Source: Naegleria gruberi (taxonomy: Eukaryota). From it: DNA of 64,000 bases. Numbering within the stretch: the first letter of the stretch is position 1; the number at the start of each line of letters is the position of its first letter. Below the pieces are notes generated by a model. The model was given only the letters and a program-made list of their open reading frames with translations. It made no database searches and was not told where the DNA came from. Below, one piece after another: positions 1 through 64,000 of the stretch. The stretch lies in NCBI GenBank assembly GCA_000004985.1, contig GG738862.1; one strand, 5' to 3'. Both the position numbers and the translations under genes were made by a program.

Positions 1-113
1 TCAACAGAGTATACGATTCAACAGGTGAATTCTTCCAATATTTCAATGTAAATAAGCTTCCAGTTCAGTCAACCATCAATTTAAGCTCTCTATTCTCAGC
101 CATCAACATAACA

Positions 114-566
114 ATGCAAGGTTTCAAAGTGGGAATCACCACAGATCATGTTTCCCAATTCAAAAGACTACCAGCACTTTTCCTAATCCACAACAATGCA
201 GTGATGGAATATAAATTTGTGGACATGCAGGAAAAGCCAGAATATATTGAATTTATGATTGATGCGAATAGTGAGGAATGCGTGGATTCAGAGATGGAAT
301 CATCAATTTCTGGAATTGAATATGATCTCAATACTCCAGATCAAGATTTTGATAAGGAGAATAAGGAAATTATTACTACCATTCATCCAGAGCAGTTTGT
401 CTATACGAATAATGTCCAGCAACCATCAAATCAATATAGAGAGCTTTCGGATAATTTCTCAAAACAAAAAGAGGGTCAAAAGAAGGGTATTCGTAGAACT
501 TTATCATGTTTCTTTGGACAAAACAATTCACCAACTTGTTCGCCAAGAAAGAGAAGTATCAGGTAG
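114..566 (+). CDS. hypothetical protein (150 aa); 5' end may lie upstream of the window
   Basis: ATG-initiated ORF with non-repetitive protein-like composition and TAG stop. No recognisable domain. Confidence 0.35.
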   Translation: MQGFKVGITTDHVSQFKRLPALFLIHNNAVMEYKFVDMQEKPEYIEFMIDANSEECVDSEMESSISGIEYDLNTPDQDFDKENKEIITTIHPEQFVYTNNVQQPSNQYRELSDNFSKQKEGQKKGIRRTLSCFFGQNNSPTCSPRKRSIR

Positions 567-579
567 ATATCTACAGATT

Positions 580-1245
580 TCAAAATCCACTACCACCACC
601 AAAATTAAAACCACTACCGTTACTTGGTTTAATTGGTGGTTTAGTTCCAAATGTAGTACTAGTACTTCCAAAAGCAAATCCAGTAGTAGGTTTAGTTTCC
701 ACATTTTCCAAATATTTCGAAATCAATTGTTGATGGGACTTTGAAATCAATTCAGTCAATCCATCCATACTGTAATATCTTGCCTCAACAAACAAACTCT
801 CCAAAGCATGATTATCACTAGGAAGCACAAAATTCTTCACATCACCTCCACTTCTCAAATAATTCAAAATATATCTGAAATAAGTTGGATCTCTATCAAT
901 AAAAATTGATTCATCAGCCGAATCTTTGATTAAATTATGTAAACCAGAGACAAGTGAATTGAAATAATTTGGATCATAGTGCGTATTTTCTAATGATTTT
1001 GAAGGTTTGATCAATTTTTGAGTTAAAGTTTCTTTGGAAACTGCAAAAATAACGCCTCCAACGTTTAGTTTAATTATTTCACCATCTTGGAATTCGTATT
1101 TGGTGGAAACTTTTTTCAATTCAAGGAATTCGTGTTCTCTCTTTGTCATGGAAGTGCTCCAAGAGGAAAGTTTTTCTTCTAGTTGTTTCATAGTTTCCGA
1201 AATATCTTGTTTGATGGTGTCAAAAGTATTCTCAGAGTTGTTCAT
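580..1245 (-). CDS. BTB/POZ (T1/KCTD-type tetramerisation) domain protein with Gly/Phe-rich C-terminal tail, 221 aa
   Basis: The ORF contains the K+ channel tetramerisation-type BTB signature (IKLNVGGVIFAVSKETL ... IFIDRDPTYFRYILNYLRSG ... LESLFVEARYYSMDGL). The C-terminus is FG/GF-rich. ATG start with A-rich context; TGA stop. Confidence 0.75.
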   Translation of the reverse strand: MNNSENTFDTIKQDISETMKQLEEKLSSWSTSMTKREHEFLELKKVSTKYEFQDGEIIKLNVGGVIFAVSKETLTQKLIKPSKSLENTHYDPNYFNSLVSGLHNLIKDSADESIFIDRDPTYFRYILNYLRSGGDVKNFVLPSDNHALESLFVEARYYSMDGLTELISKSHQQLISKYLENVETKPTTGFAFGSTSTTFGTKPPIKPSNGSGFNFGGGSGF

Positions 1246-1412
1246 TTTTTTTGATTAGTTTCGAATTCCACGAAACCATTCCAATAATTTAATAATCCAA
1301 TTTATTATTTGTTTTGTCATCTCGTATTTACCTGGTCTGTAACCAAAACATTTAGATGAAGTAGGTTATTGTCCATTTCTCAACTGATTTAACAAAAAGA
1401 AGTTAATTTGAA

Positions 1413-1536
1413 AAAGACTACAGCACCACAGGTTCCCAAGTTGTCTCCAACCTCAGTACTGATGTGGCTCGACGATGCTTAACTTCTCAAATCGGACGGG
1501 ATGAGGTGCATTCATCGTGATATGGCCGTAGCCATC
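1413..1536 (-). rRNA. 5S rRNA: 5S rRNA gene, copy 1 of 3
   Basis: The reverse complement reads xTGGCTACGGCCATATCACGATGAATGCACCTCATCCCGTCCGATTTGAGAAGTTAAGCATCGTCGAGCCACATCAGTACTGAGGTTGGAGACAACTTGGGAACCTGTGGTGCTGTAGTCTTT. This matches the universal 5S blocks (ACGGCCATA, CCCGTCCGAT, GAAGTTAAGC, AGTACT, GGGAA, GTGCTGTAG) and the terminal helix I pairing. It is followed on the RNA strand by a TTTTT run. Two near-identical copies lie at 24400–24523 and 55537–55659. Confidence 0.85.
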
Positions 1537-1939
1537 TACAATCTTAAATTCTGAAATATATTCAAAATGTTAAACTAAATGTAGCGTCCCACACCAGAAA
1601 CATTTACAATTGGAAGAAAATTATGATCAGAAACAAGATTTTCGAATTGGTGTTTCTGGAGTGACTGGTGTAGTTGGAGTAGCCACAACAATTTTCACAA
1701 CACTGAACGAATCACTTTGAATATTTTTGGATAGATATTGTTAAATTTGAAGATTCAAATGCCAAACCATCACATTGAGTACAAATTATAATCCCCTCCT
1801 CTCCGCAAGCTCCACCAATACATCATTTCCAAAATGCAATGACACTAATCTCAGTAACCTTCTTAAAAATCTTCAAATTTTCCCTCTTTCACTGAATTTT
1901 GTGAATAGAAAACCAAAAAAAAAGAGTTGCCACACTAAC

Positions 1940-4900
1940 ATGCCACCATTGATCAGTTCATCATCTCTAAATGGTGATGAATTGGAAGAACTTGATCTCA
2001 ATGAAGATTATGCTAGTGGTGAAGTGTTTAAGAATGGGAATGATGATGATTCGTCTCCAGAGCCATTGCATAAGGGAGCTTCTTGGATATCAATCTTGTT
2101 CTTTATGTTTGCTGGCAAGTTGATGAGTATTGGCTTTAGAAGGGCTGGTGAGAATTATTTGATGAAAATGATAAAGAACATGTTGAATCGTGTTGGAATC
2201 TTTGGTCGATTTGAGATTAGAAAGGAGGAGGGAATGAATCATGGGGATATTCCCAAGTTGGCCGAAAGTGAAAAGTCAAGCAATCATTGTGAATTATTCG
2301 AAAGAGAATATAGAGAATTGTATCGTGAGAGGGGCAATTATCGTGAAGATGGAGGATTTAGAAAGAATTATGGAGGTCTATTGTTGAGAGTAATTGAGAG
2401 AGTTTATAGAAGAAGAGGATTGTATACAGTTTCTTTGTGGAGAGTTGCAGAAATGATATGTTTGTACATGTCACCACTCATTCTCTATATTTTACTCGAG
2501 TCAATCAAAGTTGATGAGTATGTGAAAAGTGCTATACCAGCAGCCACTCAATATTTAATTCCAACATCTTCTTACGGAATATTGAGTAATGACACTGTCA
2601 TTGCATCCAATTTCACAATGAACAATGAAACAAATTGGTTTCAAGAAAACTTGCCACTCTCAAATATTTTCTTCCAGTTAACTTTGGTACTTTTTTGCAA
2701 CTTCTAAAATTTGGATTCCACTCATTGGAGCTCTTCAAGGTTCAATCCTGCAAAAGTTGAATAGAATCAAGAGTGTGGAAAGAAGAAAATTCAAAAGTGG
2801 TGAGTTGAACAATCTATTTGCCATAGACACCAGAAGTGTAGCCATGGATGGTATTGATATTCATGAAGCTTGGTTAATGCCATTGACCTTAATTGTTGGT
2901 ATTGTGTTGGTTTTCGTATTTTTTGGATATAGCTCACTTGTTGGTGTTCTTGCAATGATTATATGTGGACCAGTTCTTCCATTTTTGGGTAAATATCAAA
3001 CTAGTTTTGCAGGCAAAGCTGCACAATTCAGAGATGAAAGAATCAAACACATGAGTGAAATATTGAATGGTATTAGAATTGTTAAATTTTATGTTTTTGA
3101 AGATAAGATGAAAGAAAAGGTTAATCAAGCAAGAGAAAAGGAATATTCACTCCTCCGAAAGTATGTTACTGTAATGAGTGGATATTGCTTTACTTCATCC
3201 CTGATGGCCATTGTTGGAAGTGGAGCTACTTTTGTGACTTTCTACTATGCAGGTGGAGATTTGACTTTACCTAAAATGTTTACTGGACTAGTGTTGTTTG
3301 GAACCTTTAGATTACCATTGTTGCATTTACCTTGGGCCATTTCAAACTTGGTTTTCGCCTATGTGAGTGCCAAACGTATTGGTAGATTCTTGTTTAGTGA
3401 AGATACTGAGAAATTGCCACATGATCATGAAAATAAGGCAAACTTGTGGGAATTTGATGAAGAACAAACAGAATTTTCGTCCATTATGGATAATGACACT
3501 GCTATTGAATGTAAGGATGCTTCCATTGGATGGTCAGAAGAGGAAGCTCCAACCCTCACTGATTTAAATTTGAAAATTGAGAGAGGAAAGCTCTACTGTG
3601 TCATTGGTAATACTGGTAGTGGAAAATCAACCTTAATTTCCTCCATTTATGGTGAATCTGTTGTAAAGAGCGGAAAAGTTAAAGTTAATCCATTGTGTAA
3701 TATTTCACTCAGTGATGAAACCCCATGGTTGATCAATGCATCTGTAAGGGAAAATATTGTCTTTGATAAGAATTTAACTTTTGACAGGGAAAGATATAAT
3801 AGAATATTGGATGTTTGTCAATTAAGAGATGATCTCAGTCGATTCCCAAATTATGATAAGACTGAAATTGGTTTTTCTGGAATTAATCTTTCAGGAGGTC
3901 AAAAACATAGAATTAGTTTAGCCAGAGCTTGTTACAGTAATTCTGAAATTGTCTTGATGGATTCCACACTCAACTCAATTGATGCCAAATTGTGTAGAAA
4001 GATTTTCAATGAATGCATTTGTGGATTTTTGAAGGATAGAACTAGAATTCTCGTTACACATTCACTTCAATTATTGGAAATGGCTGATGAAGTCATTGTT
4101 TTTGAGAATGGAAAGTTGATTGCTAAAGGGTCTTTGAAGGAAATTAAGAATTCCTATGACTTTTCCAAACTAATCTCTGAAGAAAAGGAAGAAAGTGAAA
4201 CAGAAGAGAATGAAGTAACAGAAAAGGATATGAAACAAGACGAAAAGAAAGGTCAACTCGTCGCTGCAGAAGATAAGAGCTATGGTGAAGTTAGTTGGTC
4301 TGTCTTTATGACCTATATCCGTCGGTGTGGAATTTTCTTAACTGTCATCAGTCTCCTTTTGAATGTAATGTCAATGGGTGCAAAAACAGCAAGTCAAGTC
4401 TGGATATCTGTTATGAATAGTGACATGCTTAGCTTACCTCTGGTTGCCTATGTTTGGGTTTTCTTCTCTTTTGGATTAATGGACTGTTTCATCATTTTCT
4501 TTAAGGAACTAAGCTTAGGATTTGCCACATTGAAAGGTTCTAACAATCTTCATAGAAGTATGCTGAATAACATTCTGAGAGCACCAATTCAATTCTTTGA
4601 TCAGAATCCAGTCGGAAGAATATTGAATAGATTCACTCAAGATTTGGAAACTTTGGATAATATGGTCATGTTTGCTTCGGATTTTATTAGCAATGTATTG
4701 AATATCATCTTTACCTTAACTCTAATTTCTGTAATTAATCCAATGTTTTTAATTGTGGTTGTTCCAATTGGTTTTGCATTTTACATAATTCAAGAATATT
4801 ATAGGACTACATCAAGAGAACTTAGAAGATTGGAATCGATTTCAAAGAGTCCTGTAATGTCACATTTCAATTCTTGTCTGGAAGGCGTCAATACTGTCAA

Positions 4901-6138
4901 GGCATCTCTTGTACATTCGAATATTTATGAGGATAGTTTTAACAAGATTGACTTTGCAAATAAGCATACCTTTAACAGATTTATGGTGAACAGATGGTTG
5001 GGTGTTAGAATCCATCTCAGTAAGTATTTTCACATTAACATTATTGCTCATCTTCACAGTTTCTCAATCTGTTTTGTTTTTTACTGCTATCTTTGCTATC
5101 ATTGCCAAACATACTCAAGAAATTAGTAGCCCAGCTTTCCTTGTATTGACCATTTCAAACTCTCTTCAGTTGAGTGATTGTTTCCAATCACTAGTTCGTT
5201 CGTTTGTTGAAGTTGAAAGTAACATGACTTGCGTGGAGAGAATTGTGTACTATGCTCAAAGTATCCCACAAGAAGCTGCCTACGATAAAGAAGGTGATCC
5301 AACCACAAGAGAATGGCCAACTAAGGGACACATTCAATTAGATCAATTGTCGGTAAGATACAGAGATGATTTGGATCCAGTTTTGAAGAATCTCGATTTG
5401 GATATCAAAGCAGGCACCAAAGTTGGTGTTGTAGGAAGGTATGTTTGAATATTTCTAACTTTCAAAATTAATATATAACATGAATATAGAACTGGAAGTG
5501 GAAAGAGTACTTTATTGATTTCTCTATTCAGATTCCTTGAAGCCAATGAAGGTAGCATCTCAATCGATGGTCTAGATATTTCCAATATTGGTTTGAGAAC
5601 TTTACGTAAAGCATTATTAATCATTCCTCAACAACCTGTTCTATTCTCTGGATCTATTCGATACAATTTGGATCCTTTCGATGAATTTGAGGATTATGAA
5701 ATATGGAATGCCCTCGAACGAGTTCATATGAAAGAAAAGATTCAACCACTCCAACTCTCCTTCACTGTTACTGAGAATGGAAGCAATTTTTCAATTGGTG
5801 AAAGACAATTACTCTCCCTTAGTAGATGTATTTTGAGGAAGGCAAATATTATCATCTTTGATGAATCCACTGCCTTTGTAGATCATAATAGTGATGAGTT
5901 GGTTCAGAAGGTTGTTAGGGAGGAATTTAAGGATAGTACAATCATAACCGTTGCTCACAGATTGGACACCATCATTGATTCGGATTGTATTGTATTTATG
6001 AAGGAGGGTGAAATTATAGAAACTGGAAGTCCAAAGGAATTACTCTTAGATGAAAGATCGAATTTCTCCTCTCTTGTGAGGGAAACTGGTAAACAATACT
6101 CTGACCACTTGAAGAACAAAGCTTTCAAGCTTGCTTAA
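1940..6138 (+). CDS. ABC transporter, ABCC/MRP subfamily (TMD–NBD–TMD–NBD); at least 4 exons
   Basis: ORFs 1775–2707, 2757–5126, 5002–5448 and 5515–6138 join into one MRP-like protein. NBD1 has Walker A GNTGSGKST and signature LSGGQKHRISLARA. TMD2 contains the MRP-conserved segment (NRWLGVRIHL ... FTAIFAII ... SNMTCVERI), and NBD2 reads VGVVGR|TGSGKSTL ... SIGERQLLSLSRC ... IIFDESTA. Introns: 5020–5059 (40 nt, GTAAGT..AG) and 5439–5489 (51 nt, GTATGT..AG). Both restore frame and are anchored to ORF ends. A further small intron is needed near 2687–2729 to join the first two ORFs; its exact position is uncertain. The first ATG in frame is at 1940 (MPPLISSS...); the ORF-track start at 1775 is a non-ATG codon. 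Stop TAA at 6136–6138. Confidence 0.85.
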
Positions 6139-6812
6139 TAATTTTTTAAATAAACCACAATTCGAAAGATGCAATTTTCATGAAACCTCACAACAACTAA
6201 GGAATTAAGGTGAACAACAACGAGAGATAAGGGAACAATACAGCAAAATACCATCCATTGAACGGACAGAGCCACCATTCAGATGACTGTTTCCTGTTCA
6301 TTCTCTCGTTTCATCTGAGGAAGTGGCCTGTCTTTTAGTATCTTTTTTCATGACCAAACTGTGATTGAAGAGGACTGCTAGCTAATGAATTTTGGGTTCA
6401 TCATTTCGAAAAAGAATGTGCTTAGTGGAAAAACATGATAGTTGAACTTGGCTTTACAACGTAAACTTATTTATCCATTTGAGGATCTCTTAATTTCCAA
6501 ACAATTTTCCCAAAATTGCCTCATAAATTATCAACCTATCATCCCTCATCTTGAAATTATTGAAATATTTTAAGCCAATGATTGTTTTAAGTTGTTTACA
6601 TGTTAGAGTACTGTAACGTAAACTTGTAACAAGATTTTGTGCGCATTCCACTACATTCTTCAGAGGTCACTACCGATACTGCTTCTTGTTCACACCAGGG
6701 ATGATATCGAGGATTTTGTTGAGTTTTTCACAAACACAACAACAGAAAAAAACGAACAAATTGAGGATTTGAGGATCTTTGATAACAATTTTGAAGAGTA
6801 ATATATAGCAAG

Positions 6813-8349
6813 ATGAGTGATATTGCAAGCGATTTTGAAACTGTACCAGAACCATACAAGATTAAGGTAGTAGAACCAATTAAATTAATTGCAAGACAGG
6901 AGAGAGAAGTTGCCATTAAGGAAGCTGGCCTCAATCAATTCTTATTAAAATCTGATGATGTTTTCATTGACTTATTAACGGACAGGTAAGTGGTATTATC
7001 TTGTTTCAAACCTATATAAAATCGGAACTTATTCAACTTTATCAATTTGTTACAGTGGTACAGGTGCAATGAGTCAAAACCAGTGGGCTGGGATGATGCT
7101 TGGTGATGAATCATACACTGGAAGGTTTGTTTTCATTTTCTTCTTTTAACCAAATGATGTAATAATAACTATTAATACATAATATGTAATCAGCCGTAAT
7201 TATTATAATCTCCAAAAGAGTGTGGAAGATATCTTGGGATTTAAATACTATTGTCCAACCCATCAAGGAAGAGGTGCTGAAAATATCTTGTTTGGTATCA
7301 TCATTAAGAAGGGTCAATATATTCTCGGAAATTATCACTTTGATACTACAAAGGCACATATTGAATTGAATTCTGGTTTGGCTGTCAATTTAATTCATGA
7401 AAGAGCTTATAACACATCTGTTGAACATCCATTTAAGGGAAATATTGATCTTGAAAAGTTGGAACACTTTATTGTGGAAAAGACTCCAGAAAAGATTGCA
7501 TTCTTGTTAATGACCATCACTTGTAATAGTGTTGGTGGTCAACCTGTTTCAATGGAAAATCTTCGTGGTGCCTATCAAGTTGCAAAGAAGTATAATTTAC
7601 CAATCTTTATTGATGCTGCTCGTTTTGCAGAGAATGCTTACTTTATTAAGAAGAGAGAAGCAGGTTATGAAAATAAGACAATTACAGAAATTGTTTGAGA
7701 AATGTTCTCATACAGTGATGGTTGTACAATGAGTGCCAAGAAGGATGGTCTTGTCAATATTGGTGGTATGATTGGTATTAAGGAGGATGAAGAATTATTC
7801 AAAAAGGTTAAACAAAGATGTGTTCCAATGGAAGGTTTCCCAACTTATGGTGGTTTGGCTGGCAGAGATATGGAAGCTTTGGCAATTGGTATGAGAGAAG
7901 TTGTAGATGAAGCTTATTTGGCTTCTCGTATCGATCAAGTTGAATATTTGGGAAGAAAGTTGAAAGAAGCTGGCATTCCTATTCAACAACCGTTGGGAGG
8001 TCATGCAGTTTTCATCAATGCTAAAGAATTCTTGCCTCACATTCCTCAAACTCAATATCCAGCTCAAGCTCTCTGTGTGGAATTGTATCTTGAGGGTGGT
8101 GTTAGAGCTGTTGAAGTGGGAACTTTATTGGCAGGTAGAGATCCAGAAACTGGTTTGGAAATTTTACCTGAACTCGATCTTTTACGTTTGACAATACCAA
8201 GAAGAGTTTATACAAATAATCACATGGATTGGGTTGCCACTTGCTTGAAGAGAATTGCTGCCAGAAAGGACAGGATTAGAGGGTTGAAGATTGTTGAAGA
8301 ACCACCAATTTTACGTCACTTTATGGCAAGATTTGATTGGGCAGAATAA
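6813..8349 (+). CDS. tnaA: tryptophanase (tryptophan indole-lyase, beta-eliminating lyase family); 3 exons, interrupted by an in-frame TGA at 7696–7698
   Basis: The protein aligns along its whole length to bacterial TnaA. Matching blocks include [15 protein letters not shown]..., [125 protein letters not shown] and [18 protein letters not shown]. Exons are 6813–6985, 7056–7124 and 7194–8349, with introns 6986–7055 (GTAAGT..AG) and 7125–7193 (GTTTGT..AG). Exon 3 restores the conserved ...GS|RNYY... alignment. A TGA stop sits in frame exactly at the position of a conserved Arg (E. coli ...ITRETYKY..., here ...ITEIV*EMFSYS...). The gene is either a pseudogene, a sequencing error (CGA to TGA) or a read-through case. 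Exon 1 start is accurate to ±1 nt. Confidence 0.8.
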
Positions 8350-8722
8350 ATTATTTTTATTTTGTAAAGTTAATATAATATTTAAGATTAACAGACGAAC
8401 ATTCGACAATGTAGCTACCATTGAATCCATTCAAACAAACAAAAAAATGAGCGTGAATATATAAAATGGTCGACCAATTTTCTATTGAATTGTATGATTG
8501 GAATAGATTCTCCAAGAATGTAAGTACACGATTAGTTTCGAATAATTAAATGTGAAATGAAATGCAGGTATTGCTCGATAGAACTGCTTTGATTTTTAAA
8601 CCTTATGATGTCACTCCAAAAGAAAACACTTGGATTGGGATGAAAGTGGAAAAGTGGAAGATCTGATTCCACAACTGAATAAACCCAGATCAAACCAAAA
8701 CCATAACTTCTCTCAAAACTTC

Positions 8723-8795
8723 TGCTGACGGACGGGATCGAACCGGCGACCAATGGCTTATTAGACCAACGCTCTACCGACTGAGCTACGCCAGC
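8723..8795 (-). tRNA. tRNA-Ile: tRNA-Ile (anticodon AAU)
   Basis: The reverse complement GCTGGCGTAGCTCAGTCGGTAGAGCGTTGGTCTAATAAGCCATTGGTCGCCGGTTCGATCCCGTCCGTCAGCA folds as a cloverleaf. The acceptor stem is GCTGGCG/CGTCAGC with one G·U pair. A and B boxes are present (TAGCTCAGTCGG, GGTTCGATCC). The anticodon loop CTAATAA gives anticodon AAT. It is similar to eukaryotic tRNA-Ile(AAU). One mismatch in the T-stem. Confidence 0.8.
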
Positions 8796-8869
8796 TTATT
8801 GATAATAATTGGTTTTAATAATTCTGTAAATGATGCTATGTCATTTGACATTTTAAATATATAACTCAA

Positions 8870-8990
8870 ATTGAAATTGTTCTCAATAAAATGTAGGGTT
8901 TGTTTAGAAATTGTTCTCAATAAAATGTAACATAACGTAGCTCTTTCAACGTTAAAATTATTAAATACCAACTGAGCTACGCCAGCTTCT
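8870..8990. repeat. tandem ~23-bp direct repeat (GAAATTGTTCTCAATAAAATGTA x2) plus a 21-nt duplicate of the tRNA-Ile 5' acceptor/D-arm segment (8969–8989)
   Basis: aaattgttctcaataaaatgta occurs twice at ~8872–8895 and ~8910–8933. ccaactgagctacgccagctt at 8969–8989 matches the 5' end of the adjacent tRNA-Ile gene (ccgactgagctacgccagctt) with one mismatch, but lacks anticodon and T arms. Confidence 0.5.
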
Positions 8991-9215
8991 AGAAGACCCT
9001 TAATGAACTTAGCAAATACCTTACCATGGTGGACAAGCTAAAAGTACTATTTTTGAACATTTTGGTAAATTGTGGTTGGTTCTCTTCTAACATGAATACA
9101 GAAGATGTCACATCTCTTTAGAACATCATAAAACTTGACAAGAAAAAATAAGCAAACAAAGCAGATCTGCAAGATTTTGAAAATTAATTTCGGCGGAACT
9201 ATTCATCAAAAAAAC

Positions 9216-10553
9216 ATGGAGAAAAAACTCGAGTCTCTCCAACGAGAAGAAATATTTTCAGATGATATTTGTTTTGAAATAATTTCCATGATTGATGATT
9301 CGTGGTTTATTTTGAATAATTGTTCCTTGATTTCAAAACAATTCTTTAATGTGATCAAGGAACGTTCAAAACTTTTTATTGAATTTAAAAAAAAATTTAC
9401 AGAAAAAAGAATTGAACTATTCACAAAGAGTCAATTTATGAATAGTATTGTTAAAGTTAAATTTTCAACAAATTTGTTTGTCTCTATTGAAAATCACAAA
9501 TTCATAAGTGAAATGAAACAATTAACTTCACTTAATATTTCTAACAATCAAATTAATGATGAAACAGCCAAATCAATAATTGAAATGAAACGATTAACAT
9601 CACTTGATATTGGTGGAAATCAAATTGGTGATGAAGGAATCAAATTAATTAGTGAAATGAAACAATTAACATTACTTGATATTAGTGGAAATAGTATTGG
9701 TGATAAAGGAGTCAAACCAATTAGTAAAATGAAACAATTAACATCACTTAATATTTATAACAACGAAATTGGTGTAGCAGGATCCAAATTTATAATTGAA
9801 ATGAAACAATTAACATCACTTGATATAAGCTACAATGAAATTGGTGATGAAGGAGCCAAATCAATAAGTGAATTGAAACAATTAACATCACTTACTGTTA
9901 GTGGAAATCAAATTGGTGATGAAGGAATCAAATTAATTAGTGAAATGAAACAATTAACATTACTTGATATTAGTGGAAATAGTATTGGTGATAAAGGAGT
10001 CAAACCAATTAGTAAAATGAAACAATTAACATCACTTAATATTTATAACAACGAAATTGGTGTAGCAGGATCCAAATTTATAATTGAAATGAAACAATTA
10101 ACATCACTTGATATAAGCTACAATGAAATTGGTGATGAAGGAGCCAAATCAATAAGTGAAATGAAACAATTAACATCACTTACTATTAGTGGAAATCAAA
10201 TTGGTGATGAAGGAATCAAATTAATTAGTGAAATGAAACAATTAACATTACTTGATATTAGTGGAAAATCAGTTGGTGATAAAGGAGTCAAATCAATTAG
10301 TAAAATGAAACAATTAACATCACTTACTATTTATACCAATGAAATTGGTGTAGCAGGAGCCAAATTTATAAGTGAAATGAAACAATTAACATCACTTGAT
10401 ATAAGCTACAATGAAATTGGTGATGAAGGAGCAAAATCAATAAGTGAATTGAAACAATTAACATTACTTGATATTAGTGGAAATGGAATTGGTGATGAAG
10501 GATCCAAATTTATAATTGGAATGAAACAATTAAAATCACTTGATATTCAGTAG
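9216..10553 (+). CDS. F-box-like / leucine-rich-repeat (RNI-type) protein, 445 aa
   Basis: The N-terminus is F-box-like (EIFSDDICFEIISMIDD..LISKQFFNVIKERSKL). It is followed by ~14 consecutive 24-residue RNI-like LRRs (LTSLDISGNQIGDEGIKLISEMKQ...). First ATG at 9216 with an A-rich context; TAG stop. Confidence 0.8.
   Translation: MEKKLESLQREEIFSDDICFEIISMIDDSWFILNNCSLISKQFFNVIKERSKLFIEFKKKFTEKRIELFTKSQFMNSIVKVKFSTNLFVSIENHKFISEMKQLTSLNISNNQINDETAKSIIEMKRLTSLDIGGNQIGDEGIKLISEMKQLTLLDISGNSIGDKGVKPISKMKQLTSLNIYNNEIGVAGSKFIIEMKQLTSLDISYNEIGDEGAKSISELKQLTSLTVSGNQIGDEGIKLISEMKQLTLLDISGNSIGDKGVKPISKMKQLTSLNIYNNEIGVAGSKFIIEMKQLTSLDISYNEIGDEGAKSISEMKQLTSLTISGNQIGDEGIKLISEMKQLTLLDISGKSVGDKGVKSISKMKQLTSLTIYTNEIGVAGAKFISEMKQLTSLDISYNEIGDEGAKSISELKQLTLLDISGNGIGDEGSKFIIGMKQLKSLDIQ
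9598..10480. repeat. intragenic tandem repeat, 288-bp unit (4 LRRs) x3; first two units near-identical
   Basis: The DNA block tcacttgatattggtggaaatcaaattggtgatgaaggaatcaaattaattagtgaaatgaaacaattaacattacttgatattagtggaaatagtattggtgataaagga... recurs almost base-for-base 288 bp downstream. A third, diverged copy follows. Confidence 0.7.
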
Positions 10554-10927
10554 TATTATACAGTCAATCCTTTGTTAAGCACTAACATATGGTTCCTTTA
10601 AATTACGATTAGTTAACCTAATATAAATGTAGCAAGTATTTTAACAGTCCAACCTGCATTACAATGGACAGTGTTATTGTAAAAGGAGTGGGATTGAAAC
10701 AAGCAAGGAATTTCATAGATTGGGAGTAACTGGCTGTCAGGAATCAACAGGCAACAGAATTAATCGAAAAGGAAAATGGAATGATAGATTAATGACTTAA
10801 AAATCGATTTGACACTCTATCATCAATCGAGCTATTGTTCCATCTTCCTGGTTGTTACTAACTTCCACCATAAAAATTGCAATCAACTTGCTGCATTGAG
10901 TTCCACTTAAAAAAAATAGGCAGAACA

Positions 10928-12148
10928 ATGTTCCCATTTCACAAACGGAAAACCCAACTGTTGGACGAAACTTCATTGGAAACAGTGGATATTTTGTCTC
11001 TTGTTTTTCAATTTCTCGAGCTGAAAGAATTATTCGCTCTCCAAAAAGTATCACCCTTCTTCTACCGAACCATTGAACATTTGAAATCCTTACTGATCCG
11101 ACCAATATATGAAGTTGGTTTAGTTTCGTCCGATAAGAAACAATTATCGGAATTTCTTCAACTTACTTTAAAATCAGAATTAATTAGTTCAGCCACAAAG
11201 GAAAACCCACAAAAAGTTTCAAGTACTAGATACACTTATTATTCTACAACCGAAATCGACATGACAGATAAAAATGATGGCAATCAGCTCAAAAGTGTGA
11301 AATTTGGAGAGCATCATATGATTCATGCTTTTAACAAGGTTGAAAAGGAGTTTGTCTTTAAGAATGATAGATTTAGAGTATTCTTTTATCCATTGTATTG
11401 TGAAAAGAGTACGAGTTTATCACATGATGATTATCAACGACTGGATGGGTTCATATTTTTGAATCCAAACAGCAAAGATGGATATTCAACAATGCCGAAT
11501 GGATGTAGTTTTTGTGCAACACTCTTGGATTATAATAATTCTTCAGTTGCCAATGAAACAGTACTAATGCCAGTAAGAAATTTCGGATCTTTTAAAGTTG
11601 AGAAAGTGAGTGAAAGATATTCGATAGAACAATCAATTCTCGACTGTATTAATTACATTTCAGAGAACTCAAATCGATCAATTCAATTGAACTCAATAGG
11701 AGATGGCTTAAAATCATGTTTATTAGAAAAAATTTCATTAATCATTAAGGAACCCAATGATGAAATGGTTGCCACTAAAATATCAGATCTATTCAAGAAC
11801 AAATACACACTCAAAGAGCTGATACTCTCAGAGAAAGTGAGATACATGACCAGAAAATTGAATTTCTTCAATTATCCACACAATGTCCAATTCAGTCTTT
11901 TGAAAAGACTTTACACAGCTCATTTGGGAAATGAAAATGTTAAATTCAAAGATGATCTCTATGCCATTCAGGTTATTTTCAATCAGCAATTCAATTCTAG
12001 AAAAAGGGATTCATACGATGACCATTTGGTGGAAATGAAAACTACGCTCTCATTCAATTTAGTATCTCAGGAAATTAAGTTCGAATACAAGAATATTACA
12101 AGAGCAAGTACTATTGGCATTAGTAATAAAAAGTGCATCATTTGTTAG
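10928..12148 (+). CDS. F-box-like hypothetical protein, 406 aa, C-terminal ...KKCIIC
   Basis: The N-terminus has an F-box-like helix pattern (TVDILSLVFQFLELKELFALQKVSPFFYRTIEHL). Long non-repetitive ORF; first ATG at 10928; TAG stop. Confidence 0.6.
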   Translation: MFPFHKRKTQLLDETSLETVDILSLVFQFLELKELFALQKVSPFFYRTIEHLKSLLIRPIYEVGLVSSDKKQLSEFLQLTLKSELISSATKENPQKVSSTRYTYYSTTEIDMTDKNDGNQLKSVKFGEHHMIHAFNKVEKEFVFKNDRFRVFFYPLYCEKSTSLSHDDYQRLDGFIFLNPNSKDGYSTMPNGCSFCATLLDYNNSSVANETVLMPVRNFGSFKVEKVSERYSIEQSILDCINYISENSNRSIQLNSIGDGLKSCLLEKISLIIKEPNDEMVATKISDLFKNKYTLKELILSEKVRYMTRKLNFFNYPHNVQFSLLKRLYTAHLGNENVKFKDDLYAIQVIFNQQFNSRKRDSYDDHLVEMKTTLSFNLVSQEIKFEYKNITRASTIGISNKKCIIC

Positions 12149-12363
12149 TCAATTCCAATTAAGAAAATTCTTCTTAGATCGGAGCAAAATATAAATTTTA
12201 ATTTTAATTAATATTTTAAAAAATGTTGTATTAACAACTTCATCCATCTACCAAATCATCATCACGAATAACAAAATAAATCATCAAAAACAGATATTCT
12301 TTACCTTCATGAAAAACACTAAACCATCATCAATCCTTCTAGTATGGGATTAGCATTTAAAAA

Positions 12364-13446
12364 ATGGGCAATAATCAAACCACTTCTCACAGATCCCTTC
12401 CTACCGAGCATGCATCTTTCTCCAATTCTTCTCGCGAATATGCCAATCAATACATAATGATCGCAGGTGGTCCATCAGTAGTAATTTATCAAGGCTTGGT
12501 TGATCAAATAATTTCTATCGAAAATCGAATAGAAAATGCTGCTAATTATGAGAAGGTAAAGAGTGAATGTCTGAAAGGTATTCAGCAACGTTTGGTGAAA
12601 TATTTCCCTGTTCATTTTCATGATACAGTTTCGGAAAAGATAGAAGAACAATTGGTTGACCTGTGGCATAGCCCCAATTTTAAAGAGGAATACTTTGCGA
12701 ATAGATTCCAGGTAGATCCATACTTGGTCTTGCCAACTGTATTTAATAATTTGGAGAGAGGAATCAAATTTAATTTGAAAAGAACTTGCTTGTTCCAACC
12801 AGCAGGTAGACAATATTATTTCACAACATGCTATTCGAAAACAACTGATAATTTTCCACACAGCCGTAATCAAAAGTTGACATTTGAATTATTTGCTAAT
12901 TGTTTTTCTGCTGATACTTGGGCTGATGTAGTTGGAGCATCATTTTCTCTATCTGACTATGATAACAATCAATATTTAGATGAATTTTATCAAGTGTGTA
13001 GAAGATTGTCTGGATTTTCTACATACAGAATGATTTTAATATTTACTCATCTTGATGTTCTCAATGAAAAGATAAAGTTGGGACTAATTAACTATGGAGG
13101 AGATAAAGATATAGAAATTCGAAAAGAATTCAATCATATTCCAAAAGAATGTGCTCTCATCATTGAATATCTCATCAAAGAAGCCAAAAAAAATATAGAA
13201 ATGAATCCAAGCCATGACTTTCCCAATAGGACATTGGAATACCACATTGTAAATACATCAAGTGACAGTGATATGAAAGAATTATTGGATTGTATTTGTA
13301 TTGGAGCAAATTCTAAGAGAAAATGCTTCATATCCTCTAAAATTGAAATGCCACCTTTCTCATATCCTAACACCAGATTCAAGAGCAACATGCACAGAAC
13401 CTCAGAACTAAATCAGTTTTGTGATATTGCAATATTGCTAAATTGA
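12364..13446 (+). CDS. G-alpha-like protein with degenerate nucleotide-binding motifs (pseudo-GTPase), N-terminal MG... myristoylation-type start, 360 aa
   Basis: Sequence blocks are collinear with heterotrimeric G-alpha subunits. The P-loop position reads IMIAGGPSVVIY (versus LLLLGAGESGKST). The switch II/DVGGQ position reads FELFANCFSADTWADV. The block ASFSLSDYDNNQYLDEFY matches CVALSDYD. The NKXD position reads ILIFTHLDVLNEKIK (versus ILFLNKKDLFEEKI). The C-terminal position reads HIVNTSSDSDMKELLDCI (versus FTCATDTKNVQFVFDAV). The protein starts MGNNQT. No intron is needed. Confidence 0.6.
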   Translation: MGNNQTTSHRSLPTEHASFSNSSREYANQYIMIAGGPSVVIYQGLVDQIISIENRIENAANYEKVKSECLKGIQQRLVKYFPVHFHDTVSEKIEEQLVDLWHSPNFKEEYFANRFQVDPYLVLPTVFNNLERGIKFNLKRTCLFQPAGRQYYFTTCYSKTTDNFPHSRNQKLTFELFANCFSADTWADVVGASFSLSDYDNNQYLDEFYQVCRRLSGFSTYRMILIFTHLDVLNEKIKLGLINYGGDKDIEIRKEFNHIPKECALIIEYLIKEAKKNIEMNPSHDFPNRTLEYHIVNTSSDSDMKELLDCICIGANSKRKCFISSKIEMPPFSYPNTRFKSNMHRTSELNQFCDIAILLN

Positions 13447-13492
13447 CTTTAGTTTTCCATTTCCTAAAGGTCAGAACTCTTCAAAATAAAAA

Positions 13493-14533
13493 ATGAGCCA
13501 ACAAGAAAAGGAGGAAACAGTGGCACCAACCAAAGAAGAATCACCACAGCCAGTTTTTCCCGATGATGTGATATTTGAAATTATTTCCTTCAATAATGAT
13601 TTTAAATTTACAGTAAGGAGTTGTGCGTTGGTTTCTTCACAGTGGTTTAATGTCATTTTGGAAAGATCAAAACTTTCACTCACACACAACAGTAAAAAGA
13701 AAATTAATGGCCAATTTTTACAGCGTATTGTAGCTGTCAATGGGATGAAAAAATGTGATTGTATTCCATTTCTTGATCAAGTATTTGATCTCAAGAACTT
13801 GACTACCCTTGACGTTAATTGTATGAAAATTAAAGATGAAGGAGTAAAGATAATAAGTGAAATGAAACAGTTGACCAATCTTAATGTAGGCAGCAGTGGT
13901 ATTAGTGTTGAGGGAGTCAAATATATCAGCGGCATGAATCAATTAACTAATCTCAATATAAGCCGCAATAATATACGAGCAGAAGGAGCCCGTTACGTTA
14001 GTGAAATGAAACTATTAACCAATCTTAATATTTATTTAAACGGTATTAGAGCAGAAGGTACCAAATACATCAGTGAAATGAAAGAATTGACTTGTCTTAA
14101 TATAATGAGTAATGCAATTCACGATAAAGGCGCAGAACACCTTCGTCAAATGCCTAAATTGAATACACTCAATATTAATTCAAATAGTATCAGTGTAGAA
14201 GGAGCCAAATTTATTAGTGAAATACAGTCATTAACTAATCTTGATATTGGTTTCAATACTATTGGAGATGACGGTGTCAAATTTATAAGCAAAATGGAAA
14301 AACTAACAAAACTTTATACAATGTACATTAATATTGGAGAAAAAGGAGCCAAACACATTAGTGAAATGGAACAATTAACTAGTCTCAATATTAATTCGAA
14401 TAATGTAGGAACAGAAGGAGCAAAGTACTTATGTGAAATGAAACATTTAACATATATGAATATTTGCAACAACAATGTAGACAAACAATCCCAATTTATC
14501 AAAGATGCTACAGTCTGTTTCATCCAATGCTGA
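13493..14533 (+). CDS. F-box-like / leucine-rich-repeat (RNI-type) protein, 346 aa
   Basis: The N-terminus (DDVIFEIISFNNDFKFTVRSCALVSSQWFNVILERSKL) parallels the 9216 gene. About 10 RNI-like LRRs follow (LTNLNISRNNIRAEGARYVSEMKL...). ATG at 13493; TGA stop. Confidence 0.75.
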   Translation: MSQQEKEETVAPTKEESPQPVFPDDVIFEIISFNNDFKFTVRSCALVSSQWFNVILERSKLSLTHNSKKKINGQFLQRIVAVNGMKKCDCIPFLDQVFDLKNLTTLDVNCMKIKDEGVKIISEMKQLTNLNVGSSGISVEGVKYISGMNQLTNLNISRNNIRAEGARYVSEMKLLTNLNIYLNGIRAEGTKYISEMKELTCLNIMSNAIHDKGAEHLRQMPKLNTLNINSNSISVEGAKFISEIQSLTNLDIGFNTIGDDGVKFISKMEKLTKLYTMYINIGEKGAKHISEMEQLTSLNINSNNVGTEGAKYLCEMKHLTYMNICNNNVDKQSQFIKDATVCFIQC

Positions 14534-15100
14534 ACGCAAAAAAATGAAGTTTTTCAAACTTTTAGTCAGGAATGGCAGTTTTCTGATCGATTGGCCTTTG
14601 TGTTTTGCTACTTACCATTGCTTTATTGGCGTGTGACTAGACATGTTTTTCAACATTGGCTGAAACAGACTGTATGAAACACATTAAAATTAGATAGGAT
14701 CCGTCTGATTTTCACAACTTGATTGTAAAGTGAAATTCATTAGCAAAATTTCATTTTAGTAACACATCTTTCACATTGGGAGTAGATAGATGAATTGGAT
14801 AACACACGCAACTTAGGGTCTCTCCTACTAAATTAGGAAGTAAAACATTATTGAGAGAGATGAAATTTGCCGTGATAATTGCTATTTCACTTGTCGGTTG
14901 TGGCACATACTCATAAAAGCAAGAATGTTACTCTTCCACCAACTTTCGTAACCTGATTCCAAACTGAACTATCTGAAAGTCATCCACAAATATTTCTTAC
15001 TGTATCGATACCCTTTCGATTATAATCCTCATGATATTTTGCTAACAGTAAATCACACTGATTCACAAAACACATCAAAACAAAAATTCCACACATCAAA

Positions 15101-16093
15101 ATGAAATCCTTCTTCCATTCACTTTCGTTTGTATTACTGTTACTTTCGTCCTTGATGATATCCATCGCAAATGGACAACAATCCAATTCCACCACCCCAA
15201 CCTACACCATTTCGAGGGATTTCGTCAATGCCATCGATAATGCCATGAGTAAATTAATAGTTGACCCTGATTTTCAGAAAGGAATGAATGATCTTGGAAT
15301 GATCTTTTCAAGTCCTTCATGTTCTGCACTTCCATACACGAGATTGGCAATTCCTGATGCTCCTACAAGTCTCACTCTACCAAGAACAAGTCCACTTGTG
15401 ATGTGTTATGAAAATGATGCTTTATTTCAGTTTCCAGCTGTTCATGAGTTGGCAGGAAGAATTCTTATCAAGATTTTGAATAGCAAATATAATAAGGATA
15501 TTCCATATACGTTCATGAAGGTGAATACTACTGTTTTGGGATATTTCAATACTTTGAAATCTTTGGTGGATAATGGATCTTGTGATGTTGCCATAGCTTC
15601 TACAAATTTGGACACAGATCGTTTATCCAAGGTCCATTTCAATTGTCCGTATGGTTCTTCATCTCCTGGATTTTTGAGATCTGCATTGGATAATGGCACT
15701 GTCATTATTAATTCTGAATCTGATATTGATTCTGCTAATGTTACAGTATTGACCTATAAGGGAAGTTCTTATGATACCTATGCCAAATCAACCTATAAGA
15801 ATGCAATCGTTAAAAGTGTTTCGTCTGGATATACTGAATGTTTCGACATGATTATGAAGAAAGAAGCTCACGTATTGTTAGGTGATGCAACTGACATGGC
15901 TACTTGGTTGTCCAGAAACAGAAATGCATGTGGTGCTTCTTGTTTTACAAAAGTTTATGGAAATCCATTCTCATTTGGTTCTTTCCTTTCTAATAATATT
16001 AGAGAATCGAATGCAAATTTAGTTTCAAATGGAATTTTGAATAATGTCATGATAATTATTGGAATGTTACTCTTGATTTTCACTACCCTGTAA
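15101..16093 (+). CDS. secreted protein with a bacterial solute-binding-protein family 3-like domain and hydrophobic C-terminus (GPI-anchor or TM-like), 330 aa
   Basis: N-terminal signal peptide (MKSFFHSLSFVLLLLSSLMISIANG). The central region resembles an SBP_bac_3/iGluR ligand-binding lobe (SCDVAIASTNLDTDRLSKVHFNCPYGSSSPGFL). The C-terminus is a hydrophobic stretch NVMIIIGMLLLIFTTL. Confidence 0.6.
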   Translation: MKSFFHSLSFVLLLLSSLMISIANGQQSNSTTPTYTISRDFVNAIDNAMSKLIVDPDFQKGMNDLGMIFSSPSCSALPYTRLAIPDAPTSLTLPRTSPLVMCYENDALFQFPAVHELAGRILIKILNSKYNKDIPYTFMKVNTTVLGYFNTLKSLVDNGSCDVAIASTNLDTDRLSKVHFNCPYGSSSPGFLRSALDNGTVIINSESDIDSANVTVLTYKGSSYDTYAKSTYKNAIVKSVSSGYTECFDMIMKKEAHVLLGDATDMATWLSRNRNACGASCFTKVYGNPFSFGSFLSNNIRESNANLVSNGILNNVMIIIGMLLLIFTTL

Positions 16094-16199
16094 ATAATCC
16101 CATCTTTCATTTTCAATTTTGAACTCGAGAAATTTTTGTAACATAAAAACAGATAAACAGCAAATTCAAAGTTAAAATTGCATTTTCAAATTTCAAAAA

Positions 16200-17336
16200 A
16201 TGTCTCAACAACAAAACAACACAACCACTAACTCGAACAATAGCCCTTACGCAGCATTTGCATCAAATACTCCAAGAAATAACAACCCTAACAATTTCCG
16301 AAAGAAACACAAGTTTTTCCTAAAGGTTTCTAACGAAAACAATTCATCATCTACCTCTTCATCAAATCAAGCCTCATCTTCTTCTGATGATCAAAATAAT
16401 TCTTTGGAAAATAATCAACAACAACTAATTGATGGATTTAAATGTTGTACTTATAATATTCATGTTTTTAAATCAGGAAATGGACAAACAACTTTAGATA
16501 AGCTAATTGATTATCTAACTGTTGGACAGATTGGATCTAAACCTTTTGATATCATTGGATTGAATGAAGCTTTCGAGTCGAAATATAGAAGGGGACAAAT
16601 TTTGACACCTTTAAATGAAATTCAAAAGTCACTTACTAAATATTATGGAACAGAATACAAGTGTTATTATGCACCAACTTGTAAAACGATGGGAAATTGT
16701 TTCATAACTGCATTGCCTGTTAAGAAAACTCAAACTTGGAGACTTGCGAAAGGACCTGGTGGAGTGAGAAATGTTTTAGGATTGCAACTTGATTTGGAGA
16801 AATGCAAGTCACCAGTTGAATATTTCTTTCTCACACATTTGGATTTTATTAATGAGGAATGGAGAGTGAAACAATTTTCACAGATTTTGGAATTTATGGA
16901 AAAATTCATGAGACAATCGTTCAATACTAAGGATAATAATTTTGTAATGATGGGAGATTTCAATGCCATGTATAAGAATGATTATACTCAAGAATTTTGG
17001 GATCAAATTCAAATGGACAGAATGCAAGAGCAATGGGAACCAGCTGTCAGTACTCTTATGGACATTTTGCTTGGTGACATTAAGGATGAGCGATTACCCA
17101 TTCAGAAAAATCTCAAATGCGAAAAATTATATGATACATGGCGAATGTGCAATAAGGAATTACAATTCAATGGTAGAAACCTTTCCTCCTCAAGACTGAA
17201 AACCAGAATTGACTATATTCTTTGCTCTAAGAGTTTATCCAAGAATGTTCTCCACAGCTGCATTGATACCAAATCAAAAACTACTTCAATTTCAGATCAC
17301 AATCCAGTCATTACACACTTTTCCTTTTTAGCATAG
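16200..17336 (+). CDS. endonuclease/exonuclease/phosphatase (EEP) family protein with N/S/Q-rich N-terminus, 378 aa
   Basis: EEP catalytic motifs are present: IIGLNEA..., MGDFNAMY, RIDYILCS, SDHNPVITHFSF. The first ~75 residues are low-complexity N/S/Q. Confidence 0.7.
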   Translation: MSQQQNNTTTNSNNSPYAAFASNTPRNNNPNNFRKKHKFFLKVSNENNSSSTSSSNQASSSSDDQNNSLENNQQQLIDGFKCCTYNIHVFKSGNGQTTLDKLIDYLTVGQIGSKPFDIIGLNEAFESKYRRGQILTPLNEIQKSLTKYYGTEYKCYYAPTCKTMGNCFITALPVKKTQTWRLAKGPGGVRNVLGLQLDLEKCKSPVEYFFLTHLDFINEEWRVKQFSQILEFMEKFMRQSFNTKDNNFVMMGDFNAMYKNDYTQEFWDQIQMDRMQEQWEPAVSTLMDILLGDIKDERLPIQKNLKCEKLYDTWRMCNKELQFNGRNLSSSRLKTRIDYILCSKSLSKNVLHSCIDTKSKTTSISDHNPVITHFSFLA

Positions 17337-17593
17337 CTTTTCAACATTGAAACACTACAAATTAATAGTATGCAGCATAGTTCTGCAGTAAATTAAGCAT
17401 TGTCCAATTCCAAAATGGTATGACACAATTCTCCTTCGTTCGTTCTATTTCATTCTCTAAGGACCTCCAAAGTGTTGCACCTCAATAAATACATCCGCAC
17501 CATCTATTTCAAGGAACACCTTCAATGTGAAAAACCTAACAATCTCGAAAAAAATGGTTAATGGACTAGCTGTATTTTAGTGACAACAGTTGC

Positions 17594-17932
17594 ATGGTTG
17601 TACCATTAGTGTTCTTTCCTGAGAAATTATTGGCCAAATTGCAATTTGAATTGAAACCTTTAATGTACGGTCGTTTGTTGGGAGTTGCCTATTCTGCCTT
17701 ATTAGTAGGTTATGGACATGGATTGCATTCTGTATTGGTTGAGAATGTCTATCCAAAACACATTGTTTGGATGGGTCTAGTGAGTAATGGAGGAGCTTTT
17801 ACTGTATTATTGAGTGAAATTCTCAACAAATTGTCAACTGGAAAGAAACTTAAAGTTGTCGAAGTTGCCTCAATGATTACTCTTGGACTCATTTCACTTG
17901 GATTATTAATTTTTGGTCCACTTTCTAATTAA
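17594..17932 (+). CDS. small multi-pass membrane protein (TMEM14/UPF0136-like, tentative), 112 aa
   Basis: Three to four hydrophobic helices with small-residue motifs (GVAYSALLVGYGHG..., GLVSNGGAFTVLL, MITLGLISLGLLIFG). ATG start. Family assignment is by pattern only. Confidence 0.4.
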   Translation: MVVPLVFFPEKLLAKLQFELKPLMYGRLLGVAYSALLVGYGHGLHSVLVENVYPKHIVWMGLVSNGGAFTVLLSEILNKLSTGKKLKVVEVASMITLGLISLGLLIFGPLSN

Positions 17933-18064
17933 TCCATTGTTAACTTGATAGAATTCCCAAAATACTGACTTTTTTCCATTCCTTTTTGGAGTGTGAAGAA
18001 AGAAATTGATTGAAAATTAAAAAAACACATCAAAAATTTATTGAATTAAAATTTTAAATAAAAA

Positions 18065-19195
18065 ATGTTTTCGGGTTCAAAGTTGCGATTCCTGTGTCGT
18101 CGTCTGCATCAACATCAACATCATCAGATGATGGAGAGTAATTTTCATCATCAACATCAACAAACAATGCTTCTTCTTCGGAAATCCATGGTGATGAATA
18201 AACCACTCTATAATTATAGTACAAGCACAATAACAGCCAATGAAGCTACAACAACCGAGTCGACTCCAACAACCACTACTAATACACCAACAACAGCAAC
18301 AACAACTTCAACAACAACAAATTCTAATACAATGAAGTACACATCAACAGAAATTAGACTCATCAAGAAACAAAAAGAAAGAGTTTTGAAAAAGGAAAAG
18401 ATTGATGAAGTAGTTGGGAAACTTTTCAATATTAACCAGAAGAAGGAAATGGGACAATTTTCAGAAAATGTTGTGGATGTAGTATCGGAGACACCTGCTG
18501 TTGAAAAGAAGAAGAGAAAATCGAAAAAGGCTGAAGCTAAAGAAGCAGCATCAAAAGCAATTGTTGAAGAACCAATCAAGAAGGAAGCCTTTACAAATCC
18601 AGAAATCGATTCTCTTGTCGATAATATTCTCACCATGACCATTGCAGGACAAGCTAGTTTGGCTGCCTCTGCTGAAGAAGAAGATGAATTAATTTCTCTG
18701 TTAAAGACAAAGAGAAGACAAAGATTCAACACTTTAAATAGTAATAATGGTGTTAATGTTGGTCCGACAACTTACAAGTCATCAATCGACAAGTTTTCAC
18801 AACAAGAAGTTGATTTTAAACAATATACACAAACCAAGGAATCTGAATTGTCTTCACCTCTTGAAATGTCAGAAGAGGGTGATGAAGATATTAAAACTCC
18901 ACAAATTGATCCAGAGGATGAGGATATTCTTTCTTATTTACGTGAATTGAAGGATAGAACAGTCAAACAAAAGGAAGAAGAAAAGAAATCAGCATTGGAA
19001 AATGACAATGAATTGGATGAGGAAGATAAGATTGTTGAGAAAGCTTGGCAAGATATTGCCTCAAAGCCAGAAAGTGCTGCCAAGACTGTAGAAGCTGAAC
19101 TTGATGAACCAGTTTCAAGATCTTCTAAATCATCTTCCAATAATTCAAAGAAGGACGATGTCATTATGCAATTTTTACAAGATCTCCTCAAATAA
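18065..19195 (+). CDS. hypothetical charged/low-complexity protein (His/Gln, Thr-rich, then K/E-rich), 376 aa
   Basis: ATG-initiated ORF with coding-like periodicity. It has poly-Thr/Asn tracts and a K/E-rich middle. No recognisable domain. Confidence 0.5.
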   Translation: MFSGSKLRFLCRRLHQHQHHQMMESNFHHQHQQTMLLLRKSMVMNKPLYNYSTSTITANEATTTESTPTTTTNTPTTATTTSTTTNSNTMKYTSTEIRLIKKQKERVLKKEKIDEVVGKLFNINQKKEMGQFSENVVDVVSETPAVEKKKRKSKKAEAKEAASKAIVEEPIKKEAFTNPEIDSLVDNILTMTIAGQASLAASAEEEDELISLLKTKRRQRFNTLNSNNGVNVGPTTYKSSIDKFSQQEVDFKQYTQTKESELSSPLEMSEEGDEDIKTPQIDPEDEDILSYLRELKDRTVKQKEEEKKSALENDNELDEEDKIVEKAWQDIASKPESAAKTVEAELDEPVSRSSKSSSNNSKKDDVIMQFLQDLLK

Positions 19196-19698
19196 AAATT
19201 TCAAATTATTTACAATAACTGCTATCTCCCTACCTAGATTTAACATGATAAATGGCAACCAAATGAAACATATGTAACATTATTCGTCAAATTACCGAAA
19301 ATAAACCTGTTTTCTTAGCCAGCAAAACCTTTCTCATTGCAAGTGCTGAGTAATAGGACGCTGTACTCCTCTATTCCATTACTCCATCTCCATTAAACAC
19401 AAGTTTACAAAACTCTACTTGCAAACTCCATTCCCAATCCAGAAATAAGCGATTTTCAATGACCATTAATAATTTTTCGCGTTTTTGCTGTGACCTCTCA
19501 TTAAGGTCTTATCAACTAATTAATCAAGGATAATATTTTGGAATTTTCCGACAAAGAAAGATTTCCCTCCTAACTGAATGAACCTTCATTCTCTATTCCT
19601 TAATCCCGAGCGCGTTCTCTGTGTTATCCACTGGTACTGCTGTTTATCAAATTGCATCTTGGTGGAACGTCCTTAAAATTTCCATTCATCAAAAAAAA

Positions 19699-20999
19699 AT
19701 GATCAACAGTAGTTGTTGGTTGGTAGCTGTTTTGTTGATGTTGTGCCTCGTCTCAACTGCAACATGTGCTATTGCCTTGGCTGGTAATAAGAGAGCTGCT
19801 CCATCAACTGCTATGTGTACTCGTTACACTTCTGCATCATTGGTTGGAGATGTTGATTTGAGTAAGGTCACTCCAAAGCCTGTTAACTGTCCTTTGGGAT
19901 GTAATTTGTATACTGTTTCTGGCTCTGCATTGGGTTATAATGGTCCACTTGGGGCTTTGGGGTATGTTGTGTAGCTTTTATGATTTGTTTTACTATTTAT
20001 CAAACATTTTCATTATCATGATCAATCAGTCCTTTGGGTCCTTTGGGTCCTGTTTCCACTGGTACCCCTTACAATGTTCCTGATAATTTTGTTTGGTATG
20101 GAAATAACTTTAATACTTACCTTAAGGAAATGAATGCATGTGATAAGTTATTGAGCCATCCACAAAATCCACTCTCTTCTGCTGGCCCAATGGGTGATGC
20201 TTTCTTTGATGTCATGCCAAAGATTAACGATTTCACTAAACACATGATGGGTAAGTTGTTAAATAGTATTTGAATGCTAATAGGAATATTTCAATACGAA
20301 ATGTTGATGAAACCATTATTATATATTTACAAATTTTACACATTAAAAGGTATGGGAGTTTGGACTGTTTTGGGACCATTGGGACCTTTGGGCCCACTTG
20401 GTGCTTTGGGACCATTGGGTCCAGTTGGTTGCCACATGTTGGACGTTGATAAGGATGGTCAATTCGTCAGTAAGAAGGGTGAAGTTTTGAGAACTACCTC
20501 AGTTGTTTATAACTCGTCCCTCACTGTTAACTGGCCTCTTTTCGAAAGATATAAGAGTAGAGAATTCGTTGACAAATTGTCCAAGAAGGGTTTGCTCGAC
20601 ACTTCTTTCATGGTTTCTGCTAGTGTTGATATTACTGGTCATGCCTATGACATGGTTGTTACTGAACCTCAATACGTCACTGTCACTGTTATCCCAACTC
20701 TCTGGGCTAAGAACTTCTTCTTGGAAGCTTTCATTAACGGTAAATCTGTTATGAAGTCTGAAAAGCTCTTATTCACTCCTTGGTTCCAAGTCCACATTTC
20801 TGGAGCTGATTTGCAAAATGCTGGTCCAGGTGGAGCTAAATTGAAGGTTGTCATTAAGACTGATCCTCTCGATTGTGGAATGATGTCTGTCTTTGGATGT
20901 ACTATGGATTACACAATGCATGTTGTTGGTTCAACTTCATTCATGATGAGAAAGCCACACCTCAGTTACACTGGTCCACATATTAAGCAATGTGAATAA
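19699..20999 (+). CDS. secreted protein with two short collagen-like (GPL/GAL/GPV) Gly-X-Y runs; 3 exons
   Basis: Signal peptide MINSSCWLVAVLLMLCLVSTATCAIALA. Exons are 19699–19961, 20030–20250 and 20350–20999. Introns are 19962–20029 (GTATGT..CAG) and 20251–20349 (GTAAGT..AAG). Both sit at or next to the GPLG-coding repeats and restore frame (anchored to ORF ends). The spliced protein reads ...YNGPLGALGGPLGPLGPV... and ...KHMMGMGVWTVLGPLGPLGPLGALGPLGPVG.... It has a Cys-containing C-terminal domain of unknown function. Confidence 0.65.
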
Positions 21000-21147
21000 A
21001 TAATTCATGTGTTGTTTAAATGATTGCTCTTGATATTTTATGCCCACCTCTATTTAGGAACTGAGAATACTGTAGTGAGAAGAAGGTTAAATGGACTTTT
21101 GCAAACAAGAAACAAGTTGACAAAAGATTTTTATCCAAATCAAACCA

Positions 21148-22410
21148 ATGACATTATTTTACAATGAATTTATCTGCAGTTTGCTGGAAATCAAAATTAA
21201 AAAAATGGCAACACGTGCAACGGATGATTTGGCACCACCTTTGAAGAAGATGAAAACATCATTTGCCTCTTCTGCTTGTCGATTGTGCCATGATGAAATT
21301 TTAAATATTATGCAATTTTTAACAATTAAAGATGTCGTGTCTTGTTTATTGATTGACACCAATTGGAATATTGTCGGCTCATCAAATGCAATATGGAAAC
21401 CACTCTATGATGAGTTTTTCATGAATGAATTCTTTGAGTGGGATAGACAATTTTTGCAAGATTCTAACAAGCTTGAAAGTGATACTTTTGTTGCAATTGA
21501 TTATGATGATGACTATGAAGATGATGAAGAGGATGAAGAGGATGATGAGGATGAGTATGATGATAACAAACAGGAAAAAAAGAAAGTTGATAAAAGGAAG
21601 GATGATAAAGTAGTGGAAAAACTGGAAGAAACACAAAATGATATTGATCAAATCAAGGACAAGAATGGAAATATTAGTTATTATCGATTATTTCAATTTG
21701 ATTGTCATTATCCGCAAATTGATGAATCATATGTTGATATTATTGACAAATTGAGAAATATAGATTCAATTACCAATGTTGAAACTTTGAAAGAATTAAT
21801 CAAACACATTTGGACAGATAATACAGATTCAGATACTTGGAAAAAAGTTATTGGAACATCAGAAATGGTTCTTGGCAAATCGAATAGGTTATGGAGAAGT
21901 AAGCCACTTCTTGTTTTCCTTTCCATGGTCTTACTGATATTATTCAATAAGGAAAAAATTAATTATTCAGATAGTACCATCCAATTAACAGGACCTAGAG
22001 ATCAACCAGCTTGTGAAATGCCAATATTAGCTTTTTGTAAAATGCTTTCCTCAAATAGATCGAACATTTCCAAATTATGTTCCAAACACAAAATTGATAT
22101 CAAGTCTCTGGGAGCATTTCTAAAAGTTTCTGAACCAAAGACAGAAGAGAGTGAACGCAAATGGTACTACAACGATCGAAGGCAACCAGATGTTTATTTA
22201 TCAGTTATGAAAAACCTATTCAGTCACAAGAATGATGGAACATTTAGTGCTAAACAACAAAATAGTGATTTCGCCAATCCTGATACCGAGGAGTTTGCTC
22301 CTTCCTTTTTCAATGCTGGTTCCTCATTGGTTTGTTTTCAATCTGTGACAGCCCATATCGTTGGAAATGTTATCAAATTTGAATTTATTACAACAGCTAA
22401 ATATTACTGA
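21148..22410 (+). CDS. F-box-like protein with long D/E-rich acidic tract, 420 aa (alternative start at 21205)
   Basis: F-box-like segment CRLCHDEILNIMQFLTIKDVVSCLLIDTNWNIV. The acidic block is DYDDDYEDDEEDEEDDEDEYDD. Two in-frame ATGs (21148, 21205); TGA stop. Confidence 0.6.
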   Translation: MTLFYNEFICSLLEIKIKKMATRATDDLAPPLKKMKTSFASSACRLCHDEILNIMQFLTIKDVVSCLLIDTNWNIVGSSNAIWKPLYDEFFMNEFFEWDRQFLQDSNKLESDTFVAIDYDDDYEDDEEDEEDDEDEYDDNKQEKKKVDKRKDDKVVEKLEETQNDIDQIKDKNGNISYYRLFQFDCHYPQIDESYVDIIDKLRNIDSITNVETLKELIKHIWTDNTDSDTWKKVIGTSEMVLGKSNRLWRSKPLLVFLSMVLLILFNKEKINYSDSTIQLTGPRDQPACEMPILAFCKMLSSNRSNISKLCSKHKIDIKSLGAFLKVSEPKTEESERKWYYNDRRQPDVYLSVMKNLFSHKNDGTFSAKQQNSDFANPDTEEFAPSFFNAGSSLVCFQSVTAHIVGNVIKFEFITTAKYY

Positions 22411-22482
22411 ACATTTCAAAGATGAAGGAACTATTCCAGTAAAATCTTAATTTATCAACGAACTTGATTCTTTCAGAAAAAA

Positions 22483-23118
22483 ATGTCAGAACTTCTCAAG
22501 GTAATTATTGGAGATTCCGATGATGAAGAAGATCTCGAAGATGATGATTTCGACTATTCTTCTTCTGCTTCCGAAAGTATTGAAGAAGAAGATGCCAATG
22601 AATGAGTGCCATACCAATATTTTGGAAAAGTATTTGGAATACCTATACATGGGTTCTCTTTATTTGGAAAATTCAGAGATGGTCCACAAATTTTTGGAAT
22701 TTGTTAAAGAGATTTCCCCAACCAGACATTATCCTTTTATTGAAAAGATTTATTCTATGGAAAATAGAAAGGATTTGAGTTTGACGAGAGAAATATTGAA
22801 GGAATTGTACAAGGATTTGGCTACTCTAATTGATGACAGCACCTACAGTGATTTGGTTGTTGTTTTGGATCAGGACAATCCATTCGTCCAACCCTCTCCT
22901 TCTTGGTTATTTCACTATTGGACAAGAGCACTGTTTGGGTAGTTCACGAAATTGCCATTCTCTACAATGAAAAATCCTTAGAAAGTGAATGTGAGCTCTA
23001 CATTGCCAATAATTTTGAAGTTTTACATTCTGCCTCTTCCTTTTTAGAGCTTCCAGAAATGGCTAGAATTAAAATTAAGCAATTATACAAAAAGAAGCAT
23101 CATAAAAAGACAAAATAA
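22483..23118 (+). CDS. probable BTB/BACK-like protein with acidic N-terminus; exon structure unresolved (frame changes at ~22600 and ~22890)
   Basis: An acidic ORF begins at ATG 22483 (MSELLKVIIGDSDDEEDLEDDDFDYSSSASESIEEEDANE). Protein-like segments follow in two other frames: ...ILEKYLEYLYMGSLYLENSEMVHKFLEFVKEI...TYSDLVVVLDQDNPF and STVWVVHEIAILYNEKSLESECELYIANNFEVLHSASSFLELPEM (BTB/BACK-like). A 41-nt GT..AG intron at ~22886–22926 would join the last two. The 5' join is not resolved. Confidence 0.3.
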
Positions 23119-23453
23119 GGTTTTTTGATCTTTTATATGTGGTACTTTAGAAGAACCCATTACTTCTGAAAAGAAAAGTATTCAGATGTTCCAAAGAAGT
23201 GTAGCATGCCAATAATCTCCACCAATAGATGTTGTGTGTAATGGAACTGGAAAGACAGTTGCTAGTATGTTACAATAAAAATCTCAATCTGATTTAACAA
23301 AAAGAGGTTCCATAAAAGCAAAAAGAAAGTTACAATCGACTTGTTGATGATCATATCATATTAAATTGAACTCATTAGGGAAGTGATACAAGAATAGAAA
23401 ATGTAGAATAATTTATTGACAATAATTGAAAGAATCTATGATATTTTGCTAAC

Positions 23454-23912
23454 TTAACCACCTCTCAATCTCAATACTAAATGCACAGTTGAATCCTTTT
23501 GAAGATTGTAATCACCAATAGTTCTTCCATCTTCCAATTGCTTACCGGCATAAATCAATCGTTGTTGATCTGAAGGAATACCTTCCTTATCAAATATCTT
23601 TTGTTTCATATTCTCAACAGTATCATTCGATTCCATTTCAATAGTGATTGTCTTTCCAGTTAAGGTTTTTACAAAGAGTTGCATTCCTCCTCTTAATCTC
23701 AACACCAAATGAAGAGTGGAGTCTTTTTGAATGTTGTAATCATTAATAGTTCTGCCATCTTCTAATTGTTTACCTGCAAAGATGAGTCTTTGTTGATCTG
23801 GTGAAATTCCTTCCTTATCTTGTACCTTTTGTTTCACATTTTCAATTGAATCATTAGATTCAACCTCCAAAGTGATAGTTCTTCCAGTGAGTGTCTTGAC
23901 AAATAATTGCAT
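23454..23912 (-). CDS. di-ubiquitin (two head-to-tail ubiquitin-fold repeats, each ending RLRGG), divergent from canonical ubiquitin, 152 aa
   Basis: The protein is [76 protein letters not shown] followed by [76 protein letters not shown] and a stop. L8, I44, K48, K63, H68 and the GG ends are conserved. Each repeat differs from canonical ubiquitin at roughly a dozen positions. The two repeats differ from each other at about 17 of 76 positions. Confidence 0.85.
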
Positions 23913-24399
23913 TATGTTTGTTGTCTTGTTTTTCTTATTGTTTTTCTTGAATTCAAAACATGTTTCCTTGCTTTTTATACTGTTTTGAGATGTTTGTATT
24001 TTTAGAAAGTAGTTCTTCTTTGCAAAGAAATTCTTTCAATGAACCGATTTTTGTTTCTGGACACAAACTTGGTTCATGTTTTGTAATTATGTGCTGTAGT
24101 TGTTCATACAATAATCACATCTTTTTCGATTTTTATCTTCTTATTTGTGGTGGTTGATTGTTTAGCTCTCTTTTCAATTGAATTTGTTTACCATTTAAAT
24201 TTGAAAGATTATAATCAATATTATTACGATGTCTAGTTCCACTTATAATATTCTTGGAGACAAACCAACTTGTTCAATTTTGTTTCATCTTCTTCATTAA
24301 GAAGAGAGTTGGCATTTGTTTTGTTGTGGAAATATCATCATCAGTTATCTATTTATTTATTAAGGAAATAAAATACAAATCAACAAACAATAAGAGAAA

Positions 24400-24523
24400 A
24401 AAAGACTACAGCACCACAGGTTCCCAAGTTGTCTCCAACCTCAGTACTGATGTAGCTCGACGATGCTTAACTTCTCAAATCGGACGGGATGAGGTGCATT
24501 CATCGTGATATGGCCGTAGCCAT
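24400..24523 (-). rRNA. 5S rRNA: 5S rRNA gene, copy 2 of 3
   Basis: Identical to copy 1 except one substitution (gatgtAgctcg versus gatgtGgctcg). Followed on the RNA strand by a T7 run. It shares an upstream element with copy 1 (see findings). Confidence 0.85.
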
Positions 24524-24759
24524 TCATTACTTCAAAATGTTAAACTTCAATCTATCATCAAACGAAGTTCTGAATAACAAGATTTTCGATGAAATCACTT
24601 GATTCATCTTTTGATATTTGTAACAAATTATATTAACTAATAATTTACATAATTGTTTGCCTTAACTCCCAAATGGACTTTGCTTTACAATTAGCCATTA
24701 AAAAAACTCCGACAGATGTCCTCTTAAAATAAAAATAAAAATATTTGAATTTAAAAAAA

Positions 24760-26539
24760 ATGAACAAACAAATACTGGGCCTTGCTCTCACGCTCTTGCT
24801 CTGTATTTCTTGTAGCGTATTTGCTTTGGACGCAACCGTTTACTATCAAAATGGTAAATATGTTGTTAAAAACGGATATGATTTGCAATCTGGTATTGCC
24901 GCAGCACATTATGATGATAGTTTTGAAGCTAAAGGATGGGATGTTCTCTCTATCGAAACTAATCACTTGACCAAGGATGATATGCAAAGTTATGGTGCTG
25001 GTTATTTGGAAGGTGTATTGACTAGAAAGAGAATTTATAATCACTATGTCAATATGCACACTTATTCATGGGCCAGTACTCCTGATAAGAAAATGCCACA
25101 ATATGTGAGAGATTTCTTTGAATCTCAACGTGCTTGGGTCAGAGATTCATCTGCCAAGTATGCCAACGATCCTTTCTGGCAACAAATCAAGACCGTTTAC
25201 TTGCAAATGGAAGGTCTCGTTCAAGGTTACAATGATGCTACTACTGATGCTTCCGAAAAAATTGATTATGCTAGCATGCAAGTTATGAGCTCTTTTGGTG
25301 ACATTTTCGATATTCTCAATGTCAAGAAGGATTTCAGACCAAACTTTAACAAGATGACTCCTGCTCAAGTTATTCAATTCGCTCAAGACAATGGTCACTG
25401 TTCTGCCTTGTTCAAGGTTACTCCAGATTTCAGTAATATCTACTTTGGACACACATCTTGGTTTACGTTTAGGTAGAGTTTCGTTTGTTTTTGACATTTT
25501 TTGTTATCTAACCATGTGCATTTTGTTAATATTTTACTGTTTATGTCACTTTTCACTTTTTAATTGAATTTTCACACATTCAGTGCTATGACGTAAGTTT
25601 CCTATTGCTGTTTTCTAACCATTAATCTCACGTTAAATTTTCAGTCGTATCTACAAGACTTACACTTTCAACTTCAACAGCAGATTGGTTGCTTCACCAA
25701 AGGTTACTTTCTCAAGTTACCCAGCTAATCTTGCTTCTAATGATGATTTTTACATTACTCAAAGTGGATTGGTTGTTATTGAAACATCTAACAATATTTT
25801 CAATACTTCTCTCTATGATTTGGTTAAGCCACAATCATTGCTCTGTTGGCAAAGAGTTATTTTGGCTAACAGACTTGCTGATGATGCTCCTTCTTGGAAT
25901 GATATCTTCTCTGAATATAACTCTGGTACTTACAATAACCAATTCATGGTTTTGGATACTAAGAAATTCGTTCCAGGTCAACCACTTGCCAAGAACTTGT
26001 TCTGGGTTGTTGAACAAATTCCAGGTAAGGTCGTTGGTGGTGACCAAACTGAAGTTCTTAGCTATGGTTATTGGCCAAGTTACAATGTTCCATTCTATCC
26101 AGAAGTTTTCACCATTTCTGGATATCCTGAAATTTTGAAGAAACCAAATGCTTCTGATATGTTGTCATACGAAACTTGTGTCAGAGCTAACATCTTCAGA
26201 AGAGATCAATATAAGGTCAACTCAATTGATGGAATGAAGAACATACTTAGATATAACAATTGGAAGTATGATCCACTTTCTCTTGGACAACCTGGATACG
26301 CAATTGCTTCTCGTAACGATTTGTCTCCAACTGCTACTGATGCTACAAGAAGCTGCAGTGGTGGTTATGATACTAAGGTTTCCTCAATTCTCGACATTAA
26401 CACTGTCCATATTATCAATGGTCCAACCAGTGTTGATCAACCAGTCTTTGCTTGGAATGGTCAATGCCCTGCCAAGTTCAGCCATGTTGGTTTGAAGCAA
26501 TCTTTCAAATATGATTGGATGACTGTTAAATGGAATTAA
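24760..26539 (+). CDS. phospholipase B-like (PLB/LAMA family) secreted protein; 2–3 exons including a candidate 9-nt micro-exon
   Basis: Signal peptide MNKQILGLALTLLLCISCSVFA. PLB-like family blocks are present across both ORFs (...DNGHCSALFKVTPDFSNIYFGHTSWFTF ... RIYKTYTFNF ... FMVLDTKKF ... WPSYNVPFYPEVF ...). Exon 1 is 24760–25472 with donor GTAGAG. The last exon is 25645–26539, acceptor TTTTCAG, anchored to the ORF. Between them, 25584–25592 (TGCTATGAC) is flanked by CATTCAG| and |GTAAGT. Including it gives ...HTSWFTFSAMTRIYK..., with an extra Ala-Met-Thr. Confidence 0.8.
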
Positions 26540-26617
26540 ATTTTTGATAATTAATTATGATTACAATCTCTTTATTGGTGGTGTAACCTTGAAAAAGATT
26601 GAAAAAATCAGCAACAC

Positions 26618-29600
26618 ATGACTGCAAACATCAACAAGCTTCAGTGCTGGCGGTCTTACTTGTTGATTCTTCTCTCTGTTATCCTTCTCGTTGGTGATGC
26701 ATCACCATTATCTTCATCAGCCCACTCAACATATGTTCGCTATCAGTTTGAAACTCTTGCCGGAAACCTTCAACCAGTTTTTTCTCTGTCATTCAAACAA
26801 ATTCAACAATCCAAAGTCAATCCTGATATTCTCTTCATAGTGTCTGCAAGTGATTCTCTTTACAAGTACAATCAAACAAGTGGAGAAAGGAACCTACTGG
26901 TCGGATGTGATGTGTTATCCTATAACTTGTGCATTAAAGAATCAATGGTAACCAACATTTCCCATCTGGCAACATCTGTTTCTATCTACATTACTGGATT
27001 TCATGTGATGGTTTCTTCTAATGAACAAGTAATTTATATTAGCACCGACCATCAATTGTTTCGAATGGAAAATAAGAATATTACACTCCTTTCGGCAATG
27101 TGGTCGACTAGTGATGAAAATCCAAACTTGGATGGAATGCATATTTCGGATAGTTGGTTTAGGTTTTTAAAATCAGTTGTTGTTGATGAAGATGAGAAGA
27201 CTTTATATCTTGCAGATGGACAAGTTATTAGAAAGTTGGATGTGGAAACTGGTATTTTAAAGTCCATCACAACAACAGGAGATGACCCAGTATCTAAGTT
27301 TGATGGACCTGCCAATCAGACTGTTCTTAAACTGCCACAAAAACTACTCCTTCATAATGGATTTCTTTATGGAAATGATGCATTTTCACTTTTTAAAATT
27401 AATATTCAAAGTGGATGGTTGACAGTAATAACTGGCACGATCAATTATATATTAGGTGTTAATTTTCCAGCTCCAAAATCAGGTGATAATGCTAAAAATT
27501 CAACACTTTTATCAATTCGTGGATTTCACATTATGGAGGATGATTCCATTCTAATAATTTCTGGAAATACTTTTTATCAGATCGATCAAAAAAGTGGATT
27601 ACTAACTATACTTTACAATTTTGAAGAAGCTATCTTTTTGGCAACACCCAATTTGGTATTTTCATTACAAAAGGTTTACAAATTAAATAGATTGAATTGG
27701 TCTATGGAAACAATTATAGATTCACATATTGGGGCCATTACGGATGGTTCAATAGCAAAGAATAGAAAATTCTTTGACATTTCAGCACTGACAATGAACG
27801 AAACCACTGGGGATTTACTATTTTCTGATTCATTGTCAAATTACAATCTTTACAAAGTTGATAAGGATGGAAGGTTTTTCACAGTGAATTTACAAATGTC
27901 AAACGTATCTTGTTGGAATTCCTCTATCAGAACTGATAGCTCTTTAACATTCAATCCAGTCTCTTTCCAATTGAGAAACTCTACTTTATATGTTGCCAAT
28001 TCTGGAATGCACAGTTCAATCCAAAAATTTGATCTATCTCAACAAGGATCAAGTTGCTTCTATTCAGGATCAATTTCAAGTGATAGACTTTTGCAACAAG
28101 GGAGTGGACTATCCATGTTGGTTAATAACCCTACTGGATTATATTGTAATATCAATTCTGACGAGATATTTGTTGCCGACACTGAAAACCACAGAATTCT
28201 CAAATATATTTCACATAATCTAGTTCAAGTAATTGCAGGTACTGGAAAGCAAGGTTTTTCAGGAGATGGTGGCTTAGCCATTCATGCTCAACTGAATAGA
28301 CCTCACTCAATTTCCTACGATCGTTCCAATAGAGATCTTTACATTGCAGGTATGTCATTCATTTTCATTATTTTAACATTCATAAAGATTCTGGAAATCA
28401 CAGAATTCGAAAGATTTCTTCTGATGGAACTATTTCTACAATTTTAGGAACTGGCTCGGGTGGATTTAATGGAGATGGTCTCCCTCCATTACAAACGCAA
28501 ATTAATTTCCCTAAAGGTGTTACTTACTCACCCTTTCTGGGAATTGCAATTTCTGATACCTATAACCATAGAGTGAGATTATTTAGAGAAGGAAATGTGA
28601 GCACAATATTGGGAACTGGAACATCTGGAATGAAAGTAGTGGAGGATAATCCAACAGAGACAGAGATTATTTCACCTTTTGGTCTGGTTTGGGCTGAATC
28701 AACTTCATCCCTTTACATAGCTGGTAAGTTTCGAATTTTAGTCGAACATTGACAAATTGTTTCAGATCAATTCAATCACAGAATATTACATCTCCAATAT
28801 CTATATGGTAGTGTAGCAATCATTGCAGGAACCAATTTACCTGGATATAATGGAGATGGCATGAAAGCTAACTTAGCCAAACTATTTCTTCCAAGTTCTG
28901 TAGTTTTGGCTCCTGACAATACAATTCTAATTGCAGACACTTACAATAATTTAATAAGGAAAATTAGTAATGGAATAATTTCTTCATTTGAAACAAAAAT
29001 TGGTCTTGGTCAATCCTATCAAATCAAACAACCGATTGGGTTGTGTTTAACATTATCTGGACCTTTTGTGACAACTGAAAATGCCGTTACCTCATTAAGT
29101 TCAGGCTATACCTCCAACATAATTGGAGGAAATGGAGATGGAATGAATGTTTATTATGCAGATGTTAATCCAACAAGAATGATACTCTCTCCATTTGGAA
29201 ATGAAGGATCAATGATATTTTCAGAATCGAATTCGAATAGAATAAGATATGTCGACAGTAATGGAATCATTTCAACCATTGTTGGTTGTGGAGTATTTGG
29301 ATATATGGGTGATAAATATCCTTCTCAATTTGCCTTTCTTGCTTCACCTACTGGTATAGCACTGAATCCAATAACAAATGATTTAATTTTCTGCGATACC
29401 TCCAATAATCGTATTAGAATAGCTTCTATAAATGAATTAAACGTAGTTGATACGATTGCTGGAACAGGAAATAGCGCATATGATTCAGAAGTATCAGATC
29501 CCTTACTCTCACCACTCAATAAGCCAAGAGTGGTTGCCACATTTAGCAATGGTGACATTGTCATTGGAGACACTTTAAATAATCTATTCAAGATGATTTC

Positions 29601-31431
29601 AAGGAGAGACGGAAAAATTAGAGCCATTGGTATGGGATTTGCAACTGACATGTACGTCACTAAGGATAACATTATCATCTTTTCATCAAGGGAAGAACTT
29701 ATCAAGATGGTTCCTTATTGTGATCTTGGCTATCAATTAGTTGAGAAAAATACCGACTGCATTCCAGTATGTTTTGGATTGACTGGAAATTTGACATGTA
29801 CTAGAAATGGAGAATGCACCTTACCAAATACTTGTAAATGCTCACCTGATTTCACTGGAAAAGCGTGCGAAATTCCAATTTGTTTTGGTTTACCATCCAA
29901 TTCTTCTAATGTTTGTAATAATGGAAATGGAACCTGTGTGTCACCAAATAAGTGCGTTTGTAATGATGGGTTTTATGGAGATCAGTGTCAATATCCTCTT
30001 TGTTTCTCATCATTAATAGAGGAATCATGTGGTGGAATTAATAGAGGAAGGTGTGTCCATAGAAATAAGTGTGAATGTAAGGATAATTTCACAGGTAGAC
30101 AATGTGAATATAGATCTTGTCTTGGAAAGAGTGAAGTTGACCAAAAAGTTTGCAATGGAAATGGTAGGTGTGGATCTGCAGGAAAATGCGAATGTAATTT
30201 GGGTTATTCTGGAGCAGATTGTTCTGATTTGACTCAAGTCTATGCAGTGAGCATCACAGCTGCTGTCATCTTATTAATTTTGATTATTCTAATTCTTGTT
30301 TCTTCTATTTTAGGATGGTTTTTATATAAGAGAAACAGGAGAGATCGAAAGATTATTGAAACAGAACTCTCTCTTGATGAAAGACTCTTGGCAACTACAG
30401 ATCTTGAGCTCTCCCAATTCAGCACAAGTGTTGGTTCAGGATCTCAATCATCCTCAGATGATTCTCCTTCATTTGTCATTCCACTTCACAAGCTAGGAAT
30501 GGATAAGCCAATTCGTAGATTGGGAGAAGGAGGCATGGGAAGCGTATTCATGACCAAATATAATGGAATGATTGTTGCTGTCAAGGTTTTTGATTTGAAT
30601 AATTTCAATATTTCAGAGGAAGATTTTAGAAATGAAGCCATTTTACTAAGTAGAATCAGACACCCAAATATTATAACTTTCTATGGAGTTTCTTCATCTC
30701 CTACGAAACGTTTTATAGTAATGGAATGTTTGGATCAGAGCTTGGAAAAGTTTATTTCTAAATTGGAAACTAAACTAATCAATCTTTCATTAGACCAAAA
30801 ATTGAAAATGTTATTGAATATTGCTAATGGAATTGAATATCTACATACAATGCAACCTAGAAAGATTATTCACCGTGACTTGAAACCTCAAAATATCCTT
30901 CTAGATTCGAATGGAAATTGTAAAGTTTGCGATTTTGGATTAAGCAAATCCATTTCACAAGGAACTATCTCAACAATCACTAATCAATTAGGTACTTTTT
31001 ATTATATGAGCCCAGAAATGTTTGATATTGAAGCTGTCGATCCTACTTACGCTACTGCAATTGACATTTACAGTTTCAGTATTATTGGATGGCAATTATT
31101 ATTCGAAAGCAAAGATCCTTACGTTTACAATAGTCAAGAAGTAGCTAGAAAGTTGAGCTCCAAACTACTCGAACATGTAACCTCCTACCAATTGACCAAG
31201 TTAATTTGTGAAAACAATCACAGACCTGCCATTCCATTCAATTCTCTCAAATCATGTCGTGAATGGTGTTTGGAATTTTTACCCACAACTGAACAAGAAA
31301 ATTATTCAATAGTATTCAAGTTATGCCAACTCATCAAACAATGTTGGCAAGGAAATCCAAAACTTCGACCAAGCATTGAACAAATTGTTGAACAATTACA
31401 AACCTTAGAACAAGAATTTAACAAGATTTAA
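26618..31431 (+). CDS. receptor-type protein kinase: signal peptide, large NHL-repeat ectodomain, ~5 tenascin-type EGF-like Cys repeats, one TM helix, TKL-like Ser/Thr kinase domain; 3 exons, ~1577 aa
   Basis: Exons are 26618–28349, 28388–28723 and 28766–31431. Introns are 28350–28387 (GTATGT..AAG, 38 nt) and 28724–28765 (GTAAGT..CAG, 42 nt). Both interrupt NHL motifs (LYIAG|DSGNHRIRKI; LYIAG|DQFNHRILHL) and restore frame into the ORF starting at 28861. NHL repeats (..ADT.NHRI.K...) are spread over residues ~100–950. EGF-like repeats are CxCxxGFxGxxCxxxxC (residues ~1000–1170). TM helix is VYAVSITAAVILLILIILILVSSILGWFLY. Kinase motifs are GEGGMGSV, VAVKVF, HRDLKPQNILLD, DFGLSK, YMSPE. Confidence 0.8.
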
Positions 31432-31682
31432 CATGCAAGATTGGAATACTACTAATAGTATTTAAATAAAAATGTATGATGAATTCAATGTTTAATTTAT
31501 ACAATATGAAGTTTACAATTGGTGTGTTTGAAAGATTCGAATGGTAACACCTCAAAATCTGAACAAGGTTATTTAAAGATTTACAATTGTACTTAATGAG
31601 AAATTAGTTTATTTGAATTGTAACCTTCTATTCCAAACATAAATGAAACCAAACGAGAATTGAATATTTTCAAGATAAAAAA

Positions 31683-31976
31683 ATGTCAGATAGACGTTTC
31701 ATTGATATTAGTTTCTTTGGTACTCAACCAAAATCACAAAGAAGTTTCTGCTCGTTCACTGTTGAACATTCGAATAGTGCTCTTCCACATGAAGAGCTTT
31801 TGAAATTGTTGGGCACTGAATCAGATTTTTACCTTGGTTACATCGTAACAGATGTTTATGATGGAAATACTGGTGCTTTACTTTTCGATATTTTCAATTC
31901 TGAAGGTGGATCTTCAGAAAAACGGCCTTCATTAGTATCAAATCTGAAATTTTGTTTCAATTCTTGTGGAGATTGA
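31683..31976 (+). CDS. small hypothetical protein, 97 aa
   Basis: ATG with an A-rich context; non-repetitive; TGA stop 27 nt before the next gene start. No homology recognised. Confidence 0.3.
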   Translation: MSDRRFIDISFFGTQPKSQRSFCSFTVEHSNSALPHEELLKLLGTESDFYLGYIVTDVYDGNTGALLFDIFNSEGGSSEKRPSLVSNLKFCFNSCGD

Positions 31977-32002
31977 AAATTCAATTTCAACATTGATAAA
32001 AA

Positions 32003-42555: not shown

Positions 42556-44166
42556 ATGCAACAACTTCCCGATGAAATTCTTATGACAATTTTTACCTAT
42601 TTACCAGCCGAAGAAATTGTTGGGTGCATTAGTTTAGTTTCTAAATATTGGTATCAAAATTTGTGTTCAGAAATGGATTTAAAAGTAATCCAAGTAAAAT
42701 CACATCAAATTCCTAGCTTTGTAAAATGTCCCATGCTGAAAAAATTAATCAAGTTACATCTGATTGATGAAATTCATTTAGATCACTTTACATTGATTGG
42801 AAAATGTGAATTTCTTGAAAATCTACAGGTTTTAAAAGGAGACTATATGAATTTTGCAAGTCCTAAAGTGTTGTGTTCTTTAGTTTTCAGCAAATTTGCT
42901 ACAAAGTTGAAGAAAATCAAAAATGAATGGTCCTCTGTTTCATATTATAGCTTTGAATGGGCTGAGCAAATACTTCCAAACATAGCAGAAATTACAGGAA
43001 ATCCATTATGGTATCATGTTTTAGGAATGTGTTCTAACAAATTGAATGGATATTTTAAAGCAAGTGATCTTGGATACATACCTTCTCTGATACATCTTGG
43101 AGAGAAATTTGAAGATGTTGATGTAGAAGAAAGTTTTCATTACTATTTAAAAGCAGCAGAATTGGGTAGCCCTAAAGCTCAATATTTCGTTGGTCGGATG
43201 TATCAAATTGGTGAAGGTGTTAACCAGGATTTGAAGGAAGCATTCCAATGGTATTTAAAATCTGCCAATCAAGGACGTGTAGAATCAATATTTCAAGTTG
43301 CAACTAATTATAGAAAGGGAATTGGAATTGAAAAGTCTTTGTCAAAAGCTGAAGAGTGGTACCGAATTGGGGCTTTGAAAAATCATCCTGCTTGTCAATT
43401 TGGTTTAGGGCAAATTTTATTACTAAATGGATCGAGTACAAATTGTAAACAAGCAGTTTCATTCTTGATGAAATCAGCAGAGCAGGATTGCTTTGGTGCC
43501 ATGCATACTATTGGAAAATTATATGAATACGGGATTGGGCTTGATACGGATTTGGAAAAAGCATTCGAGCAATATTTGAAATGTGCAAAAGAAGGAAAAG
43601 ATTTAGAATCTGAATACCTAGTTGGAAAAATGTTAATTCAAGGAAAGGGAACGAAAAAACATTTCTACAGAGGTTTTAAATACCTTGAAAAAGCAGCAAA
43701 TAGATCCCATAGATTGAGTTGCATACTAGTAGGAATTATTTATCGCTTTGGATTAGGAGTTGATAAGGATGTTGAACAATCCAATGAATTATTACAATCA
43801 TTGGATTTAGATATTGATTTGTTAATTGATCCAACAAAGGTTGAGTCAGATTGTACTTGTAATTTGTGTTTCAATACTAAAATCATTAAGGGGTATTATC
43901 ATGGATGTGAGAATGAACAATGCAACTTTGAAATTTGTACAGATTGTTATGAATCAATCATTGACTTACAATGTCAATCATGTAAAGGAAATTCATTTAA
44001 AAAGAAGAATGCCATGTATGAGCTACTACCAACTCTGAATCAGTTATTGGAAAATTCAGAAGAAACCAAACCAAAGAAAAGAAAGAAGAAAAAAAATGAA
44101 AATCAAGATGGAAGGAAATTATTTACAGAATTCATGAATAAGCTTACAACAGCATTACAACAATGA
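42556..44166 (+). CDS. F-box protein with ~7 Sel1/TPR-like repeats and C-terminal Cys-rich zinc-finger-like region, 536 aa
   Basis: F-box LPDEILMTIFTYLPAEEIVGCISLVSKYWY. Sel1 repeats (AxxWYxKAAxQG...AQYxLGxMYxxGxGV). The C-terminus reads CTCNLCFNTKIIKGYYHGCENEQCNFEICTDCYESIIDLQCQSCKG. ATG after an A-run; TGA stop. Confidence 0.75.
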   Translation: MQQLPDEILMTIFTYLPAEEIVGCISLVSKYWYQNLCSEMDLKVIQVKSHQIPSFVKCPMLKKLIKLHLIDEIHLDHFTLIGKCEFLENLQVLKGDYMNFASPKVLCSLVFSKFATKLKKIKNEWSSVSYYSFEWAEQILPNIAEITGNPLWYHVLGMCSNKLNGYFKASDLGYIPSLIHLGEKFEDVDVEESFHYYLKAAELGSPKAQYFVGRMYQIGEGVNQDLKEAFQWYLKSANQGRVESIFQVATNYRKGIGIEKSLSKAEEWYRIGALKNHPACQFGLGQILLLNGSSTNCKQAVSFLMKSAEQDCFGAMHTIGKLYEYGIGLDTDLEKAFEQYLKCAKEGKDLESEYLVGKMLIQGKGTKKHFYRGFKYLEKAANRSHRLSCILVGIIYRFGLGVDKDVEQSNELLQSLDLDIDLLIDPTKVESDCTCNLCFNTKIIKGYYHGCENEQCNFEICTDCYESIIDLQCQSCKGNSFKKKNAMYELLPTLNQLLENSEETKPKKRKKKKNENQDGRKLFTEFMNKLTTALQQ

Positions 44167-44566
44167 AACAACTCATCAATGGAAAGCTTTAAATATCCGC
44201 CATAGTACCATCATTAATTTGCAGGAAGCCAAGTACTTCTTCTGTTGGAGATGGACATTGTCTTCCATGGCACTGGTTCCCTTAATATAATCTTTTGCAT
44301 CCATGGAAATGATTACTAAATTGGCGCCCACACCCGAACAAAGAGTCCATGTTAAATCCTTTCATAACAAATTTCATAACATGAAAGAAATGGTTTAACT
44401 ACCAACATTGTTACGAGCACTTATTAATTTCACATGGCTGTCATCGCATTACTCTTAACCAAGTGACACGCGCAGTTTTTAAAAAGACAGAGATGATTCG
44501 AATCTATTGATTTAGTACGCTACGACGTTCCTGTGCTGATACTCAACTTACTCATCACCCAAAAAA

Positions 44567-46436
44567 ATGACAAGTAGAGTTAAACTAGTTTTATTTGCTC
44601 TTTTCTCAATTGCCTTGTTATGTTTGACCATTCAAGGTACTGAAGGAAGAGGCATTGCTAAACGTTTCCAAAGAGCAATTCAGAAAGCTGCTCAAAAAGC
44701 TGCTGCCAGAGTAACCATTAATCATTGTCAAGCTGTTGGTGATCCTCATATCACTGATTTCAGAAGACAATACAAGGTAGGTTTTGAAATTAGACCAATT
44801 AATTGACATGCAATAGGATCATTATGGAGCTGGTGATTATGTTTTAGCCGAAACTGAGGATGGAAATTTTGTTGTACATGGAAGAACCACAAAGTTTAGA
44901 ACTGTCAGTGTTCACACTGGTCTTGCTGCTCTCATCAATAAGGAACGTAGAATTGAGTTTGATCTTGGCACTCGTCAAATTTATATTGATGGTGTTGTTA
45001 CCAATATGAATGTTGGACAAAAGATTCAATTAGATAATGCTGGATCATATGTTCAAAGAACTGGTCCACAAACTTTGGTTATTGCTGGAAAAAGAGGTGA
45101 AAGATGTACATTCTCATGGACATTCGCATGGTTGACACCATATATTGATTTCTACTTGGATGCTCCTTCCAATGTTCCATTCACTGGTGGTGTATGTGCT
45201 GACATGAAGTATTTGACAAGTAGTGCTAGTGGTGTTTTCCGTAATCACATAAAACGTACCATTAATACAGTTGTTCCAAAGAAACCAACACCAGCCAAGA
45301 TTGAAAAGGCCACTAAGAAATGTACTAAAGCTGGTTTGAGTTCTGCACTCCATCCAATGGCTTTCCGTTCATGCATGGAAGATCAAATTCAATTCGGTGG
45401 AAAGGGTGGTGATGCTTTAGCTAAGAATGCTGCCAAGAATCAAAAACATCACGATAAGAATGTCAAGAAGTGGAAGAAACAAGCTGTCAAGAAGGCAATT
45501 GCCAAGGCTGTTAAAAAGGTCATTAAGAAGGCAGTTGCAAAGGCAAGTCCAGAAGAAAAGAAGAAACTCAAAAAGCAATTGAAAAAGGTTGCCAAGAAAG
45601 TTCAAAAGAAGGTTGTTAAAAAGGCTGCCAAGAAGGATGCCAAGAAGAGAGCAAAGAAACTTTCTAAGAAGGCCCAAAAGAAGGCTGCCAAGAAACTTGC
45701 CAAGATTTTGAAGAAATCAGGTAAAAGAAGTAAAAGAAGAGCTGCAAGACGTGCTAAAAGACAAGCTGAAAGAAGAAAGAGATTGGCTAAAAGACGTGCT
45801 GCTAGAAGACAAAGATTGGCTGCTAGAGAAGCTGCTAGAAGAAGAAAAGCTCAAAGACGTGCTGCTAGAAGAGCTGCTAGACGTCTCAGAAGAGCTGCCA
45901 AAAAGAACTCAAAAAGACATTCCAAGAAGGCATCCAAGAGATCTAAGAGGAGAAGACACTCTGGCAAGAAATCCCAAAAGAGAGTCAAGAAAGTTATCAA
46001 GTGTGCTAAAAGAAAGAGAGGTGTTAGAAAGTCTAAACGTTCCACAAGACGTTCTCTAATCAAGAAGGCCAAGAGGGCTGCCAAACGTGCAAAGAAAGCA
46101 TTGTTGAAGAAGAAACGTTCTGCCATTAGATCTCAAAAGAGAGCCATTAGAAGATTAAGAAGAACTGTTAGAAAGTTGAAGAGAAAGTCCAGAAGAGCTC
46201 GTAACATCGTTAAGAAACTCAGAAGACGTGCTGAAAAGACTGGTAAGAAGAGAGCCATTCGTGCTTACAAACTTGCAATTAAGGCTGCAAGAAGAGCCAG
46301 AAGAGCCGCCAGAAGAGCATGTAAAAAAATTAACAAGAAGGCAAGAAAGATCAATAAGCTTGTTAAAAAGATTAAGAAAGCTGCTAAAAAAGCTGCCAAA
46401 AAGGCTGAAAAGAAGGTTTTGAAGAAGAATAAATAA
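44567..46436 (+). CDS. secreted protein: signal peptide, VWD-like domain (CxxxGDPHITDF...), then ~330-aa Lys/Arg/Ala-rich polybasic tail; 2 exons
   Basis: Exon 1 is 44567–44776 (MTSRVKLVLFALFSIALLCLTIQG...CQAVGDPHITDFRRQYK). Intron is 44777–44816 (GTAGGT..ATAG, 40 nt). Exon 2 is 44817–46436, in frame with the ORF at 45006. The junction gives the GDPH..DG/DHYG pattern of VWD domains, followed by ..FVVHGRTTKF...IDGVVT.... The tail is made of KKAxKK / RRAARR units (AKKAAKKLAKILKK..., RRAARRAKRQAERRKRLAKRRAARR...). TAA stop. Confidence 0.7.
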
Positions 46437-46508
46437 ATCTAAACCGTTGGTGTCACCTGGAATAAGGAATATCACATTGCGCCTAAATAGGATAATTTTG
46501 GGTGTAAA

Positions 46509-46582
46509 GCCTTCCTAGCTCAGTTGGCAGTAGCGCTGTCCTAGTAAGACAGAGGTCTTGGGTTCGATTCCCAAGGGAGGCA
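46509..46582 (+). tRNA. tRNA-Thr: tRNA-Thr (anticodon AGU)
   Basis: GCCTTCCTAGCTCAGTTGGCAGTAGCGCTGTCCTAGTAAGACAGAGGTCTTGGGTTCGATTCCCAAGGGAGGCA. Acceptor is GCCTTCC/GGGAGGC. Anticodon stem-loop is CTGTC-CTAGTAA-GACAG with anticodon AGT. T-arm is TTGGG-TTCGATT-CCCAA. It resembles eukaryotic tRNA-Thr(AGU). Confidence 0.85.
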
Positions 46583-47031
46583 TTCTTTTACACTCTCAAT
46601 TTGCATTTTTTTTTATTTCTTATCTGTTCTTTATTTTGAATTACGGATCTTAGTATTGGTTCTTCAAAGTTAACATACGTTTAGGTTCAAACTAGTGTAA
46701 TCAGAGAAATGACTTGGAATCTATCTTTGACCTTCCAATAAATATTGTAAACATCTTAAATACGTCCGTTTAATGCAGCCGACCCAAATAGTTCCAGTGA
46801 GGCGCATCAATTCAATACGCACATGCGTCATTAAATAAGCAACCAACACAAAAAAAATAACAAAATTCTCCTCTTCTTCAGCTGAGCTTTGTTATTTTCT
46901 CACTCATATTTCAACCACTGCAGTAAATATCAAGAGAGAGTTTCATCACAATTTTCAATTTTATTTGCATTATTTAATATTATCCGTATTCCATATTGTT
47001 ACTAAATATAAAATACAATACATAATTGAAA

Positions 47032-48742
47032 ATGGGTAATGTCATTGCTGATCAAGTGATGGAATCAAGTAATGGACTTTTTGGATGGAGTTCGGGAAGC
47101 CTTCTTGTGGCAGTACTTGTATTGTTTGCATTGTACAAGTTTATAGTGGCTAGTTATGGAGTCTATTCACAAGCAAACAAACTAAAGATGATTCCTGGAG
47201 TGAGCCAATACTTCTTTTCTCCTTTTTATATTCCATTCTTTGCTCCGTATGCATATATGGGTAATTCAAAACATGTGCCAGAATTTATTGAAAAGTATGG
47301 TGATAAGAATAAGACTTTCAGACTTTCATTTATTGACCGTTCAGCACTTTGGATAAGTGATCCAAAATTATTGAAAGAGTTCTTTATTACAAAGGCAACC
47401 CATTTTGACAAACCAAAGTTTGTTTATGAAATGATGAATATCTTTGGAGAGAATATTTTGACAGCTATGAATAACGATACATGGAAGAAGCATTTCAGGA
47501 TTTGCAGTCCTGCTTTTGTCCCAAAGAACTTGGAATATACTTGCAGAGTTGCCACAAAAACTTGTGATTTAATGTTCAAGAATTGGAATAGAAAAATTGA
47601 AAAGAATGGAAACATGCAATTAACTGTTGGCGATTATTCTGATATTACACTTGGTAAGTTTCAGTTGACGACTCAATCAATATTTAGAGAGAAAATATAG
47701 ACATTTTAGGAAAAGCTGGATTCAATATTGATTTTGGTATCTTTTCTGATAATGCTGAAGGTAGAAAATTCAGAGAGTCTATGGATTTAATGATGGCTAA
47801 GGGTCTTTTGATGAGAAGATTTTTGAAAGCTGATTCATTTTTATATAATTTAATTGGAAAATTCACTGGAGTTATTGAGGCTATTGAATATTGTGGAAAT
47901 ACTCTCGATAAAATTATCAATGAAAGAAGAGAAGCTGTCAAGCAGCGTATCAGTGGAGCTAATGATGATGAATATAGTGATATTTTGAGTTTGCTTGTAG
48001 AAGCCAACGTACTTGAGAACTTATTAACAGATGGTGAAGTTAAGAGTAATTCGATGATAATGGTGCTTGCTGGCCATGAAACGACGTCAACTTGTAAGTT
48101 TGATTGCATGATAATGTATCTCATCTCATCCTAATAGTGATGCAATGGGTTTCTTATGAAATTTCAAAGAAGCCAGAAATTCAAGACAAGTTATTTAAGG
48201 AAGTTACTGAGGTTTTGAATGGAAGAGATCCAACCTATGAGGATGTCGAAAAGTTGCACTATGTTAATGCTGTTTTGATGGAAACTCTTCGTTACAGACC
48301 TCCAGTTTCTGCAATTATTCGTCAAGCAAACAGAAACACTACTCTTGGAGATTATCCAATTCCAAAAGGAACTACCATCAACCCAATGTTCCAATATCTT
48401 CACAAGAGACCAGACATTTGGACTGAACCAAACTCTTATATGCCAGAAAGATTTGTTGACCCACAATTCAGAGAGGAATCTCAACATAATTTAACATTCT
48501 TGGCTTTCAGTTTTGGTAATAGGTAAGTATTGATGATATTTCAATTTGTAATATTAACAATATTAAGACAATGTATTGGTAAGAAGTTTAGTTTGTTGGA
48601 GGCTTGTATGATTTTGGCTAAACTTATTCAAAACTACAAGTTTAGATTGTTGAATGATGAAACTGTTGATCCAGTTGTTAGTCATATCAGAGTTGTAAAT
48701 AGACCTTCCAAAAATATGAAAATTGAAATTACAAGAAGATAA
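47032..48742 (+). CDS. cytochrome P450; 4 exons, 521 aa
   Basis: Exons are 47032–47653, 47710–48093, 48138–48522 and 48568–48742. Introns are 47654–47709 (GTAAGT..TTAG), 48094–48137 (GTAAGT..ATAG) and 48523–48567 (GTAAGT..TAAG). All are frame-consistent and anchored to ORF ends. The spliced protein gives the I-helix AGHETTSTLMQWVSYEISKKPEIQ, the K-helix ETLR, PERF, and the heme loop FSFGNRQCIGKKF. N-terminal membrane anchor present. Confidence 0.85.
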
Positions 48743-48877
48743 ATTGTATTAATTCTAATAAACAAATATTGTACATAGTTATTTTACAAGATTTACAATG
48801 ATTTTTGAAATATCTACAAATCTTTCACCCATGAAGTGCGAATATCTTCAGCATTATCAACCCAAAATCTAATTCCA

Positions 48878-49162
48878 TTAAATATTCAAAATACAGACAA
48901 AATAAACATACTGTTCAACTCCTTCAATAATAAATCCATTCTCGTTATTTTTCTCAATATTATGTTCGATAATCTCTTTAAAATTCTTCGACGAATTAAG
49001 GTACCCTTCTGAGAGTAATGAATCGAATTGATCAATCGAATTTTTAAATGCACTATCTGAAAATAATGTCTTTTTAGCAATGCCATTCTCATCCATATCG
49101 TACTTTTCAATCAAGAATTTTGATAATTTCTTTTGATTCTCCTCACTCAAAGAATTGTACAC
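48878..49162 (-). CDS. hypothetical protein, 94 aa
   Basis: ATG ORF with moderate complexity. A possible upstream exon at ~49348–49500 encodes MTKKRTRSQTRKKVEPNSSSDDE.... It ends at a GTAAGT but could not be joined in frame. Confidence 0.35.
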   Translation of the reverse strand: MYNSLSEENQKKLSKFLIEKYDMDENGIAKKTLFSDSAFKNSIDQFDSLLSEGYLNSSKNFKEIIEHNIEKNNENGFIIEGVEQYVYFVCILNI

Positions 49163-49648
49163 TTCATACGAAAATATTTTCTAGTAGTTCCACAATGATG
49201 TTGAAAAATGGTAAATCTTTCCTCAACAACCTACATTCAAATCCAATCTAGTCAACACTGAATTTTTAAAAAACAATCTATTTATCTGATTTCTATTAAA
49301 TTTTCAATATAGATCTTCATGCATGTATTAAACTTACGAATATTCCGATTTTTTCCTTGATGATCCCGATGATGATGTTGATGAGGAGCCAACTTCACTT
49401 GTACTATCAATAGTAGTTGTTGCTTCATCATCAGAGGAAGAATTTGGTTCTACTTTTTTCCGAGTTTGTGATCGTGTTCGCTTTTTCGTCATTTTTTTTA
49501 ATTTTTACTTTTTTAAAAACCAGCAAAATATGGAATTATCAAAGTCTATTACTTTTTGTAAATTAAATGTATAATACTAGATATTAATACTTTCAAAAGT
49601 TTAGAGTTCGTTGTGAAATTGAATTATTTTTTAAATTTTCAAAAAAAA

Positions 49649-50551
49649 ATGGACGAATCAAACTCTGTTTCTCTCACGCTTACTGATCTTCATCCAATTT
49701 CCAATTTATTCACAAAATTAAAGCAAAAACTTTCCCATCAACCAATCGTGCCATTTTCTCTCCAAAATTTCAAAGTTGTTGACTCCATTTCTTCCGATTC
49801 TTTTAATTTGTCAATTTGTTATGAATTTAATTATCTGGTCACTGGTTGTGATAATCACATTGCAATTTATGATTTACTCACTCATAAACCAATATTTGAG
49901 AGAATTGAATGTGAATGTGGAGTTTATGGAATTGATTTGGAAAGAGAACATTCAGGAAAGTGGAATTTGATTATTTCCTCTCGAAATAATCAAGTTTTAA
50001 AGTTTGATTTTAGCAAGATTTTGAGTGAAAAGAGAATTGGAGAACCAATTTATAAGATTGAAAGGGAATTTGATCATGTTTGGGCTGTCAGATGTTTTAA
50101 AACTGAGCTTTATGTGGTTGATTATCAATCAAAAGTTTTTGTATTCGATTTGAAAACAGGAGTGGAACGTACAGATATTATAGTTGATTTGAAGGAGGGA
50201 ATGGTTGACCTGATTTTTACACCAAATGAGGAAATGATTGTTTGTGGATTGGATGTATTTCACATTCTCAAATTTAATTCACAATTTTCTACTTGGGAGA
50301 TCATTAAAACCTATTCGAATGATACTCAATTGGTACAAGTTAAGGATTGCTATTGTGTTTGGTATGAAAGAAAGACAAAACTAATCTACATCTCAGATGG
50401 ATGTGGGAAAATGTTCATTTTCGATAGAGAATTCAATCTCCTCAGGGAAATCACTTCTCTTGAATCTCCTTATGGGATTGTAATTAATGAGCAAAATGGA
50501 GAAATGTTCGTTTGTGAAACAACTTCACAAAAAATAACAATTTACAAGTAA
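49649..50551 (+). CDS. hypothetical beta-propeller-like protein (NHL/YVTN-like repeats, tentative), 300 aa
   Basis: Repeated segments of the form ..YGIDLE..., ..LYVVDYQSKVFVFD..., ..YGIVINEQNGEMFVCETTSQKITIY. First ATG at 49649 after an A-run. Single exon. Confidence 0.55.
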   Translation: MDESNSVSLTLTDLHPISNLFTKLKQKLSHQPIVPFSLQNFKVVDSISSDSFNLSICYEFNYLVTGCDNHIAIYDLLTHKPIFERIECECGVYGIDLEREHSGKWNLIISSRNNQVLKFDFSKILSEKRIGEPIYKIEREFDHVWAVRCFKTELYVVDYQSKVFVFDLKTGVERTDIIVDLKEGMVDLIFTPNEEMIVCGLDVFHILKFNSQFSTWEIIKTYSNDTQLVQVKDCYCVWYERKTKLIYISDGCGKMFIFDREFNLLREITSLESPYGIVINEQNGEMFVCETTSQKITIYK

Positions 50552-50624
50552 AATTAATTTAGTTTATAGATTTCAATACATGAAGTATACTTGTGCTATG
50601 TAGATCATGAATGAATGAAACAAT

Positions 50625-51416
50625 TTATTTAAAGTTTACAGTGTGGAATCTTAGTGTTTTTTTGCCGCCATTTCCAACAACTGGTGGCAAGACTAATTCT
50701 TCTGGTGGTTTATCGATGGAACTGCAAATGTTTTCTAACCAACCCTTTCGTTTGGCATTTGACTTTTTCTTTGAGTTGCTACCTGTTGGAGTGGTTGGAG
50801 TATTAGAATTGCTAGAGGATACACTGGAAGAAACTCCAGCAGACGAAACTGTGATTGAATGATTAATTGCAAAAGTATTGTCCTTCTTTCTCTTCTTCGA
50901 TTGGTCGTAGAATTCGTTCGAGCTGGAAATTTCCTTTCGTTTCTTTTTAGTTTCTTCCTGTTGAGGAGGTTGAGGATTTGGTTGAGCTGCGAAAATGAGA
51001 TTTGCAAAAGGTTGTTCGATAATTGCAGCAATTGTGGATTGTAATTGCTCTTCAAAGAGTGGAGTCATGGTTTCGCCTACTAGCAAAGGATTCATCAATG
51101 AATTGTTGCTATTCGAAAGTAAACACTGTTCTGCAACATTTTCATTGGATGAAATTAATTCAGAATGTAAATCTACATTATTGAGGGTTATACTACTAGT
51201 ACTACTATCGGTTTGTTGTTGAATCGGAATTGGAGAAAAGACGCTGGATTGGTTTTCAAAATACTCTACATTACTAGACGAAACTATTGACGAATCAAAA
51301 CTAAAGGATGGTTCTTGATTAAACAAAAGAAAGACTTCATTGTTTTGAGGGAATAGACTGTTCAATTCACTTTCCCAATTGTCTTCCAAAATAAAGTCGG
51401 CAAGAGTCGAATCCAT
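50625..51416 (-). CDS. Ser/Thr/Asn-rich hypothetical protein with basic C-terminal region, 263 aa
   Basis: ATG ORF with low-complexity S/T-rich stretches. A basic cluster KKKSNAKRKGW lies near the C-terminus. No recognised domain. Confidence 0.5.
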   Translation of the reverse strand: MDSTLADFILEDNWESELNSLFPQNNEVFLLFNQEPSFSFDSSIVSSSNVEYFENQSSVFSPIPIQQQTDSSTSSITLNNVDLHSELISSNENVAEQCLLSNSNNSLMNPLLVGETMTPLFEEQLQSTIAAIIEQPFANLIFAAQPNPQPPQQEETKKKRKEISSSNEFYDQSKKRKKDNTFAINHSITVSSAGVSSSVSSSNSNTPTTPTGSNSKKKSNAKRKGWLENICSSIDKPPEELVLPPVVGNGGKKTLRFHTVNFK

Positions 51417-51877
51417 TTGTTTTTTTGTTTTGTTTGTAATAACAATTCCTTATTGATTCGTTTTGTTTCAGAACGAAAGTACTAAAAGAGCCTAACGACA
51501 AGTTGACGTTTAACCTTAGAAATATGGCTACATTCCAATTATATGCCAAATCTGTCGGTTGGTTTGAAAAACTCTAGACAAACCGAATAGTTTGCTCTTG
51601 TAATCTCGTTTCAAATATTTTGTATTCTATTCAAAGGGTTGTACACCTTGTTGAACTTGTTTCAGCAAGGTTCCATTTAAGGAATGTAAGACACTTTTGG
51701 ATCATGTGAGCTGCCATCTTCGCAAGATTGCGAAAGATTTTCCCATCACTGTCAATTATTACAAAACTCTTTACAACATTGTAAATATTGGTAATTTAAG
51801 AAAGAGATTCGAATTAGCAACTGTCATATTAGTAATTTGACAAAACAATGACAGAAACCAATCGAGCCAATGAATAT

Positions 51878-53614
51878 TTATTTTGAATTATGATAAAAGT
51901 AGAGTTTCAGATTATGATTTTTAAATATTCTAATGATGGCATCAAGTGAACCAGATTCCAATACAACTGGATCATATCTCACTCTGATAATACGAAGTTT
52001 TTCGAATGATGTATTCTGAATCAAAGCTTGTGCACTTTCTGCATCATAAATGGTGACATCCAACCTGGTTACCTTATTCATTGGAGCAGAATACATTGCT
52101 CGAGCCAATGATGTAATAGGAGTGTTCAAAATAATTTCCTTAATATTTGAAAAGTCTGAATCCATAGTGATTGACATTGTCTTGTAATTTTCAATGGTTG
52201 TCTTTGGTATAATATGTAAGGTCAATTTGTCTAGATTTTCAAATGCTGTACCAACTCCAATATCAGTATTAATTAATTTTCCAATAGACCATTTCAAGGA
52301 TAATCTCTTCAAGTGTGTATATGGATAAATTAATAAGTGTTCAATATCATCCACATAAGTACATTGATTAATTTCAAGGAACTCGAGTTGTGGAAATTTC
52401 TCTGGAATCGATACAAGTTCTTCTTGACAGTTTGCGTGTATGTGACGAATGGCTAACGTTTTCAAACCGGATATAGTCAAGTTGTTGTCTAACTCTTGAA
52501 AAACTTCTGGGCTATCTACCCTATCAATATACAGATATTGTAATTTTTCCATCTTCATCTTGAACAATTGTACAAGAAATGCATCACCAAAACCTCCAAT
52601 ATTTAGATAGACAAGGTTGGATTCTTTACCTATAGTAGTGGTAGTATCAGCAAGTGTGATAACTTGAGAAGGGCTTGCTTTCAAACGTAGGTGAGTGAGT
52701 TGAATAAATTTCGAGTTTGAAAAAATGGCAGTAACTATGGATGAAATTTGAGCTACTGGTATAGTGGTAAATTTCAAATCCAATTTTGTAAGTGAAAATA
52801 TTTCAAAGGATGAAGGAAAAGGACCAAGCTTTGTAGATATATTTTCCAATTTCAATTCTGTCAATCTCTCTTTAACAGAAAGAAGAGATTTATATACCGT
52901 ACGTCCAATATTGTTCACAGATACTACTCTTAAATTGTACAAGTATGGATTATTGATGGCATATTTGAGATCTGCTGTTTTTCCAGGAGAAAATGAACAA
53001 TCGTCAATTACAATAGTCTTCAATTTGCTCAAATTTGTGTTATGTACATCAGGTCCAAGAACTGTACAATTCAAATGTCTTATTCTCAAATGAGTCAAAT
53101 TAACACATGCTTTGAATATCCATTGCCATGCTTTAGGTTTCAAATTTGCACGAACATCCAAACAGGCAAGATTCTTAAAGCATGGACTACCAATAAACTT
53201 TTTCAGAACAGTACTCTTGATCGTTTCTTTAATGTAGGCCATAGTCACTCCACATTGTGCTTGTTTCCACTCAGACGAAACACTCATCAAGCGAATGGTT
53301 TGAAAATAGGGTAAATATTGCATAATCTTGGAAACTACATCCGAACAGAATACATTACTACTTTCATTACTGGCATAGAAAGGTGAACCGGAAGTGTTGC
53401 CATCAGAAACCATTGCTTCTTGATCAAATTCTTCAAATTTAATCTTTTTTCGTGATGGTTCGAATTCTTGTTGATGATGATAAACATTGATCACTTCGGA
53501 ATCTGCTTCTTCGTCGTCTATTGTATCCAATTCAATGAATTCTTCATCGTCATCATCGTCAACATTAATTACTTGATGACTTCTCTTTCTGGCTCCATCG
53601 TTGGTTCTGACCAT
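51878..53614 (-). CDS. F-box / leucine-rich-repeat protein, ~579 aa
   Basis: Acidic N-terminus, then an F-box (CSDVVSKIMQYLPYFQTIRLMSVSSEWKQ). Irregular LRRs run to the C-terminus (LTHLRIRHLNCTVLG.., LTELKLENISTKLG..). The ATG at 53614 follows an A-run. The ORF-track extension to 53818 reads as poly-K from that A-run. Confidence 0.7.
   Translation of the reverse strand: MVRTNDGARKRSHQVINVDDDDDEEFIELDTIDDEEADSEVINVYHHQQEFEPSRKKIKFEEFDQEAMVSDGNTSGSPFYASNESSNVFCSDVVSKIMQYLPYFQTIRLMSVSSEWKQAQCGVTMAYIKETIKSTVLKKFIGSPCFKNLACLDVRANLKPKAWQWIFKACVNLTHLRIRHLNCTVLGPDVHNTNLSKLKTIVIDDCSFSPGKTADLKYAINNPYLYNLRVVSVNNIGRTVYKSLLSVKERLTELKLENISTKLGPFPSSFEIFSLTKLDLKFTTIPVAQISSIVTAIFSNSKFIQLTHLRLKASPSQVITLADTTTTIGKESNLVYLNIGGFGDAFLVQLFKMKMEKLQYLYIDRVDSPEVFQELDNNLTISGLKTLAIRHIHANCQEELVSIPEKFPQLEFLEINQCTYVDDIEHLLIYPYTHLKRLSLKWSIGKLINTDIGVGTAFENLDKLTLHIIPKTTIENYKTMSITMDSDFSNIKEIILNTPITSLARAMYSAPMNKVTRLDVTIYDAESAQALIQNTSFEKLRIIRVRYDPVVLESGSLDAIIRIFKNHNLKLYFYHNSK

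Positions 53615-64000: not shown

Follow-up and report, generated by a model that had tools for sequence, protein, structure and literature searches.

An in-frame TGA codon interrupts a bacterial-type tryptophanase gene in the Naegleria gruberi genome assembly

A tryptophanase reading frame of Naegleria gruberi is broken by a single TGA codon, and the locus raises the question of whether this codon is a genuine stop, a consensus error, part of an intron or a codon that is decoded. The analysis was performed on one strand of a 64,000-nt stretch (hereafter the window) of contig GG738862.1, assembly GCA_000004985.1, which is nuclear DNA with a GC content of 34% and no Ns. The gene is present in the public record as NAEGRDRAFT_66340 (XP_002678275.1, EFC45531.1, UniProt D2VBU7), a "predicted protein" of 453 aa. 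It lies among typically eukaryotic genes, namely an ABC transporter gene interrupted by small introns of the GT..AG type, an NHL-EGF-kinase receptor gene, and F-box and LRR repeat genes.

The original prediction described two adjacent ORFs, 7222-7698 and 7702-8349, laid out in bacterial style and split by the TGA. The two ORFs do lie in one frame, with nothing between them but the TGA at 7696-7698 and one GAA codon (7690-7704 reads ATT GTT TGA GAA ATG), and their joined translation could be aligned with 119 bacterial proteins of the tryptophanase family, with no gap at the TGA, which bears out the interruption itself. However, these ORFs cover only part of the gene. The codons for residues 1-81 lie in two exons further upstream, and the two introns, which had been overlooked, make this a eukaryotic gene of three exons. 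The features of the gene are as follows.

6813-6985, plus strand: exon 1, with the ATG at 6813; codons 1-57 and two further bases
6986-7055, plus strand: intron 1, 70 nt, GTAAGT...TTACAG, phase 2
7056-7124, plus strand: exon 2, 69 nt, with a product colinear with the homologs
7125-7193, plus strand: intron 2, 69 nt, GTTTGT...AATCAG, phase 2
7194-8349, plus strand: exon 3, an open frame except for the in-frame TGA, with the TAA stop at 8347-8349
7664-7699, plus strand: 36-nt "intron" of the public model, cag/GTTATG...TTTGAG/aaa, encoding 11 residues and the stop
7696-7698, plus strand: in-frame TGA, codon 249 of 465, in a column that is variable among the 119 homologs
7741-7743, plus strand: codon of the PLP-binding lysine (Lys264, in MSAKKD); the TGA precedes it by 15 codons

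The spliced CDS comprises 1,398 nt and 465 codons. The product of exon 1 (...LLTD) matches the N-termini of the homologs and is identical to that of the public model (P0001). The excision of intron 1 restores the invariant motif DLLTDSGTGAMS (TD/SGTGAM, where the slash marks the junction), and the excision of intron 2 restores ESYTGSRNYYNL (YTG/SRNYY, likewise invariant), in both cases gapless relative to the bacterial homologs. The spliced product can be aligned from the first conserved motif through the C-terminus of these homologs, with no gap at the introns or at the TGA. The 3' UTR is short: the next ATG follows after about 117 nt, and a tRNA gene lies 373 nt away. This ATG opens a two-exon ORF of 50 aa at 8467-8668 (MVDQFSIELYDWNRFSKN / VLLDRTALIFKPYDVTPKENTWIGMKVEKWKI), which contains a GTAAGT..GCAG intron and matches no Pfam family; if this ORF is a real gene, it restricts the 3' UTR of the tryptophanase gene to about 117 nt.

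The predicted protein matches the Pfam family Beta_elim_lyase (PF01212) with E = 6.8e-82. The scores against solved structures were about equal for tyrosine phenol-lyase (TPL; 1c7g, 555 bits) and Proteus tryptophanase (1ax4, 549 bits), with residues 11-461 aligned to the latter at E = 7.5e-164. The residues which we take to discriminate between the two enzymes are Thr124, Arg381 and Phe448 in TPL, as opposed to Asp, Ile and His in tryptophanase. In the alignment, the Naegleria protein carries Asp131, Val389 and His456 at these positions, which is the pattern of tryptophanase and not that of TPL, the valine being a conservative change from isoleucine. Lys264 aligns with Lys257 of TPL within the S-x-K-K-D motif (SGKKD in TPL, SAKKD here), in a column that is invariant in the homologs.

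The best bacterial match was the protein of Anoxybacter fermentans; over their full length, the two proteins are 81% identical (E = 7e-255) and their genes 72%. The further relatives among the best 120 protein matches were metagenomic Firmicutes-like proteins with 75-80% identity, and no eukaryote other than Naegleria was found among these 120. In the closest bacterial relatives, tnaA lies in a conserved neighbourhood, HSP33 - tnaA - ACR_tran (efflux pump). This synteny is absent at the Naegleria locus, where none of the accompanying genes had been co-transferred. The GC content at third codon positions is 27% in the Naegleria gene and 33-50% in its bacterial relatives. Taken together, the bacterial relatives, the absence of bacterial synteny, the nucleotide identity of 72%, the lower GC3 and the two introns identify this as a gene that was acquired laterally from bacteria, long enough ago for two introns to have been gained since. 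Since both introns lie inside invariant motifs, leave no gap in the alignment and interrupt an otherwise bacterial-derived gene, they are clear gains after the transfer. No similar copies of introns 1 and 2 that would indicate an introner or repeat origin were present elsewhere in the window.

The Naegleria gene shares with the bacterial TnaA (EC 4.1.99.1, from the Firmicutes clade near Anoxybacter fermentans) the PF01212 domain, the PLP lysine and the triad Asp131/Val389/His456. It differs in that it lies in a eukaryotic chromosome between ABC-transporter and LRR genes and carries two spliceosomal introns and the in-frame TGA. Tryptophanases acquired laterally have been described in other protists, namely Trichomonas, Entamoeba, Mastigamoeba, Blastocystis and Monocercomonoides (PMC6759080, PMC8537960). 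The feature common to all of them is a bacterial-type tryptophanase in a microbial eukaryote, whereas the Naegleria copy is interrupted by a stop. Naegleria is missing from the list of tryptophanase-bearing eukaryotes in PMC6759080, and the tnaA tree of PMC8537960 includes it; the premature stop is not mentioned in the available parts of either paper.

The identity to the closest homolog (P0002) is 79% upstream of the TGA and 82% downstream. The gapless alignment to the 119 proteins, the best bacterial match and the Pfam match exclude chance as the source of the interrupted homology. The TGA had been placed at a conserved arginine and attributed to a change from CGA. The first of these descriptions overstates the conservation of the column, which among the 119 homologs holds Arg in 66, Lys in 36, Leu in nine, His in four, Gln in two and Val and Met in one each; neither Cys nor Trp occurs there in any of the 119. 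The solved structures shown carry His (TPL) and Phe (Proteus tryptophanase) at this site. The two closest bacterial genes differ, with TTG (Leu) in Anoxybacter and CGG (Arg) in the other, and do not point to a single ancestral codon. The second description finds no support in the codon usage of the gene, in which CGA does not occur while AGA is used 17 times, TTA 13, GGA eight and CGT six times. The sense codons one step from TGA include AGA, TTA, TGG, TGT/TGC, GGA and TCA, and a change from AGA or TTA to TGA is at least as likely as one from CGA.

The full-length frame is interrupted at codon 249 and nowhere else, as no second stop or frameshift was found in the 1,398-nt CDS. Among the columns conserved in 97% or more of the 119 homologs, 82 of 84 are kept upstream of the TGA and 75 of 76 downstream. 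With these columns kept, no other lesion and the PLP lysine and specificity residues intact, the lesion must be recent, and the stop, if real, is very young.

The explanation that we prefer, and to which we give somewhat better than an even chance, is that the tryptophanase gene was functional until a single base in its exon 3 was substituted very recently, which left the TGA as an ordinary stop. Under this explanation, N. gruberi or a recent ancestor would have acquired the gene from a Firmicutes-like bacterium, the two spliceosomal introns would have been gained later, and one recent substitution would then have created the TGA. If the sequence is read literally, translation would end after residue 248, before the PLP-binding Lys264. 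As this lysine lies downstream of the TGA, the 248-residue product, which would also be deprived of the whole C-terminal half, is predicted to be inactive. The sequenced copy would then be a null allele or a nascent pseudogene, and the null allele could be specific to the strain or represent one haplotype of a heterozygous locus. Our inference is that a biological substitution, and not an error of the consensus, lies behind the TGA and that the gene yields no full-length protein.

The strongest competitor is a base-call or assembly error in the consensus, in which case the true codon would be a sense codon (e.g., AGA, TTA or TGG) and the gene would encode an intact, active tryptophanase of 465 aa. 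We consider this unlikely. Because the gene is otherwise perfect, a consensus error would look identical to a real mutation: the lack of a second lesion, the retention of 75 of 76 conserved columns downstream and the intact catalytic and specificity residues are expected in both cases. The frequent codons AGA, TTA and GGA, each one substitution away from TGA, also fit an error. There is, however, no positive sign of one, as the site is free of Ns, homopolymer runs and compositional oddities, and the annotators saw the stop and modelled around it. Substitution errors are rare in a multi-fold Sanger consensus. Look-ups of the exact products of both ORFs and of the public model gave no match, and the intron-less neighbouring ORF used as a control was equally empty, so that no weight attaches to these empty results. 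When the C-terminal 215 aa served as the query of a protein search, the matches listed were fragments of at most 66% identity, and none of them was a near-identical Naegleria fragment; the search drew on a limited sampling, from which obvious full-length matches were absent too. A metagenome scan with the 23 bases flanking the codon gave two contigs, both bacterial homologs with AAA (Lys).

The third explanation was missing from the options listed in the original prediction. The public model lacks exactly 12 codons, that is, 11 residues and the TGA, which it treats as a 36-nt intron at 7664-7699. If this segment is truly spliced, wholly, partly or in some transcripts, it would be a nascent intron that arose after the nonsense mutation ("intronization") and would rescue a 453-aa protein. 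The model of Catania and Lynch (PMC2586383) describes how coding sequence may turn into an intron once a premature stop has arisen, and it predicts such a situation. The Naegleria segment resembles it in containing the stop, in its multiple-of-three length and GT..AG ends, and in that its intron-less ancestral state is known; the differences are its poor splice signals and the damage to the fold that is predicted from the deletion. The exon context is CAG/GT, and length alone is no bar, since introns of 33-42 nt are present in the N. gruberi genome.

The splice sites of the segment were compared with 12 confident introns of the window (33-107 nt), with leave-one-out scores for the 5' splice site. 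All 12 begin with GT[AT][AT]GT, i.e., with G at +5 and T at +6; their scores were 6.3-12.6 for 11 introns and 0.0 for the twelfth. The GTTATG of the 36-nt segment departs from this local consensus in lacking both bases and scored -1.9, a value equalled or exceeded by 36% of the decoy GTs in coding sequence; its 3' end is GAG. Moreover, there are 12 frame-preserving GT..AG pairs of 24-150 nt able to remove the TGA, of which the annotated one is the shortest, so that some such bridge over the stop is expected, and with 11 alternatives that serve equally well an artefact of gene modelling is to be expected.

The content of the segment likewise argues against splicing. When compared with the bacterial GYENKSIxEIV, nine of its 11 residues match the majority, and 10 of 11 match homolog P0005. 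With such a match to the bacterial consensus, the segment was coding until very recently; none of the 119 aligned homologs lacks it. For the homolog P0002, which is intact, AlphaFold models the region with pLDDT values of 91-97 as a helix (221-231), a loop (232-239) and a second helix (240-249), followed by the strand that leads to the PLP lysine. The deletion takes away the loop and six of the 10 residues of the second helix, beside that strand. In the model of P0001, the pLDDT falls below 50 at 229-236, which is exactly the deletion junction, although AlphaFold confidence is only suggestive in this case. The annotated 36-nt intron is implausible, and we regard its splicing as improbable. Given the weak 5' splice site, the 12 possible pairs, the bacterial-like coding content and the drop at the AlphaFold junction, the 453-aa model is doubtful and is most likely an annotation work-around that hides the TGA.

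A full-length enzyme would also result if the TGA were recoded in translation, either as selenocysteine or by programmed read-through. We find this very improbable. The downstream reading frame is perfectly kept, as recoding would require, and N. gruberi is reported to carry the selenocysteine machinery (PMC4561486, citing da Silva 2013). Against selenocysteine stand the variable, non-catalytic column, in which no homolog carries Cys, and the short 3' UTR. Rfam gave no SECIS match at E <= 10 over 6500-9400, although its models may miss SECIS elements of protists. A loose scan for the SECIS motif gave one weak match at 8447-8531, overlapping the start of the next ORF, and neither this match nor the 3' UTR folded better than shuffled sequences (z = +0.6 and +0.7). 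Programmed read-through had been listed among the options together with a recent nonsense mutation and a base error. The latter two are realistic, while no known stimulatory motif for read-through was found in GTT TGA GAA ATG, where a G follows the stop directly, and folding of the next 102 nt was no better than that of shuffled sequences (z = +0.49).

Three further routes past the stop were considered and set aside. The tRNA gene 373 nt downstream, a candidate suppressor, encodes a plain tRNA-Ile(AAT). Termination followed by reinitiation could use the ATG 3 nt after the stop, but this is the ancestral, conserved Met of EMFSYS and gives no hint of adaptation. Naegleria possesses DYW-type editing factors, and the editing recorded so far is C to U and mitochondrial; U-to-C editing that would restore CGA was set aside for this reason.

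The remaining explanation concerns the genetic code itself. At least four domain-bearing ORFs of the window are terminated by TGA, and their frames close again 1-47 codons later:

580-1245, minus strand: BTB gene
12364-13446: G-alpha-like ORF
13493-14533: LRR gene
42556-44166: F-box/Sel1 gene

The reassignment of TGA to a sense codon, for which codon 249 alone speaks, is effectively refuted by these ORFs. No TGA bridge in the same frame occurs elsewhere in the window except at 28750, and this one falls within a 42-nt intron of canonical form (GTAAGT...TTTCAG) in the NHL-kinase gene, which likewise speaks against reassignment. The code in use is the standard one, in line with the original prediction, which had called reassignment unlikely since several other genes use TGA as a normal stop.

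Several other features of the window were recorded. The NHL-EGF-protein-kinase receptor gene (about 26603-31431) contains introns at 28350-28387 (38 nt) and 28724-28765 (42 nt), both in phase 1, and the in-frame TGA held by the second mimics read-through. Successive NHL repeats carry them at an identical point (...LYIA G/D...), and this shared position suggests that the intron may have been duplicated together with the repeat unit. Removal of a candidate 33-nt intron at 20251-20283 (GTAAGT...CTAATAG) would connect open frames of 76 and 237 codons; if real, this intron is near the lower size limit of spliceosomal introns. The region 9135-19195 is a run of genes on the same strand for F-box and LRR_6 (ribonuclease-inhibitor-like) proteins with near-identical repeat units, which looks like a local tandem expansion. 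An ORF of 983 aa at 36144-39095, with no Pfam match, has its terminal TGA adjoining an A-run (gtgtgaaaaaacat, 39077-39100), and its end is overlapped in another frame by an ORF of 154 aa at 39092-39556; this overlap could reflect a separate gene, or else a frameshift or an intron that has escaped recognition. The window also contains three tRNA genes, each located between genes for proteins:

8723-8795, minus strand: tRNA-Ile(AAT)
46509-46582, plus strand: tRNA-Thr(AGT)
59007-59079, plus strand: tRNA-Gln(TTG)

The reading of the TGA as a recent, ordinary stop places the Naegleria copy beside strain-level nonsense alleles and nascent unitary pseudogenes, with which it has in common that one substitution disables a gene that is conserved in all other respects. 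In comparison with nascent unitary pseudogenes, it shows no other degeneration and so is indistinguishable from a base error. The finding is real but ordinary, and its main value is a correction: XP_002678275.1 / D2VBU7 (453 aa) probably corresponds to no real product. The premature stop in the reference copy is also relevant to studies that count Naegleria among the indole-producing or tryptophanase-bearing eukaryotes or that use the sequence in trees. If the 36-nt segment were truly spliced, it would be an unusually clean natural case of intronization beside two older introns gained after the transfer, and a useful test case for intron birth. The tryptophanase gene is probably a dispensable accessory gene in this organism, and the locus represents a bacterial gene that was domesticated, as its two introns and host-like codon usage show, and that may since have been lost again.

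Follow-up and report, generated by a model that had tools for sequence, protein, structure and literature searches.

Tryptophanases have been characterised biochemically in bacteria, among them those of Proteus vulgaris (1AX4) and Escherichia coli (2OQX/2C44), which are fold-type I PLP enzymes of the Beta_elim_lyase family with the PLP lysine in a SAKKD motif. Bacterial-type tnaA genes have also been gained laterally by microbial eukaryotes: Trichomonas vaginalis (TVAG_054490), Tritrichomonas, Entamoeba histolytica, Blastocystis, Mastigamoeba, Pygsuia and Monocercomonoides carry them (PMC6759080, PMC8537960), and published affinities point to Bacteroides-like sequences for Trichomonas and to Fusobacterium-like ones for Entamoeba. 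A 2019 list of tryptophanase-bearing eukaryotes omits Naegleria (PMC6759080), and the 2021 survey of Boya et al. already places Naegleria gruberi among the protist tnaA bearers (PMC8537960). The gene was thus catalogued before and is not presented here as a discovery.

Unlike those anaerobic protists, Naegleria, a heterolobosean, lives freely and is largely aerobic. In the 64-kb stretch of N. gruberi DNA analysed here (the window), tnaA occupies positions 6813–8349 of the plus strand and corresponds to NAEGRDRAFT_66340 / XP_002678275.1, whose translation is identical to ours save for a gap of 12 amino acids; a literature search with the gene identifiers gave no match. We consider it very likely that this is a laterally acquired tnaA with two real introns, in which an in-frame TGA represents a lesion or an error and not a device. 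The findings leave the current understanding of lateral gene transfer and of tryptophanase unchanged, and the locus offers a textbook-clean example of how a free-living eukaryote has domesticated a metabolic gene from bacteria.

Gene structure and the two introns

The gene is a 465-codon beta-eliminating lyase of the tryptophanase type, interrupted by two GT..AG introns and 1398 nt long when spliced. It starts at ATG 6813, the first ATG past an in-frame TGA at 6792–6794, and ends with TAA at 8347–8349. Exon 1 (6813–6985) holds codons 1–57 and two nucleotides of Ser58, and its first 11 residues bear no relation to the bacterial N-terminus. Intron 1 (6986–7055; 70 nt, phase 2, GTAAGT..TTACAG, 27% GC) is followed by exon 2 (7056–7124; 69 nt), which encodes 22 residues up to a second split serine and holds the catalytic-type Tyr78, and then by intron 2 (7125–7193; 69 nt, phase 2, GTTTGT..AATCAG, 20% GC). 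Exon 3 (7194–8349) carries the codons of Asp131 (7342–7344), the PLP lysine K264 (7741–7743) and His456 (8317–8319), together with the final TAA.

Both introns had been proposed in an earlier note on this DNA, and their coordinates proved exact: once they are removed, the protein aligns with bacterial homologues without gaps, and the peptides across the junctions, ...LLTDS|GTGAM... and ...YTGS|RNYYNLQK..., are free of indels against Anoxybacter fermentans TnaA and 25 other homologues. Read-through of the unspliced gene reaches stops at once. Intron 1 shifts the frame; the length of intron 2 is a multiple of three, yet this intron carries in-frame stops. The neighbouring ABCC transporter gene, aligned contiguously with human ABCC2, provides validated host introns of 40 nt (GTAAGT..CACAG) and 51 nt (GTATGT..ATATAG), and the other candidate introns in the window measure 33–68 nt with GTAAGT or GTATGT donors. 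The GTTTGT donor of intron 2 differs from this host form. Taken together, the in silico case that both introns are spliceosomal is strong.

Intron 1 splits an AG|T serine codon that is AGT in the bacterial homologues too, and intron 2 splits an AG|C serine codon that is AGC or AGT in those genes. The two short introns, both within the 5' third of the gene, may have been inserted just past the "AG" of these AGY serine codons, which pre-exist in the donor-type gene. They resemble neither each other nor anything else in the 64-kb window, which speaks against an introner-like origin. As the ancestral state, free of introns, is known, the locus can serve research on intron gain.

Enzyme family and substrate specificity

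The product had been read earlier as a bacterial-type tryptophanase, and profile searches bear this out. The Pfam family Beta_elim_lyase (PF01212) matches residues 53–429 with E=7e-82 (275.5 bits; cut-off, 27), and the NCBIfam tryptophanase subfamily model NF009709 (PRK13238) scores 729 bits (cut-off, 285), so that chance similarity is no explanation. The equivalog models stay under their cut-offs, both for TnaA (TIGR02617, 634 against 825.8 bits; NF053783, 636 against 750) and for tyrosine phenol-lyase, TPL (TIGR02618, 632 against 720.7 bits). The protein is best placed as a member of the tryptophanase subfamily without being a certified equivalog, and its substrate assignment depends on two specificity residues.

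Matches to tryptophanase and TPL structures in the PDB reach E values of about 1e-164 to 1e-166, and that to P. vulgaris tryptophanase E=7.5e-164. The TPLs of Erwinia herbicola (1C7G) and Citrobacter freundii (2EZ1) belong to the same family and are equally similar overall (555 bits). Residues K263/K264 (SAKKD), D221 and R224 are invariant across 25 homologues and align with those of the PDB tryptophanases and TPL; R107, Y78 and R412–R418 are also conserved in the alignment with homologues. The difference from TPL lies at two positions: D131 aligns with D133 of P. vulgaris tryptophanase and T124 of TPL, and H456 with H458 and F448, respectively. In the P. vulgaris enzyme, this Asp and His contact the indole. 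With Asp and His where TPL has Thr124 and Phe448, the Naegleria protein does not appear to be a tyrosine phenol-lyase (EC 4.1.99.2).

The P. vulgaris and E. coli enzymes are farther from the Naegleria protein than the Clostridia clade described below, and gamma-proteobacterial tryptophanases have an 8-residue insertion past residue 118 that the Naegleria protein lacks. In contrast to these characterised enzymes, the Naegleria one has an interrupted ORF.

With all catalytic and specificity residues kept, the full-length product would be a PLP-dependent tryptophan indole-lyase (EC 4.1.99.1) converting L-Trp and H2O to indole, pyruvate and NH4+. It has no evident targeting extension, suggesting a cytosolic enzyme that would be predicted to supply pyruvate to energy metabolism and to release indole. 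A literature search found no paper on indole production by N. gruberi.

The in-frame TGA at codon 249

The earlier note had the introns right and overlooked that codon 249 of the spliced frame (7696–7698) is an in-frame TGA, 15 codons 5' of the PLP lysine codon. As assembled, the full-length reading frame is broken and the ORF is not intact; the mRNA would be predicted to yield an inactive fragment of 248 residues. Caution is accordingly warranted where a metabolic reconstruction assigns tryptophanase and indole production to N. gruberi NEG-M.

Apart from the stop, the gene is well preserved. Highly conserved columns are intact at 72 of 73 positions downstream of the TGA and 78 of 80 upstream (150/153 overall). 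In 119 bacterial homologues the codon-249 column reads R66/K36/L9/H4/Q2/V1/M1, never Cys or Trp, and the closest bacterial genes carry TTG, TTA or CGG there. TGA ends many ORFs in the window, long ones included, which rules out an alternative code with sense TGA. Since TGA is an ordinary stop in the window, no SECIS was found and the frame shows no decay downstream, the codon is most likely a very recent lesion or an error; we do not read it as a recoding or splicing device. We lean towards a very recent nonsense allele, which would have arisen most simply by a single transversion from TTA (Leu) or AGA (Arg).

An error in sequencing or assembly is a possible but less likely explanation, under which the true codon is a sense codon (e.g., TTA, AGA or CGA) and the gene encodes an intact, functional 465-aa tryptophanase. 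This would fit a lone lesion in a frame that is otherwise so well conserved and has the best codon usage in the window, and one base change is enough to give back the Leu or Arg of the closest bacteria. However, the public protein model also skips codon 249 and was evidently built on the same TGA sequence, and substitution errors are rare in finished Sanger assemblies. Recent loss of laterally acquired accessory genes would moreover be plausible in long-term axenic laboratory strains. Exact look-ups were performed with the public protein, the spliced 248-aa N-terminal product, the 215-aa C-terminal ORF, the unspliced ORF pieces and full-length forms in which codon 249 reads as R, W, L or C; of these, only the public protein was matched, by itself, and no independent N. 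gruberi tnaA sequence or transcript came up. A homology search with the N-terminal 248 residues yielded bacterial fragments only, at no more than 67% identity and with targets of about 0.9–1.75 times the query length.

The public model XP_002678275.1 (453 aa) drops the TGA by means of a third, 36-nt "intron" at 7664–7699 (plus strand; GTTATG..TTTGAG), a segment that encodes 11 residues plus the TGA. Its annotation appears to sidestep the stop by inventing an intron, a device that gene predictors routinely create to skip stops. A genuine, very short third intron, perhaps intronized recently after a nonsense mutation and leaving a 453-aa enzyme without the 11 residues and residue 249, seems improbable to us. 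The 36 nt do keep the frame within GT..AG bounds, candidate host introns of 33–44 nt occur in the window, so that length alone is no bar, and an undecayed ORF 3' of the TGA fits ongoing expression of a product. The ends of the segment are non-consensus, however: the GTTATG donor is without the G5/T6 that host introns, validated or candidate, have in common, TGAG stands in place of a YAG acceptor, and a pyrimidine tract is absent. Nine of the 11 encoded residues are identical to those of A. fermentans and are written in host codons, the segment is gap-free in all 119 bacterial homologues, and G238, Y239, K242, E246 and I247 are conserved at 84–100%, although such conservation is also expected under very recent intronization. 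When the segment was deleted, AF2 confidence near the junction fell from 96–97 to about 55, and residues 225–235 in the preceding helix dropped below 50 from 88–97 in the full-length model; AF2 depends on the alignment, and the pLDDT drop is weak evidence. The 36-nt segment is most likely coding sequence, and the public model is probably wrong in hiding a premature stop behind an intron. On these in silico grounds introns 1 and 2 are predicted to be spliced and the segment to be retained. Were the 36-nt splicing true, a newborn intron would have rescued a laterally gained gene from a nonsense mutation, and a bacterial gene would have gained a third intron from its own exon, a datable intron birth.

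Recoding of the TGA, whether as selenocysteine, as Trp or by programmed read-through to a full-length enzyme, is very improbable. The ORF is intact 3' of the TGA, Naegleria encodes selenoproteins and N. gruberi has the Sec machinery. Against this, two Rfam searches (E<=10) that covered the gene and 8330–8730 turned up nothing SECIS-like, a possible small gene follows the TAA after only about 116 nt, and the codon-249 column is non-catalytic and R/K/L in 111 of the 119 homologues; the many ORFs that end in TGA in the window speak against recoding as well, and TGA-G is not known as a leaky context. With no SECIS at that threshold and no Cys in the column, tnaA was rejected as a selenoprotein gene. 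A loose ATGA..AA..GA pattern, also used in the SECIS hunt, was no commoner than chance and is uninformative.

Lateral origin and residence in the host genome

The closest relatives of the Naegleria protein are A. fermentans TnaA (CP016379.1; annotated as tyrosine phenol-lyase/tryptophanase; 80.5% identity) and 12 uncultured relatives (P0003–P0014; 75–80%). All of them are collinear with it end to end (75–81% identity), differ in N-terminal length by only 4 residues and share all catalytic and specificity residues, but lack introns and the internal stop and use bacterial codons (CGN for Arg). A neighbor-joining (not maximum-likelihood) tree of 41 taxa, built without other protist tryptophanases, nests the Naegleria protein in the Anoxybacter/Clostridia clade with a bootstrap of 100/100.

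N. gruberi is the sole named eukaryote among the best 120 matches, in which source names are given for a minority only, and the ranking of matches suggests that the gene is absent from other Naegleria species. The Anoxybacter affinity is unlike the published ones of Trichomonas and Entamoeba. Since no anaerobic-protist tnaA is named among those matches, mostly unnamed as they are, the Naegleria gene looks like an acquisition separate from those of other protists. Pattern scans of genome and metagenome contigs found nothing closer than 65–72% identity and no intron-bearing environmental copy.

At the three bacterial loci examined, tnaA lies in a conserved Peptidase_M55-HSP33-tnaA-AcrB synteny. 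None of this arrangement is present in the Naegleria window: a tblastn search with the Anoxybacter-type flanking genes matched tnaA alone, so no donor neighbours were co-transferred. Leftover bacterial promoter or terminator signals in the tnaA flanks are at or under the shuffled expectation.

The gene is written in the host's codons. Its codon log-likelihood of -1.23 per codon tops the window (actin, -1.255) and compares with -1.72 for Anoxybacter tnaA, so that the codon-usage comparison with neighbours called for earlier shows it to be fully host-like. Of its 24 Arg codons, 17 are AGA (2 of 27 in the donor-like gene), and at third codon positions it is only 46% identical to Anoxybacter. The contig measures 502 kb, and the ABCC transporter with its introns and a tRNA-Ile(AAT) of eukaryotic type flank the gene at distances of no more than a few hundred bases; actin, polyubiquitin and a receptor kinase are further eukaryotic neighbours in the window, and GC content is even throughout.

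The conclusion of the earlier note that tnaA is a resident gene therefore stands, and bacterial contamination or a mis-assembled bacterial insert, for which one could cite the 80% identity to a bacterial protein and the lack of another eukaryotic orthologue among the best 120 matches (a minority of them named), is effectively refuted by the two canonical host-style introns, the host codon usage so far from the bacterial gene, the flanking genes on a long contig of uniform GC and the absence of bacterial neighbours from the window. With contamination excluded by the introns, the phylogenetic nesting, the eukaryotic neighbours and the host codons, the reading that fits best is lateral transfer with a long residence. 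Such a transfer with subsequent domestication is well supported. The donor would have been a member of the Clostridia, from the Anoxybacter (Halanaerobiales) lineage, and the gene as domesticated has a new short N-terminus, host codon usage and the two introns. A donor clade that can still be identified at about 80% identity is here combined with fully ameliorated codon usage.

Two other genes in the window had been put forward alongside tnaA as bacterial in origin. The SBP_bac_3-like protein (15101–16093) is not supported, its match (E=0.01) reaching only 16 bits under a cut-off of 26.4 bits. In the flavodoxin-like oxidoreductase (55754–56299), the Flavodoxin_2 domain is real (E=1.5e-39).

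Gene structure, introns and host locus

The tryptophanase-type gene (tnaA) starts on the plus strand with an ATG at 6813, preceded by an in-frame stop at 6792–6794, and ends with a TAA at 8347–8349. Read without splicing, its frame fails past codon 58, while removal of 6986–7055 and 7125–7193 leaves a 1398-nt frame whose product aligns end to end with bacterial beta-eliminating lyases without a single internal indel. The gene coordinates and junction peptides of the earlier note are thus exact. Intron 1 (6986–7055, +; 70 nt, GTAAGT..TTACAG, 27% GC) has canonical ends (GTAAGT..ACAG), and intron 2 (7125–7193, +; 69 nt, GTTTGT..AATCAG, 20% GC) retains G1, T2, G5 and T6 together with a YAG acceptor. 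Both are in phase 2 and split an AGY serine codon directly behind the AG (GAC AG/T GGT and GGA AG/C CGT). Since the same serines are encoded by AGT or AGC in the three closest readable bacterial genes, the introns occupy pre-existing AG/ sites.

For comparison with host introns, the window was scanned for GT..AG segments that join ORFs. The scan recovered both validated introns of the neighboring ABCC-type transporter gene, and its other candidates measured 33–68 nt, with a GTAAGT or GTATGT donor and a YAG acceptor in nearly every case. Introns 1 and 2 resembled neither each other nor any other part of the 64-kb window, and so gave no sign of an introner-type repeat. In silico, the prediction that both introns are spliced is a strong one.

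The setting of tnaA is unmistakably eukaryotic. The upstream ABCC-type transporter (end at 6138, +) carries introns at 5020–5059 (+; 40 nt, GTAAGT..CACAG) and 5439–5489 (+; 51 nt, GTATGT..ATATAG), both validated by a spliced product contiguous with human ABCC2. Downstream lies a tRNA-Ile(AAT) gene (8723–8795, −) with a eukaryote-type anticodon. Actin, polyubiquitin, an EGF/NHL receptor kinase and LRR_6 proteins are encoded elsewhere in the window, and the GC content is flat, at ~0.31–0.37 over most of its length (extremes 0.27–0.40).

The top database match was the N. gruberi “predicted protein” XP_002678275.1 (EFC45531.1, NAEGRDRAFT_66340, D2VBU7), encoded on a contig of 502,116 bp and differing from our translation only by a 12-residue gap. 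N. gruberi already figures among the tnaA-bearing protists listed by Boya et al. 2021 (PMC8537960), with indole production given as “n/a”, so the gene was known before, if barely discussed; the list of eukaryotes with tryptophanase of Karnkowska et al. 2019 (PMC6759080) leaves N. gruberi out.

Enzyme assignment and probable bacterial origin

The tnaA product matched Pfam Beta_elim_lyase (E=7e-82) and the NCBIfam tryptophanase subfamily PRK13238 (729 bits, cut-off 285). The NCBIfam equivalog models for tryptophanase (TnaA, 634 bits) and tyrosine phenol-lyase (TPL, 632 bits) tied, each below its own cut-off, and PDB matches were equally strong for TPL (1C7G, E=8.5e-166) and Proteus tryptophanase (1AX4, E=7.5e-164). 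With the scores tied, two pocket residues decide for tryptophanase: Asp131 and His456 correspond to Asp133 and His458 of the Proteus tryptophanase, whereas TPL has Thr124 and Phe448. We take these Asp/Thr and His/Phe positions to distinguish the two activities. The PLP lysine K264 (in SAKKD), D221, R224, R107, Y78 and the RLTIPRR motif are conserved. Taken with the pocket residues, this catalytic set leads us to call the product a putative tryptophanase-type enzyme, its substrate being assigned from residue signatures.

An intact tnaA would encode a PLP-dependent tryptophan indole-lyase converting L-Trp into indole, pyruvate and ammonium. The enzyme is expected to be cytosolic, because its N-terminal extension relative to bacteria is no more than 4 residues. 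Judging by its family, it could allow a bacterivorous amoeba to convert prey tryptophan to pyruvate, with indole released. Bacteria are known to use indole as a signal (PMC8537960); the searchable literature yielded no indole data for N. gruberi.

After N. gruberi itself, the matches were headed by Anoxybacter fermentans (Clostridia, Halanaerobiales), with 81% identity by BLASTP and 80.5% in a global alignment, and a tight set of 12 relatives of the same length (75–80% identity to the tnaA product). Further Clostridia/Bacillota matches reached 64–71%. A neighbor-joining tree of 41 taxa, bearing out the bacterial affinity claimed in the earlier note, grouped N. gruberi with these 13 sequences in 100/100 bootstraps, its branch lying at or near the base of the Anoxybacter group. 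In the loci examined, A. fermentans and two relatives share the neighborhood Peptidase_M55–HSP33–tnaA–AcrB, which indicates that tnaA is native to those bacteria and that the transfer ran from bacterium to amoeba; none of these three neighbors was found in the 64-kb window.

Only a minority of the best 120 matches carried a source name, and none of those names was eukaryotic besides N. gruberi. The published affinities of the Trichomonas (Bacteroides-like) and Entamoeba (Fusobacterium-like) genes (PMC8537960) differ from the Anoxybacter affinity seen here. Independent acquisition by N. gruberi is therefore the best inference. No other Naegleria was named among the same 120 matches. Judged by ranking, and given roughly clock-like change, any orthologue from a further annotated species of the genus should have come above the bacterial sequences.

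Codon usage of tnaA is completely host-like. In a leave-one-out model built on 26 window ORFs, it had the best score in the window (−1.23 bits per codon; actin, −1.255), and the Anoxybacter gene scored −1.72 under the same model. Arginine is encoded by AGA at 17 of 24 positions, compared with 2 of 27 in the Anoxybacter gene, and third-position identity between the two genes is 46%. Judged at the DNA level, the transfer is thus not a recent one, and tnaA is shaped like a well-expressed host gene. The 100/100 clade, eukaryotic neighbors, host-like codons and indel-free in silico junctions together support well the earlier proposal of a laterally acquired, intron-bearing gene resident in the amoeba.

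A premature stop and the public gene model

The spliced frame contains an in-frame TGA at codon 249 (7696–7698, +), 15 codons upstream of the PLP lysine, which the earlier note did not mention. Translation of the mRNA as assembled would end after 248 residues, leaving out the PLP lysine and the small domain. At this codon, the bacterial genes nearest to tnaA read TTG, TTA or CGG, and TGA is one transversion away from TTA (Leu) or the host-preferred AGA (Arg). Among columns at least 98% conserved in bacteria, 72 of 73 are intact downstream of the TGA and 78 of 80 upstream, and the downstream and upstream parts share 82% and 79% identity, respectively, with A. fermentans. This lack of decay implies that the event behind the TGA is very recent. 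We lean towards a true nonsense allele carried by the strain that was sequenced, a line long kept in axenic laboratory culture; a base-call error is a possible, less favored explanation.

The public 453-aa model (XP_002678275.1) omits exactly the TGA and 11 residues by means of a third intron of 36 nt (7664–7699, +; GTTATG..TTTGAG) placed within conserved coding sequence. Nine of the 11 residues are the same in A. fermentans, all 119 bacterial homologues are ungapped here, and G238, Y239, K242, E246 and I247 are 84–100% conserved among them. Neither its donor nor its acceptor fits the pattern seen in the other window introns. AlphaFold2 gave a pLDDT of 96–97 at residues 231–250 of the full-length model and below 50 at residues 225–235 of the 453-aa model, with the mean falling from 83.9 to 78.7. 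On this evidence, the 36-nt intron is probably an annotation device, a gene-prediction artefact. The window seems to hold introns of 33–44 nt, so length alone is no bar to a genuine intron, and a very recent intronization would likewise keep the coding signal intact; we nevertheless regard a genuine intron as improbable.

Recoding of the TGA as selenocysteine or Trp is very unlikely, since no SECIS-like element was detectable in tnaA or downstream and the column in 119 bacteria holds R (66), K (36), L (9), then H, Q, V and M, never Cys or Trp. An alternative code with TGA as a sense codon is out, as TGA is an ordinary terminator of many long window ORFs.

Laterally acquired genes that gain introns are a well-known category, to which tnaA belongs; what is added here is the donor clade, the placement of introns at AG/ sites and a premature stop masked by public annotation. 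The case is an annotation correction and a teaching example rather than a discovery, and the 36-nt intron of XP_002678275.1 is worth fixing in the reference annotation.

Other features of the window

The ABCC-type transporter gene shows an apparent frame change near 2680–2710. Besides tRNA-Ile(AAT), the window carries tRNA-Thr(AGT) (46509–46582, +) and tRNA-Gln(TTG) (59007–59079, +); A34 anticodons among these three dispersed genes are typical of eukaryotes. Between tnaA and tRNA-Ile(AAT) sits a candidate two-exon gene of 50 aa (8466–8519 and 8568–8666, +; product beginning MVDQFSIELYDWNRFSKN, joined to VLLDRTALIFKPYDV across a 48-nt intron, GTAAGT..TGCAG) with no Pfam match. If real, it would leave only ~116 nt for the tnaA 3' UTR.

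Five plus-strand ORFs may be paralogues (9135–10553, 10874–12148, 13490–14533, 32000–33274 and 42541–44166). In the first, the LRR_6 (RNI-type) repeats are 24 residues long and highly regular (9216–10550 scanned); this ORF also has near-identical internal repeat blocks and a very low GC3 (0.15), and shares an F-box-like N-terminal motif with three of the other four. An ORF at 20274–20999 (+) with a collagen-like or low-complexity run, GPLGPLGPLGALGPLGPVG, might be another gene read on the wrong strand or in the wrong frame.

The SBP_bac_3 assignment proposed earlier for a secreted-looking 330-aa protein (15101–16090, +) was not supported, the match being sub-threshold (E=0.01, 16 bits against 26.4). 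In the other ORF proposed earlier as being of bacterial origin (55757–56299, −), a Flavodoxin_2 match (E=1.5e-39) confirmed the flavodoxin-like domain of an NAD(P)H dehydrogenase (quinone)-like protein.

What the first reader, a model, noticed from the sequence alone, without database searches (positions are those of the whole stretch)
12364..13446. G-alpha-like protein that has lost every GTP-binding motif, embedded in an F-box/LRR gene cluster
The protein is collinear with heterotrimeric G-alpha: an N-terminal MG start, an SDYD block, a (F/I)LNKKDLxEEKI-like block and a C-terminal TCATDT-like block. The P-loop GxGESGKST is replaced by AGGPSVVIY. DVGGQ is replaced by ADTWADV. NKXD is replaced by THLD. 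Such a protein cannot bind or hydrolyse GTP in the usual way, yet it retains the fold-defining spacing. That combination suggests a scaffold, decoy or regulatory pseudo-GTPase. It sits between F-box/LRR genes (9216–10553, 10928–12148, 13493–14533). A 7TM–RGS protein that would normally act on a G-alpha is encoded at 59411–61209.
Basis: partly seen in the sequence, partly recalled or inferred. Interest (0 to 1): 0.7.

Follow-up and report, generated by a model that had tools for sequence, protein, structure and literature searches.

The report
Degenerate G-alpha paralog in Naegleria gruberi
This gene of the amoeba Naegleria gruberi encodes a real but highly diverged relative of the G-protein alpha subunit that has lost the sequence motifs needed to bind GTP; it is one extreme member of this organism's very large G-alpha family, where such degenerate copies have already been noted.

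Summary
The ORF at 12364-13446 (+, 360 aa) is real. It is 99% identical to N. gruberi XP_002668607 (NAEGRDRAFT_54707).

**Homology to G-alpha is solid.**
- Pfam G-alpha scores E 3.5e-7 but falls below the gathering score.
- hhalign against Pfam-positive relatives gives 99.6% probability, E 8e-25.
- hhalign against canonical G-alphas alone gives E 9.5e-6.

**Placement.** The protein nests (95/100 bootstrap) in a Naegleria-specific G-alpha clade. The clade has TKPD in place of NKxD, VNT in place of CAT, and a C-terminal extension of about 45 aa.

**Motif loss.**
- There is no GK[S/T] anywhere in the protein.
- The switch-I arginine is lost.
- The DVGGQ/switch-II segment is absent. It is not "replaced by ADTWADV".
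- NKxD is THLD.
- Only 11 of 43 near-invariant G-alpha positions survive.

**Evidence of constraint.** The ORF is intact, a paralog is 53% identical, and conservation varies by region. These argue for a constrained protein, most likely a nucleotide-free, myristoylated pseudo-GTPase scaffold or decoy. That role is inferred, not shown.

**Context.** The F-box/LRR neighbours and the RGS gene 46 kb away are genomic background, not a functional cluster. Degenerate G-alphas in Naegleria are already mentioned in the literature. This is a new member of a known kind, of modest interest.

The parts
12364..13446 (+). Complete single-exon ORF (360 aa plus stop) encoding the degenerate G-alpha-like protein. 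It is 99% identical to N. gruberi XP_002668607 / NAEGRDRAFT_54707.
   Evidence: three residue differences from the NCBI protein
12364..12450 (+). N-terminal tail (aa 1-29), MGNNQTT... It matches the N-myristoylation pattern MGxxx[ST] shared by clade members. No helix is predicted here, so the canonical alpha-N helix is not recognisable.
   Evidence: clade N-termini MGAKNSK, MGSKQSV, MGTKPSR, MGSKQSR; no helix, pLDDT about 40
12451..12528 (+). Remnant of beta1 / P-loop / alpha1 (aa 30-55). YIMIAGGPSVVIYQG sits where KLLLLGAGESGKST lies in canonical G-alpha. There is no GK[S/T].
   Evidence: pLDDT below 50; only 12% identity to paralog P0002, which lacks most of it
12529..12771 (+). All-helical domain (aa 56-136), including the conserved LW-x-x-P-x-F-[KR]-E motif (LVDLWHSPNFKEEYF).
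12772..12921 (+). Remodelled switch I / beta2 / beta3 / switch II region (aa 137-186). The catalytic Arg is replaced. DVGGQ and most of switch II are absent (TFELF-ANCFS). A 5-aa insert SADTW is present.
   Evidence: pLDDT about 30; yet 61% identical to paralog P0002
12922..13083 (+). beta4-alpha3-beta5-alphaG (aa 187-240). It contains SLSDYD (195-200) and ILIFTHLD (224-231), where THLD takes the place of NKxD. Only the Asp is kept.
   Evidence: pLDDT 77-92
13084..13299 (+). Clade-specific region between alphaG and alpha4, then alpha4, beta6 and alpha5 (aa 241-312). It contains IRKEF.HIP and EYHIVNT, where VNT takes the place of CAT of the G5 motif.
   Evidence: pLDDT 75-96
13300..13446 (+). 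Clade-specific C-terminal extension (aa 313-360 plus stop) with CFIS and FCDIAILLN. It follows alpha5, where canonical G-alpha chains end.
   Evidence: present in all 12 clade members and absent from the 46 canonical G-alphas

Best explanation
The gene encodes a pseudo-GTPase derived from a heterotrimeric G-protein alpha subunit.

**Origin.** It arose inside a Naegleria-specific G-alpha clade that belongs to the organism's large lineage-specific G-alpha expansion. The clade had already changed the guanine-contacting motifs (TKPD for NKxD, VNT for CAT). It had also gained an insert after alphaG and a C-terminal extension of about 45 aa after alpha5.

**Further losses in this lineage.** The lineage comprises this gene, its N. 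gruberi paralog NAEGRDRAFT_62775 and one environmental fragment.
- The P-loop Gly-Lys-Ser/Thr is gone.
- The switch-I Arg is gone.
- The DxxGQ/switch-II segment is gone.
- The G4 Lys has become His.

**Most likely mode of action (inferred).**
- The protein is nucleotide-free.
- It is held at a membrane by N-myristoylation.
- It cannot cycle, form a canonical G-beta-gamma heterotrimer or be a substrate of RGS proteins.
- It acts through its best-kept surfaces as a constitutive adaptor, or as a competitor (decoy) for the partners of its GTP-competent clade relatives. Those surfaces are the helical domain, the beta4-to-alpha5 half and the clade-specific insert and C-terminal extension.

**What is shown and what is inferred.** Shown: homology, fold, motif loss, clade membership and signs of constraint. 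Inferred: absence of nucleotide binding, lipidation, loss of G-beta-gamma and RGS binding, and the scaffold or decoy role.
For: **Identity.**
- 99% identical to a N. gruberi predicted protein. A paralog is 53-55% identical.

**Homology.**
- Pfam PF00503 E 3.5e-7.
- An exhaustive profile search of 1.84 billion representatives found only 9 hits. Named sources exist only for Naegleria species (four of the nine hits); the other five are unnamed environmental sequences. Five hits pass the Pfam G-alpha threshold, one at 172 bits.
- hhalign against these relatives: 99.6%, E 8e-25 over residues 95-358.
- hhalign against 46 canonical G-alphas alone: 82.7%, E 9.5e-6 over residues 70-311.

**Fold.**
- AlphaFold with 58 sequences gave pTM 0.68, with a confident helical domain and C-terminal Ras half.
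- The Foldseek top 50 are all G-alpha.

**Clade.**
- Bootstrap is 95/100 for the C-extension clade and 100/100 for this gene plus its paralog, which sit on a long branch.

**Motif loss.**
- No GK[ST], no DxxGQ in register and no NKxD.
- 11 of 43 near-invariant canonical positions are retained, against 30 of 43 for clade member P0008.

**Graded erosion within the clade.**
- P0008 and P0012 have an intact P-loop and DVGG(Q/R).
- P0004 and P0006 are partly eroded.
- P0009, P0005 and P0007 are largely eroded.

**Constraint.**
- A 360-codon stop-free run has a chance probability of about 6e-13 at this base composition.
- Identity to the paralog is uneven: 78% in beta6-alpha5, 67% in beta4-alphaG, 61% in the remodelled switch region and 12% in the P-loop remnant.
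- The K-to-H change (THxD) is shared by all three lineage members.

**Lipidation pattern.** The MGxxx[ST] start is shared with clade members.
Against: - No experiment or transcript evidence was available, so expression is unproven. The one paper whose supplements were queried holds none as text.
- dN/dS could not be computed because no DNA of the paralog or of the other allele could be fetched.
- No ortholog was found in N. fowleri or N. lovaniensis. The closest hit is 28% identical. The lineage is therefore young or fast-evolving, and that is also what a gene on the way to loss would look like.
- The structure model is of low confidence for residues 3-55 and 137-186. The state of the former nucleotide pocket is therefore read from sequence only.
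- The alignment given to AlphaFold contained canonical G-alphas, so the fold match is not fully independent of the sequence evidence.
- The G4 Asp (D231) and a Ser/Thr-rich switch-I remnant are retained, so some non-canonical ligand binding cannot be excluded.
- The scaffold or decoy role has no direct support.
Confidence: 0.85

Rival explanations
1. It is a decaying or non-functional gene copy. On this view it is a by-product of the very large G-alpha expansion in N. gruberi, is not under selection for any activity, and still happens to have an open frame.
For: - It sits on a long branch.
- All catalytic motifs are lost.
- There is no close ortholog in N. fowleri or N. lovaniensis.
- The P-loop remnant is only 12% identical to the paralog.
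- No expression data were found.
Against: - The 360-codon frame is intact in a 34% GC genome, where the median stop-free run is 9 codons. The chance probability is about 6e-13.
- The paralog at 53% identity and an environmental homolog are also open over the parts seen.
- Conservation is strongly region-dependent, including 61% identity in the remodelled switch region.
- Changes such as THxD are derived but shared by the lineage.
Confidence: 0.1
2. The protein still binds a nucleotide or another small ligand in a non-canonical way and works as an atypical switch. Precedents are some plant XLG proteins and class ii/iii pseudo-GTPases that bind nucleotide without hydrolysing it.
For: - The guanine-specificity Asp of G4 (D231) is invariant in the whole alignment.
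- A Ser/Thr-rich switch-I remnant (YSKTTD) is kept.
- The remodelled switch region is conserved between the paralogs, and a conserved His replaces the G4 Lys.
- Plant XLGs show that G-alphas with deviant motifs can remain functional (PMC8584482).
Against: - There is no phosphate-binding loop anywhere in the protein.
- Paralog P0002 lacks the beta1/P-loop/alpha1 segment altogether, as annotated.
- The DxxG that contacts Mg2+ and the gamma-phosphate is missing.
- AlphaFold gives no ordered pocket there.
Confidence: 0.05
3. The G-alpha-like gene is functionally coupled to its neighbours. It would be a substrate or adaptor of the flanking F-box/LRR ubiquitin-ligase subunits, or a partner of the 7TM-RGS protein in the same window.
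For: - It is co-oriented with and tightly packed among the neighbours. Only 46 bp separate its stop from the next ATG.
- LRR_6 and F-box signals occur in the neighbours.
- An RGS domain lies at 59986-61206.
Against: - F-box genes occur throughout the window: 32003-33274 and 42556-44166 as well.
- Nearly all genes over about 49 kb share the + strand, so co-orientation is not specific to this gene.
- Homologs in L001 and L002 are not embedded in F-box/LRR genes; L001 has only a faint LRR hit on a gene about 3.7 kb from the homolog.
- N. fowleri has 107 RGS genes (PMC9283941).
- The RGS gene is 46 kb away.
- RGS binding needs the switch regions, which are absent here.
Confidence: 0.03

Closest known systems
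Canonical heterotrimeric G-protein alpha subunits (Pfam PF00503; e.g. human G-alpha-i1, Entamoeba EhG-alpha-1, Arabidopsis GPA1)
   Same: - Collinear blocks: LW motif, LSDYD, beta5, beta6-alpha5.
- An MGxxx[ST] N-terminus.
   Different: - It is below the Pfam gathering score (30.1 against 48.8 bits).
- None of the motifs G1 to G5 is intact.
- Switch II is shortened by 9-13 residues.
- No alpha-N helix is recognisable.
- A 48-aa extension follows alpha5, where the receptor-coupling C-terminus normally ends.
Naegleria-specific G-alpha clade with a C-terminal extension (N. gruberi XP_002675255 / NAEGRDRAFT_50404, P0012, P0013; N. lovaniensis XP_044553234, XP_044549842; environmental P0006-P0008, P0010)
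   Same: - Shared derived features: [TV]KPD-type G4, EYHIVN[TS] G5, the insert Y.R..N..IR.EL..I after alphaG, and the C-terminal FIS...[CT]DI extension.
- The group is monophyletic at 95/100 bootstrap.
   Different: - Members such as P0008 and P0012 keep GxSDSGKST and DVGG(Q/R) and pass the Pfam threshold (172 bits for P0008).
- The window protein and its paralog have lost these motifs and carry THxD instead of TKPD.
Plant extra-large G proteins (XLG1-3)
   Same: They are G-alpha-derived proteins with deviant nucleotide-binding motifs, and they act in a largely nucleotide-independent way (PMC8584482).
   Different: - The origin is independent: XLGs come from plant GPA-type G-alpha.
- XLGs have a long N-terminal Cys-rich/NLS extension and still bind G-beta-gamma and RGS.
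- Here there is no N-terminal extension, and the switch II needed for G-beta-gamma contact is missing.
PseudoGTPases in general (e.g. the AAGAB N-terminal domain, degenerate septins, CENP-M)
   Same: The GTPase fold is retained while the G motifs are lost. Known examples work through protein-protein interaction (PMC12490416, PMC10731463).
   Different: - Those examples derive from small-GTPase or septin lineages, not from G-alpha.
- Absence of nucleotide binding is shown by experiment for them and only predicted here.

Membership tests
Heterotrimeric G-protein alpha subunit (PF00503) | Ras-like GTPase domain with an inserted all-helical domain | tested here: met
   - The hhalign alignments span the helical domain and the Ras-like half.
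- pLDDT is 82-92 for residues 56-136.
Heterotrimeric G-protein alpha subunit (PF00503) | Scores at or above the Pfam gathering threshold (48.8 bits) | tested here: not met
   30.1 bits, E 3.5e-7, matching only residues 208-309. Paralog P0002 scores 15.8 bits.
Heterotrimeric G-protein alpha subunit (PF00503) | G1 P-loop GxxxxGK[ST] | tested here: not met
   There is no GK[ST] in the protein. The aligned segment reads IAGGPSVVIYQG.
Heterotrimeric G-protein alpha subunit (PF00503) | G2 / switch I RxxTxGI, with the catalytic Arg and the Mg-binding Thr | tested here: not met
   The aligned residues are T/Y for Arg, S for Thr and T for Gly. The alignment is of low confidence in this segment.
Heterotrimeric G-protein alpha subunit (PF00503) | G3 DxxGQ followed by the switch II helix | tested here: not met
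   These columns are gaps in the window protein and in P0002. After beta3 the sequence reads ANCFS.
Heterotrimeric G-protein alpha subunit (PF00503) | G4 NKxD | tested here: not met
   THLD at 228-231. Only the Asp is retained.
Heterotrimeric G-protein alpha subunit (PF00503) | G5 TCA[TS] | tested here: not met
   IVNT at 295-298. The whole clade shares VN[TS].
Heterotrimeric G-protein alpha subunit (PF00503) | Binds and hydrolyses GTP; forms a heterotrimer with G-beta-gamma | not testable with these tools
   This needs purified protein. Loss is predicted from the missing motifs, the missing switch II and the unrecognisable alpha-N helix.
Naegleria C-terminal-extension G-alpha clade (defined here) | Shared derived characters ([TV]KxD G4, EYHIVN G5, post-alphaG insert, FIS...[CT]DI C-terminal extension) and monophyly | tested here: met
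   Alignments. NJ bootstrap 95/100. The G4 Lys is His in this protein.
PseudoGTPase (GTPase fold without functional G motifs) | GTPase fold retained while the motifs for nucleotide binding and hydrolysis are lost | tested here: met
   Fold. Motifs.
PseudoGTPase (GTPase fold without functional G motifs) | Experimentally shown to lack nucleotide binding and/or hydrolysis | not testable with these tools
   No biochemical data exist for this protein. The searches found nothing.
Plant XLG-type atypical G-alpha | Long N-terminal Cys-rich/NLS extension fused to a G-alpha-like domain; descent from plant G-alpha | tested here: not met
   The protein is 360 aa and begins directly with MG. It nests among Naegleria sequences.

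The most novel reading that the evidence does not exclude
The window protein and its paralog would be the endpoint of a Naegleria-specific G-alpha clade that has left the receptor / G-beta-gamma / RGS cycle.
- In this clade the C-terminal extension replaces the receptor-coupling tail, and partner binding runs through the alphaG-alpha4 insert and the extension.
- The dead members would be bona fide nucleotide-independent regulators, for example membrane-anchored decoys that titrate the partners of the GTP-competent members.
- Their remodelled but conserved switch region (61% identical between the paralogs) would form a new interaction surface.
- That would make this a G-alpha-derived pseudo-GTPase that arose independently of the plant XLGs.
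Probability: 0.3. Interest if true: 0.5.

Novelty: new member of a known kind. Interest (0 to 1): 0.3.

Why it matters
N. gruberi is reported to have about 44 G-alpha genes, perhaps the largest known set (Anantharaman et al. 2011, as cited in PMC8584482). The same review notes that some Naegleria G-alphas deviate in their catalytic motifs.

This gene is a clear and extreme example: every G box is lost, switch II is missing, and the frame and fold are still preserved. If it is expressed and functional, it would be an origin of a nucleotide-independent G-alpha separate from the plant XLGs. It would also give a handle on what the helical domain and the C-terminal half of G-alpha can do without a nucleotide.

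As it stands, this is an annotation-level refinement of an uncharacterised 'predicted protein', not a new kind of system.

Tried and rejected
**Searches that found nothing.**
- Single-sequence phmmer against PDB sequences: no hit.
- Three-sequence profile against PDB sequences: only a chance hit at E 2.3.
The similarity is visible only at profile level.

**DNA for a dN/dS test.** Exact look-ups of the window protein, P0001 and P0002 found no record. No dN/dS test was possible.

**More members of the dead lineage.**
- Two metagenome scans found none.
- One attempt failed because no stretch of the alignment was conserved enough to search with.
- A word-indexed search with the clade profile returned only 3 proteins.

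**Expression.**
- No paper mentions the locus tags or accessions.
- The one N. gruberi RNA-seq paper queried for supplements holds none as text.

**Literature.** Anantharaman et al. 2011 (PMC3396428) is not held. It is cited only second-hand, through PMC8584482.

**Ideas rejected.**
- 'DVVG' at 188-191 as the G3 motif. It lies 9 residues before SDYD instead of 28, it sits in beta4, and its Gly is Ala in the paralog.
- A missing exon carrying the P-loop. The single ORF is collinear with G-alpha from the MG start to beyond alpha5, and the NCBI protein (P0001) has the same 360-aa length.
- A truncated BTB domain behind the C-terminal 'LCDIxL' strand. All 12 clade proteins end within about 5-15 residues of it.
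- A functional F-box/LRR or RGS gene cluster (see the rival explanations).

**First AlphaFold run.** With 10 sequences it was too poor in the N-terminal half (pLDDT 55.9) and was repeated with 58 sequences.
Full report
**1. What is in the sequence**

The coordinates are exact. One ORF runs from 12364 to 13446 on the + strand, 360 aa. It begins at the first start codon after an upstream stop and reads MGNNQTT.

- The window is AT-rich, 31-38% GC. The median stop-free run over the six frames is 9 codons. A 360-codon open frame has a chance probability of about 6e-13 at this composition.
- The protein is 99% identical, with three substitutions, to N. gruberi XP_002668607 / EFC35863 (NAEGRDRAFT_54707), which is labelled 'predicted protein'. 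A paralog, NAEGRDRAFT_62775 (P0002, 326 aa), is 53-55% identical.
- No tRNA or Rfam family lies in or next to the ORF.
- The antisense ORFs at 12475-12873 and 13134-13391 lie wholly inside the ORF on the opposite strand and were not examined further.

**2. Is it a G-alpha?**

Single-sequence methods barely see the similarity.
- Pfam PF00503 matches only residues 208-309, at E 3.5e-7 and 30.1 bits. This is below the 48.8-bit gathering score.
- phmmer against PDB sequences finds nothing.
- BLASTP against human G-alpha-i1 finds nothing.

Profile methods settle it.
- A profile of the window protein and its paralog was searched against 1.84 billion representative proteins. It found only nine proteins.
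- Named sources exist only for Naegleria species: N. gruberi and N. lovaniensis account for four of the nine hits. The other five are unnamed environmental sequences.
- Five hits pass the Pfam G-alpha threshold, one (P0008) at 172 bits.
- hhalign of the dead pair against these relatives gives 99.6% probability and E 8e-25 over residues 95-358.
- hhalign against 46 canonical G-alphas alone, with no intermediates, still gives 82.7% and E 9.5e-6 over residues 70-311.

Structure prediction agrees.
- AlphaFold with a 58-sequence alignment gives pTM 0.68. Residues 56-136 (helical domain) and 187-330 (beta4 to alpha5) are confident.
- Foldseek's top 50 are all G-alpha for both models.
- Caveat: the alignment given to AlphaFold contained canonical G-alphas, so the fold evidence is not fully independent of the sequence evidence.

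**3. Where it sits in the family**

In a neighbour-joining tree of 56 sequences, the window protein and its paralog pair at 100/100 bootstrap on a long branch. The pair lies inside a clade of ten sequences, from Naegleria species and unnamed environmental sources, supported at 95/100.

All clade members share derived characters that the 46 canonical G-alphas lack:
- [TV]KPD in place of NKxD.
- EYHIVN[TS] in place of TCAT.
- An insert after alphaG (Y.R..N..IR.EL..I).
- A C-terminal extension of about 40-48 residues after alpha5 (FIS...[CT]DI).

Within the clade the nucleotide motifs erode in steps:
- P0008 and its N. gruberi ortholog P0012 keep GxSDSGKST and DVGG(Q/R).
- P0004 and P0006 keep the P-loop but have DVDGS or DFGGS.
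- P0009 has lost the P-loop Lys.
- P0005 and P0007 have lost the P-loop.

**4. Which motifs are lost here**

| Element | State in the window protein |
|---|---|
| G1 (P-loop) | No GK[ST] anywhere. The collinear segment reads IAGGPSVVIYQG. |
| G2 (switch I) | Arg, Thr and Gly positions read T/Y, S and T. |
| G3 and switch II | After beta3 (TFELF) the sequence is ANCFS. The segment up to beta4 is 9-13 residues shorter than canonical. |
| G4 | THLD. Only the Asp is kept. The Lys-to-His change is shared with the paralog and with the environmental fragment P0003. |
| G5 | IVNT. |

It is not the G3 position.
- 'DVVG' at 188 lies in beta4 and is not conserved in the paralog.
- Of 43 columns that are at least 85% conserved in canonical G-alphas, this protein keeps 11. 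The paralog keeps 8 and P0008 keeps 30.
- The two regions that AlphaFold cannot place, residues 3-55 and 137-186, are the ones that normally hold the nucleotide and form the switches.
- No helix is predicted for residues 1-29, so the alpha-N helix that contacts G-beta-gamma is not recognisable.

**5. Is it still a working gene?**

Direct evidence is missing.
- No paper names the locus, and the one paper queried for supplements holds none as text.
- No DNA of the paralog or of the other allele could be fetched for a dN/dS test.

The indirect evidence favours constraint.
- The frame is intact, and a second intact paralog exists.
- An environmental homolog carries the same derived THPD.
- Identity between the paralogs depends strongly on region:

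| Region | Identity to P0002 |
|---|---|
| beta6-alpha5 | 78% |
| beta4-alphaG | 67% |
| Remodelled switch region | 61% |
| Helical domain | 49% |
| P-loop remnant (largely absent from P0002 as annotated) | 12% |

The switch region is therefore changed but not free to drift.

**6. How it most likely works (inference)**

- Without a P-loop, without the DxxG that contacts Mg2+ and the gamma-phosphate, and without switch II, the protein should not bind or hydrolyse GTP.
- For the same reasons it should not present the switch surfaces used by G-beta-gamma, RGS domains and classical effectors.
- What it keeps is an MGxxx[ST] N-terminus that fits the N-myristoylation pattern shared by the clade, the helical domain, the beta4-to-alpha5 half, and the clade-specific insert and C-terminal extension.
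- The most economical reading is a membrane-anchored, nucleotide-free pseudo-GTPase. It would bind the clade's partners constitutively, as an adaptor or as a competitor of its GTP-competent relatives.
- I put about 0.85 on 'constrained G-alpha-derived pseudo-GTPase', and roughly 0.3-0.4 on the specific adaptor or decoy role.

**7. Context**

The 'F-box/LRR cluster' is not specific to this gene.
- 9216-10553 and 13493-14533 are RI-type LRR proteins with at most weak F-box signals. 10928-12148 has a borderline F-box and no LRR.
- Further F-box genes lie at 32003-33274 and 42556-44166.
- Relatives in an environmental contig and in N. lovaniensis are not embedded in F-box/LRR genes. The environmental contig has only a faint LRR hit on a gene about 3.7 kb from the homolog.

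The 7TM-RGS gene is real but uninformative.
- The RGS domain scores E 1.6e-11, and about seven hydrophobic segments lie across two ORFs, which were not checked for a joining intron.
- It is 46 kb away.
- N. fowleri alone has 28 7TM-RGS genes plus 79 other RGS genes (PMC9283941).

No canonical G-alpha is encoded in the window.

**8. Comparison with what is known, and novelty**

- N. gruberi is reported to have about 44 G-alpha genes.
[quoted passage not shown] 2011, which I could not read).
- Lineage-specific G-alpha diversification in N. gruberi is also reported in PMC3971589.
- The public record of this protein already carries a precomputed PF00503 hit.
- Plant XLGs are the best-studied functional analogue, but they arose independently and have a different architecture.

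The finding is therefore a correct recognition of an extreme member of a known phenomenon: a new member of a known kind. Interest is modest, about 0.3. It would rise to about 0.5 if the protein proved to be an expressed, nucleotide-independent regulator.

Noticed in passing
window 1775-50551: Nearly every ORF of 150 aa or longer in this stretch of about 49 kb is on the + strand, roughly 30 genes in a row. The '-' ORF at 18214-18732 overlaps a + ORF. The strands mix only after about 50.6 kb. This looks like a long directional gene cluster.
   Followed up: no
window 1415-1533, 24403-24521, 55539-55657 (all - strand): Three dispersed, full-length 5S rRNA genes (Rfam RF00001, 103-105 bits) are scattered among protein-coding genes rather than arranged in a tandem array.
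   Followed up: no
window 13446-13493: Only 46 bp separate the stop codon of the G-alpha-like ORF from the ATG of the next co-oriented LRR gene. This leaves very little room for a 3' UTR, a promoter and a 5' UTR.
   Followed up: no
window 9216-10553, 10928-12148, 13493-14533, 32003-33274, 42556-44166: Five genes with F-box or F-box-like N-termini lie in 64 kb: two with RI-type LRRs, one with Sel1 repeats and two with no recognised C-terminal domain. This is consistent with a large genome-wide F-box expansion.
   Followed up: partly
window 24745-25476 + 25685-26539; 59411-59935 + 59986-61209; 2757-5126 + 5515-6138: Pairs of adjacent same-strand ORFs each encode parts of one protein: phospholipase B, 7TM-RGS and an ABC transporter. 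They may be joined by introns; this was not checked.
   Followed up: partly
window 26618-28447 and 28861-31431: An NHL-repeat protein lies next to a receptor-like kinase with an NHL + EGF + protein-kinase architecture.
   Followed up: no
window 12364-13446, residues 74, 244 and 275: The window protein differs from NCBI XP_002668607 at three residues (Q74H, Y244F, K275I). That reference protein is recorded on a contig of only 12.7 kb. The window probably represents another haplotype or a different assembly of N. gruberi.
   Followed up: partly
window 13300-13446 and clade proteins P0002-P0013 (C-termini): All 12 clade members end with a conserved FIS[PS]...L[CT]DIx[IL] extension of unknown function after alpha5. 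The terminal hydrophobic strand-like motif resembles strand beta1 of the Ras-like domain, which several members lack. Its role is unexplained.
   Followed up: partly
L002 8592-9551 and 10001-11178 (N. lovaniensis PYSW02000008.1): In N. lovaniensis the closest clade relative (P0004) lies directly downstream of an Arf/Roc-type small GTPase gene. The P0004 gene span (1178 nt for 318 aa) implies introns, unlike the single-exon gene in the window.
   Followed up: no

What the first reader, a model, noticed from the sequence alone, without database searches (positions are those of the whole stretch)
19699..20999. Secreted protein whose two introns sit exactly at short collagen-like GPLG repeats
The two Gly-X-Y runs (GPLGALGGPLGPLGPV and GPLGPLGPLGALGPLGPVG) are each created across, or immediately after, a splice junction (19961/20030 and 20250/20350). 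The exon ends and starts repeat the same GGTCCTTTGGG-like DNA. This pattern suggests exon-shuffled mini-collagen modules or repeat-associated intron gain. The C-terminal ~220 aa are Cys-containing and novel.
Basis: seen in the sequence. Interest (0 to 1): 0.5.

Follow-up and report, generated by a model that had tools for sequence, protein, structure and literature searches.

The report
Conserved Gly-Pro-Leu triplet protein gene
This is an already annotated Naegleria gruberi gene for a secreted protein of an uncharacterised family found in bacteria and protists; its short collagen-like Gly-Pro-Leu runs are ancient, near-invariant parts of the protein, and the introns were inserted later into glycine codons, so these are not shuffled collagen modules.

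Summary
The gene is real. Its three exons (19699-19961, 20030-20250, 20350-20999) encode exactly XP_002678281.1 (NAEGRDRAFT_66348, Naegleria gruberi). Intron 1 splits a Gly codon in the middle of the first Gly-Pro-Leu run. Intron 2 lies 8 codons upstream of the second run, not in it.

Exon shuffling is refuted:
- The triplet runs are the most conserved part of a roughly 340-380 aa family that includes intron-less bacterial genes.
- Exon 2 has mismatched phases (2 and 1).
- The whole protein travels as one unit.

The C-terminal half is not novel. It is conserved and models as a beta-sandwich like the PPC / collagenase collagen-binding domain.

"Repeat-associated intron gain" is partly supported. 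In 9 eukaryotic homologues all 15 introns follow an exonic G, and 7 of 8 distinct positions fall inside Gly codons. Seven genes carry an intron in the same invariant Gly codon (phase 2 in Heterolobosea and a rotifer, phase 1 in Tetrahymena). One Willaertia gene has three more introns in the third run, giving 9- and 18-nt micro-exons. The glycine-codon preference explains most of this clustering.

Function is unknown. AlphaFold places the triplet segments confidently only when the beta-sandwich is present, which suggests a compact fold rather than a collagen stalk.

The parts
19699..19961 (+). Exon 1 (263 nt): start codon, signal-like leader (residues 1-28, 19699-19782), N-terminal region and the first half of triplet segment 1
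   Evidence: The product is identical to XP_002678281.1. Hydrophobicity of residues 1-28.
19962..20029 (+). Intron 1, 68 nt, GTATGT..CAG, phase 2, inside the codon of invariant Gly88 (GG|T)
   Evidence: The same codon and phase are interrupted in N. lovaniensis, W. magna P0003 and Brachionus P0004. The same codon is interrupted at phase 1 in three Tetrahymena genes. Retention gives an in-frame stop.
19933..20054 (+). Triplet segment 1 (residues 79-96, GYNGPLGALGPLGPLGPV), interrupted by intron 1
   Evidence: In 67 homologues G82, G88, L90, G94 and P95 are invariant, and Gly recurs every third residue.
20030..20250 (+). Exon 2 (221 nt; entered in phase 2, left in phase 1): end of segment 1, a variable helical linker, triplet segment 2 and the INDF..KHMM block
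20163..20195 (+). Triplet segment 2 (residues 133-143, QNPLSSAGPMG). It is degenerate here; the family consensus is GPLGPxGPL(S/G). It contains no intron.
   Evidence: G140 is invariant; P135, L136 and P141 are nearly invariant.
20251..20349 (+). Intron 2, 99 nt, GTAAGT..AAG, phase 1, in the Gly162 codon, 8 codons upstream of segment 3
   Evidence: The same position and phase occur in N. lovaniensis P0007. Paratrimastix has a phase-0 intron 1 nt upstream. W. magna has no intron here. Retention gives an in-frame stop.
20350..20999 (+). Exon 3 (650 nt, including the TAA stop at 20997-20999)
   Evidence: The Logan contig L005 is 98.2% identical to window 20074-21103.
20373..20438 (+). Triplet segment 3 (residues 170-191, GPLGPLGPLGALGPLGPVGCHM): 7 consecutive Gly-X-Y triplets, with Met191 where the family has an eighth Gly; 9-nt DNA periodicity
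   Evidence: G170, G176, L181, G182, G185 and G188 are invariant. The Leu residues at the third triplet position are at least 92% conserved.
20478..20996 (+). C-terminal beta-sandwich (residues about 205-377), similar to the PPC / collagenase collagen-binding domain

Best explanation
The locus is the annotated three-exon gene NAEGRDRAFT_66348 of Naegleria gruberi. It encodes a 377-aa protein with a signal-like leader, which I take to be extracellular.

The protein belongs to a rare, widely scattered and uncharacterised family of about 340-380 aa. Members occur in Gammaproteobacteria and Myxococcales and, among eukaryotes, in Heterolobosea, Tetrahymena, Paratrimastix, Arcella and a rotifer. The family behaves as one evolutionary unit with this layout: leader, short N-terminal region, three short Gly-Pro-(Leu/Ile/Val) triplet segments separated by small helical linkers, then a PPC / collagen-binding-domain-like beta-sandwich.

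Shown:
- The triplet segments are the most conserved part of the family.
- They predate the introns, because they are present at identical length in intron-less bacterial genes.
- The introns are pure insertions into glycine codons.
- Intron 1 is old, shared across Naegleria, Willaertia and a rotifer gene.
- Other lineages carry further introns at equivalent Leu-Gly codon pairs.

Inferred:
- Introns accumulate in the triplet-coding DNA because Gly codons supply the exonic G next to the 5' splice site. The runs are simply where conserved Gly codons are densest. This is proto-splice-site preference or retention, not exon shuffling.
- In the protein, the triplet segments are extended, polyproline-II-like strands. 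Their invariant Gly and hydrophobic third positions pack against each other and against the beta-sandwich, forming one compact domain rather than a free trimeric collagen stalk.
- By analogy with PPC-type domains, the protein is probably a secreted binding or structural module. Its ligand is unknown.
For: - Gene model. It is identical to XP_002678281.1. The flanking ORFs are exact N. gruberi proteins.
- Family: 455 hits at E<=1e-3, with N. fowleri at 55% identity, plus Willaertia, Tetrahymena, Paratrimastix, Brachionus, Myxococcus and Gammaproteobacteria. Arcella is also a member. The profile search finds 465 representative clusters among 1.84 billion proteins, almost all full-length matches.
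- Triplet segments: conserved in bacterial members at the same length. Per column, Gly is 60-67 of 67 sequences at the triplet positions of segments 1 and 3, and the third-position Leu is 61-67 of 67 at most sites.
- Intron map of 9 genes and 15 introns: all 15 have G at exon position -1, and 7 of 8 distinct positions lie inside Gly codons. The Gly88-equivalent codon is interrupted in 7 of the 9 genes. W. magna P0003 has three further phase-2 introns in segment 3, and splicing restores exactly the bacterial consensus sequence (statistics).
- Literature: a minimal G/G consensus for introns inside conserved glycine codons has been described (PMC3096672).
- Structure: the full-length AF2 model has pLDDT 89.8 and pTM 0.86, with the triplet segments neither helix nor strand and block-mean pLDDT about 78-97. 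The same segments modelled without the C-domain fall to pLDDT about 40-60.
- C-domain fold. Weak Collagen (35 of 67) and PPC (4 of 67) Pfam hits among members.
Against: - No transcript data could be examined, so the junctions rest on homology and on the existing annotation.
- I could not read the model coordinates. The polyproline-II conformation and the packing of the three segments are inferred from pLDDT, the absence of DSSP helix or strand, and the conservation pattern.
- The intron statistics are post hoc and use few genes. Once introns are restricted to Gly codons, the excess in the triplet runs is only P = 0.06.
- Whether the phase-1 (Tetrahymena) and phase-2 (Heterolobosea) introns in the same codon reflect one ancestral intron or parallel gains is unresolved.
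- Gene neighbourhoods in three bacteria are not conserved and give no functional clue.
Confidence: 0.72

Rival explanations
1. One reading: the GPLG runs are mini-collagen modules brought in by exon shuffling, with the introns marking the module borders.
For: Introns lie in or near two of the runs. The runs are Gly-X-Y and give weak Collagen Pfam hits in 35 of 67 homologues.
Against: - The runs are present at the same positions and lengths in intron-less bacterial homologues.
- Intron 1 splits run 1 instead of flanking it.
- Exon 2 is 221 nt with phases 2 and 1.
- Segment 2 has no intron.
- The profile search returns almost only whole-protein matches.
Confidence: 0.03
2. Active repeat-driven intron creation: the repetitive triplet-coding DNA itself generates introns, by tandem duplication of AGGT-containing units or by intronisation of repeat units. 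This would go beyond a passive preference for Gly codons.
For: - W. magna P0003 carries three introns within 19 codons of segment 3. All are phase 2 with the identical flank TTAGG|GTAAGT, producing 9- and 18-nt micro-exons.
- The same Gly codon of segment 1 is hit in two different phases in distant lineages.
- Six of 8 distinct positions lie in 13.5% of the protein.
Against: - After splicing, every run has exactly the bacterial length, so no repeat unit was converted into intron.
- The introns show no similarity to each other or to the repeat (z between -1.3 and +1.4).
- Given the Gly-codon preference, the enrichment is only P = 0.06.
- Intron ends do not mirror exon ends as the duplication model predicts.
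Confidence: 0.15
3. A genuine collagen-like trimer: three chains associate through the Gly-Pro-Leu runs into inter-chain triple helices, with the C-terminal beta-sandwich acting as a trimerisation or head domain, as in C1q-like or bacterial collagen-like proteins.
For: Gly recurs strictly every third residue. There are weak PF01391 hits in homologues and weak collagen hits in the PDB sequence search (E 0.5-2.2). Some phage C1q-domain proteins appear among low-TM viral fold hits.
Against: - The runs are only 4-8 triplets long and are separated by globular stretches.
- The hydrophobic third positions are nearly invariant, unlike solvent-exposed collagen X/Y positions.
- The monomer model is compact and confident (pTM 0.86).
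- The window protein has no Pfam Collagen hit even at E<=1.
- The C-domain resembles PPC / collagen-binding domains and GOLD domains rather than C1q/TNF.
Confidence: 0.08

Closest known systems
PPC domain (PF04151) / collagen-binding domains s3, s3a, s3b of clostridial collagenases ColG and ColH (PDB 1nqd, 3jqw, 5iku)
   Different: There is no Pfam or PDB sequence match for this protein, and sequence identity in the structural alignments is 9-12%. GOLD domains and the Tk-SP C-domain score equally well. No protease is attached. Collagen or Ca2+ binding is untested.
Collagen triple-helix repeat proteins (PF01391), including bacterial collagen-like proteins
   Same: Gly-X-Y periodicity with Pro at X. 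Weak sub-threshold PF01391 hits in 35 of 67 homologues.
   Different: The runs contain only 4-8 triplets, and there are three per chain, embedded in a globular protein. The third positions are near-invariant Leu/Ile/Val. The family is one compact unit and probably monomeric. This protein gives no PF01391 hit.
Glycine-rich polyproline-II helical bundle domains (snow flea antifreeze protein, Obg N-domain and others; Segura Rodriguez & Laurents, bioRxiv 10.1101/2023.11.25.568672)
   Same: Several short Gly-periodic segments in one chain are predicted to be neither helix nor strand yet well ordered.
Introns at proto-splice sites / in conserved glycine codons (Dibb & Newman 1989, from my own knowledge; G/G consensus in conserved Gly codons in alpha-amylase genes, PMC3096672)
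   Same: All 15 mapped introns follow an exonic G, and 7 of 8 distinct positions interrupt Gly codons. The literature describes the same G/G minimal consensus inside conserved glycine codons.
   Different: Most introns here are phase 2 (GG|N) rather than phase 1 (G|GN). They cluster in a triplet repeat, producing micro-exons in Willaertia.

Membership tests
Collagen triple-helix repeat (PF01391) | Long uninterrupted Gly-X-Y run matched by the Pfam model above its threshold | tested here: not met
   There is no Pfam hit at E<=1 for this protein. The runs contain 6, about 3 and 7 triplets. Among 67 homologues only weak hits occur, the best at E 8.9e-4.
Collagen triple-helix repeat (PF01391) | Gly at every third residue within the run | tested here: met
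   Gly is 60-67 of 67 sequences at the triplet positions of segments 1 and 3.
Collagen triple-helix repeat (PF01391) | Three chains forming a triple helix | not testable with these tools
   Only monomer prediction was available, and it is compact with pTM 0.86. The oligomeric state is unknown.
PPC / collagenase collagen-binding domain (PF04151) | Sequence match to the family model | tested here: not met
   No hit for this protein. Four of 67 homologues give weak hits, the best at E 0.0026. The PDB profile search finds no collagen-binding domain.
PPC / collagenase collagen-binding domain (PF04151) | Beta-sandwich fold superposable on solved PPC / collagen-binding domains | tested here: met
PPC / collagenase collagen-binding domain (PF04151) | Binding of collagen or Ca2+ | not testable with these tools
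   Requires experiment.
Exon-shuffled mobile module | Module exon flanked by introns of the same phase, with length a multiple of 3 | tested here: not met
   Exon 2 is 221 nt, entered in phase 2 and left in phase 1.
Exon-shuffled mobile module | Exon borders coincide with module borders, and the module recurs in unrelated proteins | tested here: not met
   Intron 1 splits run 1. The runs are present in intron-less bacterial genes. The profile search yields almost only full-length family matches.
Glycine-rich PPII helical bundle domains | Several PPII helices packed side by side through Gly | tested here: inconclusive
Proto-splice-site / glycine-codon introns | Exonic G immediately 5' of the intron, within a conserved Gly codon | tested here: met
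   All 15 introns have G at position -1, and 7 of 8 distinct positions are inside Gly codons.
Proto-splice-site / glycine-codon introns | Genome-wide N. gruberi exon-side splice consensus matching these flanks | tested here: inconclusive
   A GTA[AT]GT hexamer scan of the window (63 sites) showed no signal above background. A genome-wide intron set is needed.

The most novel reading that the evidence does not exclude
The family may define a new compact extracellular fold. In it, three short collagen-like Gly-Pro-Leu strands from one chain would form an intramolecular polyproline-II bundle, possibly a parallel, triple-helix-like one. This bundle would be docked on, and stabilised by, a beta-sandwich of the collagen-binding-domain type. 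That would make it a self-contained 'collagen segment plus collagen-binding domain' unit, conserved from bacteria to amoebae. Separately, the invariant Gly codon at its centre would be a recurrent intron insertion hot spot across eukaryotic supergroups.
Probability: 0.3. Interest if true: 0.65.

Novelty: new variant of a known kind. Interest (0 to 1): 0.35.

Why it matters
For the original claim, it matters little. There is no exon shuffling, and the intron placement follows the known tendency of introns to sit next to an exonic G in conserved glycine codons.

Two things deserve modest attention:
- This is an unnamed, rare protein family, about 465 clusters among 1.84 billion proteins. Its most conserved elements are three collagen-like triplet strands that appear to be an integral part of a globular fold with a collagen-binding-domain-like sandwich. 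If confirmed, it would add a new type to the small set of polyproline-II-based folds.
- The family is a compact natural test case for parallel intron gain versus intron sliding. One invariant Gly codon is interrupted in phase 2 in Heterolobosea and a rotifer and in phase 1 in ciliates, and Willaertia has 9-nt micro-exons.

Tried and rejected
- Pfam, NCBIfam and PDB sequence searches with the protein and with the family profile gave no family and no solved relative.
- Modelling the N-terminal part alone (residues 38-200), to get a cleaner fold search for the triplet region, gave pLDDT 62. That is too poor to search.
- The afdb50 fold library was not available. The viral library gave only generic beta-sandwich hits with low TM.
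- Testing whether the Willaertia introns are copies of each other (duplication of intron-plus-repeat units) found no similarity above shuffled controls.
- Deriving the N. gruberi exon-side 5' splice consensus from GTA[AT]GT hexamers in the window was uninformative: 63 sites with no signal above background composition.
- Bacterial gene neighbourhoods in three genomes showed no conserved partners. The gene appears to stand alone.
- No paralogue is present in the window.
- Literature searches for the motif, the locus tag and accessions, Naegleria collagen-like proteins, and single-chain triple helices found nothing relevant.
- I first thought the gene was unannotated, because the 90% cluster representative is a 215-aa fragment. 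An exact look-up showed it is XP_002678281.1.

Full report
**What is there**

The window is AT-rich eukaryotic DNA, with GC 0.30-0.38. Two neighbouring ORFs (16200-17336 and 18065-19195) are exact matches to the Naegleria gruberi proteins XP_002678279 and XP_002678280.

An ATG at 19699, preceded by an A-run, opens a three-exon CDS:
- Exon 1: 19699-19961.
- Exon 2: 20030-20250.
- Exon 3: 20350-20999, ending in a TAA stop.
- Intron 1: 68 nt, GTATGT..CAG.
- Intron 2: 99 nt, GTAAGT..AAG.

The 377-aa product is letter-for-letter the annotated protein XP_002678281.1 / EFC45537.1 / UniProt D2VBV3, 'predicted protein NAEGRDRAFT_66348'. Retaining either intron runs into an in-frame stop within a few codons. 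No paralogue lies elsewhere in the window.

**Checking the observation**

- Run 1 is GPLGALGPLGPLGPV (residues 82-96).
- Intron 1 is phase 2 and splits the codon of Gly88 (GG|T) in the middle of that run.
- Run 2 is GPLGPLGPLGALGPLGPVG (residues 170-188).
- Intron 2 is phase 1 in the Gly162 codon and lies 8 codons upstream of run 2. 'Exactly at' therefore holds for intron 1 only.
- A third, degenerate triplet segment (residues about 133-143) has no intron.
- The coding DNA of the runs has 9-nt periodicity.
- The N-terminus is strongly hydrophobic over residues 4-25, as a signal peptide would be.

**The protein is not novel in sequence**

A homology search returned 455 proteins at E<=1e-3. Hits include N. 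fowleri (55% identity), Willaertia magna (two genes), N. lovaniensis, Brachionus plicatilis, Tetrahymena species and Paratrimastix. Many bacterial or metagenomic proteins of 340-360 aa also appear, from Gammaproteobacteria including Agarilytica and from Myxococcus/Myxococcales. Arcella intermedia is a further eukaryotic member.

None of these proteins carries a significant Pfam domain. The query matches no Pfam or NCBIfam model and no solved structure by sequence or by profile.

A filter-free profile search of 1.84 billion representative proteins found only 465 clusters at E<=1e-3, of which 228 were at E<=1e-30. Nearly all aligned over the whole profile, and one protein holds two tandem copies. 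The family is therefore rare, phylogenetically scattered, and inherited as a single unit.

**The triplet runs are ancient**

In a 67-sequence alignment the invariant columns are concentrated in the three triplet segments:
- Segment 1: G82, G88, L90, G94, P95.
- Segment 2: G140.
- Segment 3 and its lead-in: G164, G170, G176, L181, G182, G185, G188.

Column counts show Gly at every third position in 60-67 of 67 sequences. They also show near-invariant Pro at the first position after Gly and Leu/Ile/Val at the second. Bacterial genes, which have no introns, carry the same runs at the same length.

This alone excludes an origin of the runs by exon shuffling in eukaryotes. In addition, exon 2 is 221 nt with unequal flanking phases (2 and 1), so it could not be inserted or removed in frame. 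And run 1 is split rather than bounded by its intron.

**Intron positions in homologues**

I recovered genomic loci for eight other eukaryotic genes and found the unique GT..AG models that reproduce each annotated protein. The results, using window residue numbering for equivalent positions:

| Gene | Introns |
|---|---|
| N. lovaniensis P0007 | Gly79 (phase 1); Gly88 (phase 2, same as window intron 1); Gly162 (phase 1, same as window intron 2) |
| W. magna P0003 | Four introns, all phase 2 after 'TTAGG': one at Gly88 and three within segment 3, leaving micro-exons of 9 and 18 nt. The spliced product reproduces the bacterial consensus LGPIGPLGALGPLGPLGPVGAHG exactly. |
| W. magna P0006 | One intron, at the last of those segment-3 positions |
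| Brachionus P0004 | One intron, at Gly88, phase 2 |
| Tetrahymena (three genes, two paralogue lineages) | One intron each, in the Gly88 codon, phase 1 |
| Paratrimastix P0037 | One phase-0 intron, 1 nt upstream of the Gly162 position |

Taken together, all 15 introns follow an exonic G. Seven of the 8 distinct positions are inside Gly codons, and 7 of the 9 genes are interrupted in the Gly88-equivalent codon.

Under uniform placement, 7 of 8 positions inside Gly codons has P about 3e-8. Six of 8 in the triplet segments (13.5% of the protein) has P about 1e-4. If introns are first restricted to Gly codons, the latter is only P = 0.06. The clustering in the runs is thus largely a consequence of a glycine-codon (exonic G) preference, combined with the density of conserved Gly codons there. 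A minimal G/G consensus for introns inside conserved glycine codons has been described before (PMC3096672).

I found no sign that the repeat DNA itself created the introns:
- The spliced runs keep the bacterial length.
- The introns resemble neither the repeat nor one another (z between -1.3 and +1.4 against shuffles).

A neighbour-joining tree groups the Heterolobosea with Brachionus. It puts Tetrahymena in a separate clade and nests Paratrimastix among bacterial sequences. The phase-2 intron at Gly88 is therefore ancestral to the heterolobosean/rotifer clade. Whether the ciliate phase-1 intron is the same intron slid by one base, or a parallel gain, remains open.

**Structure and likely role**

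AlphaFold2 with the family alignment gives a confident full-length model, with mean pLDDT 89.8 and pTM 0.86. The triplet segments are assigned neither helix nor strand, and their 10-residue blocks have mean pLDDT about 78-97. A low-confidence loop lies at residues 100-111. Short helices sit in the linkers, and residues about 205-377 form an all-beta domain.

Foldseek against the PDB gave ColH s3 and ColG s3b at E 2.6e-5 to 5e-4, with target-normalised TM 0.62-0.72. Both methods therefore identify the C-terminal domain as a PPC / collagen-binding-domain-like beta-sandwich. Four of 67 homologues give weak PF04151 hits and 35 give weak Collagen hits.

No solved structure matched the N-terminal half. 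Modelled without the C-domain, residues 38-200 drop to pLDDT 62, and the triplet segments drop to 40-60.

Four observations point the same way:
- The hydrophobic third positions are near-invariant.
- The runs are short and there are three per chain.
- The linkers between them are long.
- The family is inherited as a single unit.

I therefore infer that the triplet segments are extended, polyproline-II-like strands forming an integral part of one compact extracellular fold, packed against each other and the sandwich. I do not think they form a free collagen stalk.

I could not read the model coordinates. The conformation and the parallel or antiparallel arrangement of the segments remain untested. 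The afdb50 library was unavailable, and the viral library gave only generic sandwich hits. Bacterial neighbourhoods are not conserved, and the searched literature mentions neither the protein nor the motif. The biochemical function remains unknown. A secreted binding or structural module is the best guess, by analogy with PPC-type domains.

**Verdict**

- The exon-shuffling reading is wrong.
- The 'novel C-terminus' is wrong.
- 'Repeat-associated intron gain' survives only in the weaker form that introns in this family preferentially occupy conserved Gly codons, which are densest in the runs.

What remains of interest is an unnamed, conserved bacterial and protist family with a possibly new polyproline-II-containing fold, and an intron hot spot in one invariant Gly codon.

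Noticed in passing
L002 3531-3690 (Willaertia magna JBEGDK010000065.1, gene for P0003): Three introns of 38, 41 and 54 nt lie within 19 codons of the third triplet run. Each has the flank TTAGG|GTAAGT. They leave micro-exons of 9 nt (3569-3577, TGCATTAGG) and 18 nt (3619-3636). Splicing restores the family consensus exactly, so the micro-exons look real, but no transcript evidence was available.
   Followed up: partly
L004 5001-6129 (Brachionus plicatilis REGN01000221.1, P0004): A monogonont rotifer carries a homologue with 47% identity to the window protein. It has the same phase-2 intron in the Gly88-equivalent codon. It sits on a 31.7-kb contig next to genes with weak BEN and faint Ig Pfam hits (the 11-kb locus has GC 0.25). 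In the NJ tree it groups inside the heterolobosean clade next to N. gruberi and N. fowleri. Possible explanations are eukaryote-to-eukaryote gene transfer with intron retention, or an assembly contaminant.
   Followed up: partly
L006 1501-2614 (Paratrimastix pyriformis, P0037): This eukaryotic member nests among bacterial sequences in the NJ tree, which suggests a separate, more recent acquisition. Yet it has one intron (phase 0) only 1 nt from the position of the Naegleria intron 2.
   Followed up: partly
L007 1724-1782; L012 3221-3471 and 6046-6103 (Tetrahymena thermophila and T. utriculariae): All three Tetrahymena genes examined, including a tandem pair about 1.5 kb apart in T. utriculariae, have a single intron. 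It is phase 1 and lies in the same Gly codon that Heterolobosea interrupt in phase 2.
   Followed up: yes
L005 (Logan assembly of run ERR1078381), equivalent to window 20074-21103: A 1035-bp contig from an unrelated public sequencing run is 98.2% identical to this locus, including intron 2. A close relative or another strain of N. gruberi is therefore present in that sample.
   Followed up: no
Proteins P0123 (705 aa) and P0106 (578 aa), metagenomic homologues: P0123 contains two tandem copies of the whole unit. In P0106 the unit is followed by precomputed PF22352 and PF01483 (proprotein convertase P-domain) hits. These are the only domain fusions noticed and might hint at a protease-associated context.
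   Followed up: no
window 1775-50551: All 20 ORFs of at least 250 aa between 1.8 kb and 50.6 kb lie on the + strand. The first long minus-strand ORFs appear only after 50.6 kb. This is a long co-oriented gene run.
   Followed up: no
Alignment A1, bacterial members (for example P0024, P0036, P0067, P0088, P0097): Several bacterial homologues have a Cys directly after the hydrophobic leader (LSAC, LAGC, FGC motifs). These look like lipoprotein signal peptides, so part of the family may be membrane-anchored lipoproteins.
   Followed up: no

What the first reader, a model, noticed from the sequence alone, without database searches (positions are those of the whole stretch)
25584..25592. Candidate 9-nt micro-exon in the phospholipase-B-like gene
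Between exon 1 (ends 25472, donor GTAGAG) and the last exon (starts 25645), the 9-nt segment TGCTATGAC is flanked by a perfect acceptor (CATTCAG|) and a perfect donor (|GTAAGT). Including it keeps the frame and inserts Ala-Met-Thr, giving ...WFTFSAMTRIYK.... That restores an (A)M(L/T)RIYK-like block that I recall from PLB-like proteins, which is more convincing than direct exon 1 to exon 3 splicing (...WFTFSRIYK...). Micro-exons of 9 nt are rare and easily missed by gene predictors.
Basis: inference. Interest (0 to 1): 0.55.

Follow-up and report, generated by a model that had tools for sequence, protein, structure and literature searches.

The report
Missed 9-base exon in Naegleria phospholipase-B-like gene
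A real 9-base exon (Ala-Met-Thr) in the phospholipase-B-like gene of the amoeba Naegleria gruberi is left out of the public gene model, so the reference protein lacks three conserved residues: a useful correction, but an ordinary kind of annotation error.

Summary
TGCTATGAC (25584-25592) follows ...ATTCAG and precedes GTAAGT, and it keeps the reading frame. The window is Naegleria gruberi. The gene is NAEGRDRAFT_32896 (XP_002678284.1, UniProt D2VBV7). Its public 535-aa protein is exactly the model that skips the 9 bases; the 538-aa form is absent from a 15-billion-protein collection.

Including the 9 bases restores ...HTSWFTFSAMTRIYK.... N. lovaniensis and N. fowleri encode this same string, and Willaertia differs by two residues outside SAMT. 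It aligns without a gap to solved bovine PLBD1 ([13 protein letters not shown]). All 118 homologues examined have residues in these three columns. Inclusion raises the Pfam score by 14 bits and ranks first of 343 in-frame GT-AG splice paths.

The key comparison is a sister Naegleria contig. It encodes FAAMT continuously with exon 1 and then uses the same AC|GTAAGT donor, the same TTCTAACCAT motif and the same CAG|T acceptor. So the downstream intron is orthologous, and the 111-nt upstream intron is specific to N. gruberi. That upstream intron turned the last 9 bases of an older exon into a micro-exon.

I found no transcript data, so some skipping cannot be excluded. This is a new example of a known class, the coding micro-exon missed by gene predictors.

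The parts
24760..25472 (+). Exon 1 of the phospholipase-B-like gene. It runs from the ATG to ...TGG TTT ACG TTT AG and ends in phase 2. It encodes the signal-peptide-like N-terminus, the HCS nucleophile motif and ...GHTSWFTF(S).
   Evidence: sequence and translation. PF04916 matches end to end; identical to exon 1 of XP_002678284.1.
25473..25583 (+). Intron 1, 111 nt. The donor is GTAGAGT (GTAAGT with one extra G) and the acceptor is cattCAG. There is no AG between the donor region and the acceptor. This intron is specific to N. gruberi.
   Evidence: It is absent at this site in L002, L055, N. lovaniensis, W. magna, Acanthamoeba and Exaiptasia. It is present and identical in L004.
25508..25512 (+). 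Branch-point-like CTAAC inside TGTTATCTAACCAT in intron 1. The first AG downstream of it is the micro-exon acceptor, 71 nt on.
   Evidence: 13 of 14 bases match the corresponding motif of intron 2, and the AG positions are listed there.
25465..25472 (+). ACGTTTAG, the exonic copy of an imperfect 8-nt direct repeat that flanks intron 1.
   Evidence: It matches the copy at 25576-25583 at 6 of 8 positions, and both mismatches fall on synonymous third codon positions. This is weak evidence (my estimate, p about 0.01 to 0.06).
25576..25583 (+). ACATTCAG, the intronic copy of the direct repeat. Read together with the micro-exon, the genome encodes T-F-S-A-M-T continuously, as in the intronless W. 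magna sequence ACATTTAGTGCAATGAC.
   Evidence: (read-through translation ...NFHTFSAMT*).
25584..25592 (+). The 9-nt micro-exon TGCTATGAC. It completes the Ser codon, encodes Ala and Met, and supplies the first two bases of the Thr codon.
25593..25644 (+). Intron 2, 52 nt: consensus donor GTAAGT, TGTTTTCTAACCAT motif, acceptor tttCAG. It is orthologous to the only intron of the sister-species gene in L002.
   Evidence: The L002 intron (1756-1802, 47 nt) is at the same codon position and phase and has the same motifs.
25615..25619 (+). Branch-point-like CTAAC of intron 2, 26 nt upstream of the acceptor.
25645..26539 (+). Last exon, from T CGT ATC TAC AAG (..RIYK..) to the TAA stop.

Best explanation
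The phospholipase-B-like gene of Naegleria gruberi (NAEGRDRAFT_32896) has three exons, not two.

Structure. Exon 1 (24760-25472) is joined to a 9-nt micro-exon (25584-25592) and then to the last exon (25645-26539). Two short introns of 111 nt and 52 nt are removed independently. The product is a 538-aa secreted or lysosomal Ntn-hydrolase-type PLB-like protein with the family-typical W-x7-R-I-x-K spacing (...HTSWFTFSAMTRIYK...).

How it is spliced (inferred). Each intron has its own donor, its own TCTAACCAT branch-point-like motif and its own acceptor. In an organism with short introns, splice sites are paired across the intron, so a small exon between them is not an obstacle. From the first branch motif, the first AG is the micro-exon acceptor. 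The micro-exon donor is a perfect GTAAGT and lies much closer to the second branch motif than the weak exon 1 donor GTAGAG does.

Origin (inferred from comparison). The downstream intron is older and is shared with a sister species. The upstream intron was inserted in the N. gruberi lineage 9 nt upstream of it. That insertion cut the last three codons off exon 1.

Consequence. The public 535-aa model is a gene-prediction error that deletes Ala-Met-Thr.
For: Shown by tool results:
- The signals and reading frame are as stated.
- The public protein XP_002678284.1/D2VBV7 is exactly the skipping model, and the 538-aa form is in no source.
- PF04916 scores 558.5 bits with the micro-exon and 544.6 without it.
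- The protein aligns without a gap to solved PLBD1 and PLBD2 across the site.
- The orthologues of N. lovaniensis and N. fowleri read SAMTRIYK and that of W. magna reads SAMTRIFK. A further heterolobosean-like metagenome protein reads SAMTRIYK, and two others read ASMTRIW and TSMTRIY.
- None of 118 homologues has a gap in the three columns. Met is the majority residue in the middle column, and R, I and K follow almost invariantly.
- The micro-exon path ranks first of 343 in-frame GT-AG paths. It beats the annotated path by 14.6 bits and the next-best path by 9 bits, and this holds when the profile is built without heterolobosean sequences.
- L002, a sister Naegleria at 81-87% nucleotide identity, reads TTT GCA GCG ATG AC|GTAAGTTTG..TTTTCTAACCATTA..TTTCAG|T CGT ATC. 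In that species the same donor must be used, and AMT is attached to exon 1.
- L055, another Naegleria-like contig, encodes FSAMT continuously and then has an intron one codon further on.
- N. lovaniensis and W. magna encode SAMTR with no intron at this place.
- An independent N. gruberi strain, L004, has the identical interval.
- In a high-confidence model of the N. lovaniensis orthologue (pLDDT 95.3), AMT sits in a 6-residue connector between two core strands, just before R-I-x-K.

Inferred: the order and independence of the two splicing reactions, and that inclusion dominates.
Against: - No RNA evidence was reachable. The 538-aa protein is not in the collection. No spliced junction of either kind was found in the metagenome or metatranscriptome contigs. 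A junction-centred protein search found no N. gruberi transcript-derived fragment.
- The exon 1 donor GTAGAG departs from consensus.
- The CTAAC of intron 1 lies 71 nt from its acceptor, further than in the other short introns I saw (about 26-31 nt).
- The 105-nt stretch without AG is not remarkable once the T-rich local composition is taken into account (p = 0.09).
- Skipping also keeps the reading frame, so a minor skipped isoform is possible.
Confidence: 0.9

Rival explanations
1. The public model is right. Exon 1 is spliced directly to the last exon, one 172-nt intron is removed, and the 9-mer is a dead remnant of the old exon end left inside the intron.
For: It is the deposited annotation. 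It keeps the frame. The exon 1 donor could in principle pair with the second branch motif and acceptor. 172 nt is within the range for N. gruberi, whose mean intron length is 203 bp according to PMC8296547.
Against: It would give N. gruberi a 3-residue deletion that none of 118 homologues, no other Naegleria and no solved structure has. It costs 14 bits against Pfam. It requires the spliceosome to ignore a perfect GTAAGT donor that the sister species demonstrably uses. It also requires the spliceosome to pass over the first AG after the first branch motif. Ab initio predictors cannot-nt exons, so the annotation is not independent evidence; PMC8831610 documents the same error on a large scale in plants.
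Confidence: 0.04
2. The 9-mer is a cassette exon. Both the 538-aa and the 535-aa mRNAs are made in appreciable amounts, for example depending on the amoeba, flagellate or cyst stage.
For: Both forms are in frame. The upstream donor is weak and the upstream intron is young. In plants, coding micro-exons are mostly included but show some alternative splicing (PMC8831610).
Against: No data show any skipping. The tripeptide lies in a conserved core connector next to the nearly invariant R-I-x-K, so a skipped product would probably be defective rather than a regulated variant. The intron 2 donor is consensus and proximal.
Confidence: 0.06
3. A different splice path is used. One option is the 12-nt internal exon 25598-25609 (SFLLL). 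Another is an alternative exon 1 donor at 25467 or 25461.
For: These paths are in frame and use GT-AG.
Against: They score 9 to 22 bits below the micro-exon path against profiles built from homologues. The 12-nt option would use the AG inside the GTAAGT as its acceptor and a poor GTTTTC donor. None of these paths restores the residues conserved in the orthologues.
Confidence: 0.01

Closest known systems
Constitutive coding micro-exons of 15 nt or less that genome annotation misses, such as the 9-nt micro-exons of plant AP2-domain and invertase (GH32) genes (PMC8831610)
   Same: The exon is 9 nt long, in frame and flanked by canonical AG and GT. It encodes a few conserved residues inside a catalytic-domain fold. 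The reference gene model leaves it out, and the resulting protein lacks a family motif. It can be detected by comparing with homologues.
   Different: The organism is a heterolobosean amoeba with few, short introns. I found no paper that deals with micro-exons in Naegleria: the two papers containing both words concern other organisms. The plant examples are ancient and conserved across land plants. This one is young: it is present in N. gruberi strains but not in a sister species at about 85% nucleotide identity. Inclusion here rests on comparative evidence, not on RNA-seq.
Phospholipase B-like / LAMA family (Pfam PF04916): mammalian PLBD1 and PLBD2, and the PLB-like proteins of N. fowleri
   Same: The Pfam match covers the full length. 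The HCS nucleophile motif, the W-x7-R-I-x-K block and a hydrophobic N-terminus are present. Identity to the N. lovaniensis orthologue is 80%; the N. fowleri orthologue clusters with it at 90% or more.
   Different: Nothing about the protein is unusual once the micro-exon is included. No enzymatic activity was tested.
Recently gained introns flanked by short direct repeats (as reported in Daphnia populations) and transposon-like 'introner' elements that take one splice site from a target-site duplication (both from my own knowledge, not checked in the library)
   Same: Intron 1 is lineage-specific. It is flanked by an imperfect 8-nt direct repeat, ACGTTTAG / ACATTCAG. The second copy provides the acceptor AG, and the inserted segment begins with GT.
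   Different: The repeat matches at only 6 of 8 positions, and part of that match is explained by splice-site and codon constraints. There are no terminal inverted repeats. No second copy of the intron exists in the 64-kb window. The whole genome could not be searched.

Membership tests
Coding micro-exon (15 nt or less) missed by annotation | An internal segment of 15 nt or less, bounded by a canonical acceptor AG and donor GT, that keeps the reading frame | tested here: met
   CAG|TGCTATGAC|GTAAGT, 9 nt, phase 2 to phase 2.
Coding micro-exon (15 nt or less) missed by annotation | The encoded residues are present and conserved in homologues | tested here: met
   SAMTR is identical in N. lovaniensis, N. 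fowleri and W. magna. All 118 of 118 homologues are ungapped at this place. Solved PLBD1 and PLBD2 are ungapped too.
Coding micro-exon (15 nt or less) missed by annotation | Both flanking introns are viable on their own (length and branch-point-like motif) | tested here: met
   The introns are 111 nt and 52 nt, each with TCTAACCAT. Introns in the orthologues are 47 to 59 nt.
Coding micro-exon (15 nt or less) missed by annotation | The exon is absent from the reference gene model | tested here: met
   XP_002678284.1 / EFC45540.1 / D2VBV7 equals the 535-aa skipping model exactly. The 538-aa form is not in the collection.
Coding micro-exon (15 nt or less) missed by annotation | Spliced transcripts contain the exon | not testable with these tools
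   No N. gruberi transcript data were reachable. The junction pattern scan and the junction-centred protein search found nothing of either isoform.
Phospholipase B-like (PF04916) Ntn-hydrolase family | A full-length match to the family profile above the curated cut-off | tested here: met
   558.5 bits against a cut-off of 27, covering profile positions 1-487 of 487.
Phospholipase B-like (PF04916) Ntn-hydrolase family | A Cys nucleophile at the autocleavage site (H-C-S) | tested here: met
   C214 is invariant in 58 aligned sequences and aligns to residue 1 of the PLBD1 and PLBD2 large subunits.
Phospholipase B-like (PF04916) Ntn-hydrolase family | Hydrolase activity and autoproteolytic maturation | not testable with these tools
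   This needs biochemistry.
Introner / transposon-derived intron (considered for intron 1 only) | Many similar copies in the same genome | tested here: inconclusive
   There is no second copy in the 64-kb window (best hit 21 nt, E = 0.05). The rest of the genome was not available.
Introner / transposon-derived intron (considered for intron 1 only) | A target-site duplication flanking the insert | tested here: inconclusive
   ACGTTTAG and ACATTCAG match at 6 of 8 positions. Part of this is expected from splice-site and codon constraints.

The most novel reading that the evidence does not exclude
The micro-exon records a datable, very recent intron gain in Naegleria. A 111-nt intron, flanked by an imperfect 8-nt direct repeat and starting with a bulged GTA(G)AGT donor, was inserted 9 nt upstream of an existing intron after N. 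gruberi split from a sister species at about 85% nucleotide identity. The site lies in a 33-nt stretch of coding sequence that carries four different intron positions across Naegleria-like species. If the rest of the genome holds similar copies of this intron, it would point to an active intron-generating element in Heterolobosea.
Probability: 0.25. Interest if true: 0.55.

Novelty: new member of a known kind. Interest (0 to 1): 0.33.

Why it matters
In practice, the reference protein of a model amoeba (XP_002678284.1, UniProt D2VBV7) is wrong by three conserved residues in the catalytic-domain core. PLB-like proteins are discussed as candidate pathogenicity and metabolism factors in the related brain-eating N. 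fowleri (PMC8296547), so comparisons between N. gruberi and N. fowleri inherit this error.

The case also implies that the 2010 N. gruberi annotation was built without any way of calling micro-exons, and other such exons are probably missing from it.

For evolution, it is a clean small example of how a micro-exon is born: a new intron lands next to an old one. It also shows fast intron turnover inside one genus. None of this changes current understanding of splicing or of the enzyme family.

Tried and rejected
- **Transcript evidence.** An exact look-up of the 538-aa protein found nothing. A scan of metagenome and metatranscriptome contigs for either spliced junction found nothing. A junction-centred 149-aa protein search found no N. 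gruberi fragment, but it did turn up L055.
- **Closer relatives in JGI metagenomes.** The search returned only homologues at 50% identity or less, with contiguous matches, which say nothing about this intron.
- **Folding the spliced 538-aa protein.** I folded the N. lovaniensis orthologue instead.
- **Intron signal consensus from the window.** The window has too few introns. The first, ORF-continuity screen gave mostly noise. The CTAAC-anchored screen gave only one clean extra example, at 5439-5489. I therefore make no quantitative claim about Naegleria branch-point spacing.
- **The AG-free stretch in intron 1 as a statistical argument.** It is rare across the window (0.5% of gaps) but p = 0.09 given the local T-rich composition, so I give it little weight.
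- **Intron 1 as a duplicate of intron 2.** The only shared block is the 14-nt TGTT(A/T)TCTAACCAT, at 13 of 14 positions (p about 0.01 by shuffling). A similar 13-mer also occurs at 50729, so it may be a general intron motif (not checked) rather than a sign of homology.
- **A longer exon 2 starting further upstream and encoding TFSAMT.** This is impossible with GT-AG introns, because there is no AG between 25478 and 25582.
- **Minus strand.** No ORF overlaps the micro-exon.

Full report
**1. What is in the sequence**

The window has 31-38% G+C. Around the finding it carries a plus-strand gene that starts at the ATG at 24760.
- Exon 1 ends at 25472 (...CAC ACA TCT TGG TTT ACG TTT AG) and is followed by GTAGAG.
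- The 9-mer TGCTATGAC lies at 25584-25592, preceded by cacattCAG and followed by GTAAGT.
- The last exon begins at 25645 after aattttCAG and runs to the TAA at 26537-26539.
- Exon 1 ends in phase 2. Direct splicing gives ...WFTF-S-RIYK... (535 aa). Including the 9-mer gives ...WFTF-S-A-M-T-RIYK... (538 aa).

**2. Which organism and gene this is**

An exact-sequence look-up shows that the 535-aa skipping product is identical, end to end, to Naegleria gruberi EFC45540.1 / XP_002678284.1 / UniProt D2VBV7 (NAEGRDRAFT_32896). The 538-aa product is not present in the roughly 15-billion-sequence collection. So the window is N. gruberi, and the public gene model omits the 9 bases.

The protein matches Pfam PF04916 (Phospholipase B) over its full length. 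The score is 558.5 bits with the micro-exon and 544.6 bits without it.

**3. Is it more than chance?**

- AG-N9-GTAAGT occurs three times in the 128 kb of both strands. About 0.003 occurrences are therefore expected in an interval this size.
- Inside the annotated 172-nt intron, only two in-frame internal exons with flanking introns of at least 30 nt are possible. One is the 9-mer (SAMT). The other is a 12-mer (SFLLL) with a poor GTTTTC donor.
- By my own estimate from base composition, a random 9-mer encodes Ala-Met-Thr in this register with a probability of about 3e-5.
- An independent metagenome contig from another N. gruberi strain (L004, 99.3% identical over 2,524 nt) has an identical interval. 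This rules out an assembly artefact.

**4. Protein-level evidence**

- Solved bovine PLBD1 (4bwc_B: [37 protein letters not shown]) and mouse PLBD2 (3fbx...HNTWNSYQNMLRIIKKY...) align to the 538-aa form without any gap across the site.
- The annotated orthologues of N. lovaniensis (80% identity) and N. fowleri read HTSWFTFSAMTRIYK. Willaertia magna reads HSSWFTFSAMTRIFK. Three other metagenome homologues at 50-55% identity, probably heterolobosean, read SAMTRIY, ASMTRIW and TSMTRIY.
- In a MAFFT alignment of 118 homologues, none has a gap in the three columns. Those columns are mostly A/S, M/T and T/L/M, and they are followed by the nearly invariant R, I and K.
- I enumerated all 343 in-frame GT-AG paths (one or two introns, each at least 30 nt) through 25380-25760 and scored them against profiles built from the homologues. 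The micro-exon path ranks first. It scores 744.4 bits, against 735.4 for the next path and 729.7 for the annotated path, which ranks fifth. The order is the same when all heterolobosean sequences are left out of the profile.
- An AlphaFold model of the N. lovaniensis orthologue (mean pLDDT 95.3) places A244-M245-T246 in a six-residue connector between core strands 232-241 and 248-253. Skipping would halve that connector, immediately before R-I-x-K.

**5. Comparative gene structure, the decisive evidence**

L002 is a contig from a sister Naegleria species (81-87% nucleotide identity, 90% amino-acid identity in the last exon). It reads ...TGG TTC GTG TTT GCA GCG ATG AC|GTAAGTTTGTTTTCTAACCATTATCATAATATCATTGAAAATTTCAG|T CGT ATC TAT AAG. 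In that species:
- FAAMT is continuous with exon 1.
- The gene's only intron (47 nt) sits at exactly the position and phase of the window's second intron.
- It has the same GTAAGTTT start, the same TTTTCTAACCAT motif and the same TTTCAG|T end.
- With that single intron removed, the L002 gene translates into a complete PLB-like protein.

So the donor after ...ATGAC is a functioning donor in the sister species. N. gruberi differs only by 111 extra bases inserted nine bases upstream of it.

Other relatives agree:
- N. lovaniensis encodes TCA GCC ATG ACA AGA with no intron at this place. Its three introns (59, 56 and 57 nt) lie elsewhere.
- The W. magna gene has no introns and reads ACA TTT AGT GCA ATG ACT AGA.
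- L055, another Naegleria-like contig, reads TTT TCA GCA ATG ACT AG|GTAAGT...TTAG|A ATT TAC AAG. There FSAMT is again continuous, and an intron sits one codon further downstream.
- Neither Acanthamoeba nor the sea anemone Exaiptasia has an intron at either N. gruberi position. Acanthamoeba does appear to share the G|H intron position of N. lovaniensis.

By parsimony, intron 2 was gained before N. gruberi and the L002 species split, and intron 1 was gained afterwards in the N. gruberi lineage. That second gain turned the last nine bases of the old exon into a micro-exon.

**6. How it most likely works**

This section is inference.
- Both introns carry their own TGTT(A/T)TCTAACCAT motif, at 25508 and at 25615. 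It resembles the yeast-type UACUAAC branch site.
- In intron 1, the only AG dinucleotides are two within the donor GTAGAG and the acceptor itself. From the first branch motif, the first AG met is therefore the micro-exon acceptor.
- Intron 2 has a consensus GTAAGT donor only 22 nt upstream of its branch motif.
- With introns of 40-110 nt, splice sites are normally paired across the intron. This is the established 'intron definition' model, which I cite from my own knowledge. Under it, a 9-nt exon is no obstacle, and each intron is removed as its own unit.
- Skipping would require the weak distal donor GTAGAG to out-compete the proximal consensus donor for the second branch site.
- GTAGAGT equals GTAAGT with one extra G, so it could pair with U1 with a bulged base. 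This too is from my own knowledge and was not tested.

Caveats. The 71-nt distance between branch motif and acceptor in intron 1 is long. The AG-free stretch is not significant given the local composition (p = 0.09). The window contains too few introns to define a Naegleria consensus.

**7. What could not be shown**

No transcript data were reachable. Constitutive inclusion is therefore inferred, not observed, and a minor skipped isoform cannot be excluded.

**8. Comparison with what is known**

This belongs to the well-described class of very small coding micro-exons that gene predictors miss. The closest parallels are the 9-nt micro-exons of plant AP2 and invertase genes, which are left out of several reference annotations with loss of conserved motifs (PMC8831610).

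The two papers in the library that contain both 'Naegleria' and 'microexon' are about other organisms, and I found none that deals with micro-exons in Naegleria.

The enzyme itself is an ordinary member of the PLB-like family. PLB-like genes are mentioned among the genes up-regulated in mouse-passaged N. fowleri (PMC8296547).

**9. Verdict**

The finding is a new member of a known kind. It has modest interest as a correction to a reference protein and as a neat case of a micro-exon created by a recent intron gain.

The flanking 8-nt direct repeat (ACGTTTAG / ACATTCAG) hints at an insertion or repair mechanism, but it is statistically weak.

Noticed in passing
window 24403-24521 (-): A complete 5S rRNA gene (Rfam RF00001, 102.7 bits) lies between the di-ubiquitin gene and the PLB-like gene, about 240 nt upstream of the PLB start codon on the opposite strand.
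   Followed up: partly
window 23454-23912 (-): An intronless ORF encodes two tandem, diverged ubiquitin units (152 aa, each ending in LRLRGG). The two repeats differ from each other at many positions, which is unusual for polyubiquitin.
   Followed up: partly
window 25447-25650; L001 3705-3800; L002 1721-1810; L055 560-670: Four different intron positions fall within about 33 nt of coding sequence across Naegleria-like species. They are GG|A (N. lovaniensis, a position that appears to be shared with Acanthamoeba), AG|T (N. gruberi only), AC|T (N. gruberi and L002) and AG|A (L055, one codon downstream of AC|T). This looks like a local hot spot of intron gain, loss or sliding.
   Followed up: partly
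window 25465-25472 and 25576-25583: An imperfect 8-nt direct repeat (ACGTTTAG / ACATTCAG) flanks intron 1. Both mismatches are at synonymous third codon positions of the exonic copy. Because of the second copy, the genome reads T-F-S-A-M-T continuously into the micro-exon, as if the old exon end had been duplicated at the insertion.
   Followed up: partly
window 25502-25515, 25609-25622 and 50729-50741: The extended motif GTT(A/T)TCTAACCAT is shared by both introns of this gene, and an exact 13-nt copy occurs at 50729. It may be an extended branch-site consensus in N. gruberi. I did not check whether 50729 lies in an intron.
   Followed up: no
L002 and L004 (both from ENA metagenome assembly ERZ929261, PRJEB11402): The same metagenome contains two Naegleria genomes. 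One is 99.3% identical to the window (an N. gruberi strain). The other is a distinct sister species at about 81-87% nucleotide identity. This could be a source for dating intron gains.
   Followed up: partly
window 26620 onward (+): The next gene downstream starts about 80 nt after the PLB stop codon. Its counterpart in L004 (2142-3971, 609 aa) has weak NHL-repeat Pfam hits.
   Followed up: no
window 5439-5489, 5020-5059, 28350-28387, 28724-28765, 48094-48137 (+): Candidate very short introns of 38-51 nt with GTAAGT or GTATGT donors join long open frames. They are consistent with intron-definition splicing in this genome, but I did not verify them against homologues.
   Followed up: no

Follow-up and report, generated by a model that had tools for sequence, protein, structure and literature searches.

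We conclude that positions 26618–31431 of the analysed window, a stretch of 64,000 nucleotides from Naegleria gruberi NEG-M, hold one three-exon gene on the plus strand, whose product is a type I single-pass receptor serine/threonine kinase of the TKL-like kind; we put the probability of this reading at about 80%. The locus was confirmed as a real and intact N. gruberi gene, predicted from its sequence to specify a membrane receptor of 1577 residues. A large receptor kinase with an NHL ectodomain, EGF modules, a transmembrane (TM) helix and a TKL-like kinase had been proposed in the initial annotation, and Pfam, AlphaFold2/Foldseek, PDB searches and collinear paralogs all agree with this proposal. 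All features given below lie on the plus strand.

Exon 1 (26618–28349) opens at the first ATG after a stop and contains codons 1–577 and the first base of codon 578. It is followed by intron 1 (28350–28387; 38 nt, GTATGT..AAAG), exon 2 (28388–28723; 336 nt, 112 codons, two NHL blades), intron 2 (28724–28765; 42 nt, GTAAGT..TCAG) and exon 3 (28766–31431), which includes the TAA stop codon at 31429–31431. When spliced, the three exons form an ORF of 4734 nt, i.e., 1577 codons plus the stop, with zero internal stops; the product of approximately 1577 aa expected beforehand was recovered without interruption. The two tiny introns had also been placed within NHL motifs, and this placement proved correct, as both are phase-1 GT..AG introns that interrupt the Asp codon within LYIA|D, namely Asp578 (LYIA|DSGNHRI) and Asp690 (LYIA|DQFNHRI). 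With both introns removed, the perfect NHL cores LYIADSGNHRIRK and LYIADQFNHRILH are regained across the junctions. Since the length of intron 1 is not a multiple of three, the frame closes at 28447 if this intron is retained, and retention of intron 2 leads the frame into a TGA. The sequences of the exon junctions had no match in the metagenome collection. Based on the sequence and on the paralogs, we infer splicing of both introns.

Without splicing, the list of ORFs shows two long frames of 609 and 856 aa, and this could be read as two or three separate genes, i.e., a secreted NHL protein at 26618–28447 and an EGF-TM-kinase protein starting from the ATG at 28861, with the introns being short intergenic or frameshifted stretches. 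A prokaryote-style gene caller cut a paralog locus likewise, the public annotation at the locus consists of a kinase fragment only, and the lack of a transcript match for the exon junctions in the metagenome collection points in the same direction. Nevertheless, we consider separate genes very improbable. Both gaps carry GT..AG borders and their removal restores an exact NHL core each time, the middle piece (28388–28723) encodes two perfect blades but lacks a separate start, and the 856-aa product would start in the middle of a blade and lack a signal peptide. Further, in each of EFC39453, EFC45236 and XP_044551476 the parts follow one another in this order within one protein, and the single-gene model is preferred because these paralogs are collinear with it.

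The sole public gene model tied to the locus (EFC45541.1 / XP_002678285 / NAEGRDRAFT_32831; 30568–31431) has 270 aa. It begins at Met1291, which is 3′ of the Gly-rich loop, and 17 residues (VSSSPTKRFIVMECLDQ) are missing from it. EFC45541 is a truncated kinase fragment in which the whole ectodomain and the Gly-rich loop are left out, and the public annotation of N. gruberi is wrong at this locus (270 aa versus 1577). The same holds for other members of the family, in N. gruberi as well as in the pathogen N. fowleri, whose public models comprise a kinase fragment alone; consequently, counts of the Naegleria kinome and of its surface proteins may overlook a receptor class. Neighboring ORFs are exact matches to N. 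gruberi EFC45535, EFC45536 and EFC45546. That only a 270-aa fragment is found in the public annotation might also hint at a pseudogene, i.e., a decaying or unexpressed paralog of annotated family members. However, the 4734-nt ORF is intact, both introns have canonical splice sites, all catalytic residues and EGF cysteines are conserved in comparison to the paralogs, and the base composition at the locus agrees with the surrounding genome, so that we regard a pseudogene as hardly credible.

The hydropathy scan detected two strongly hydrophobic stretches only (residues about 8–28 and 1181–1210), in line with the signal peptide and the single TM helix that had been proposed. The predicted signal peptide covers residues 1–28 (26618–26701; MTANINKLQCWRSYLLILLSVILLVGDA), and the paralogs start with similar hydrophobic N-terminal leaders. 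The TM helix (30238–30327; residues 1181–1210) is the top hydropathy peak of the protein and is followed by KRNRRDRK. All EGF cysteines and 15 of the 18 NxS/T sites are N-terminal to this helix. From hydropathy, composition, the positive-inside charge pattern and the placement of Cys residues and NxS/T sites, on which the signal peptide and topology call is based, the protein is predicted to follow a type I receptor plan, with an ectodomain behind the signal peptide, then a single TM helix and a cytoplasmic kinase.

In front of the membrane, a Cys-rich stalk was found at 29719–30222 (residues 1008–1175). According to the Cys positions, it consists of a 2-Cys prelude and four complete 6-Cys EGF modules (residues 1025–1057, 1062–1097, 1102–1136 and 1141–1175), one module fewer than the five counted initially. 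Pfam detected EGF_2 (2e-15, above cut-off) and EGF_Teneurin (4e-12; 46.4 bits, cut-off 24.3), while EGF_TEN reached 46.9 bits and stayed under its cut-off of 65. A tenascin type had been suggested for these modules; their EGF nature holds, but no tenascin-named EGF family appeared in the Pfam scan at E ≤ 0.1, and the Cys spacing is of a general short EGF kind common to tenascins and teneurins. On the other side of the membrane, a Ser-rich juxtamembrane segment (30328–30510; residues 1211–1271) connects the TM helix to the kinase.

The ectodomain starts with a region (26702–27154; residues 29–179) which is the most divergent part of the protein, has a pLDDT of about 30 in the AlphaFold2 model and yielded no match in the Pfam scan. 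Next follows an array of β-propeller blades at 27155–29637 (residues about 180–980), recognized using AlphaFold2, Foldseek and BLASTP, and both introns are located within it. Canonical NHL blades are found at 28085–29637 (residues 490–980), eight of them clear and one degenerate; with a blade HMM built here, eight blades were detected at independent E-values of 1e-20 to 1e-28 each. Pfam NHL matched with 5e-31 (105.7 bits, cut-off 20), an absence of which would have spoken against the initial annotation, and TEN_NHL with 3e-24 (86.1 bits, cut-off 27.1). NHL repeats had been claimed over approximately 900 residues. Clear motifs are indeed present at residues 490–980, but the further N-terminal blades, from about residue 180 on, are degenerate and visible only through long BLASTP alignments and AlphaFold2. 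The alignments obtained with BLASTP against NHL proteins span the ectodomain from positions 111–202 to about 940, and AlphaFold2 models at least 12 confident four-stranded blades, with residues 29–153 and 765–851 at low confidence. Foldseek and phmmer matched the propeller to the bacterial teneurin-like protein 9ifo, SOQ1, NHLRC2 and teneurins; 9ifo was found at 1e-24 with Foldseek and at 1e-66 when the NHL blades were searched against PDB with phmmer, and the six-bladed NHL domain of NHLRC2 was matched by Foldseek at a TM score of 0.81. These similarities assign the membrane-proximal half of the blade array, at the level of sequence and predicted fold, to the bacterial/teneurin NHL type.

The protein kinase domain (30511–31395; residues 1272–1566) is of the RD type and was detected as Pfam Pkinase (6e-48; 163.9 bits, cut-off 31.7) and PK_Tyr_Ser-Thr (2e-43; 148.9 bits). 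A complete kinase had been claimed based on VAVK, HRDLKPQN, DFG and SPE, and all of these motifs are present: GEGGMGSV (residues 1276–1283), VAVK (1293–1296), NEAILL with the αC Glu, HRDLKPQN (1392–1399), DFG (1412–1414), MSPE (1437–1440), DIYSF (1456–1460) and CWQGNPKLRPS (1549–1559). The catalytic motifs are invariant in the six members of the family alignment. With every catalytic motif in place, the kinase looks active and is predicted to be catalytically competent; the catalytic loop HRDLKPQN is of the Ser/Thr type. The best PDB matches are CTR1 (7e-31), LysM-RLK/CERK1 (about 1e-29), ZAK, Roco4, TAK1, SOBIR1, DLK and RIPK, all of them TKL kinases as had been anticipated, and the first match outside this group is CDK1 (1.5e-24); EphA3 scored 7.6e-24. 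In addition, CWQGNPKLRPS in subdomain XI represents the CW..P..RP motif of TK/TKL kinases. Judged by this ranking of best hits, the kinase is probably TKL-like, and since the scores of CTR1 and LysM-RLK lie within a factor of about 100, the assignment stays above the level of a named TKL family. The domain also contains insertions in the C-lobe which are specific to the family.

By sequence, the gene is part of a multigene family in Naegleria, of which N. gruberi has at least five loci and N. lovaniensis and N. fowleri have further members. Members in N. gruberi are EFC39453.1 (1508 aa, “serine/threonine protein kinase”), EFC45236.1 (1555 aa), EFC35529.1 and EFC46875.1, and other species contribute XP_044551476 (N. 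lovaniensis C9374_001816, 1239 aa) and FDP41_004241 (N. fowleri). The homologs have in common the order of signal peptide, NHL blades, EGF modules, TM helix and kinase, the kinase motifs, and the C-lobe insertions with a conserved RPxIPF...C..WC. In contrast, the numbers of blades and EGF modules vary, XP_044551476 having fewer EGF modules. All homologs are uncharacterized database predictions and several are truncated or mis-spliced; e.g., the EFC39453 model omits two half-blades, and the EFC46875 and FDP41_004241 models cover the kinase only. Identity over the long models EFC39453, EFC45236 and XP_044551476 is 53, 35 and 31%, respectively, and the kinases of the shorter models are 38–75% identical. 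The alignment to the EFC39453 locus (L001) is collinear from signal peptide to C-terminus, with 52.7% identity over 1534 positions. Identity rises from 33% in the N-terminal region (residues 29–179) to 42% in the distal blades, 54% in both the NHL blades and the EGF modules, 62% in the juxtamembrane segment and 72% in the kinase. Compared with EFC39453, the membrane-distal part of the predicted ectodomain is the most divergent and the kinase the least. The architecture is present in sequence databases, but a description of it was not found in the literature searched. The statement that NHL receptor kinases are uncommon applies to described proteins, but not to Naegleria with its multigene family, and a bacterial precedent exists in PknD.

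The position of both introns directly within LYIA|D led to the suggestion that a single ancestral intron gave rise to both when the NHL repeat unit around it was duplicated. Their shared phase 1 and identical motif position would fit such a history, and a third intron is found in the EFC39453/L001 paralog, again at this point of the motif but in a different blade (IYIA|DTDNHRI); moreover, blades 517 and 686, which are intron-bearing in EFC39453/L001, are each other’s best match (43%). However, the intron-bearing blades 574 and 686 of the 1577-aa gene are only 29% identical and each is nearer to other blades. The two introns are 57% identical, within the 55–65% range of all intron pairs. Intron 2 has a counterpart in L001 with the same position and phase (LYVA|DSFNHRI, 46 nt), but intron 1 has none in this collinear paralog, and EFC45236/L002 shows a run of 633 aa of blades without interruption. 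The exon ends, GCAG|A and GCTG|A, are proto-splice-like, so that the pattern is accounted for just as well by independent gains wherever this codon context recurs, or by differential loss. A joint duplication of repeat and intron is thus not supported by these comparisons, and we view it as doubtful.

By analogy with known receptors, the likely function is that of a ligand-activated type I receptor kinase. In the predicted protein, the signal peptide is followed by about 950 residues of four-stranded blades, four teneurin-like EGF modules serving as stalk, the TM helix, the Ser-rich juxtamembrane segment and the RD kinase. The propellers might bind to a ligand or a surface outside the cell (e.g., prey bacteria, other cells or the substratum). 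This would gather receptors, allowing the kinases to trans-phosphorylate their Ser/Thr-rich activation loop (SKSISQGTISTITNQLGT) and the juxtamembrane segment, and the signal could then be relayed to cytoplasmic targets. Alternatively, the protein may mainly be a teneurin-like adhesion or recognition molecule acting between cells, between cell and prey or between cell and substrate, in which the kinase reports contact rather than a soluble ligand. Blades and EGF modules fit TEN_NHL, EGF_Teneurin and a solved teneurin-like protein, the layout with EGF beside the membrane and NHL distal is that of teneurins, and N. lovaniensis C9374_012056 combines a similar NHL+EGF ectodomain with a domain named GAIN-B in its source and a C-terminal TM helix, without a kinase. 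On the other hand, Pfam detected no YD shell, FN-plug or toxin domain. Teneurin dimers are linked through a free cysteine, and the even number of six Cys per EGF module leaves no obvious free Cys for such a linkage. The adhesion reading overlaps with that of a ligand-activated receptor kinase. The present data fit contact sensing and soluble-ligand sensing alike, and we consider the adhesion reading possible, though rather unlikely, as the main role.

Good descriptions of receptor kinases exist for animals, plants, a few amoebozoans and algae, and hardly any for Discoba. In a 2023 survey of transmembrane kinases from protists, there is no mention of Naegleria or of NHL ectodomains. With this locus, a clean model of a receptor kinase specific to the lineage is available at full length. 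As a tentative and rather speculative idea, heteroloboseans may have built a receptor-kinase class of their own, independent of animals and plants, from an NHL propeller array of the bacterial/teneurin type, a teneurin-like EGF stalk and a TKL kinase, with the membrane-distal tip diversifying afterward for different partners (prey bacteria, kin cells, differentiation cues). At least one membrane protein of N. lovaniensis without a kinase carries the same NHL+EGF ectodomain, which, if the idea is true, would serve Naegleria as a general module for recognition. The sensing part belongs to the NHL/EGF kind which teneurins acquired from bacteria, making the locus a useful example of how domains are reused for surface recognition.

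Among known systems, PknD of Mycobacterium tuberculosis has an N-terminal kinase of the bacterial Hanks type and a C-terminal single six-bladed propeller, without EGF modules. It resembles the Naegleria protein in being a single-pass Ser/Thr kinase with an extracellular NHL propeller as sensor (PDB 1RWI/1RWL), and the sensor (1rwi_B) matches the Naegleria NHL blades at E = 3e-7. However, the order of parts is reversed in the Naegleria protein, which has at least 12 blades and a kinase nearest to eukaryotic TKL kinases, and, at 1e-66, the bacterial teneurin-like protein is a much nearer match to its NHL blades than PknD. Teneurins and bacterial teneurin-like proteins (9ifo/9pt5, 6fb3; PMC13018210, PMC5851990) share the NHL subtype (TEN_NHL, 86.1 bits), teneurin-like EGF modules (EGF_Teneurin, 46.4 bits) and the arrangement of membrane-proximal EGF modules and distal NHL blades. 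Teneurins themselves have a type II topology, carry a TTR domain, FN-plug, YD shell, ABD and Tox-GHH, and lack a kinase (PMC13018210). The type I orientation predicted here (N-terminal signal peptide, ectodomain before the TM helix, C-terminal kinase) differs from that of teneurins. None of the RHS/YD, FN-plug, TTR and Tox-GHH families was detected in the Pfam scan at E ≤ 0.1. Plant RLKs and Raf-like TKL kinases (CERK1/NFR1, SOBIR1, CTR1) differ in their ectodomains (LysM, LRR and others), and the Naegleria kinases have C-lobe insertions of their own; kinase identity is only about 30% in a comparison by sequence similarity. Nevertheless, both follow one overall plan, with an ectodomain between signal peptide and single TM helix and an RD Ser/Thr kinase behind it, these plant kinases are the best solved matches to the kinase domain (7e-31 to 2e-25), and the subdomain XI motif CW..P..RP is common to all of them.

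Two long ORFs on the + strand (26618-28447 and 28861-31431) appear in the mechanical ORF list, and two short GT..AG intervals are seen in the DNA between them. Removal of these intervals as intron 1 (28350-28387, 38 nt) and intron 2 (28724-28765, 42 nt), both on the + strand and in phase 1, joins three + strand exons (26618-28349, 28388-28723 and 28766-31431) to 4734 nt, an ORF of 1577 codons closed by a single stop. Each of the two introns interrupts an Asp codon, in the motif LYIA|D, and the spliced junctions rebuild two textbook NHL cores, LYIADSGNHRIRK and LYIADQFNHRILH. Retaining intron 1 causes a frameshift and intron 2 has an in-frame TGA. Antisense to the gene, only ORFs of up to 126 aa occur. 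Splice joining and motif mapping confirmed the coordinates, intron lengths, product length and kinase motifs proposed in the initial annotation, and its model of an NHL/EGF receptor kinase is correct; the gene is real and intact.

The argument for one gene is comparative. A search of the metagenome collection with the exon-junction 24-mers gave no match. After removal of four short introns (45, 42, 46 and 60 nt), the 1560-aa protein encoded by the metagenome contig L001 is collinear with the target and 52.7% identical to it over 1534 positions, from the signal peptide to the C-terminus. It is very improbable that the region consists of separate genes, as translation from the ATG at 28861 would give an 856-aa product that starts inside a blade and lacks a signal peptide, and the 336-nt middle exon, which comprises exactly two blades, has no start codon of its own. 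Further, the N. gruberi paralogs EFC39453 and EFC45236 and N. lovaniensis XP_044551476 (1239 aa) are each one protein with the parts in the same order. Comparison with the paralogs thus argues for a single spliced gene.

L001 and a second metagenome contig, L002, were considered as orthologs from another species and rejected; by cluster look-up they are N. gruberi-like copies of the paralogs EFC39453 (1508 aa) and EFC45236 (1555 aa), matching at 96-99% identity. Consequently, the intron comparison below is between paralogs on other scaffolds and not between orthologs. N. gruberi, or a strain very close to it, is therefore present in the metagenome ERZ929261 (PRJEB11402), as the L001 and L002 proteins are 96-99% identical to those of NEG-M. 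Between target and EFC39453, identity climbs from the ectodomain tip to the kinase (33, 42, 54, 54, 62 and 72%), a gradient that, judged from these alignments, is the pattern expected of receptors keeping the signalling part and varying the recognition part.

The initial annotation had suggested that the two introns were copied together with the repeat unit, which blade and intron identities and the intron positions in the paralogs do not specifically support. The intron-bearing blades (cores at residues 574 and 686) are 29% identical and have closer partners elsewhere (blade 574 with 743 at 44%, blade 686 with 517 at 43%). Introns 1 and 2 share 57% identity, inside the 55-65% range of all pairs among the six introns compared. 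Position and phase of intron 2 are common to target and EFC39453, so that this intron is older than the duplication of the two genes. Its two copies are 64% identical, compared with 57 ± 3.5% in shuffles (reached in 21 of 500), and both carry, shortly before the 3′ AG, the 10-mer TTGACAAATT (window 28749-28758, L001 2283-2292); this 10-mer may mark a branch-site region or be left over from common descent. No counterpart of intron 1 was found in EFC39453/L001, which has an intron at the equal motif position one blade upstream and two more elsewhere; EFC45236 has no introns across a blade run of 633 aa. Two histories would account for this distribution: an old repeated intron that was differentially lost, or introns gained more than once at the recurring context GC[AT]G|AT. 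The published mean intron length in N. gruberi is 203 bp, and for N. fowleri a minimum of 30 bp was set (PMC8296547). The target introns lie at the low end of Naegleria lengths, yet are comparable to those of the paralog (42-60 nt). In the public model of EFC39453, IYIAG|DGG and LYVAG|TNSPGY are joined, omitting 27 and 22 blade residues (L001 1662-1829 and 2256-2301); short introns of 45, 42 and 46 nt give back complete blades.

Pfam detects NHL (5e-31) and TEN_NHL (3e-24) in the product, bearing out the NHL repeats of the initial annotation. An HMM built from clear blades finds eight strong blades at residues 490-980 with a period of 56-58 residues, one degenerate blade at 771-808 and only faint matches N-terminal of residue 490. 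BLASTP alignments with long NHL proteins begin at ectodomain positions 111-202 (protein residues ~139-230). AlphaFold2 modelled residues 29-1008 (mean pLDDT 68.7) with at least 12 confident four-stranded blades from residue ~180 to 970, and with 29-153 and 765-851 at low confidence. With this model, Foldseek ranks 9ifo, the structure of a bacterial teneurin-like protein, nearest (1e-24), followed by the NHL propellers of SOQ1/NHLRC2 (TM 0.81 for NHLRC2) and then by teneurins. Blade sequences match 9ifo at 1e-66, SOQ1 at 1e-30, teneurin-2 at ~1e-12 and the sensor domain of PknD, a bacterial receptor Ser/Thr kinase, at 3e-7. In the Cys-rich region 1008-1175, a 2-Cys prelude precedes four EGF modules with the full six Cys each; EGF_2 and EGF_Teneurin score over the Pfam cut-off here and EGF_TEN under it.

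Strong hydrophobicity is confined to the N-terminal leader and residues 1181-1210, and KRNRRDRK comes after the latter. N-terminal of this membrane helix lie 15 of the 18 NxS/T sites. The kinase domain (residues 1272-1566) has all catalytic motifs, which are invariant among six family members, and a Ser/Thr-type loop, HRDLKPQN. Its closest relatives of solved structure all belong to the TKL kinases (CTR1 at 7e-31, LysM-RLKs/CERK1 at ~1e-29, ZAK, Roco4, TAK1, SOBIR1 and RIPK), ranking above CDK1 (1.5e-24) and EphA3 (7.6e-24). Family-specific C-lobe insertions flank a conserved RPxIPF...C..WC on both sides; CTR1, the best solved TKL match, leaves this stretch unaligned. The stretch covers product residues ~1470-1548 (window 31105-31341) and has two invariant cytoplasmic cysteines; all family kinases have the insertions.

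Family members were recovered with a profile of the region from the TM helix to the C-terminus. The public model at the locus, EFC45541.1 (XP_002678285, NAEGRDRAFT_32831, D2VBV8; window 30568-31431, 270 aa), begins at the internal Met1291 past the Gly-rich loop, has 17 residues removed as a false intron and lacks more than 1300 residues of the real product. Besides this model, the profile recovered kinase-only models in N. gruberi (EFC46875, 303 aa) and N. fowleri (FDP41_004241, 279 aa), the last blades, EGF and kinase in N. gruberi EFC35529 (546 aa), and three environmental homologs (P0128, P0409 and P0410; 511-809 aa) with NHL and/or EGF plus kinase, on AT-rich contigs or of unknown source. 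P0409 (NHL-EGF-TM-kinase) lies on contig L004 (ENA ERZ27237492, k141_535787) beside a DUF4116 ORF and a Viral_Rep-like ORF (662-1021, 6922-7488). Counting EFC39453 and EFC45236, N. gruberi has at least five loci of the family, which is present in databases as uncharacterised, often truncated predictions. The N. lovaniensis protein C9374_012056 (P0008, 1410 aa) has no kinase but resembles the family in its array of many NHL blades and its teneurin-like EGF stalk, which are joined to a domain named GAIN-B by the source and a C-terminal TM helix; the NHL and EGF ectodomain thus serves again on a second kind of membrane protein in Naegleria.

An exhaustive representative search returned mostly giant NHL/EGF repeat proteins, with the kinase-linked architecture only in the representatives P0354 and P0127. 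Full-length and C-terminal word-indexed searches filled with bacterial NHL proteins and generic kinases; they missed EFC45541, identical over 253 query residues, and the N. lovaniensis homolog, of which the former came up only with the family profile and the latter with the profile or the exhaustive search. Absence from word-indexed searches is therefore not evidence. Among viral contigs, a kinase-profile scan detected only generic giant-virus kinases, at most 38% identical to the kinase domain (kinase part compared).

G+C is ~34% across the whole window, and the locus does not stand out in composition. The last exon of a phospholipase-B-like gene (25685-26539) ends 78 nt (26540-26617) upstream of the start codon, showing tight gene packing, and an F-box protein (32003-33274) lies downstream; these adjoining genes are unrelated to the target. 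Of ten ATG-initiated ORFs compared by exact sequence, those at 16200-17336, 18065-19195 and 40947-42410 have exact sequence identity to the whole or part of N. gruberi NEG-M EFC45535, EFC45536 and EFC45546, respectively, all encoded on a 502,116-bp scaffold. Farther neighbors, equally unrelated, include LRR_6 proteins, an ABC transporter, Xaa-Pro aminopeptidase, actin and an RGS protein. Several genes for LRR_6 and F-box proteins, one of them F-box plus Sel1, are found at 9135-10553, 13493-14533, 32003-33274, 42556-44166 and 51878-53818 and may represent multi-copy families. No second copy of the target was found within the window.

As a whole, the product combines a secretory leader with a large ectodomain of propellers and EGF modules, a single membrane span and an RD kinase whose catalytic residues are intact, and it probably behaves like a type I receptor Ser/Thr kinase. 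If plant RLKs, animal receptor kinases and PknD are a guide, the propellers would bind a ligand or contact partner, the receptors would cluster, and the kinases would phosphorylate one another in trans, both in the juxtamembrane segment and in the Ser/Thr-rich activation loop; the signal would then reach cytoplasmic targets. Bacterial prey surfaces, other amoebae and the substratum are reasonable candidate partners. These data fit a teneurin-like role in contact sensing or adhesion as well as the sensing of a soluble ligand.

In the literature covered, no description of NHL-EGF receptor kinases in Naegleria or other eukaryotes was found; the N. gruberi genome paper is outside this coverage and an earlier mention is possible. 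The gene has an unusual architecture and its corrected annotation is useful, but nothing suggests a new mechanism. It represents a lineage-specific version of the receptor-kinase plan, in a small Naegleria family. It is not a teneurin as defined in PMC13018210, because its orientation is wrong and YD shell, FN-plug and toxin domain are missing according to Pfam. Neither is it of the PknD type, since its domains run in the opposite order and its kinase is TKL-like.

What the first reader, a model, noticed from the sequence alone, without database searches (positions are those of the whole stretch)
44567..46436. Secreted VWD-like domain fused to a ~330-residue histone-H1-like poly-Lys/Arg/Ala tail
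A signal peptide and a von Willebrand factor D-like module lie at the N-terminus (CxxxGDPH[IY]xTFD, split by a 40-nt intron). They are followed by an uninterrupted tail of KKAxKK and RRAARR repeats with an estimated pI above 12 and no acidic counterpart. Polybasic tails like this normally bind nucleic acids or polyanions inside cells. On a secreted VWD protein the combination is unusual. It could be an extracellular DNA/polyanion-binding or antimicrobial cationic protein, or a cell-coat component. The minus-strand ORFs in the track inside this region are artefacts of the repeat.
Basis: partly seen in the sequence, partly recalled or inferred. Interest (0 to 1): 0.65.

Follow-up and report, generated by a model that had tools for sequence, protein, structure and literature searches.

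The report
Secreted VWD protein with polybasic helical tail
This is a real, one-intron gene of a Naegleria-like amoeba that encodes a secreted protein with a mucin-type VWD domain followed by a 337-residue, extremely positively charged helical tail; the design is conserved in Naegleria and its relatives but has never been studied.

Summary
Exon 1 (44567-44776), a 40-nt GT-AG intron (44777-44816) and exon 2 (44817-46436) encode 609 aa. These comprise a signal-peptide-like N-terminus, a short cationic peptide, a VWD beta-sandwich with an intact GDPH motif, a two-cysteine helical hairpin and a 337-aa tail (K 31%, R 19%, A 18%; pI about 12).

The tail is translated and constrained. It aligns colinearly with the tail of Naegleria gruberi XP_002671385 (z = 25.7). 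Its last 109 residues are 68-73% identical, against 35% in the VWD sheet. A relative encodes signal peptide, VWD and tail in one uninterrupted ORF.

"Histone-H1-like" holds for composition only. The tail has almost no Pro or Gly, no H1 domain, and a strong alpha-helical amphipathic periodicity.

The likely role, which is inferred and not shown, is extracellular binding of polyanionic surfaces. I rate it a new variant of a known kind, of moderate interest.

The parts
44567..44776 (+). Exon 1 (aa 1-70): start codon, signal peptide, N-terminal cationic peptide, first VWD strand with C54 and GDPH
   Evidence: ORF and translation. Aligns without gaps to homologues across the exon junction.
44567..44647 (+). 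Signal-peptide-like segment, aa 1-27 (MTSRVK-LVLFALFSIALLCLTI-QGTEG), putative cleavage after TEG
   Evidence: By inspection of the sequence. All tail-bearing homologues have the same hydrophobic N-terminus ending (V/T)-E-(G/A/S) followed by R/K. No SignalP run was possible.
44648..44725 (+). N-terminal cationic amphipathic peptide, aa 28-53 (RGIAKRFQRAIQKAAQKAAARVTINH)
   Evidence: Sequence. Similar R-G-G-+-I...R-R-I-I-G-K segments follow the signal peptide in P0121 and P0126.
44738..44749 (+). GDPH motif (G58 D59 P60 H61), candidate Asp-Pro autocleavage site
   Evidence: D nearly invariant, P and H invariant in the 22-sequence family alignment. Asp and His are required for cleavage in FCGBP D10 (PMC10880436).
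44777..44816 (+). 40-nt spliceosomal intron, GT-AG, phase 0
   Evidence: Unspliced reading hits a stop after 9 codons. Homology is continuous across the junction. Similar 33-47 nt introns occur elsewhere in the window. There are no differences from metagenome contig L001.
44817..46436 (+). Exon 2 (aa 71-609 plus TAA stop)
44726..45206 (+). VWD beta-sandwich, aa 54-200 (interrupted by the intron); conserved C54 and C197 (GxC)
45207..45422 (+). Linker plus helical hairpin with conserved C239 and C256 (A..C..AG...C..D), a possible C8 remnant
45423..46433 (+). Polybasic amphipathic-helix tail, aa 273-609 (337 aa; net charge +0.48 per residue)
   Evidence: Composition and pI. Imperfect 12/24/33/48-nt tandem repeats in its first half. 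Hydrophobic periodicity peak at 99.5 degrees, power 33 against a shuffle maximum of 18; mean hydrophobic moment 0.55 against 0.28. Colinear alignment with the N. gruberi tail, z = 25.7.
46107..46433 (+). Most conserved part of the tail, aa 501-609
   Evidence: 68-73% identical and gap-free against N. gruberi P0121. The composition-only expectation is 17.7 +/- 3.3%; the VWD sheet is 35% identical.

Best explanation
A protein-coding gene of an unsequenced heterolobosean (Naegleria-like) amoeba. It encodes a secreted member of a lineage-restricted family of cationic VWD-domain proteins and is the likely orthologue of Naegleria gruberi XP_002671385 (NAEGRDRAFT_59485).

Shown here:
- the gene model;
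- the VWD fold, with an intact GDPH motif and two conserved cysteine pairs;
- a two-cysteine helical hairpin after the VWD;
- a 337-aa tail free of Pro and Gly, half Lys/Arg, with alpha-helical amphipathic periodicity, whose C-terminal third is more conserved than the globular domain.

Inferred mechanism:
1. The N-terminal signal peptide takes the protein into the ER.
2. The VWD folds and forms disulfides (C54-C197 and C239-C256 by analogy).
3. It probably cleaves itself at D59|P60, as GDPH-type VWDs do. The N-terminal cationic peptide would stay tethered through C54.
4. Outside the cell the tail is kept extended by charge repulsion. It folds into long amphipathic helices when its charge is neutralised on a polyanionic surface. 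Candidates are bacterial envelopes, acidic polysaccharides, extracellular DNA, or the amoeba's own coat or cyst-wall material.
5. The protein therefore acts as an extracellular polycationic binder or 'glue' for adhesion, agglutination or matrix assembly. The VWD unit provides a stable, possibly oligomerising or covalently reactive anchor.

The confidence given is for this functional reading. The structural description on its own I hold at about 0.9.
For: - Gene model and composition.
- Organism: the neighbouring aminopeptidase P is 52-54% identical to Naegleria proteins. The same locus is on an ENA metagenome contig at 99.1% identity.
- Coding constraint: 11 substitutions against that contig, of which 7 are synonymous, with no indels.
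- Family: 25 representatives found by exhaustive phmmer. The best are N. gruberi, N. lovaniensis, N. fowleri ('VWFD domain-containing protein') and Willaertia magna.
- Same architecture (signal peptide, VWD, K/R/A tail) in P0121, P0124, P0125 and P0126. P0124 is one uninterrupted ORF.
- VWD identity.
- GDPH: P and H are invariant and D nearly invariant in the family. Asp and His are the residues needed for cleavage (PMC10880436).
- Extracellular context of the family: paralogues carry Ser/Thr/Pro-rich mucin-like regions or dozens of Cys-rich repeats.
- Tail: amphipathic periodicity of 98-99.5 degrees in four family members, colinear homology, and 68-73% identity in aa 501-609.
- Codon bias towards AAG, GCT and CGT relative to ten other window ORFs (p = 7e-8, 3e-5, 0.03). 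This is compatible with high expression or avoidance of poly(A) runs.
Against: - No experiment or transcript supports secretion, cleavage or any ligand. No paper mentions the Naegleria orthologues, and two N. fowleri secretome supplements do not list them.
- Pfam VWD does not hit this copy.
- No signal-peptide predictor was run. The strongly basic segment right after the hydrophobic core could in principle affect topology.
- The high positional conservation of the last 109 residues is more than generic charge-driven binding would require. It hints at a specific partner that I cannot name.
- A tail made almost entirely of dibasic sites might be cut up by kexin-like proteases in the secretory pathway.
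Confidence: 0.5

Rival explanations
1. Precursor of cationic antimicrobial peptides. The tail, and the N-terminal RGIAKRFQRAIQKAA peptide, are released by proteolysis in phagolysosomes or after secretion. They kill or permeabilise bacterial prey as amphipathic cationic helices.
For: Strong amphipathic 3.6-residue periodicity and a hydrophobic moment of 0.55. Net charge +0.48 per residue. Abundant dibasic sites. The organism is a bacterivorous amoeba lineage. Codon bias is compatible with high expression.
Against: The tail is 337 aa with no recognisable repeated peptide unit or spacer. Its C-terminal 109 aa are 68-73% conserved across genera, whereas antimicrobial peptides usually diverge fast (my own knowledge). 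The hydrophobic face is mostly Ala, which is weak for membrane insertion. No such peptide is reported for Naegleria in the papers searched.
Confidence: 0.15
2. Cyst-wall or secretory-granule protein. The basic tail acts inside the secretory pathway as a condensation or sorting domain, pairing with acidic cargo or glycans, and is partly processed before wall assembly. This is functionally like the basic C-terminal extension of Giardia CWP2.
For: Giardia CWP2 has a 121-residue basic C-terminal extension that is processed and carries sorting information (PMC2851657). Family paralogues look like matrix or mucin-type proteins. GDPH-type VWDs mature in the late secretory pathway in animals (PMC10880436). 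Heterolobosean amoebae encyst (my own knowledge).
Against: There are no expression data linking any family member to encystation. There is no sequence relationship to CWP2. The tail is three times longer than the CWP2 extension and better conserved than the folded domain.
Confidence: 0.2
3. Intracellular nucleic-acid-binding protein of histone H1, protamine or kinetoplast-associated-protein type. The hydrophobic N-terminus would be an organellar or non-cleaved targeting signal, and the tail would compact DNA or RNA.
For: K/R/A-rich composition and pI of 12. Such composition is typical of DNA-condensing proteins (my own knowledge).
Against: No linker-histone or other nucleic-acid-binding domain. 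The tail is fused to a VWD fold with conserved cysteine pairs and GDPH, a domain known only from extracellular and cell-surface proteins (PMC10880436). The N-terminus has a 16-residue hydrophobic core typical of ER signals and conserved in homologues. Almost no Pro, and no S/TPKK motifs.
Confidence: 0.05
4. Mis-annotation: the basic region is a low-complexity repeat that is not translated, or exon 1 belongs to a different transcript.
For: There is no transcript evidence. Weak 12-48 nt tandem repeats lie in the first half of the tail. Several overlapping ORFs occur in other frames.
Against: The frame is continuous from the VWD into the tail for 539 codons. The tail is colinear with the N. gruberi orthologue (z = 25.7) and reaches 73% identity. 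A homologue has signal peptide, VWD and tail in a single ORF. Differences from the metagenome contig are mostly synonymous and there are no indels. The alignment is gap-free across the splice junction.
Confidence: 0.02

Closest known systems
Naegleria gruberi predicted protein XP_002671385 / UniProt D2VXA1 (NAEGRDRAFT_59485), with N. fowleri XP_044566319 (FDP41_012263) and Willaertia magna KAL9649995: uncharacterised database entries
   Same: Signal peptide, a cationic peptide after it, a GDPH-type VWD with the same four conserved cysteines, a helical hairpin, and a long K/R/A tail. The tail is colinear with the N. gruberi protein and 68-73% identical in its last 109 residues.
   Different: The N. 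gruberi protein has two VWD units and an extra C-terminal two-cysteine 'KWNP' module of about 55 aa that the window protein lacks. VWD identity is only 35-40%. None of these proteins has been studied.
GDPH-type VWD domains of animal FCGBP, MUC2, MUC5AC and RGM
   Different: There is no full C8 (2 cysteines instead of 8), no TIL or E modules and no PTS mucin domain in this protein. Pfam VWD does not reach significance on this copy. A polybasic helical tail is not a feature of any animal VWD protein that I know of (my own knowledge). Lang et al. 2016 record VWD in Naegleria without C8 or TIL (PMC4948705).
Giardia lamblia cyst wall protein 2 (CWP2) basic C-terminal extension
   Same: [quoted passage not shown]
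   Different: No sequence or fold relationship: CWP2 has LRRs, not a VWD. Its extension is 121 aa against 337 aa here. Processing and function are shown for CWP2 but not here.
Linker histone H1 C-terminal domain
   Same: Lys/Ala-rich, pI about 12, with almost no acidic residues.
   Different: No winged-helix globular domain. Pro 0.3% and no S/TPKK motifs. Arg-rich as well as Lys-rich. Sharp helical amphipathic periodicity and positional conservation. Preceded by a signal peptide and an extracellular-type domain.
Cationic amphipathic alpha-helical peptides, and 11-mer-repeat amphipathic helices of the apolipoprotein / alpha-synuclein / LEA type
   Same: Periodicity of 3.6-3.67 residues, a narrow apolar (Ala/Val/Ile/Leu) face and a wide cationic face. 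A 33-nt (11-aa) tandem repeat lies at 45753-45872.
   Different: Far longer than antimicrobial peptides. Far more charged than lipid-binding 11-mer proteins. No sequence similarity was detected to any solved structure apart from one weak hit (8fit_A, 'cs074A', E 0.003).

Membership tests
VWD domain (Pfam PF00094 / PROSITE VWFD) | Direct match of the protein to the Pfam VWD model | tested here: not met
   No PF00094 hit at E <= 1 for the full protein or aa 1-275. There is only a sub-threshold RGM_C hit (13-15 bits against a cut-off of 27).
VWD domain (Pfam PF00094 / PROSITE VWFD) | Homology to recognised VWD domains at profile level | tested here: met
   The 22-sequence family profile hits FCGBP (E 5.7e-39; best single domain 2.9e-11 over profile positions 7-101), MUC5AC, MUC5B, MUC2 and VWF. 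20 of 22 family members hit PF00094 at E <= 0.1, best 2.3e-9. UniProt names the N. fowleri and N. lovaniensis members VWFD domain-containing.
VWD domain (Pfam PF00094 / PROSITE VWFD) | VWD beta-sandwich fold | tested here: met
GDPH-autocleaving VWD (FCGBP / MUC2 / MUC5AC / RGM type) | Intact G-D-P-H after the first strand, with the catalytically required Asp and His | tested here: met
   G58 D59 P60 H61. P and H are invariant and D nearly invariant in the family. The requirement for Asp and His is shown in PMC10880436.
GDPH-autocleaving VWD (FCGBP / MUC2 / MUC5AC / RGM type) | Cysteine upstream of GDPH able to tether the cleaved N-fragment by a disulfide | tested here: inconclusive
   C54 and C197 (GxC) are conserved. 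The bond itself cannot be shown, because exon 1 was not in the model.
GDPH-autocleaving VWD (FCGBP / MUC2 / MUC5AC / RGM type) | Actual Asp-Pro cleavage of the protein | not testable with these tools
   Needs reducing against non-reducing SDS-PAGE or mass spectrometry of the expressed protein.
Gel-forming mucin / FCGBP D assembly (VWD-C8-TIL-E plus PTS) | Complete C8 (8 Cys), TIL and E modules, and Pro/Thr/Ser-rich mucin domains | tested here: not met
   Only a two-cysteine helical hairpin follows the VWD. There are no C8 or TIL Pfam hits. The tail has T 0.9%, S 4.7% and P 0.3%. Some paralogues in Naegleria do have S/T/P-rich regions.
Linker histone H1/H5 | Winged-helix globular domain (PF00538) flanked by a Lys/Ala/Pro-rich disordered tail; nuclear protein | tested here: not met
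   No Pfam hit. Pro 0.3%. N-terminal ER-type signal and a VWD domain are present instead.
Repulsive guidance molecule (RGM) | RGM_N and RGM_C domains above threshold, and a C-terminal GPI signal | tested here: not met
Secreted protein (classical ER signal peptide) | N-terminal n-h-c signal with small residues at positions -3 and -1 | tested here: inconclusive
   By inspection, MTSRVK + a 16-residue hydrophobic core + QGTEG|R. Homologues show the same (V/T)-E-(G/A/S)|R/K pattern. No SignalP-type predictor was available.
Cationic amphipathic alpha-helical antimicrobial peptides | Short (about 12-50 aa) mature peptide, net positive charge, amphipathic helix | tested here: inconclusive
   Charge and amphipathicity are met. 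Length is not met (337 aa) unless the tail is processed, which cannot be tested here.

The most novel reading that the evidence does not exclude
The tail is not a generic polycation. It is a sequence-specific structural module: an amphipathic, Ala-faced helix up to about 50 nm long that co-assembles with one defined extracellular or luminal polyanion or an acidic partner protein. Candidates include acidic wall glycan, polyphosphate and DNA. The GDPH-cleaved VWD would anchor it, possibly covalently. This would make it the founding example of a protist-specific 'VWD-polycation' matrix or adhesion system that arose independently of animal mucins.
Probability: 0.15. Interest if true: 0.7.

Novelty: new variant of a known kind. 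Interest (0 to 1): 0.45.

Why it matters
VWD domains are best known from animal mucins, VWF and FCGBP. Outside animals they have only been catalogued (Lang et al. 2016).

This work shows that heterolobosean amoebae keep a GDPH-type VWD with a reduced C8-like hairpin. They fuse it to a very long polycationic amphipathic helix whose end is better conserved than the domain itself.

If the tail binds bacterial surfaces, substrate or wall polyanions, it would point to a simple electrostatic adhesion or matrix strategy in free-living amoebae. Orthologues exist in the pathogen N. fowleri, so it could also yield a surface marker or a handle on attachment or encystation.

It also bears on whether VWD autocleavage pre-dates animals.

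Tried and rejected
- Word-indexed homologue search with aa 1-275, and later with the family alignment, found nothing. Only the exhaustive phmmer search found the family.
- Exact look-ups of the window ORFs in the contig index failed because the metagenome copy differs by a few residues.
- The spliced protein could not be submitted to the restricted tools. Exon-2-only sequence was used instead, so the first VWD strand is missing from the model.
- The single-sequence AlphaFold run was useless (pLDDT 45.7).
- The afdb50 fold library was unavailable.
- Literature searches for the orthologue accessions, for 'VWFD domain-containing protein' with Naegleria, and for the metagenome project id returned nothing.
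- Two N. fowleri secretome supplements did not contain the orthologues.
- Two leads were irrelevant: the Acrasis genome paper, where 'von Willebrand' occurs only in a reference title on VWA domains, and the cell-penetrating-peptide preprint.
- A PDB sequence search with the tail gave only one weak hit, 8fit_A 'cs074A'.
- I considered a CaaX-type ending in homologues P0124 and P0125 (…CIRIA, …CLRIA). I rejected it because the Cys is at -5, not -4, and the window protein lacks it.
- I considered a reverse signal-anchor topology because of the basic flank. I rejected it as less likely, given the conserved cysteine pairs and the extracellular-type domain.
Full report
**1. What is in the sequence**

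The plus strand from 44567 to 46436 carries a two-exon gene.
- Exon 1 (44567-44776) is 70 codons.
- It is followed by exactly 40 nt, GTAGGT...AATAG (44777-44816).
- Exon 2 (44817-46436) continues in phase 0 for 539 codons to a TAA.
- Without splicing, the frame stops after nine more codons.

The product is 609 aa.

Five other candidate introns of 33-47 nt occur between open frames elsewhere in the window. They share the same GTA[AG]GT start and a TGAC/CTAAT-like motif near the 3' end. A 40-nt intron is therefore normal for this genome.

The tail is the only segment in all six frames of the window with at least 40% Lys+Arg over 60 residues. The minus-strand and alternative-frame ORFs inside it are Leu/Phe-rich or otherwise composition-driven readings of the AAG/AGA/GCT repeats.

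**2. Source organism**

The window is eukaryotic: about 34% GC and gene-dense, with three tRNA genes. The genes include F-box/Sel1, NHL-EGF-kinase and P450 genes and an aminopeptidase P.

The aminopeptidase P is 52-54% identical to Naegleria fowleri and N. lovaniensis proteins. It is 100% identical to a protein on an ENA metagenome contig. That contig (L001, 8135 bp) is 99.1% identical to window 40366-48499 and contains the same gene.

The organism is thus a heterolobosean-like amoeba that matches no named genome among the hits returned.

**3. Is the gene model real?**

Against L001 the coding sequence has 11 substitutions. Seven are synonymous and four are replacements (R4S, D64N, R401K, K581E). 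There are no indels and no change in the intron.

An exhaustive phmmer search with the exon-2 part of the domain found 25 cluster representatives. The best are:
- N. gruberi XP_002671385 / D2VXA1;
- N. lovaniensis XP_044542426;
- N. fowleri XP_044560351 and XP_044566319, which UniProt names 'VWFD domain-containing protein';
- Willaertia magna KAL9649995;
- several metagenomic proteins.

The alignment of 22 domain copies is gap-free across the splice junction: GDPHITDFRRQYK|DHYGAGDYVLAE against GDPHYVDFRGRAYDFYGKGDYVLAA.

One relative, P0124, encodes signal peptide, VWD and a 339-aa K/R/A/E tail in a single uninterrupted ORF on its contig. The architecture therefore does not depend on my splice prediction.

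**4. The N-terminal module**

Pfam does not recognise VWD in this copy. It gives only a sub-threshold RGM_C match around GDPH. Three other lines of evidence do show a VWD.

First, phmmer against PDB sequences picks the starts of FCGBP VWD domains. A profile of the family hits FCGBP at 5.7e-39 (best single domain 2.9e-11), and also MUC5AC, MUC5B, MUC2 and VWF.

Second, 20 of the 22 family members hit PF00094.

Within the family, P60 and H61 are invariant and D59 nearly so. C54, C197, C239 and C256 are conserved.

Asp and His of GDPH are the residues required for Asp-Pro autocleavage in FCGBP D10. There the released first strand stays attached by a disulfide (PMC10880436). Cleavage here is an inference.

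**5. The N-terminus**

Residues 1-27 have a short basic n-region, a 16-residue hydrophobic core and T-E-G before R28. All tail-bearing relatives show the same pattern, ending (V/T)-E-(G/A/S) followed by Arg/Lys.

A short cationic amphipathic peptide (RGIAKRFQRAIQKAA...) then precedes C54. It has counterparts in the N. gruberi and Willaertia proteins.

I could not run a signal-peptide predictor.

**6. The tail**

Residues 273-609 are 31.5% K, 19.3% R and 18.4% A. Only 8 residues are acidic, Pro is 0.3% and Gly 1.2%, and the pI is about 12.

The first half contains imperfect tandem repeats of 12, 24, 33 and 48 nt.

The hydrophobicity spectrum has a single sharp peak at 99.5 degrees (3.62 residues). 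Its power is 33, against a maximum of 18 in 200 shuffles. The mean 18-residue hydrophobic moment is 0.55, against 0.28 +/- 0.03 for shuffles.

The tails of the N. gruberi and N. fowleri proteins and of the metagenomic relative P0124 peak at 98-99 degrees with even higher power. In the window protein the signal comes mainly from the last third. The first two thirds have a period nearer 4.

The tail aligns colinearly with the N. gruberi tail over about 285 residues (score 721 against 304 +/- 16 for shuffles, z = 25.7). Identity rises along the tail from 24-50% to 68% (aa 501-560) and 73% (aa 561-609), without gaps. Composition alone would give 17.7 +/- 3.3%, and the VWD sheet is only 35% identical.

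The tail is therefore translated and under purifying selection, and it is constrained in sequence as well as in charge.

No Pfam family matches it. No solved structure matches it apart from one weak hit, 8fit_A 'cs074A'.

**7. Other observations on the gene**

The gene prefers AAG, GCT and CGT codons relative to ten other ORFs in the window (p = 7e-8, 3e-5, 0.03). Despite 106 Lys codons in the tail, the longest A-run is 7 nt. This fits high expression, avoidance of poly(A) tracts, or both.

**8. Interpretation**

What the protein is can be stated with high confidence: a secretory-pathway VWD protein of a heterolobosean-restricted cationic family.

What it does is inferred. The whole family couples the VWD to strongly basic low-complexity regions. 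These are K/R/A helices, K-rich Pro/Thr/Ser mucin-like repeats, His/Lys-rich stretches, or basic Cys-rich repeats. That points to an extracellular matrix, coat or adhesive role involving polyanions.

My preferred mechanism is charge-neutralisation-driven folding of the tail into long amphipathic helices on anionic surfaces, with the (probably self-cleaved) VWD acting as a stable anchor.

The rivals are:
- an antimicrobial-peptide precursor;
- a cyst-wall or granule condensation and sorting role, like the basic extension of Giardia CWP2 (PMC2851657);
- an intracellular H1-like DNA binder, which is unlikely;
- mis-annotation, which is effectively excluded.

The unusually high positional conservation of the last 109 residues is not explained by generic electrostatic binding. 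It remains the most interesting open point.

**9. Novelty**

Orthologues sit in public databases as uncharacterised proteins. The presence of VWD in Naegleria has been noted before.

I found no description of the VWD plus polybasic-helix architecture, of its conservation, or of any function.

I therefore rate it a new variant of a known kind, of moderate interest.

Noticed in passing
window 46509-46582 (+); also 8723-8795 (-) and 59007-59079 (+): A tRNA-Thr(AGT) gene lies only 72 nt downstream of the stop codon of the VWD/basic-tail gene. tRNA-Ile(AAT) and tRNA-Gln(TTG) genes lie elsewhere in the window.
   Followed up: no
window 1775-50551: About 30 consecutive long ORFs are nearly all on the plus strand, which suggests a large co-directional gene cluster.
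   Followed up: no
window 5020-5059, 20251-20283, 28724-28765, 47654-47700, 48094-48137: Putative very short introns (33-47 nt) with GTAAGT 5' sites and a TGAC/CTAAT-like motif about 10-20 nt before the 3' AG. They bridge open reading frames, and two of them split the P450 gene.
   Followed up: partly
window 40366-48499 = L001 (ENA ERZ929261, contig k127_331782): The same locus occurs at 99.1% identity in a public metagenome assembly. No named genome among the hits returned matches. The closest named relatives of the neighbouring aminopeptidase P are Naegleria species at only 52-54% identity.
   Followed up: partly
window 26618-28447 and 28861-31431: Two adjacent genes with NHL repeats. The second also has teneurin-like EGF repeats and a C-terminal protein kinase domain, a receptor-kinase-like architecture.
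   Followed up: no
window 32003-33274, 42556-44166, 51878-53818: Several F-box genes, one fused to Sel1 repeats and one to LRRs, which suggests an expanded F-box family.
   Followed up: no
homologues P0121 (aa ~870-926), P0126 (C-terminus), P0129 and P0133 (N-terminus): A conserved module of about 55 aa with two cysteines (L+K+LG+KWNP+K+L...C...C) accompanies the VWD in some relatives, at either end of the protein. It is absent from the window protein.
   Followed up: no
homologues P0139 and P0145 (about 1500 aa, metagenomic): The same VWD type follows dozens of very basic Cys-rich repeats of about 50 aa (C.W....CC....C....C). P0141 and P0140 carry His/Lys-rich stretches. The whole family pairs VWD with cationic low-complexity regions.
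   Followed up: no
window 44567-46436: Codon usage of this gene (AAG, GCT and CGT preferred) differs significantly from ten other ORFs in the window, which prefer AAA and GCA.
   Followed up: partly
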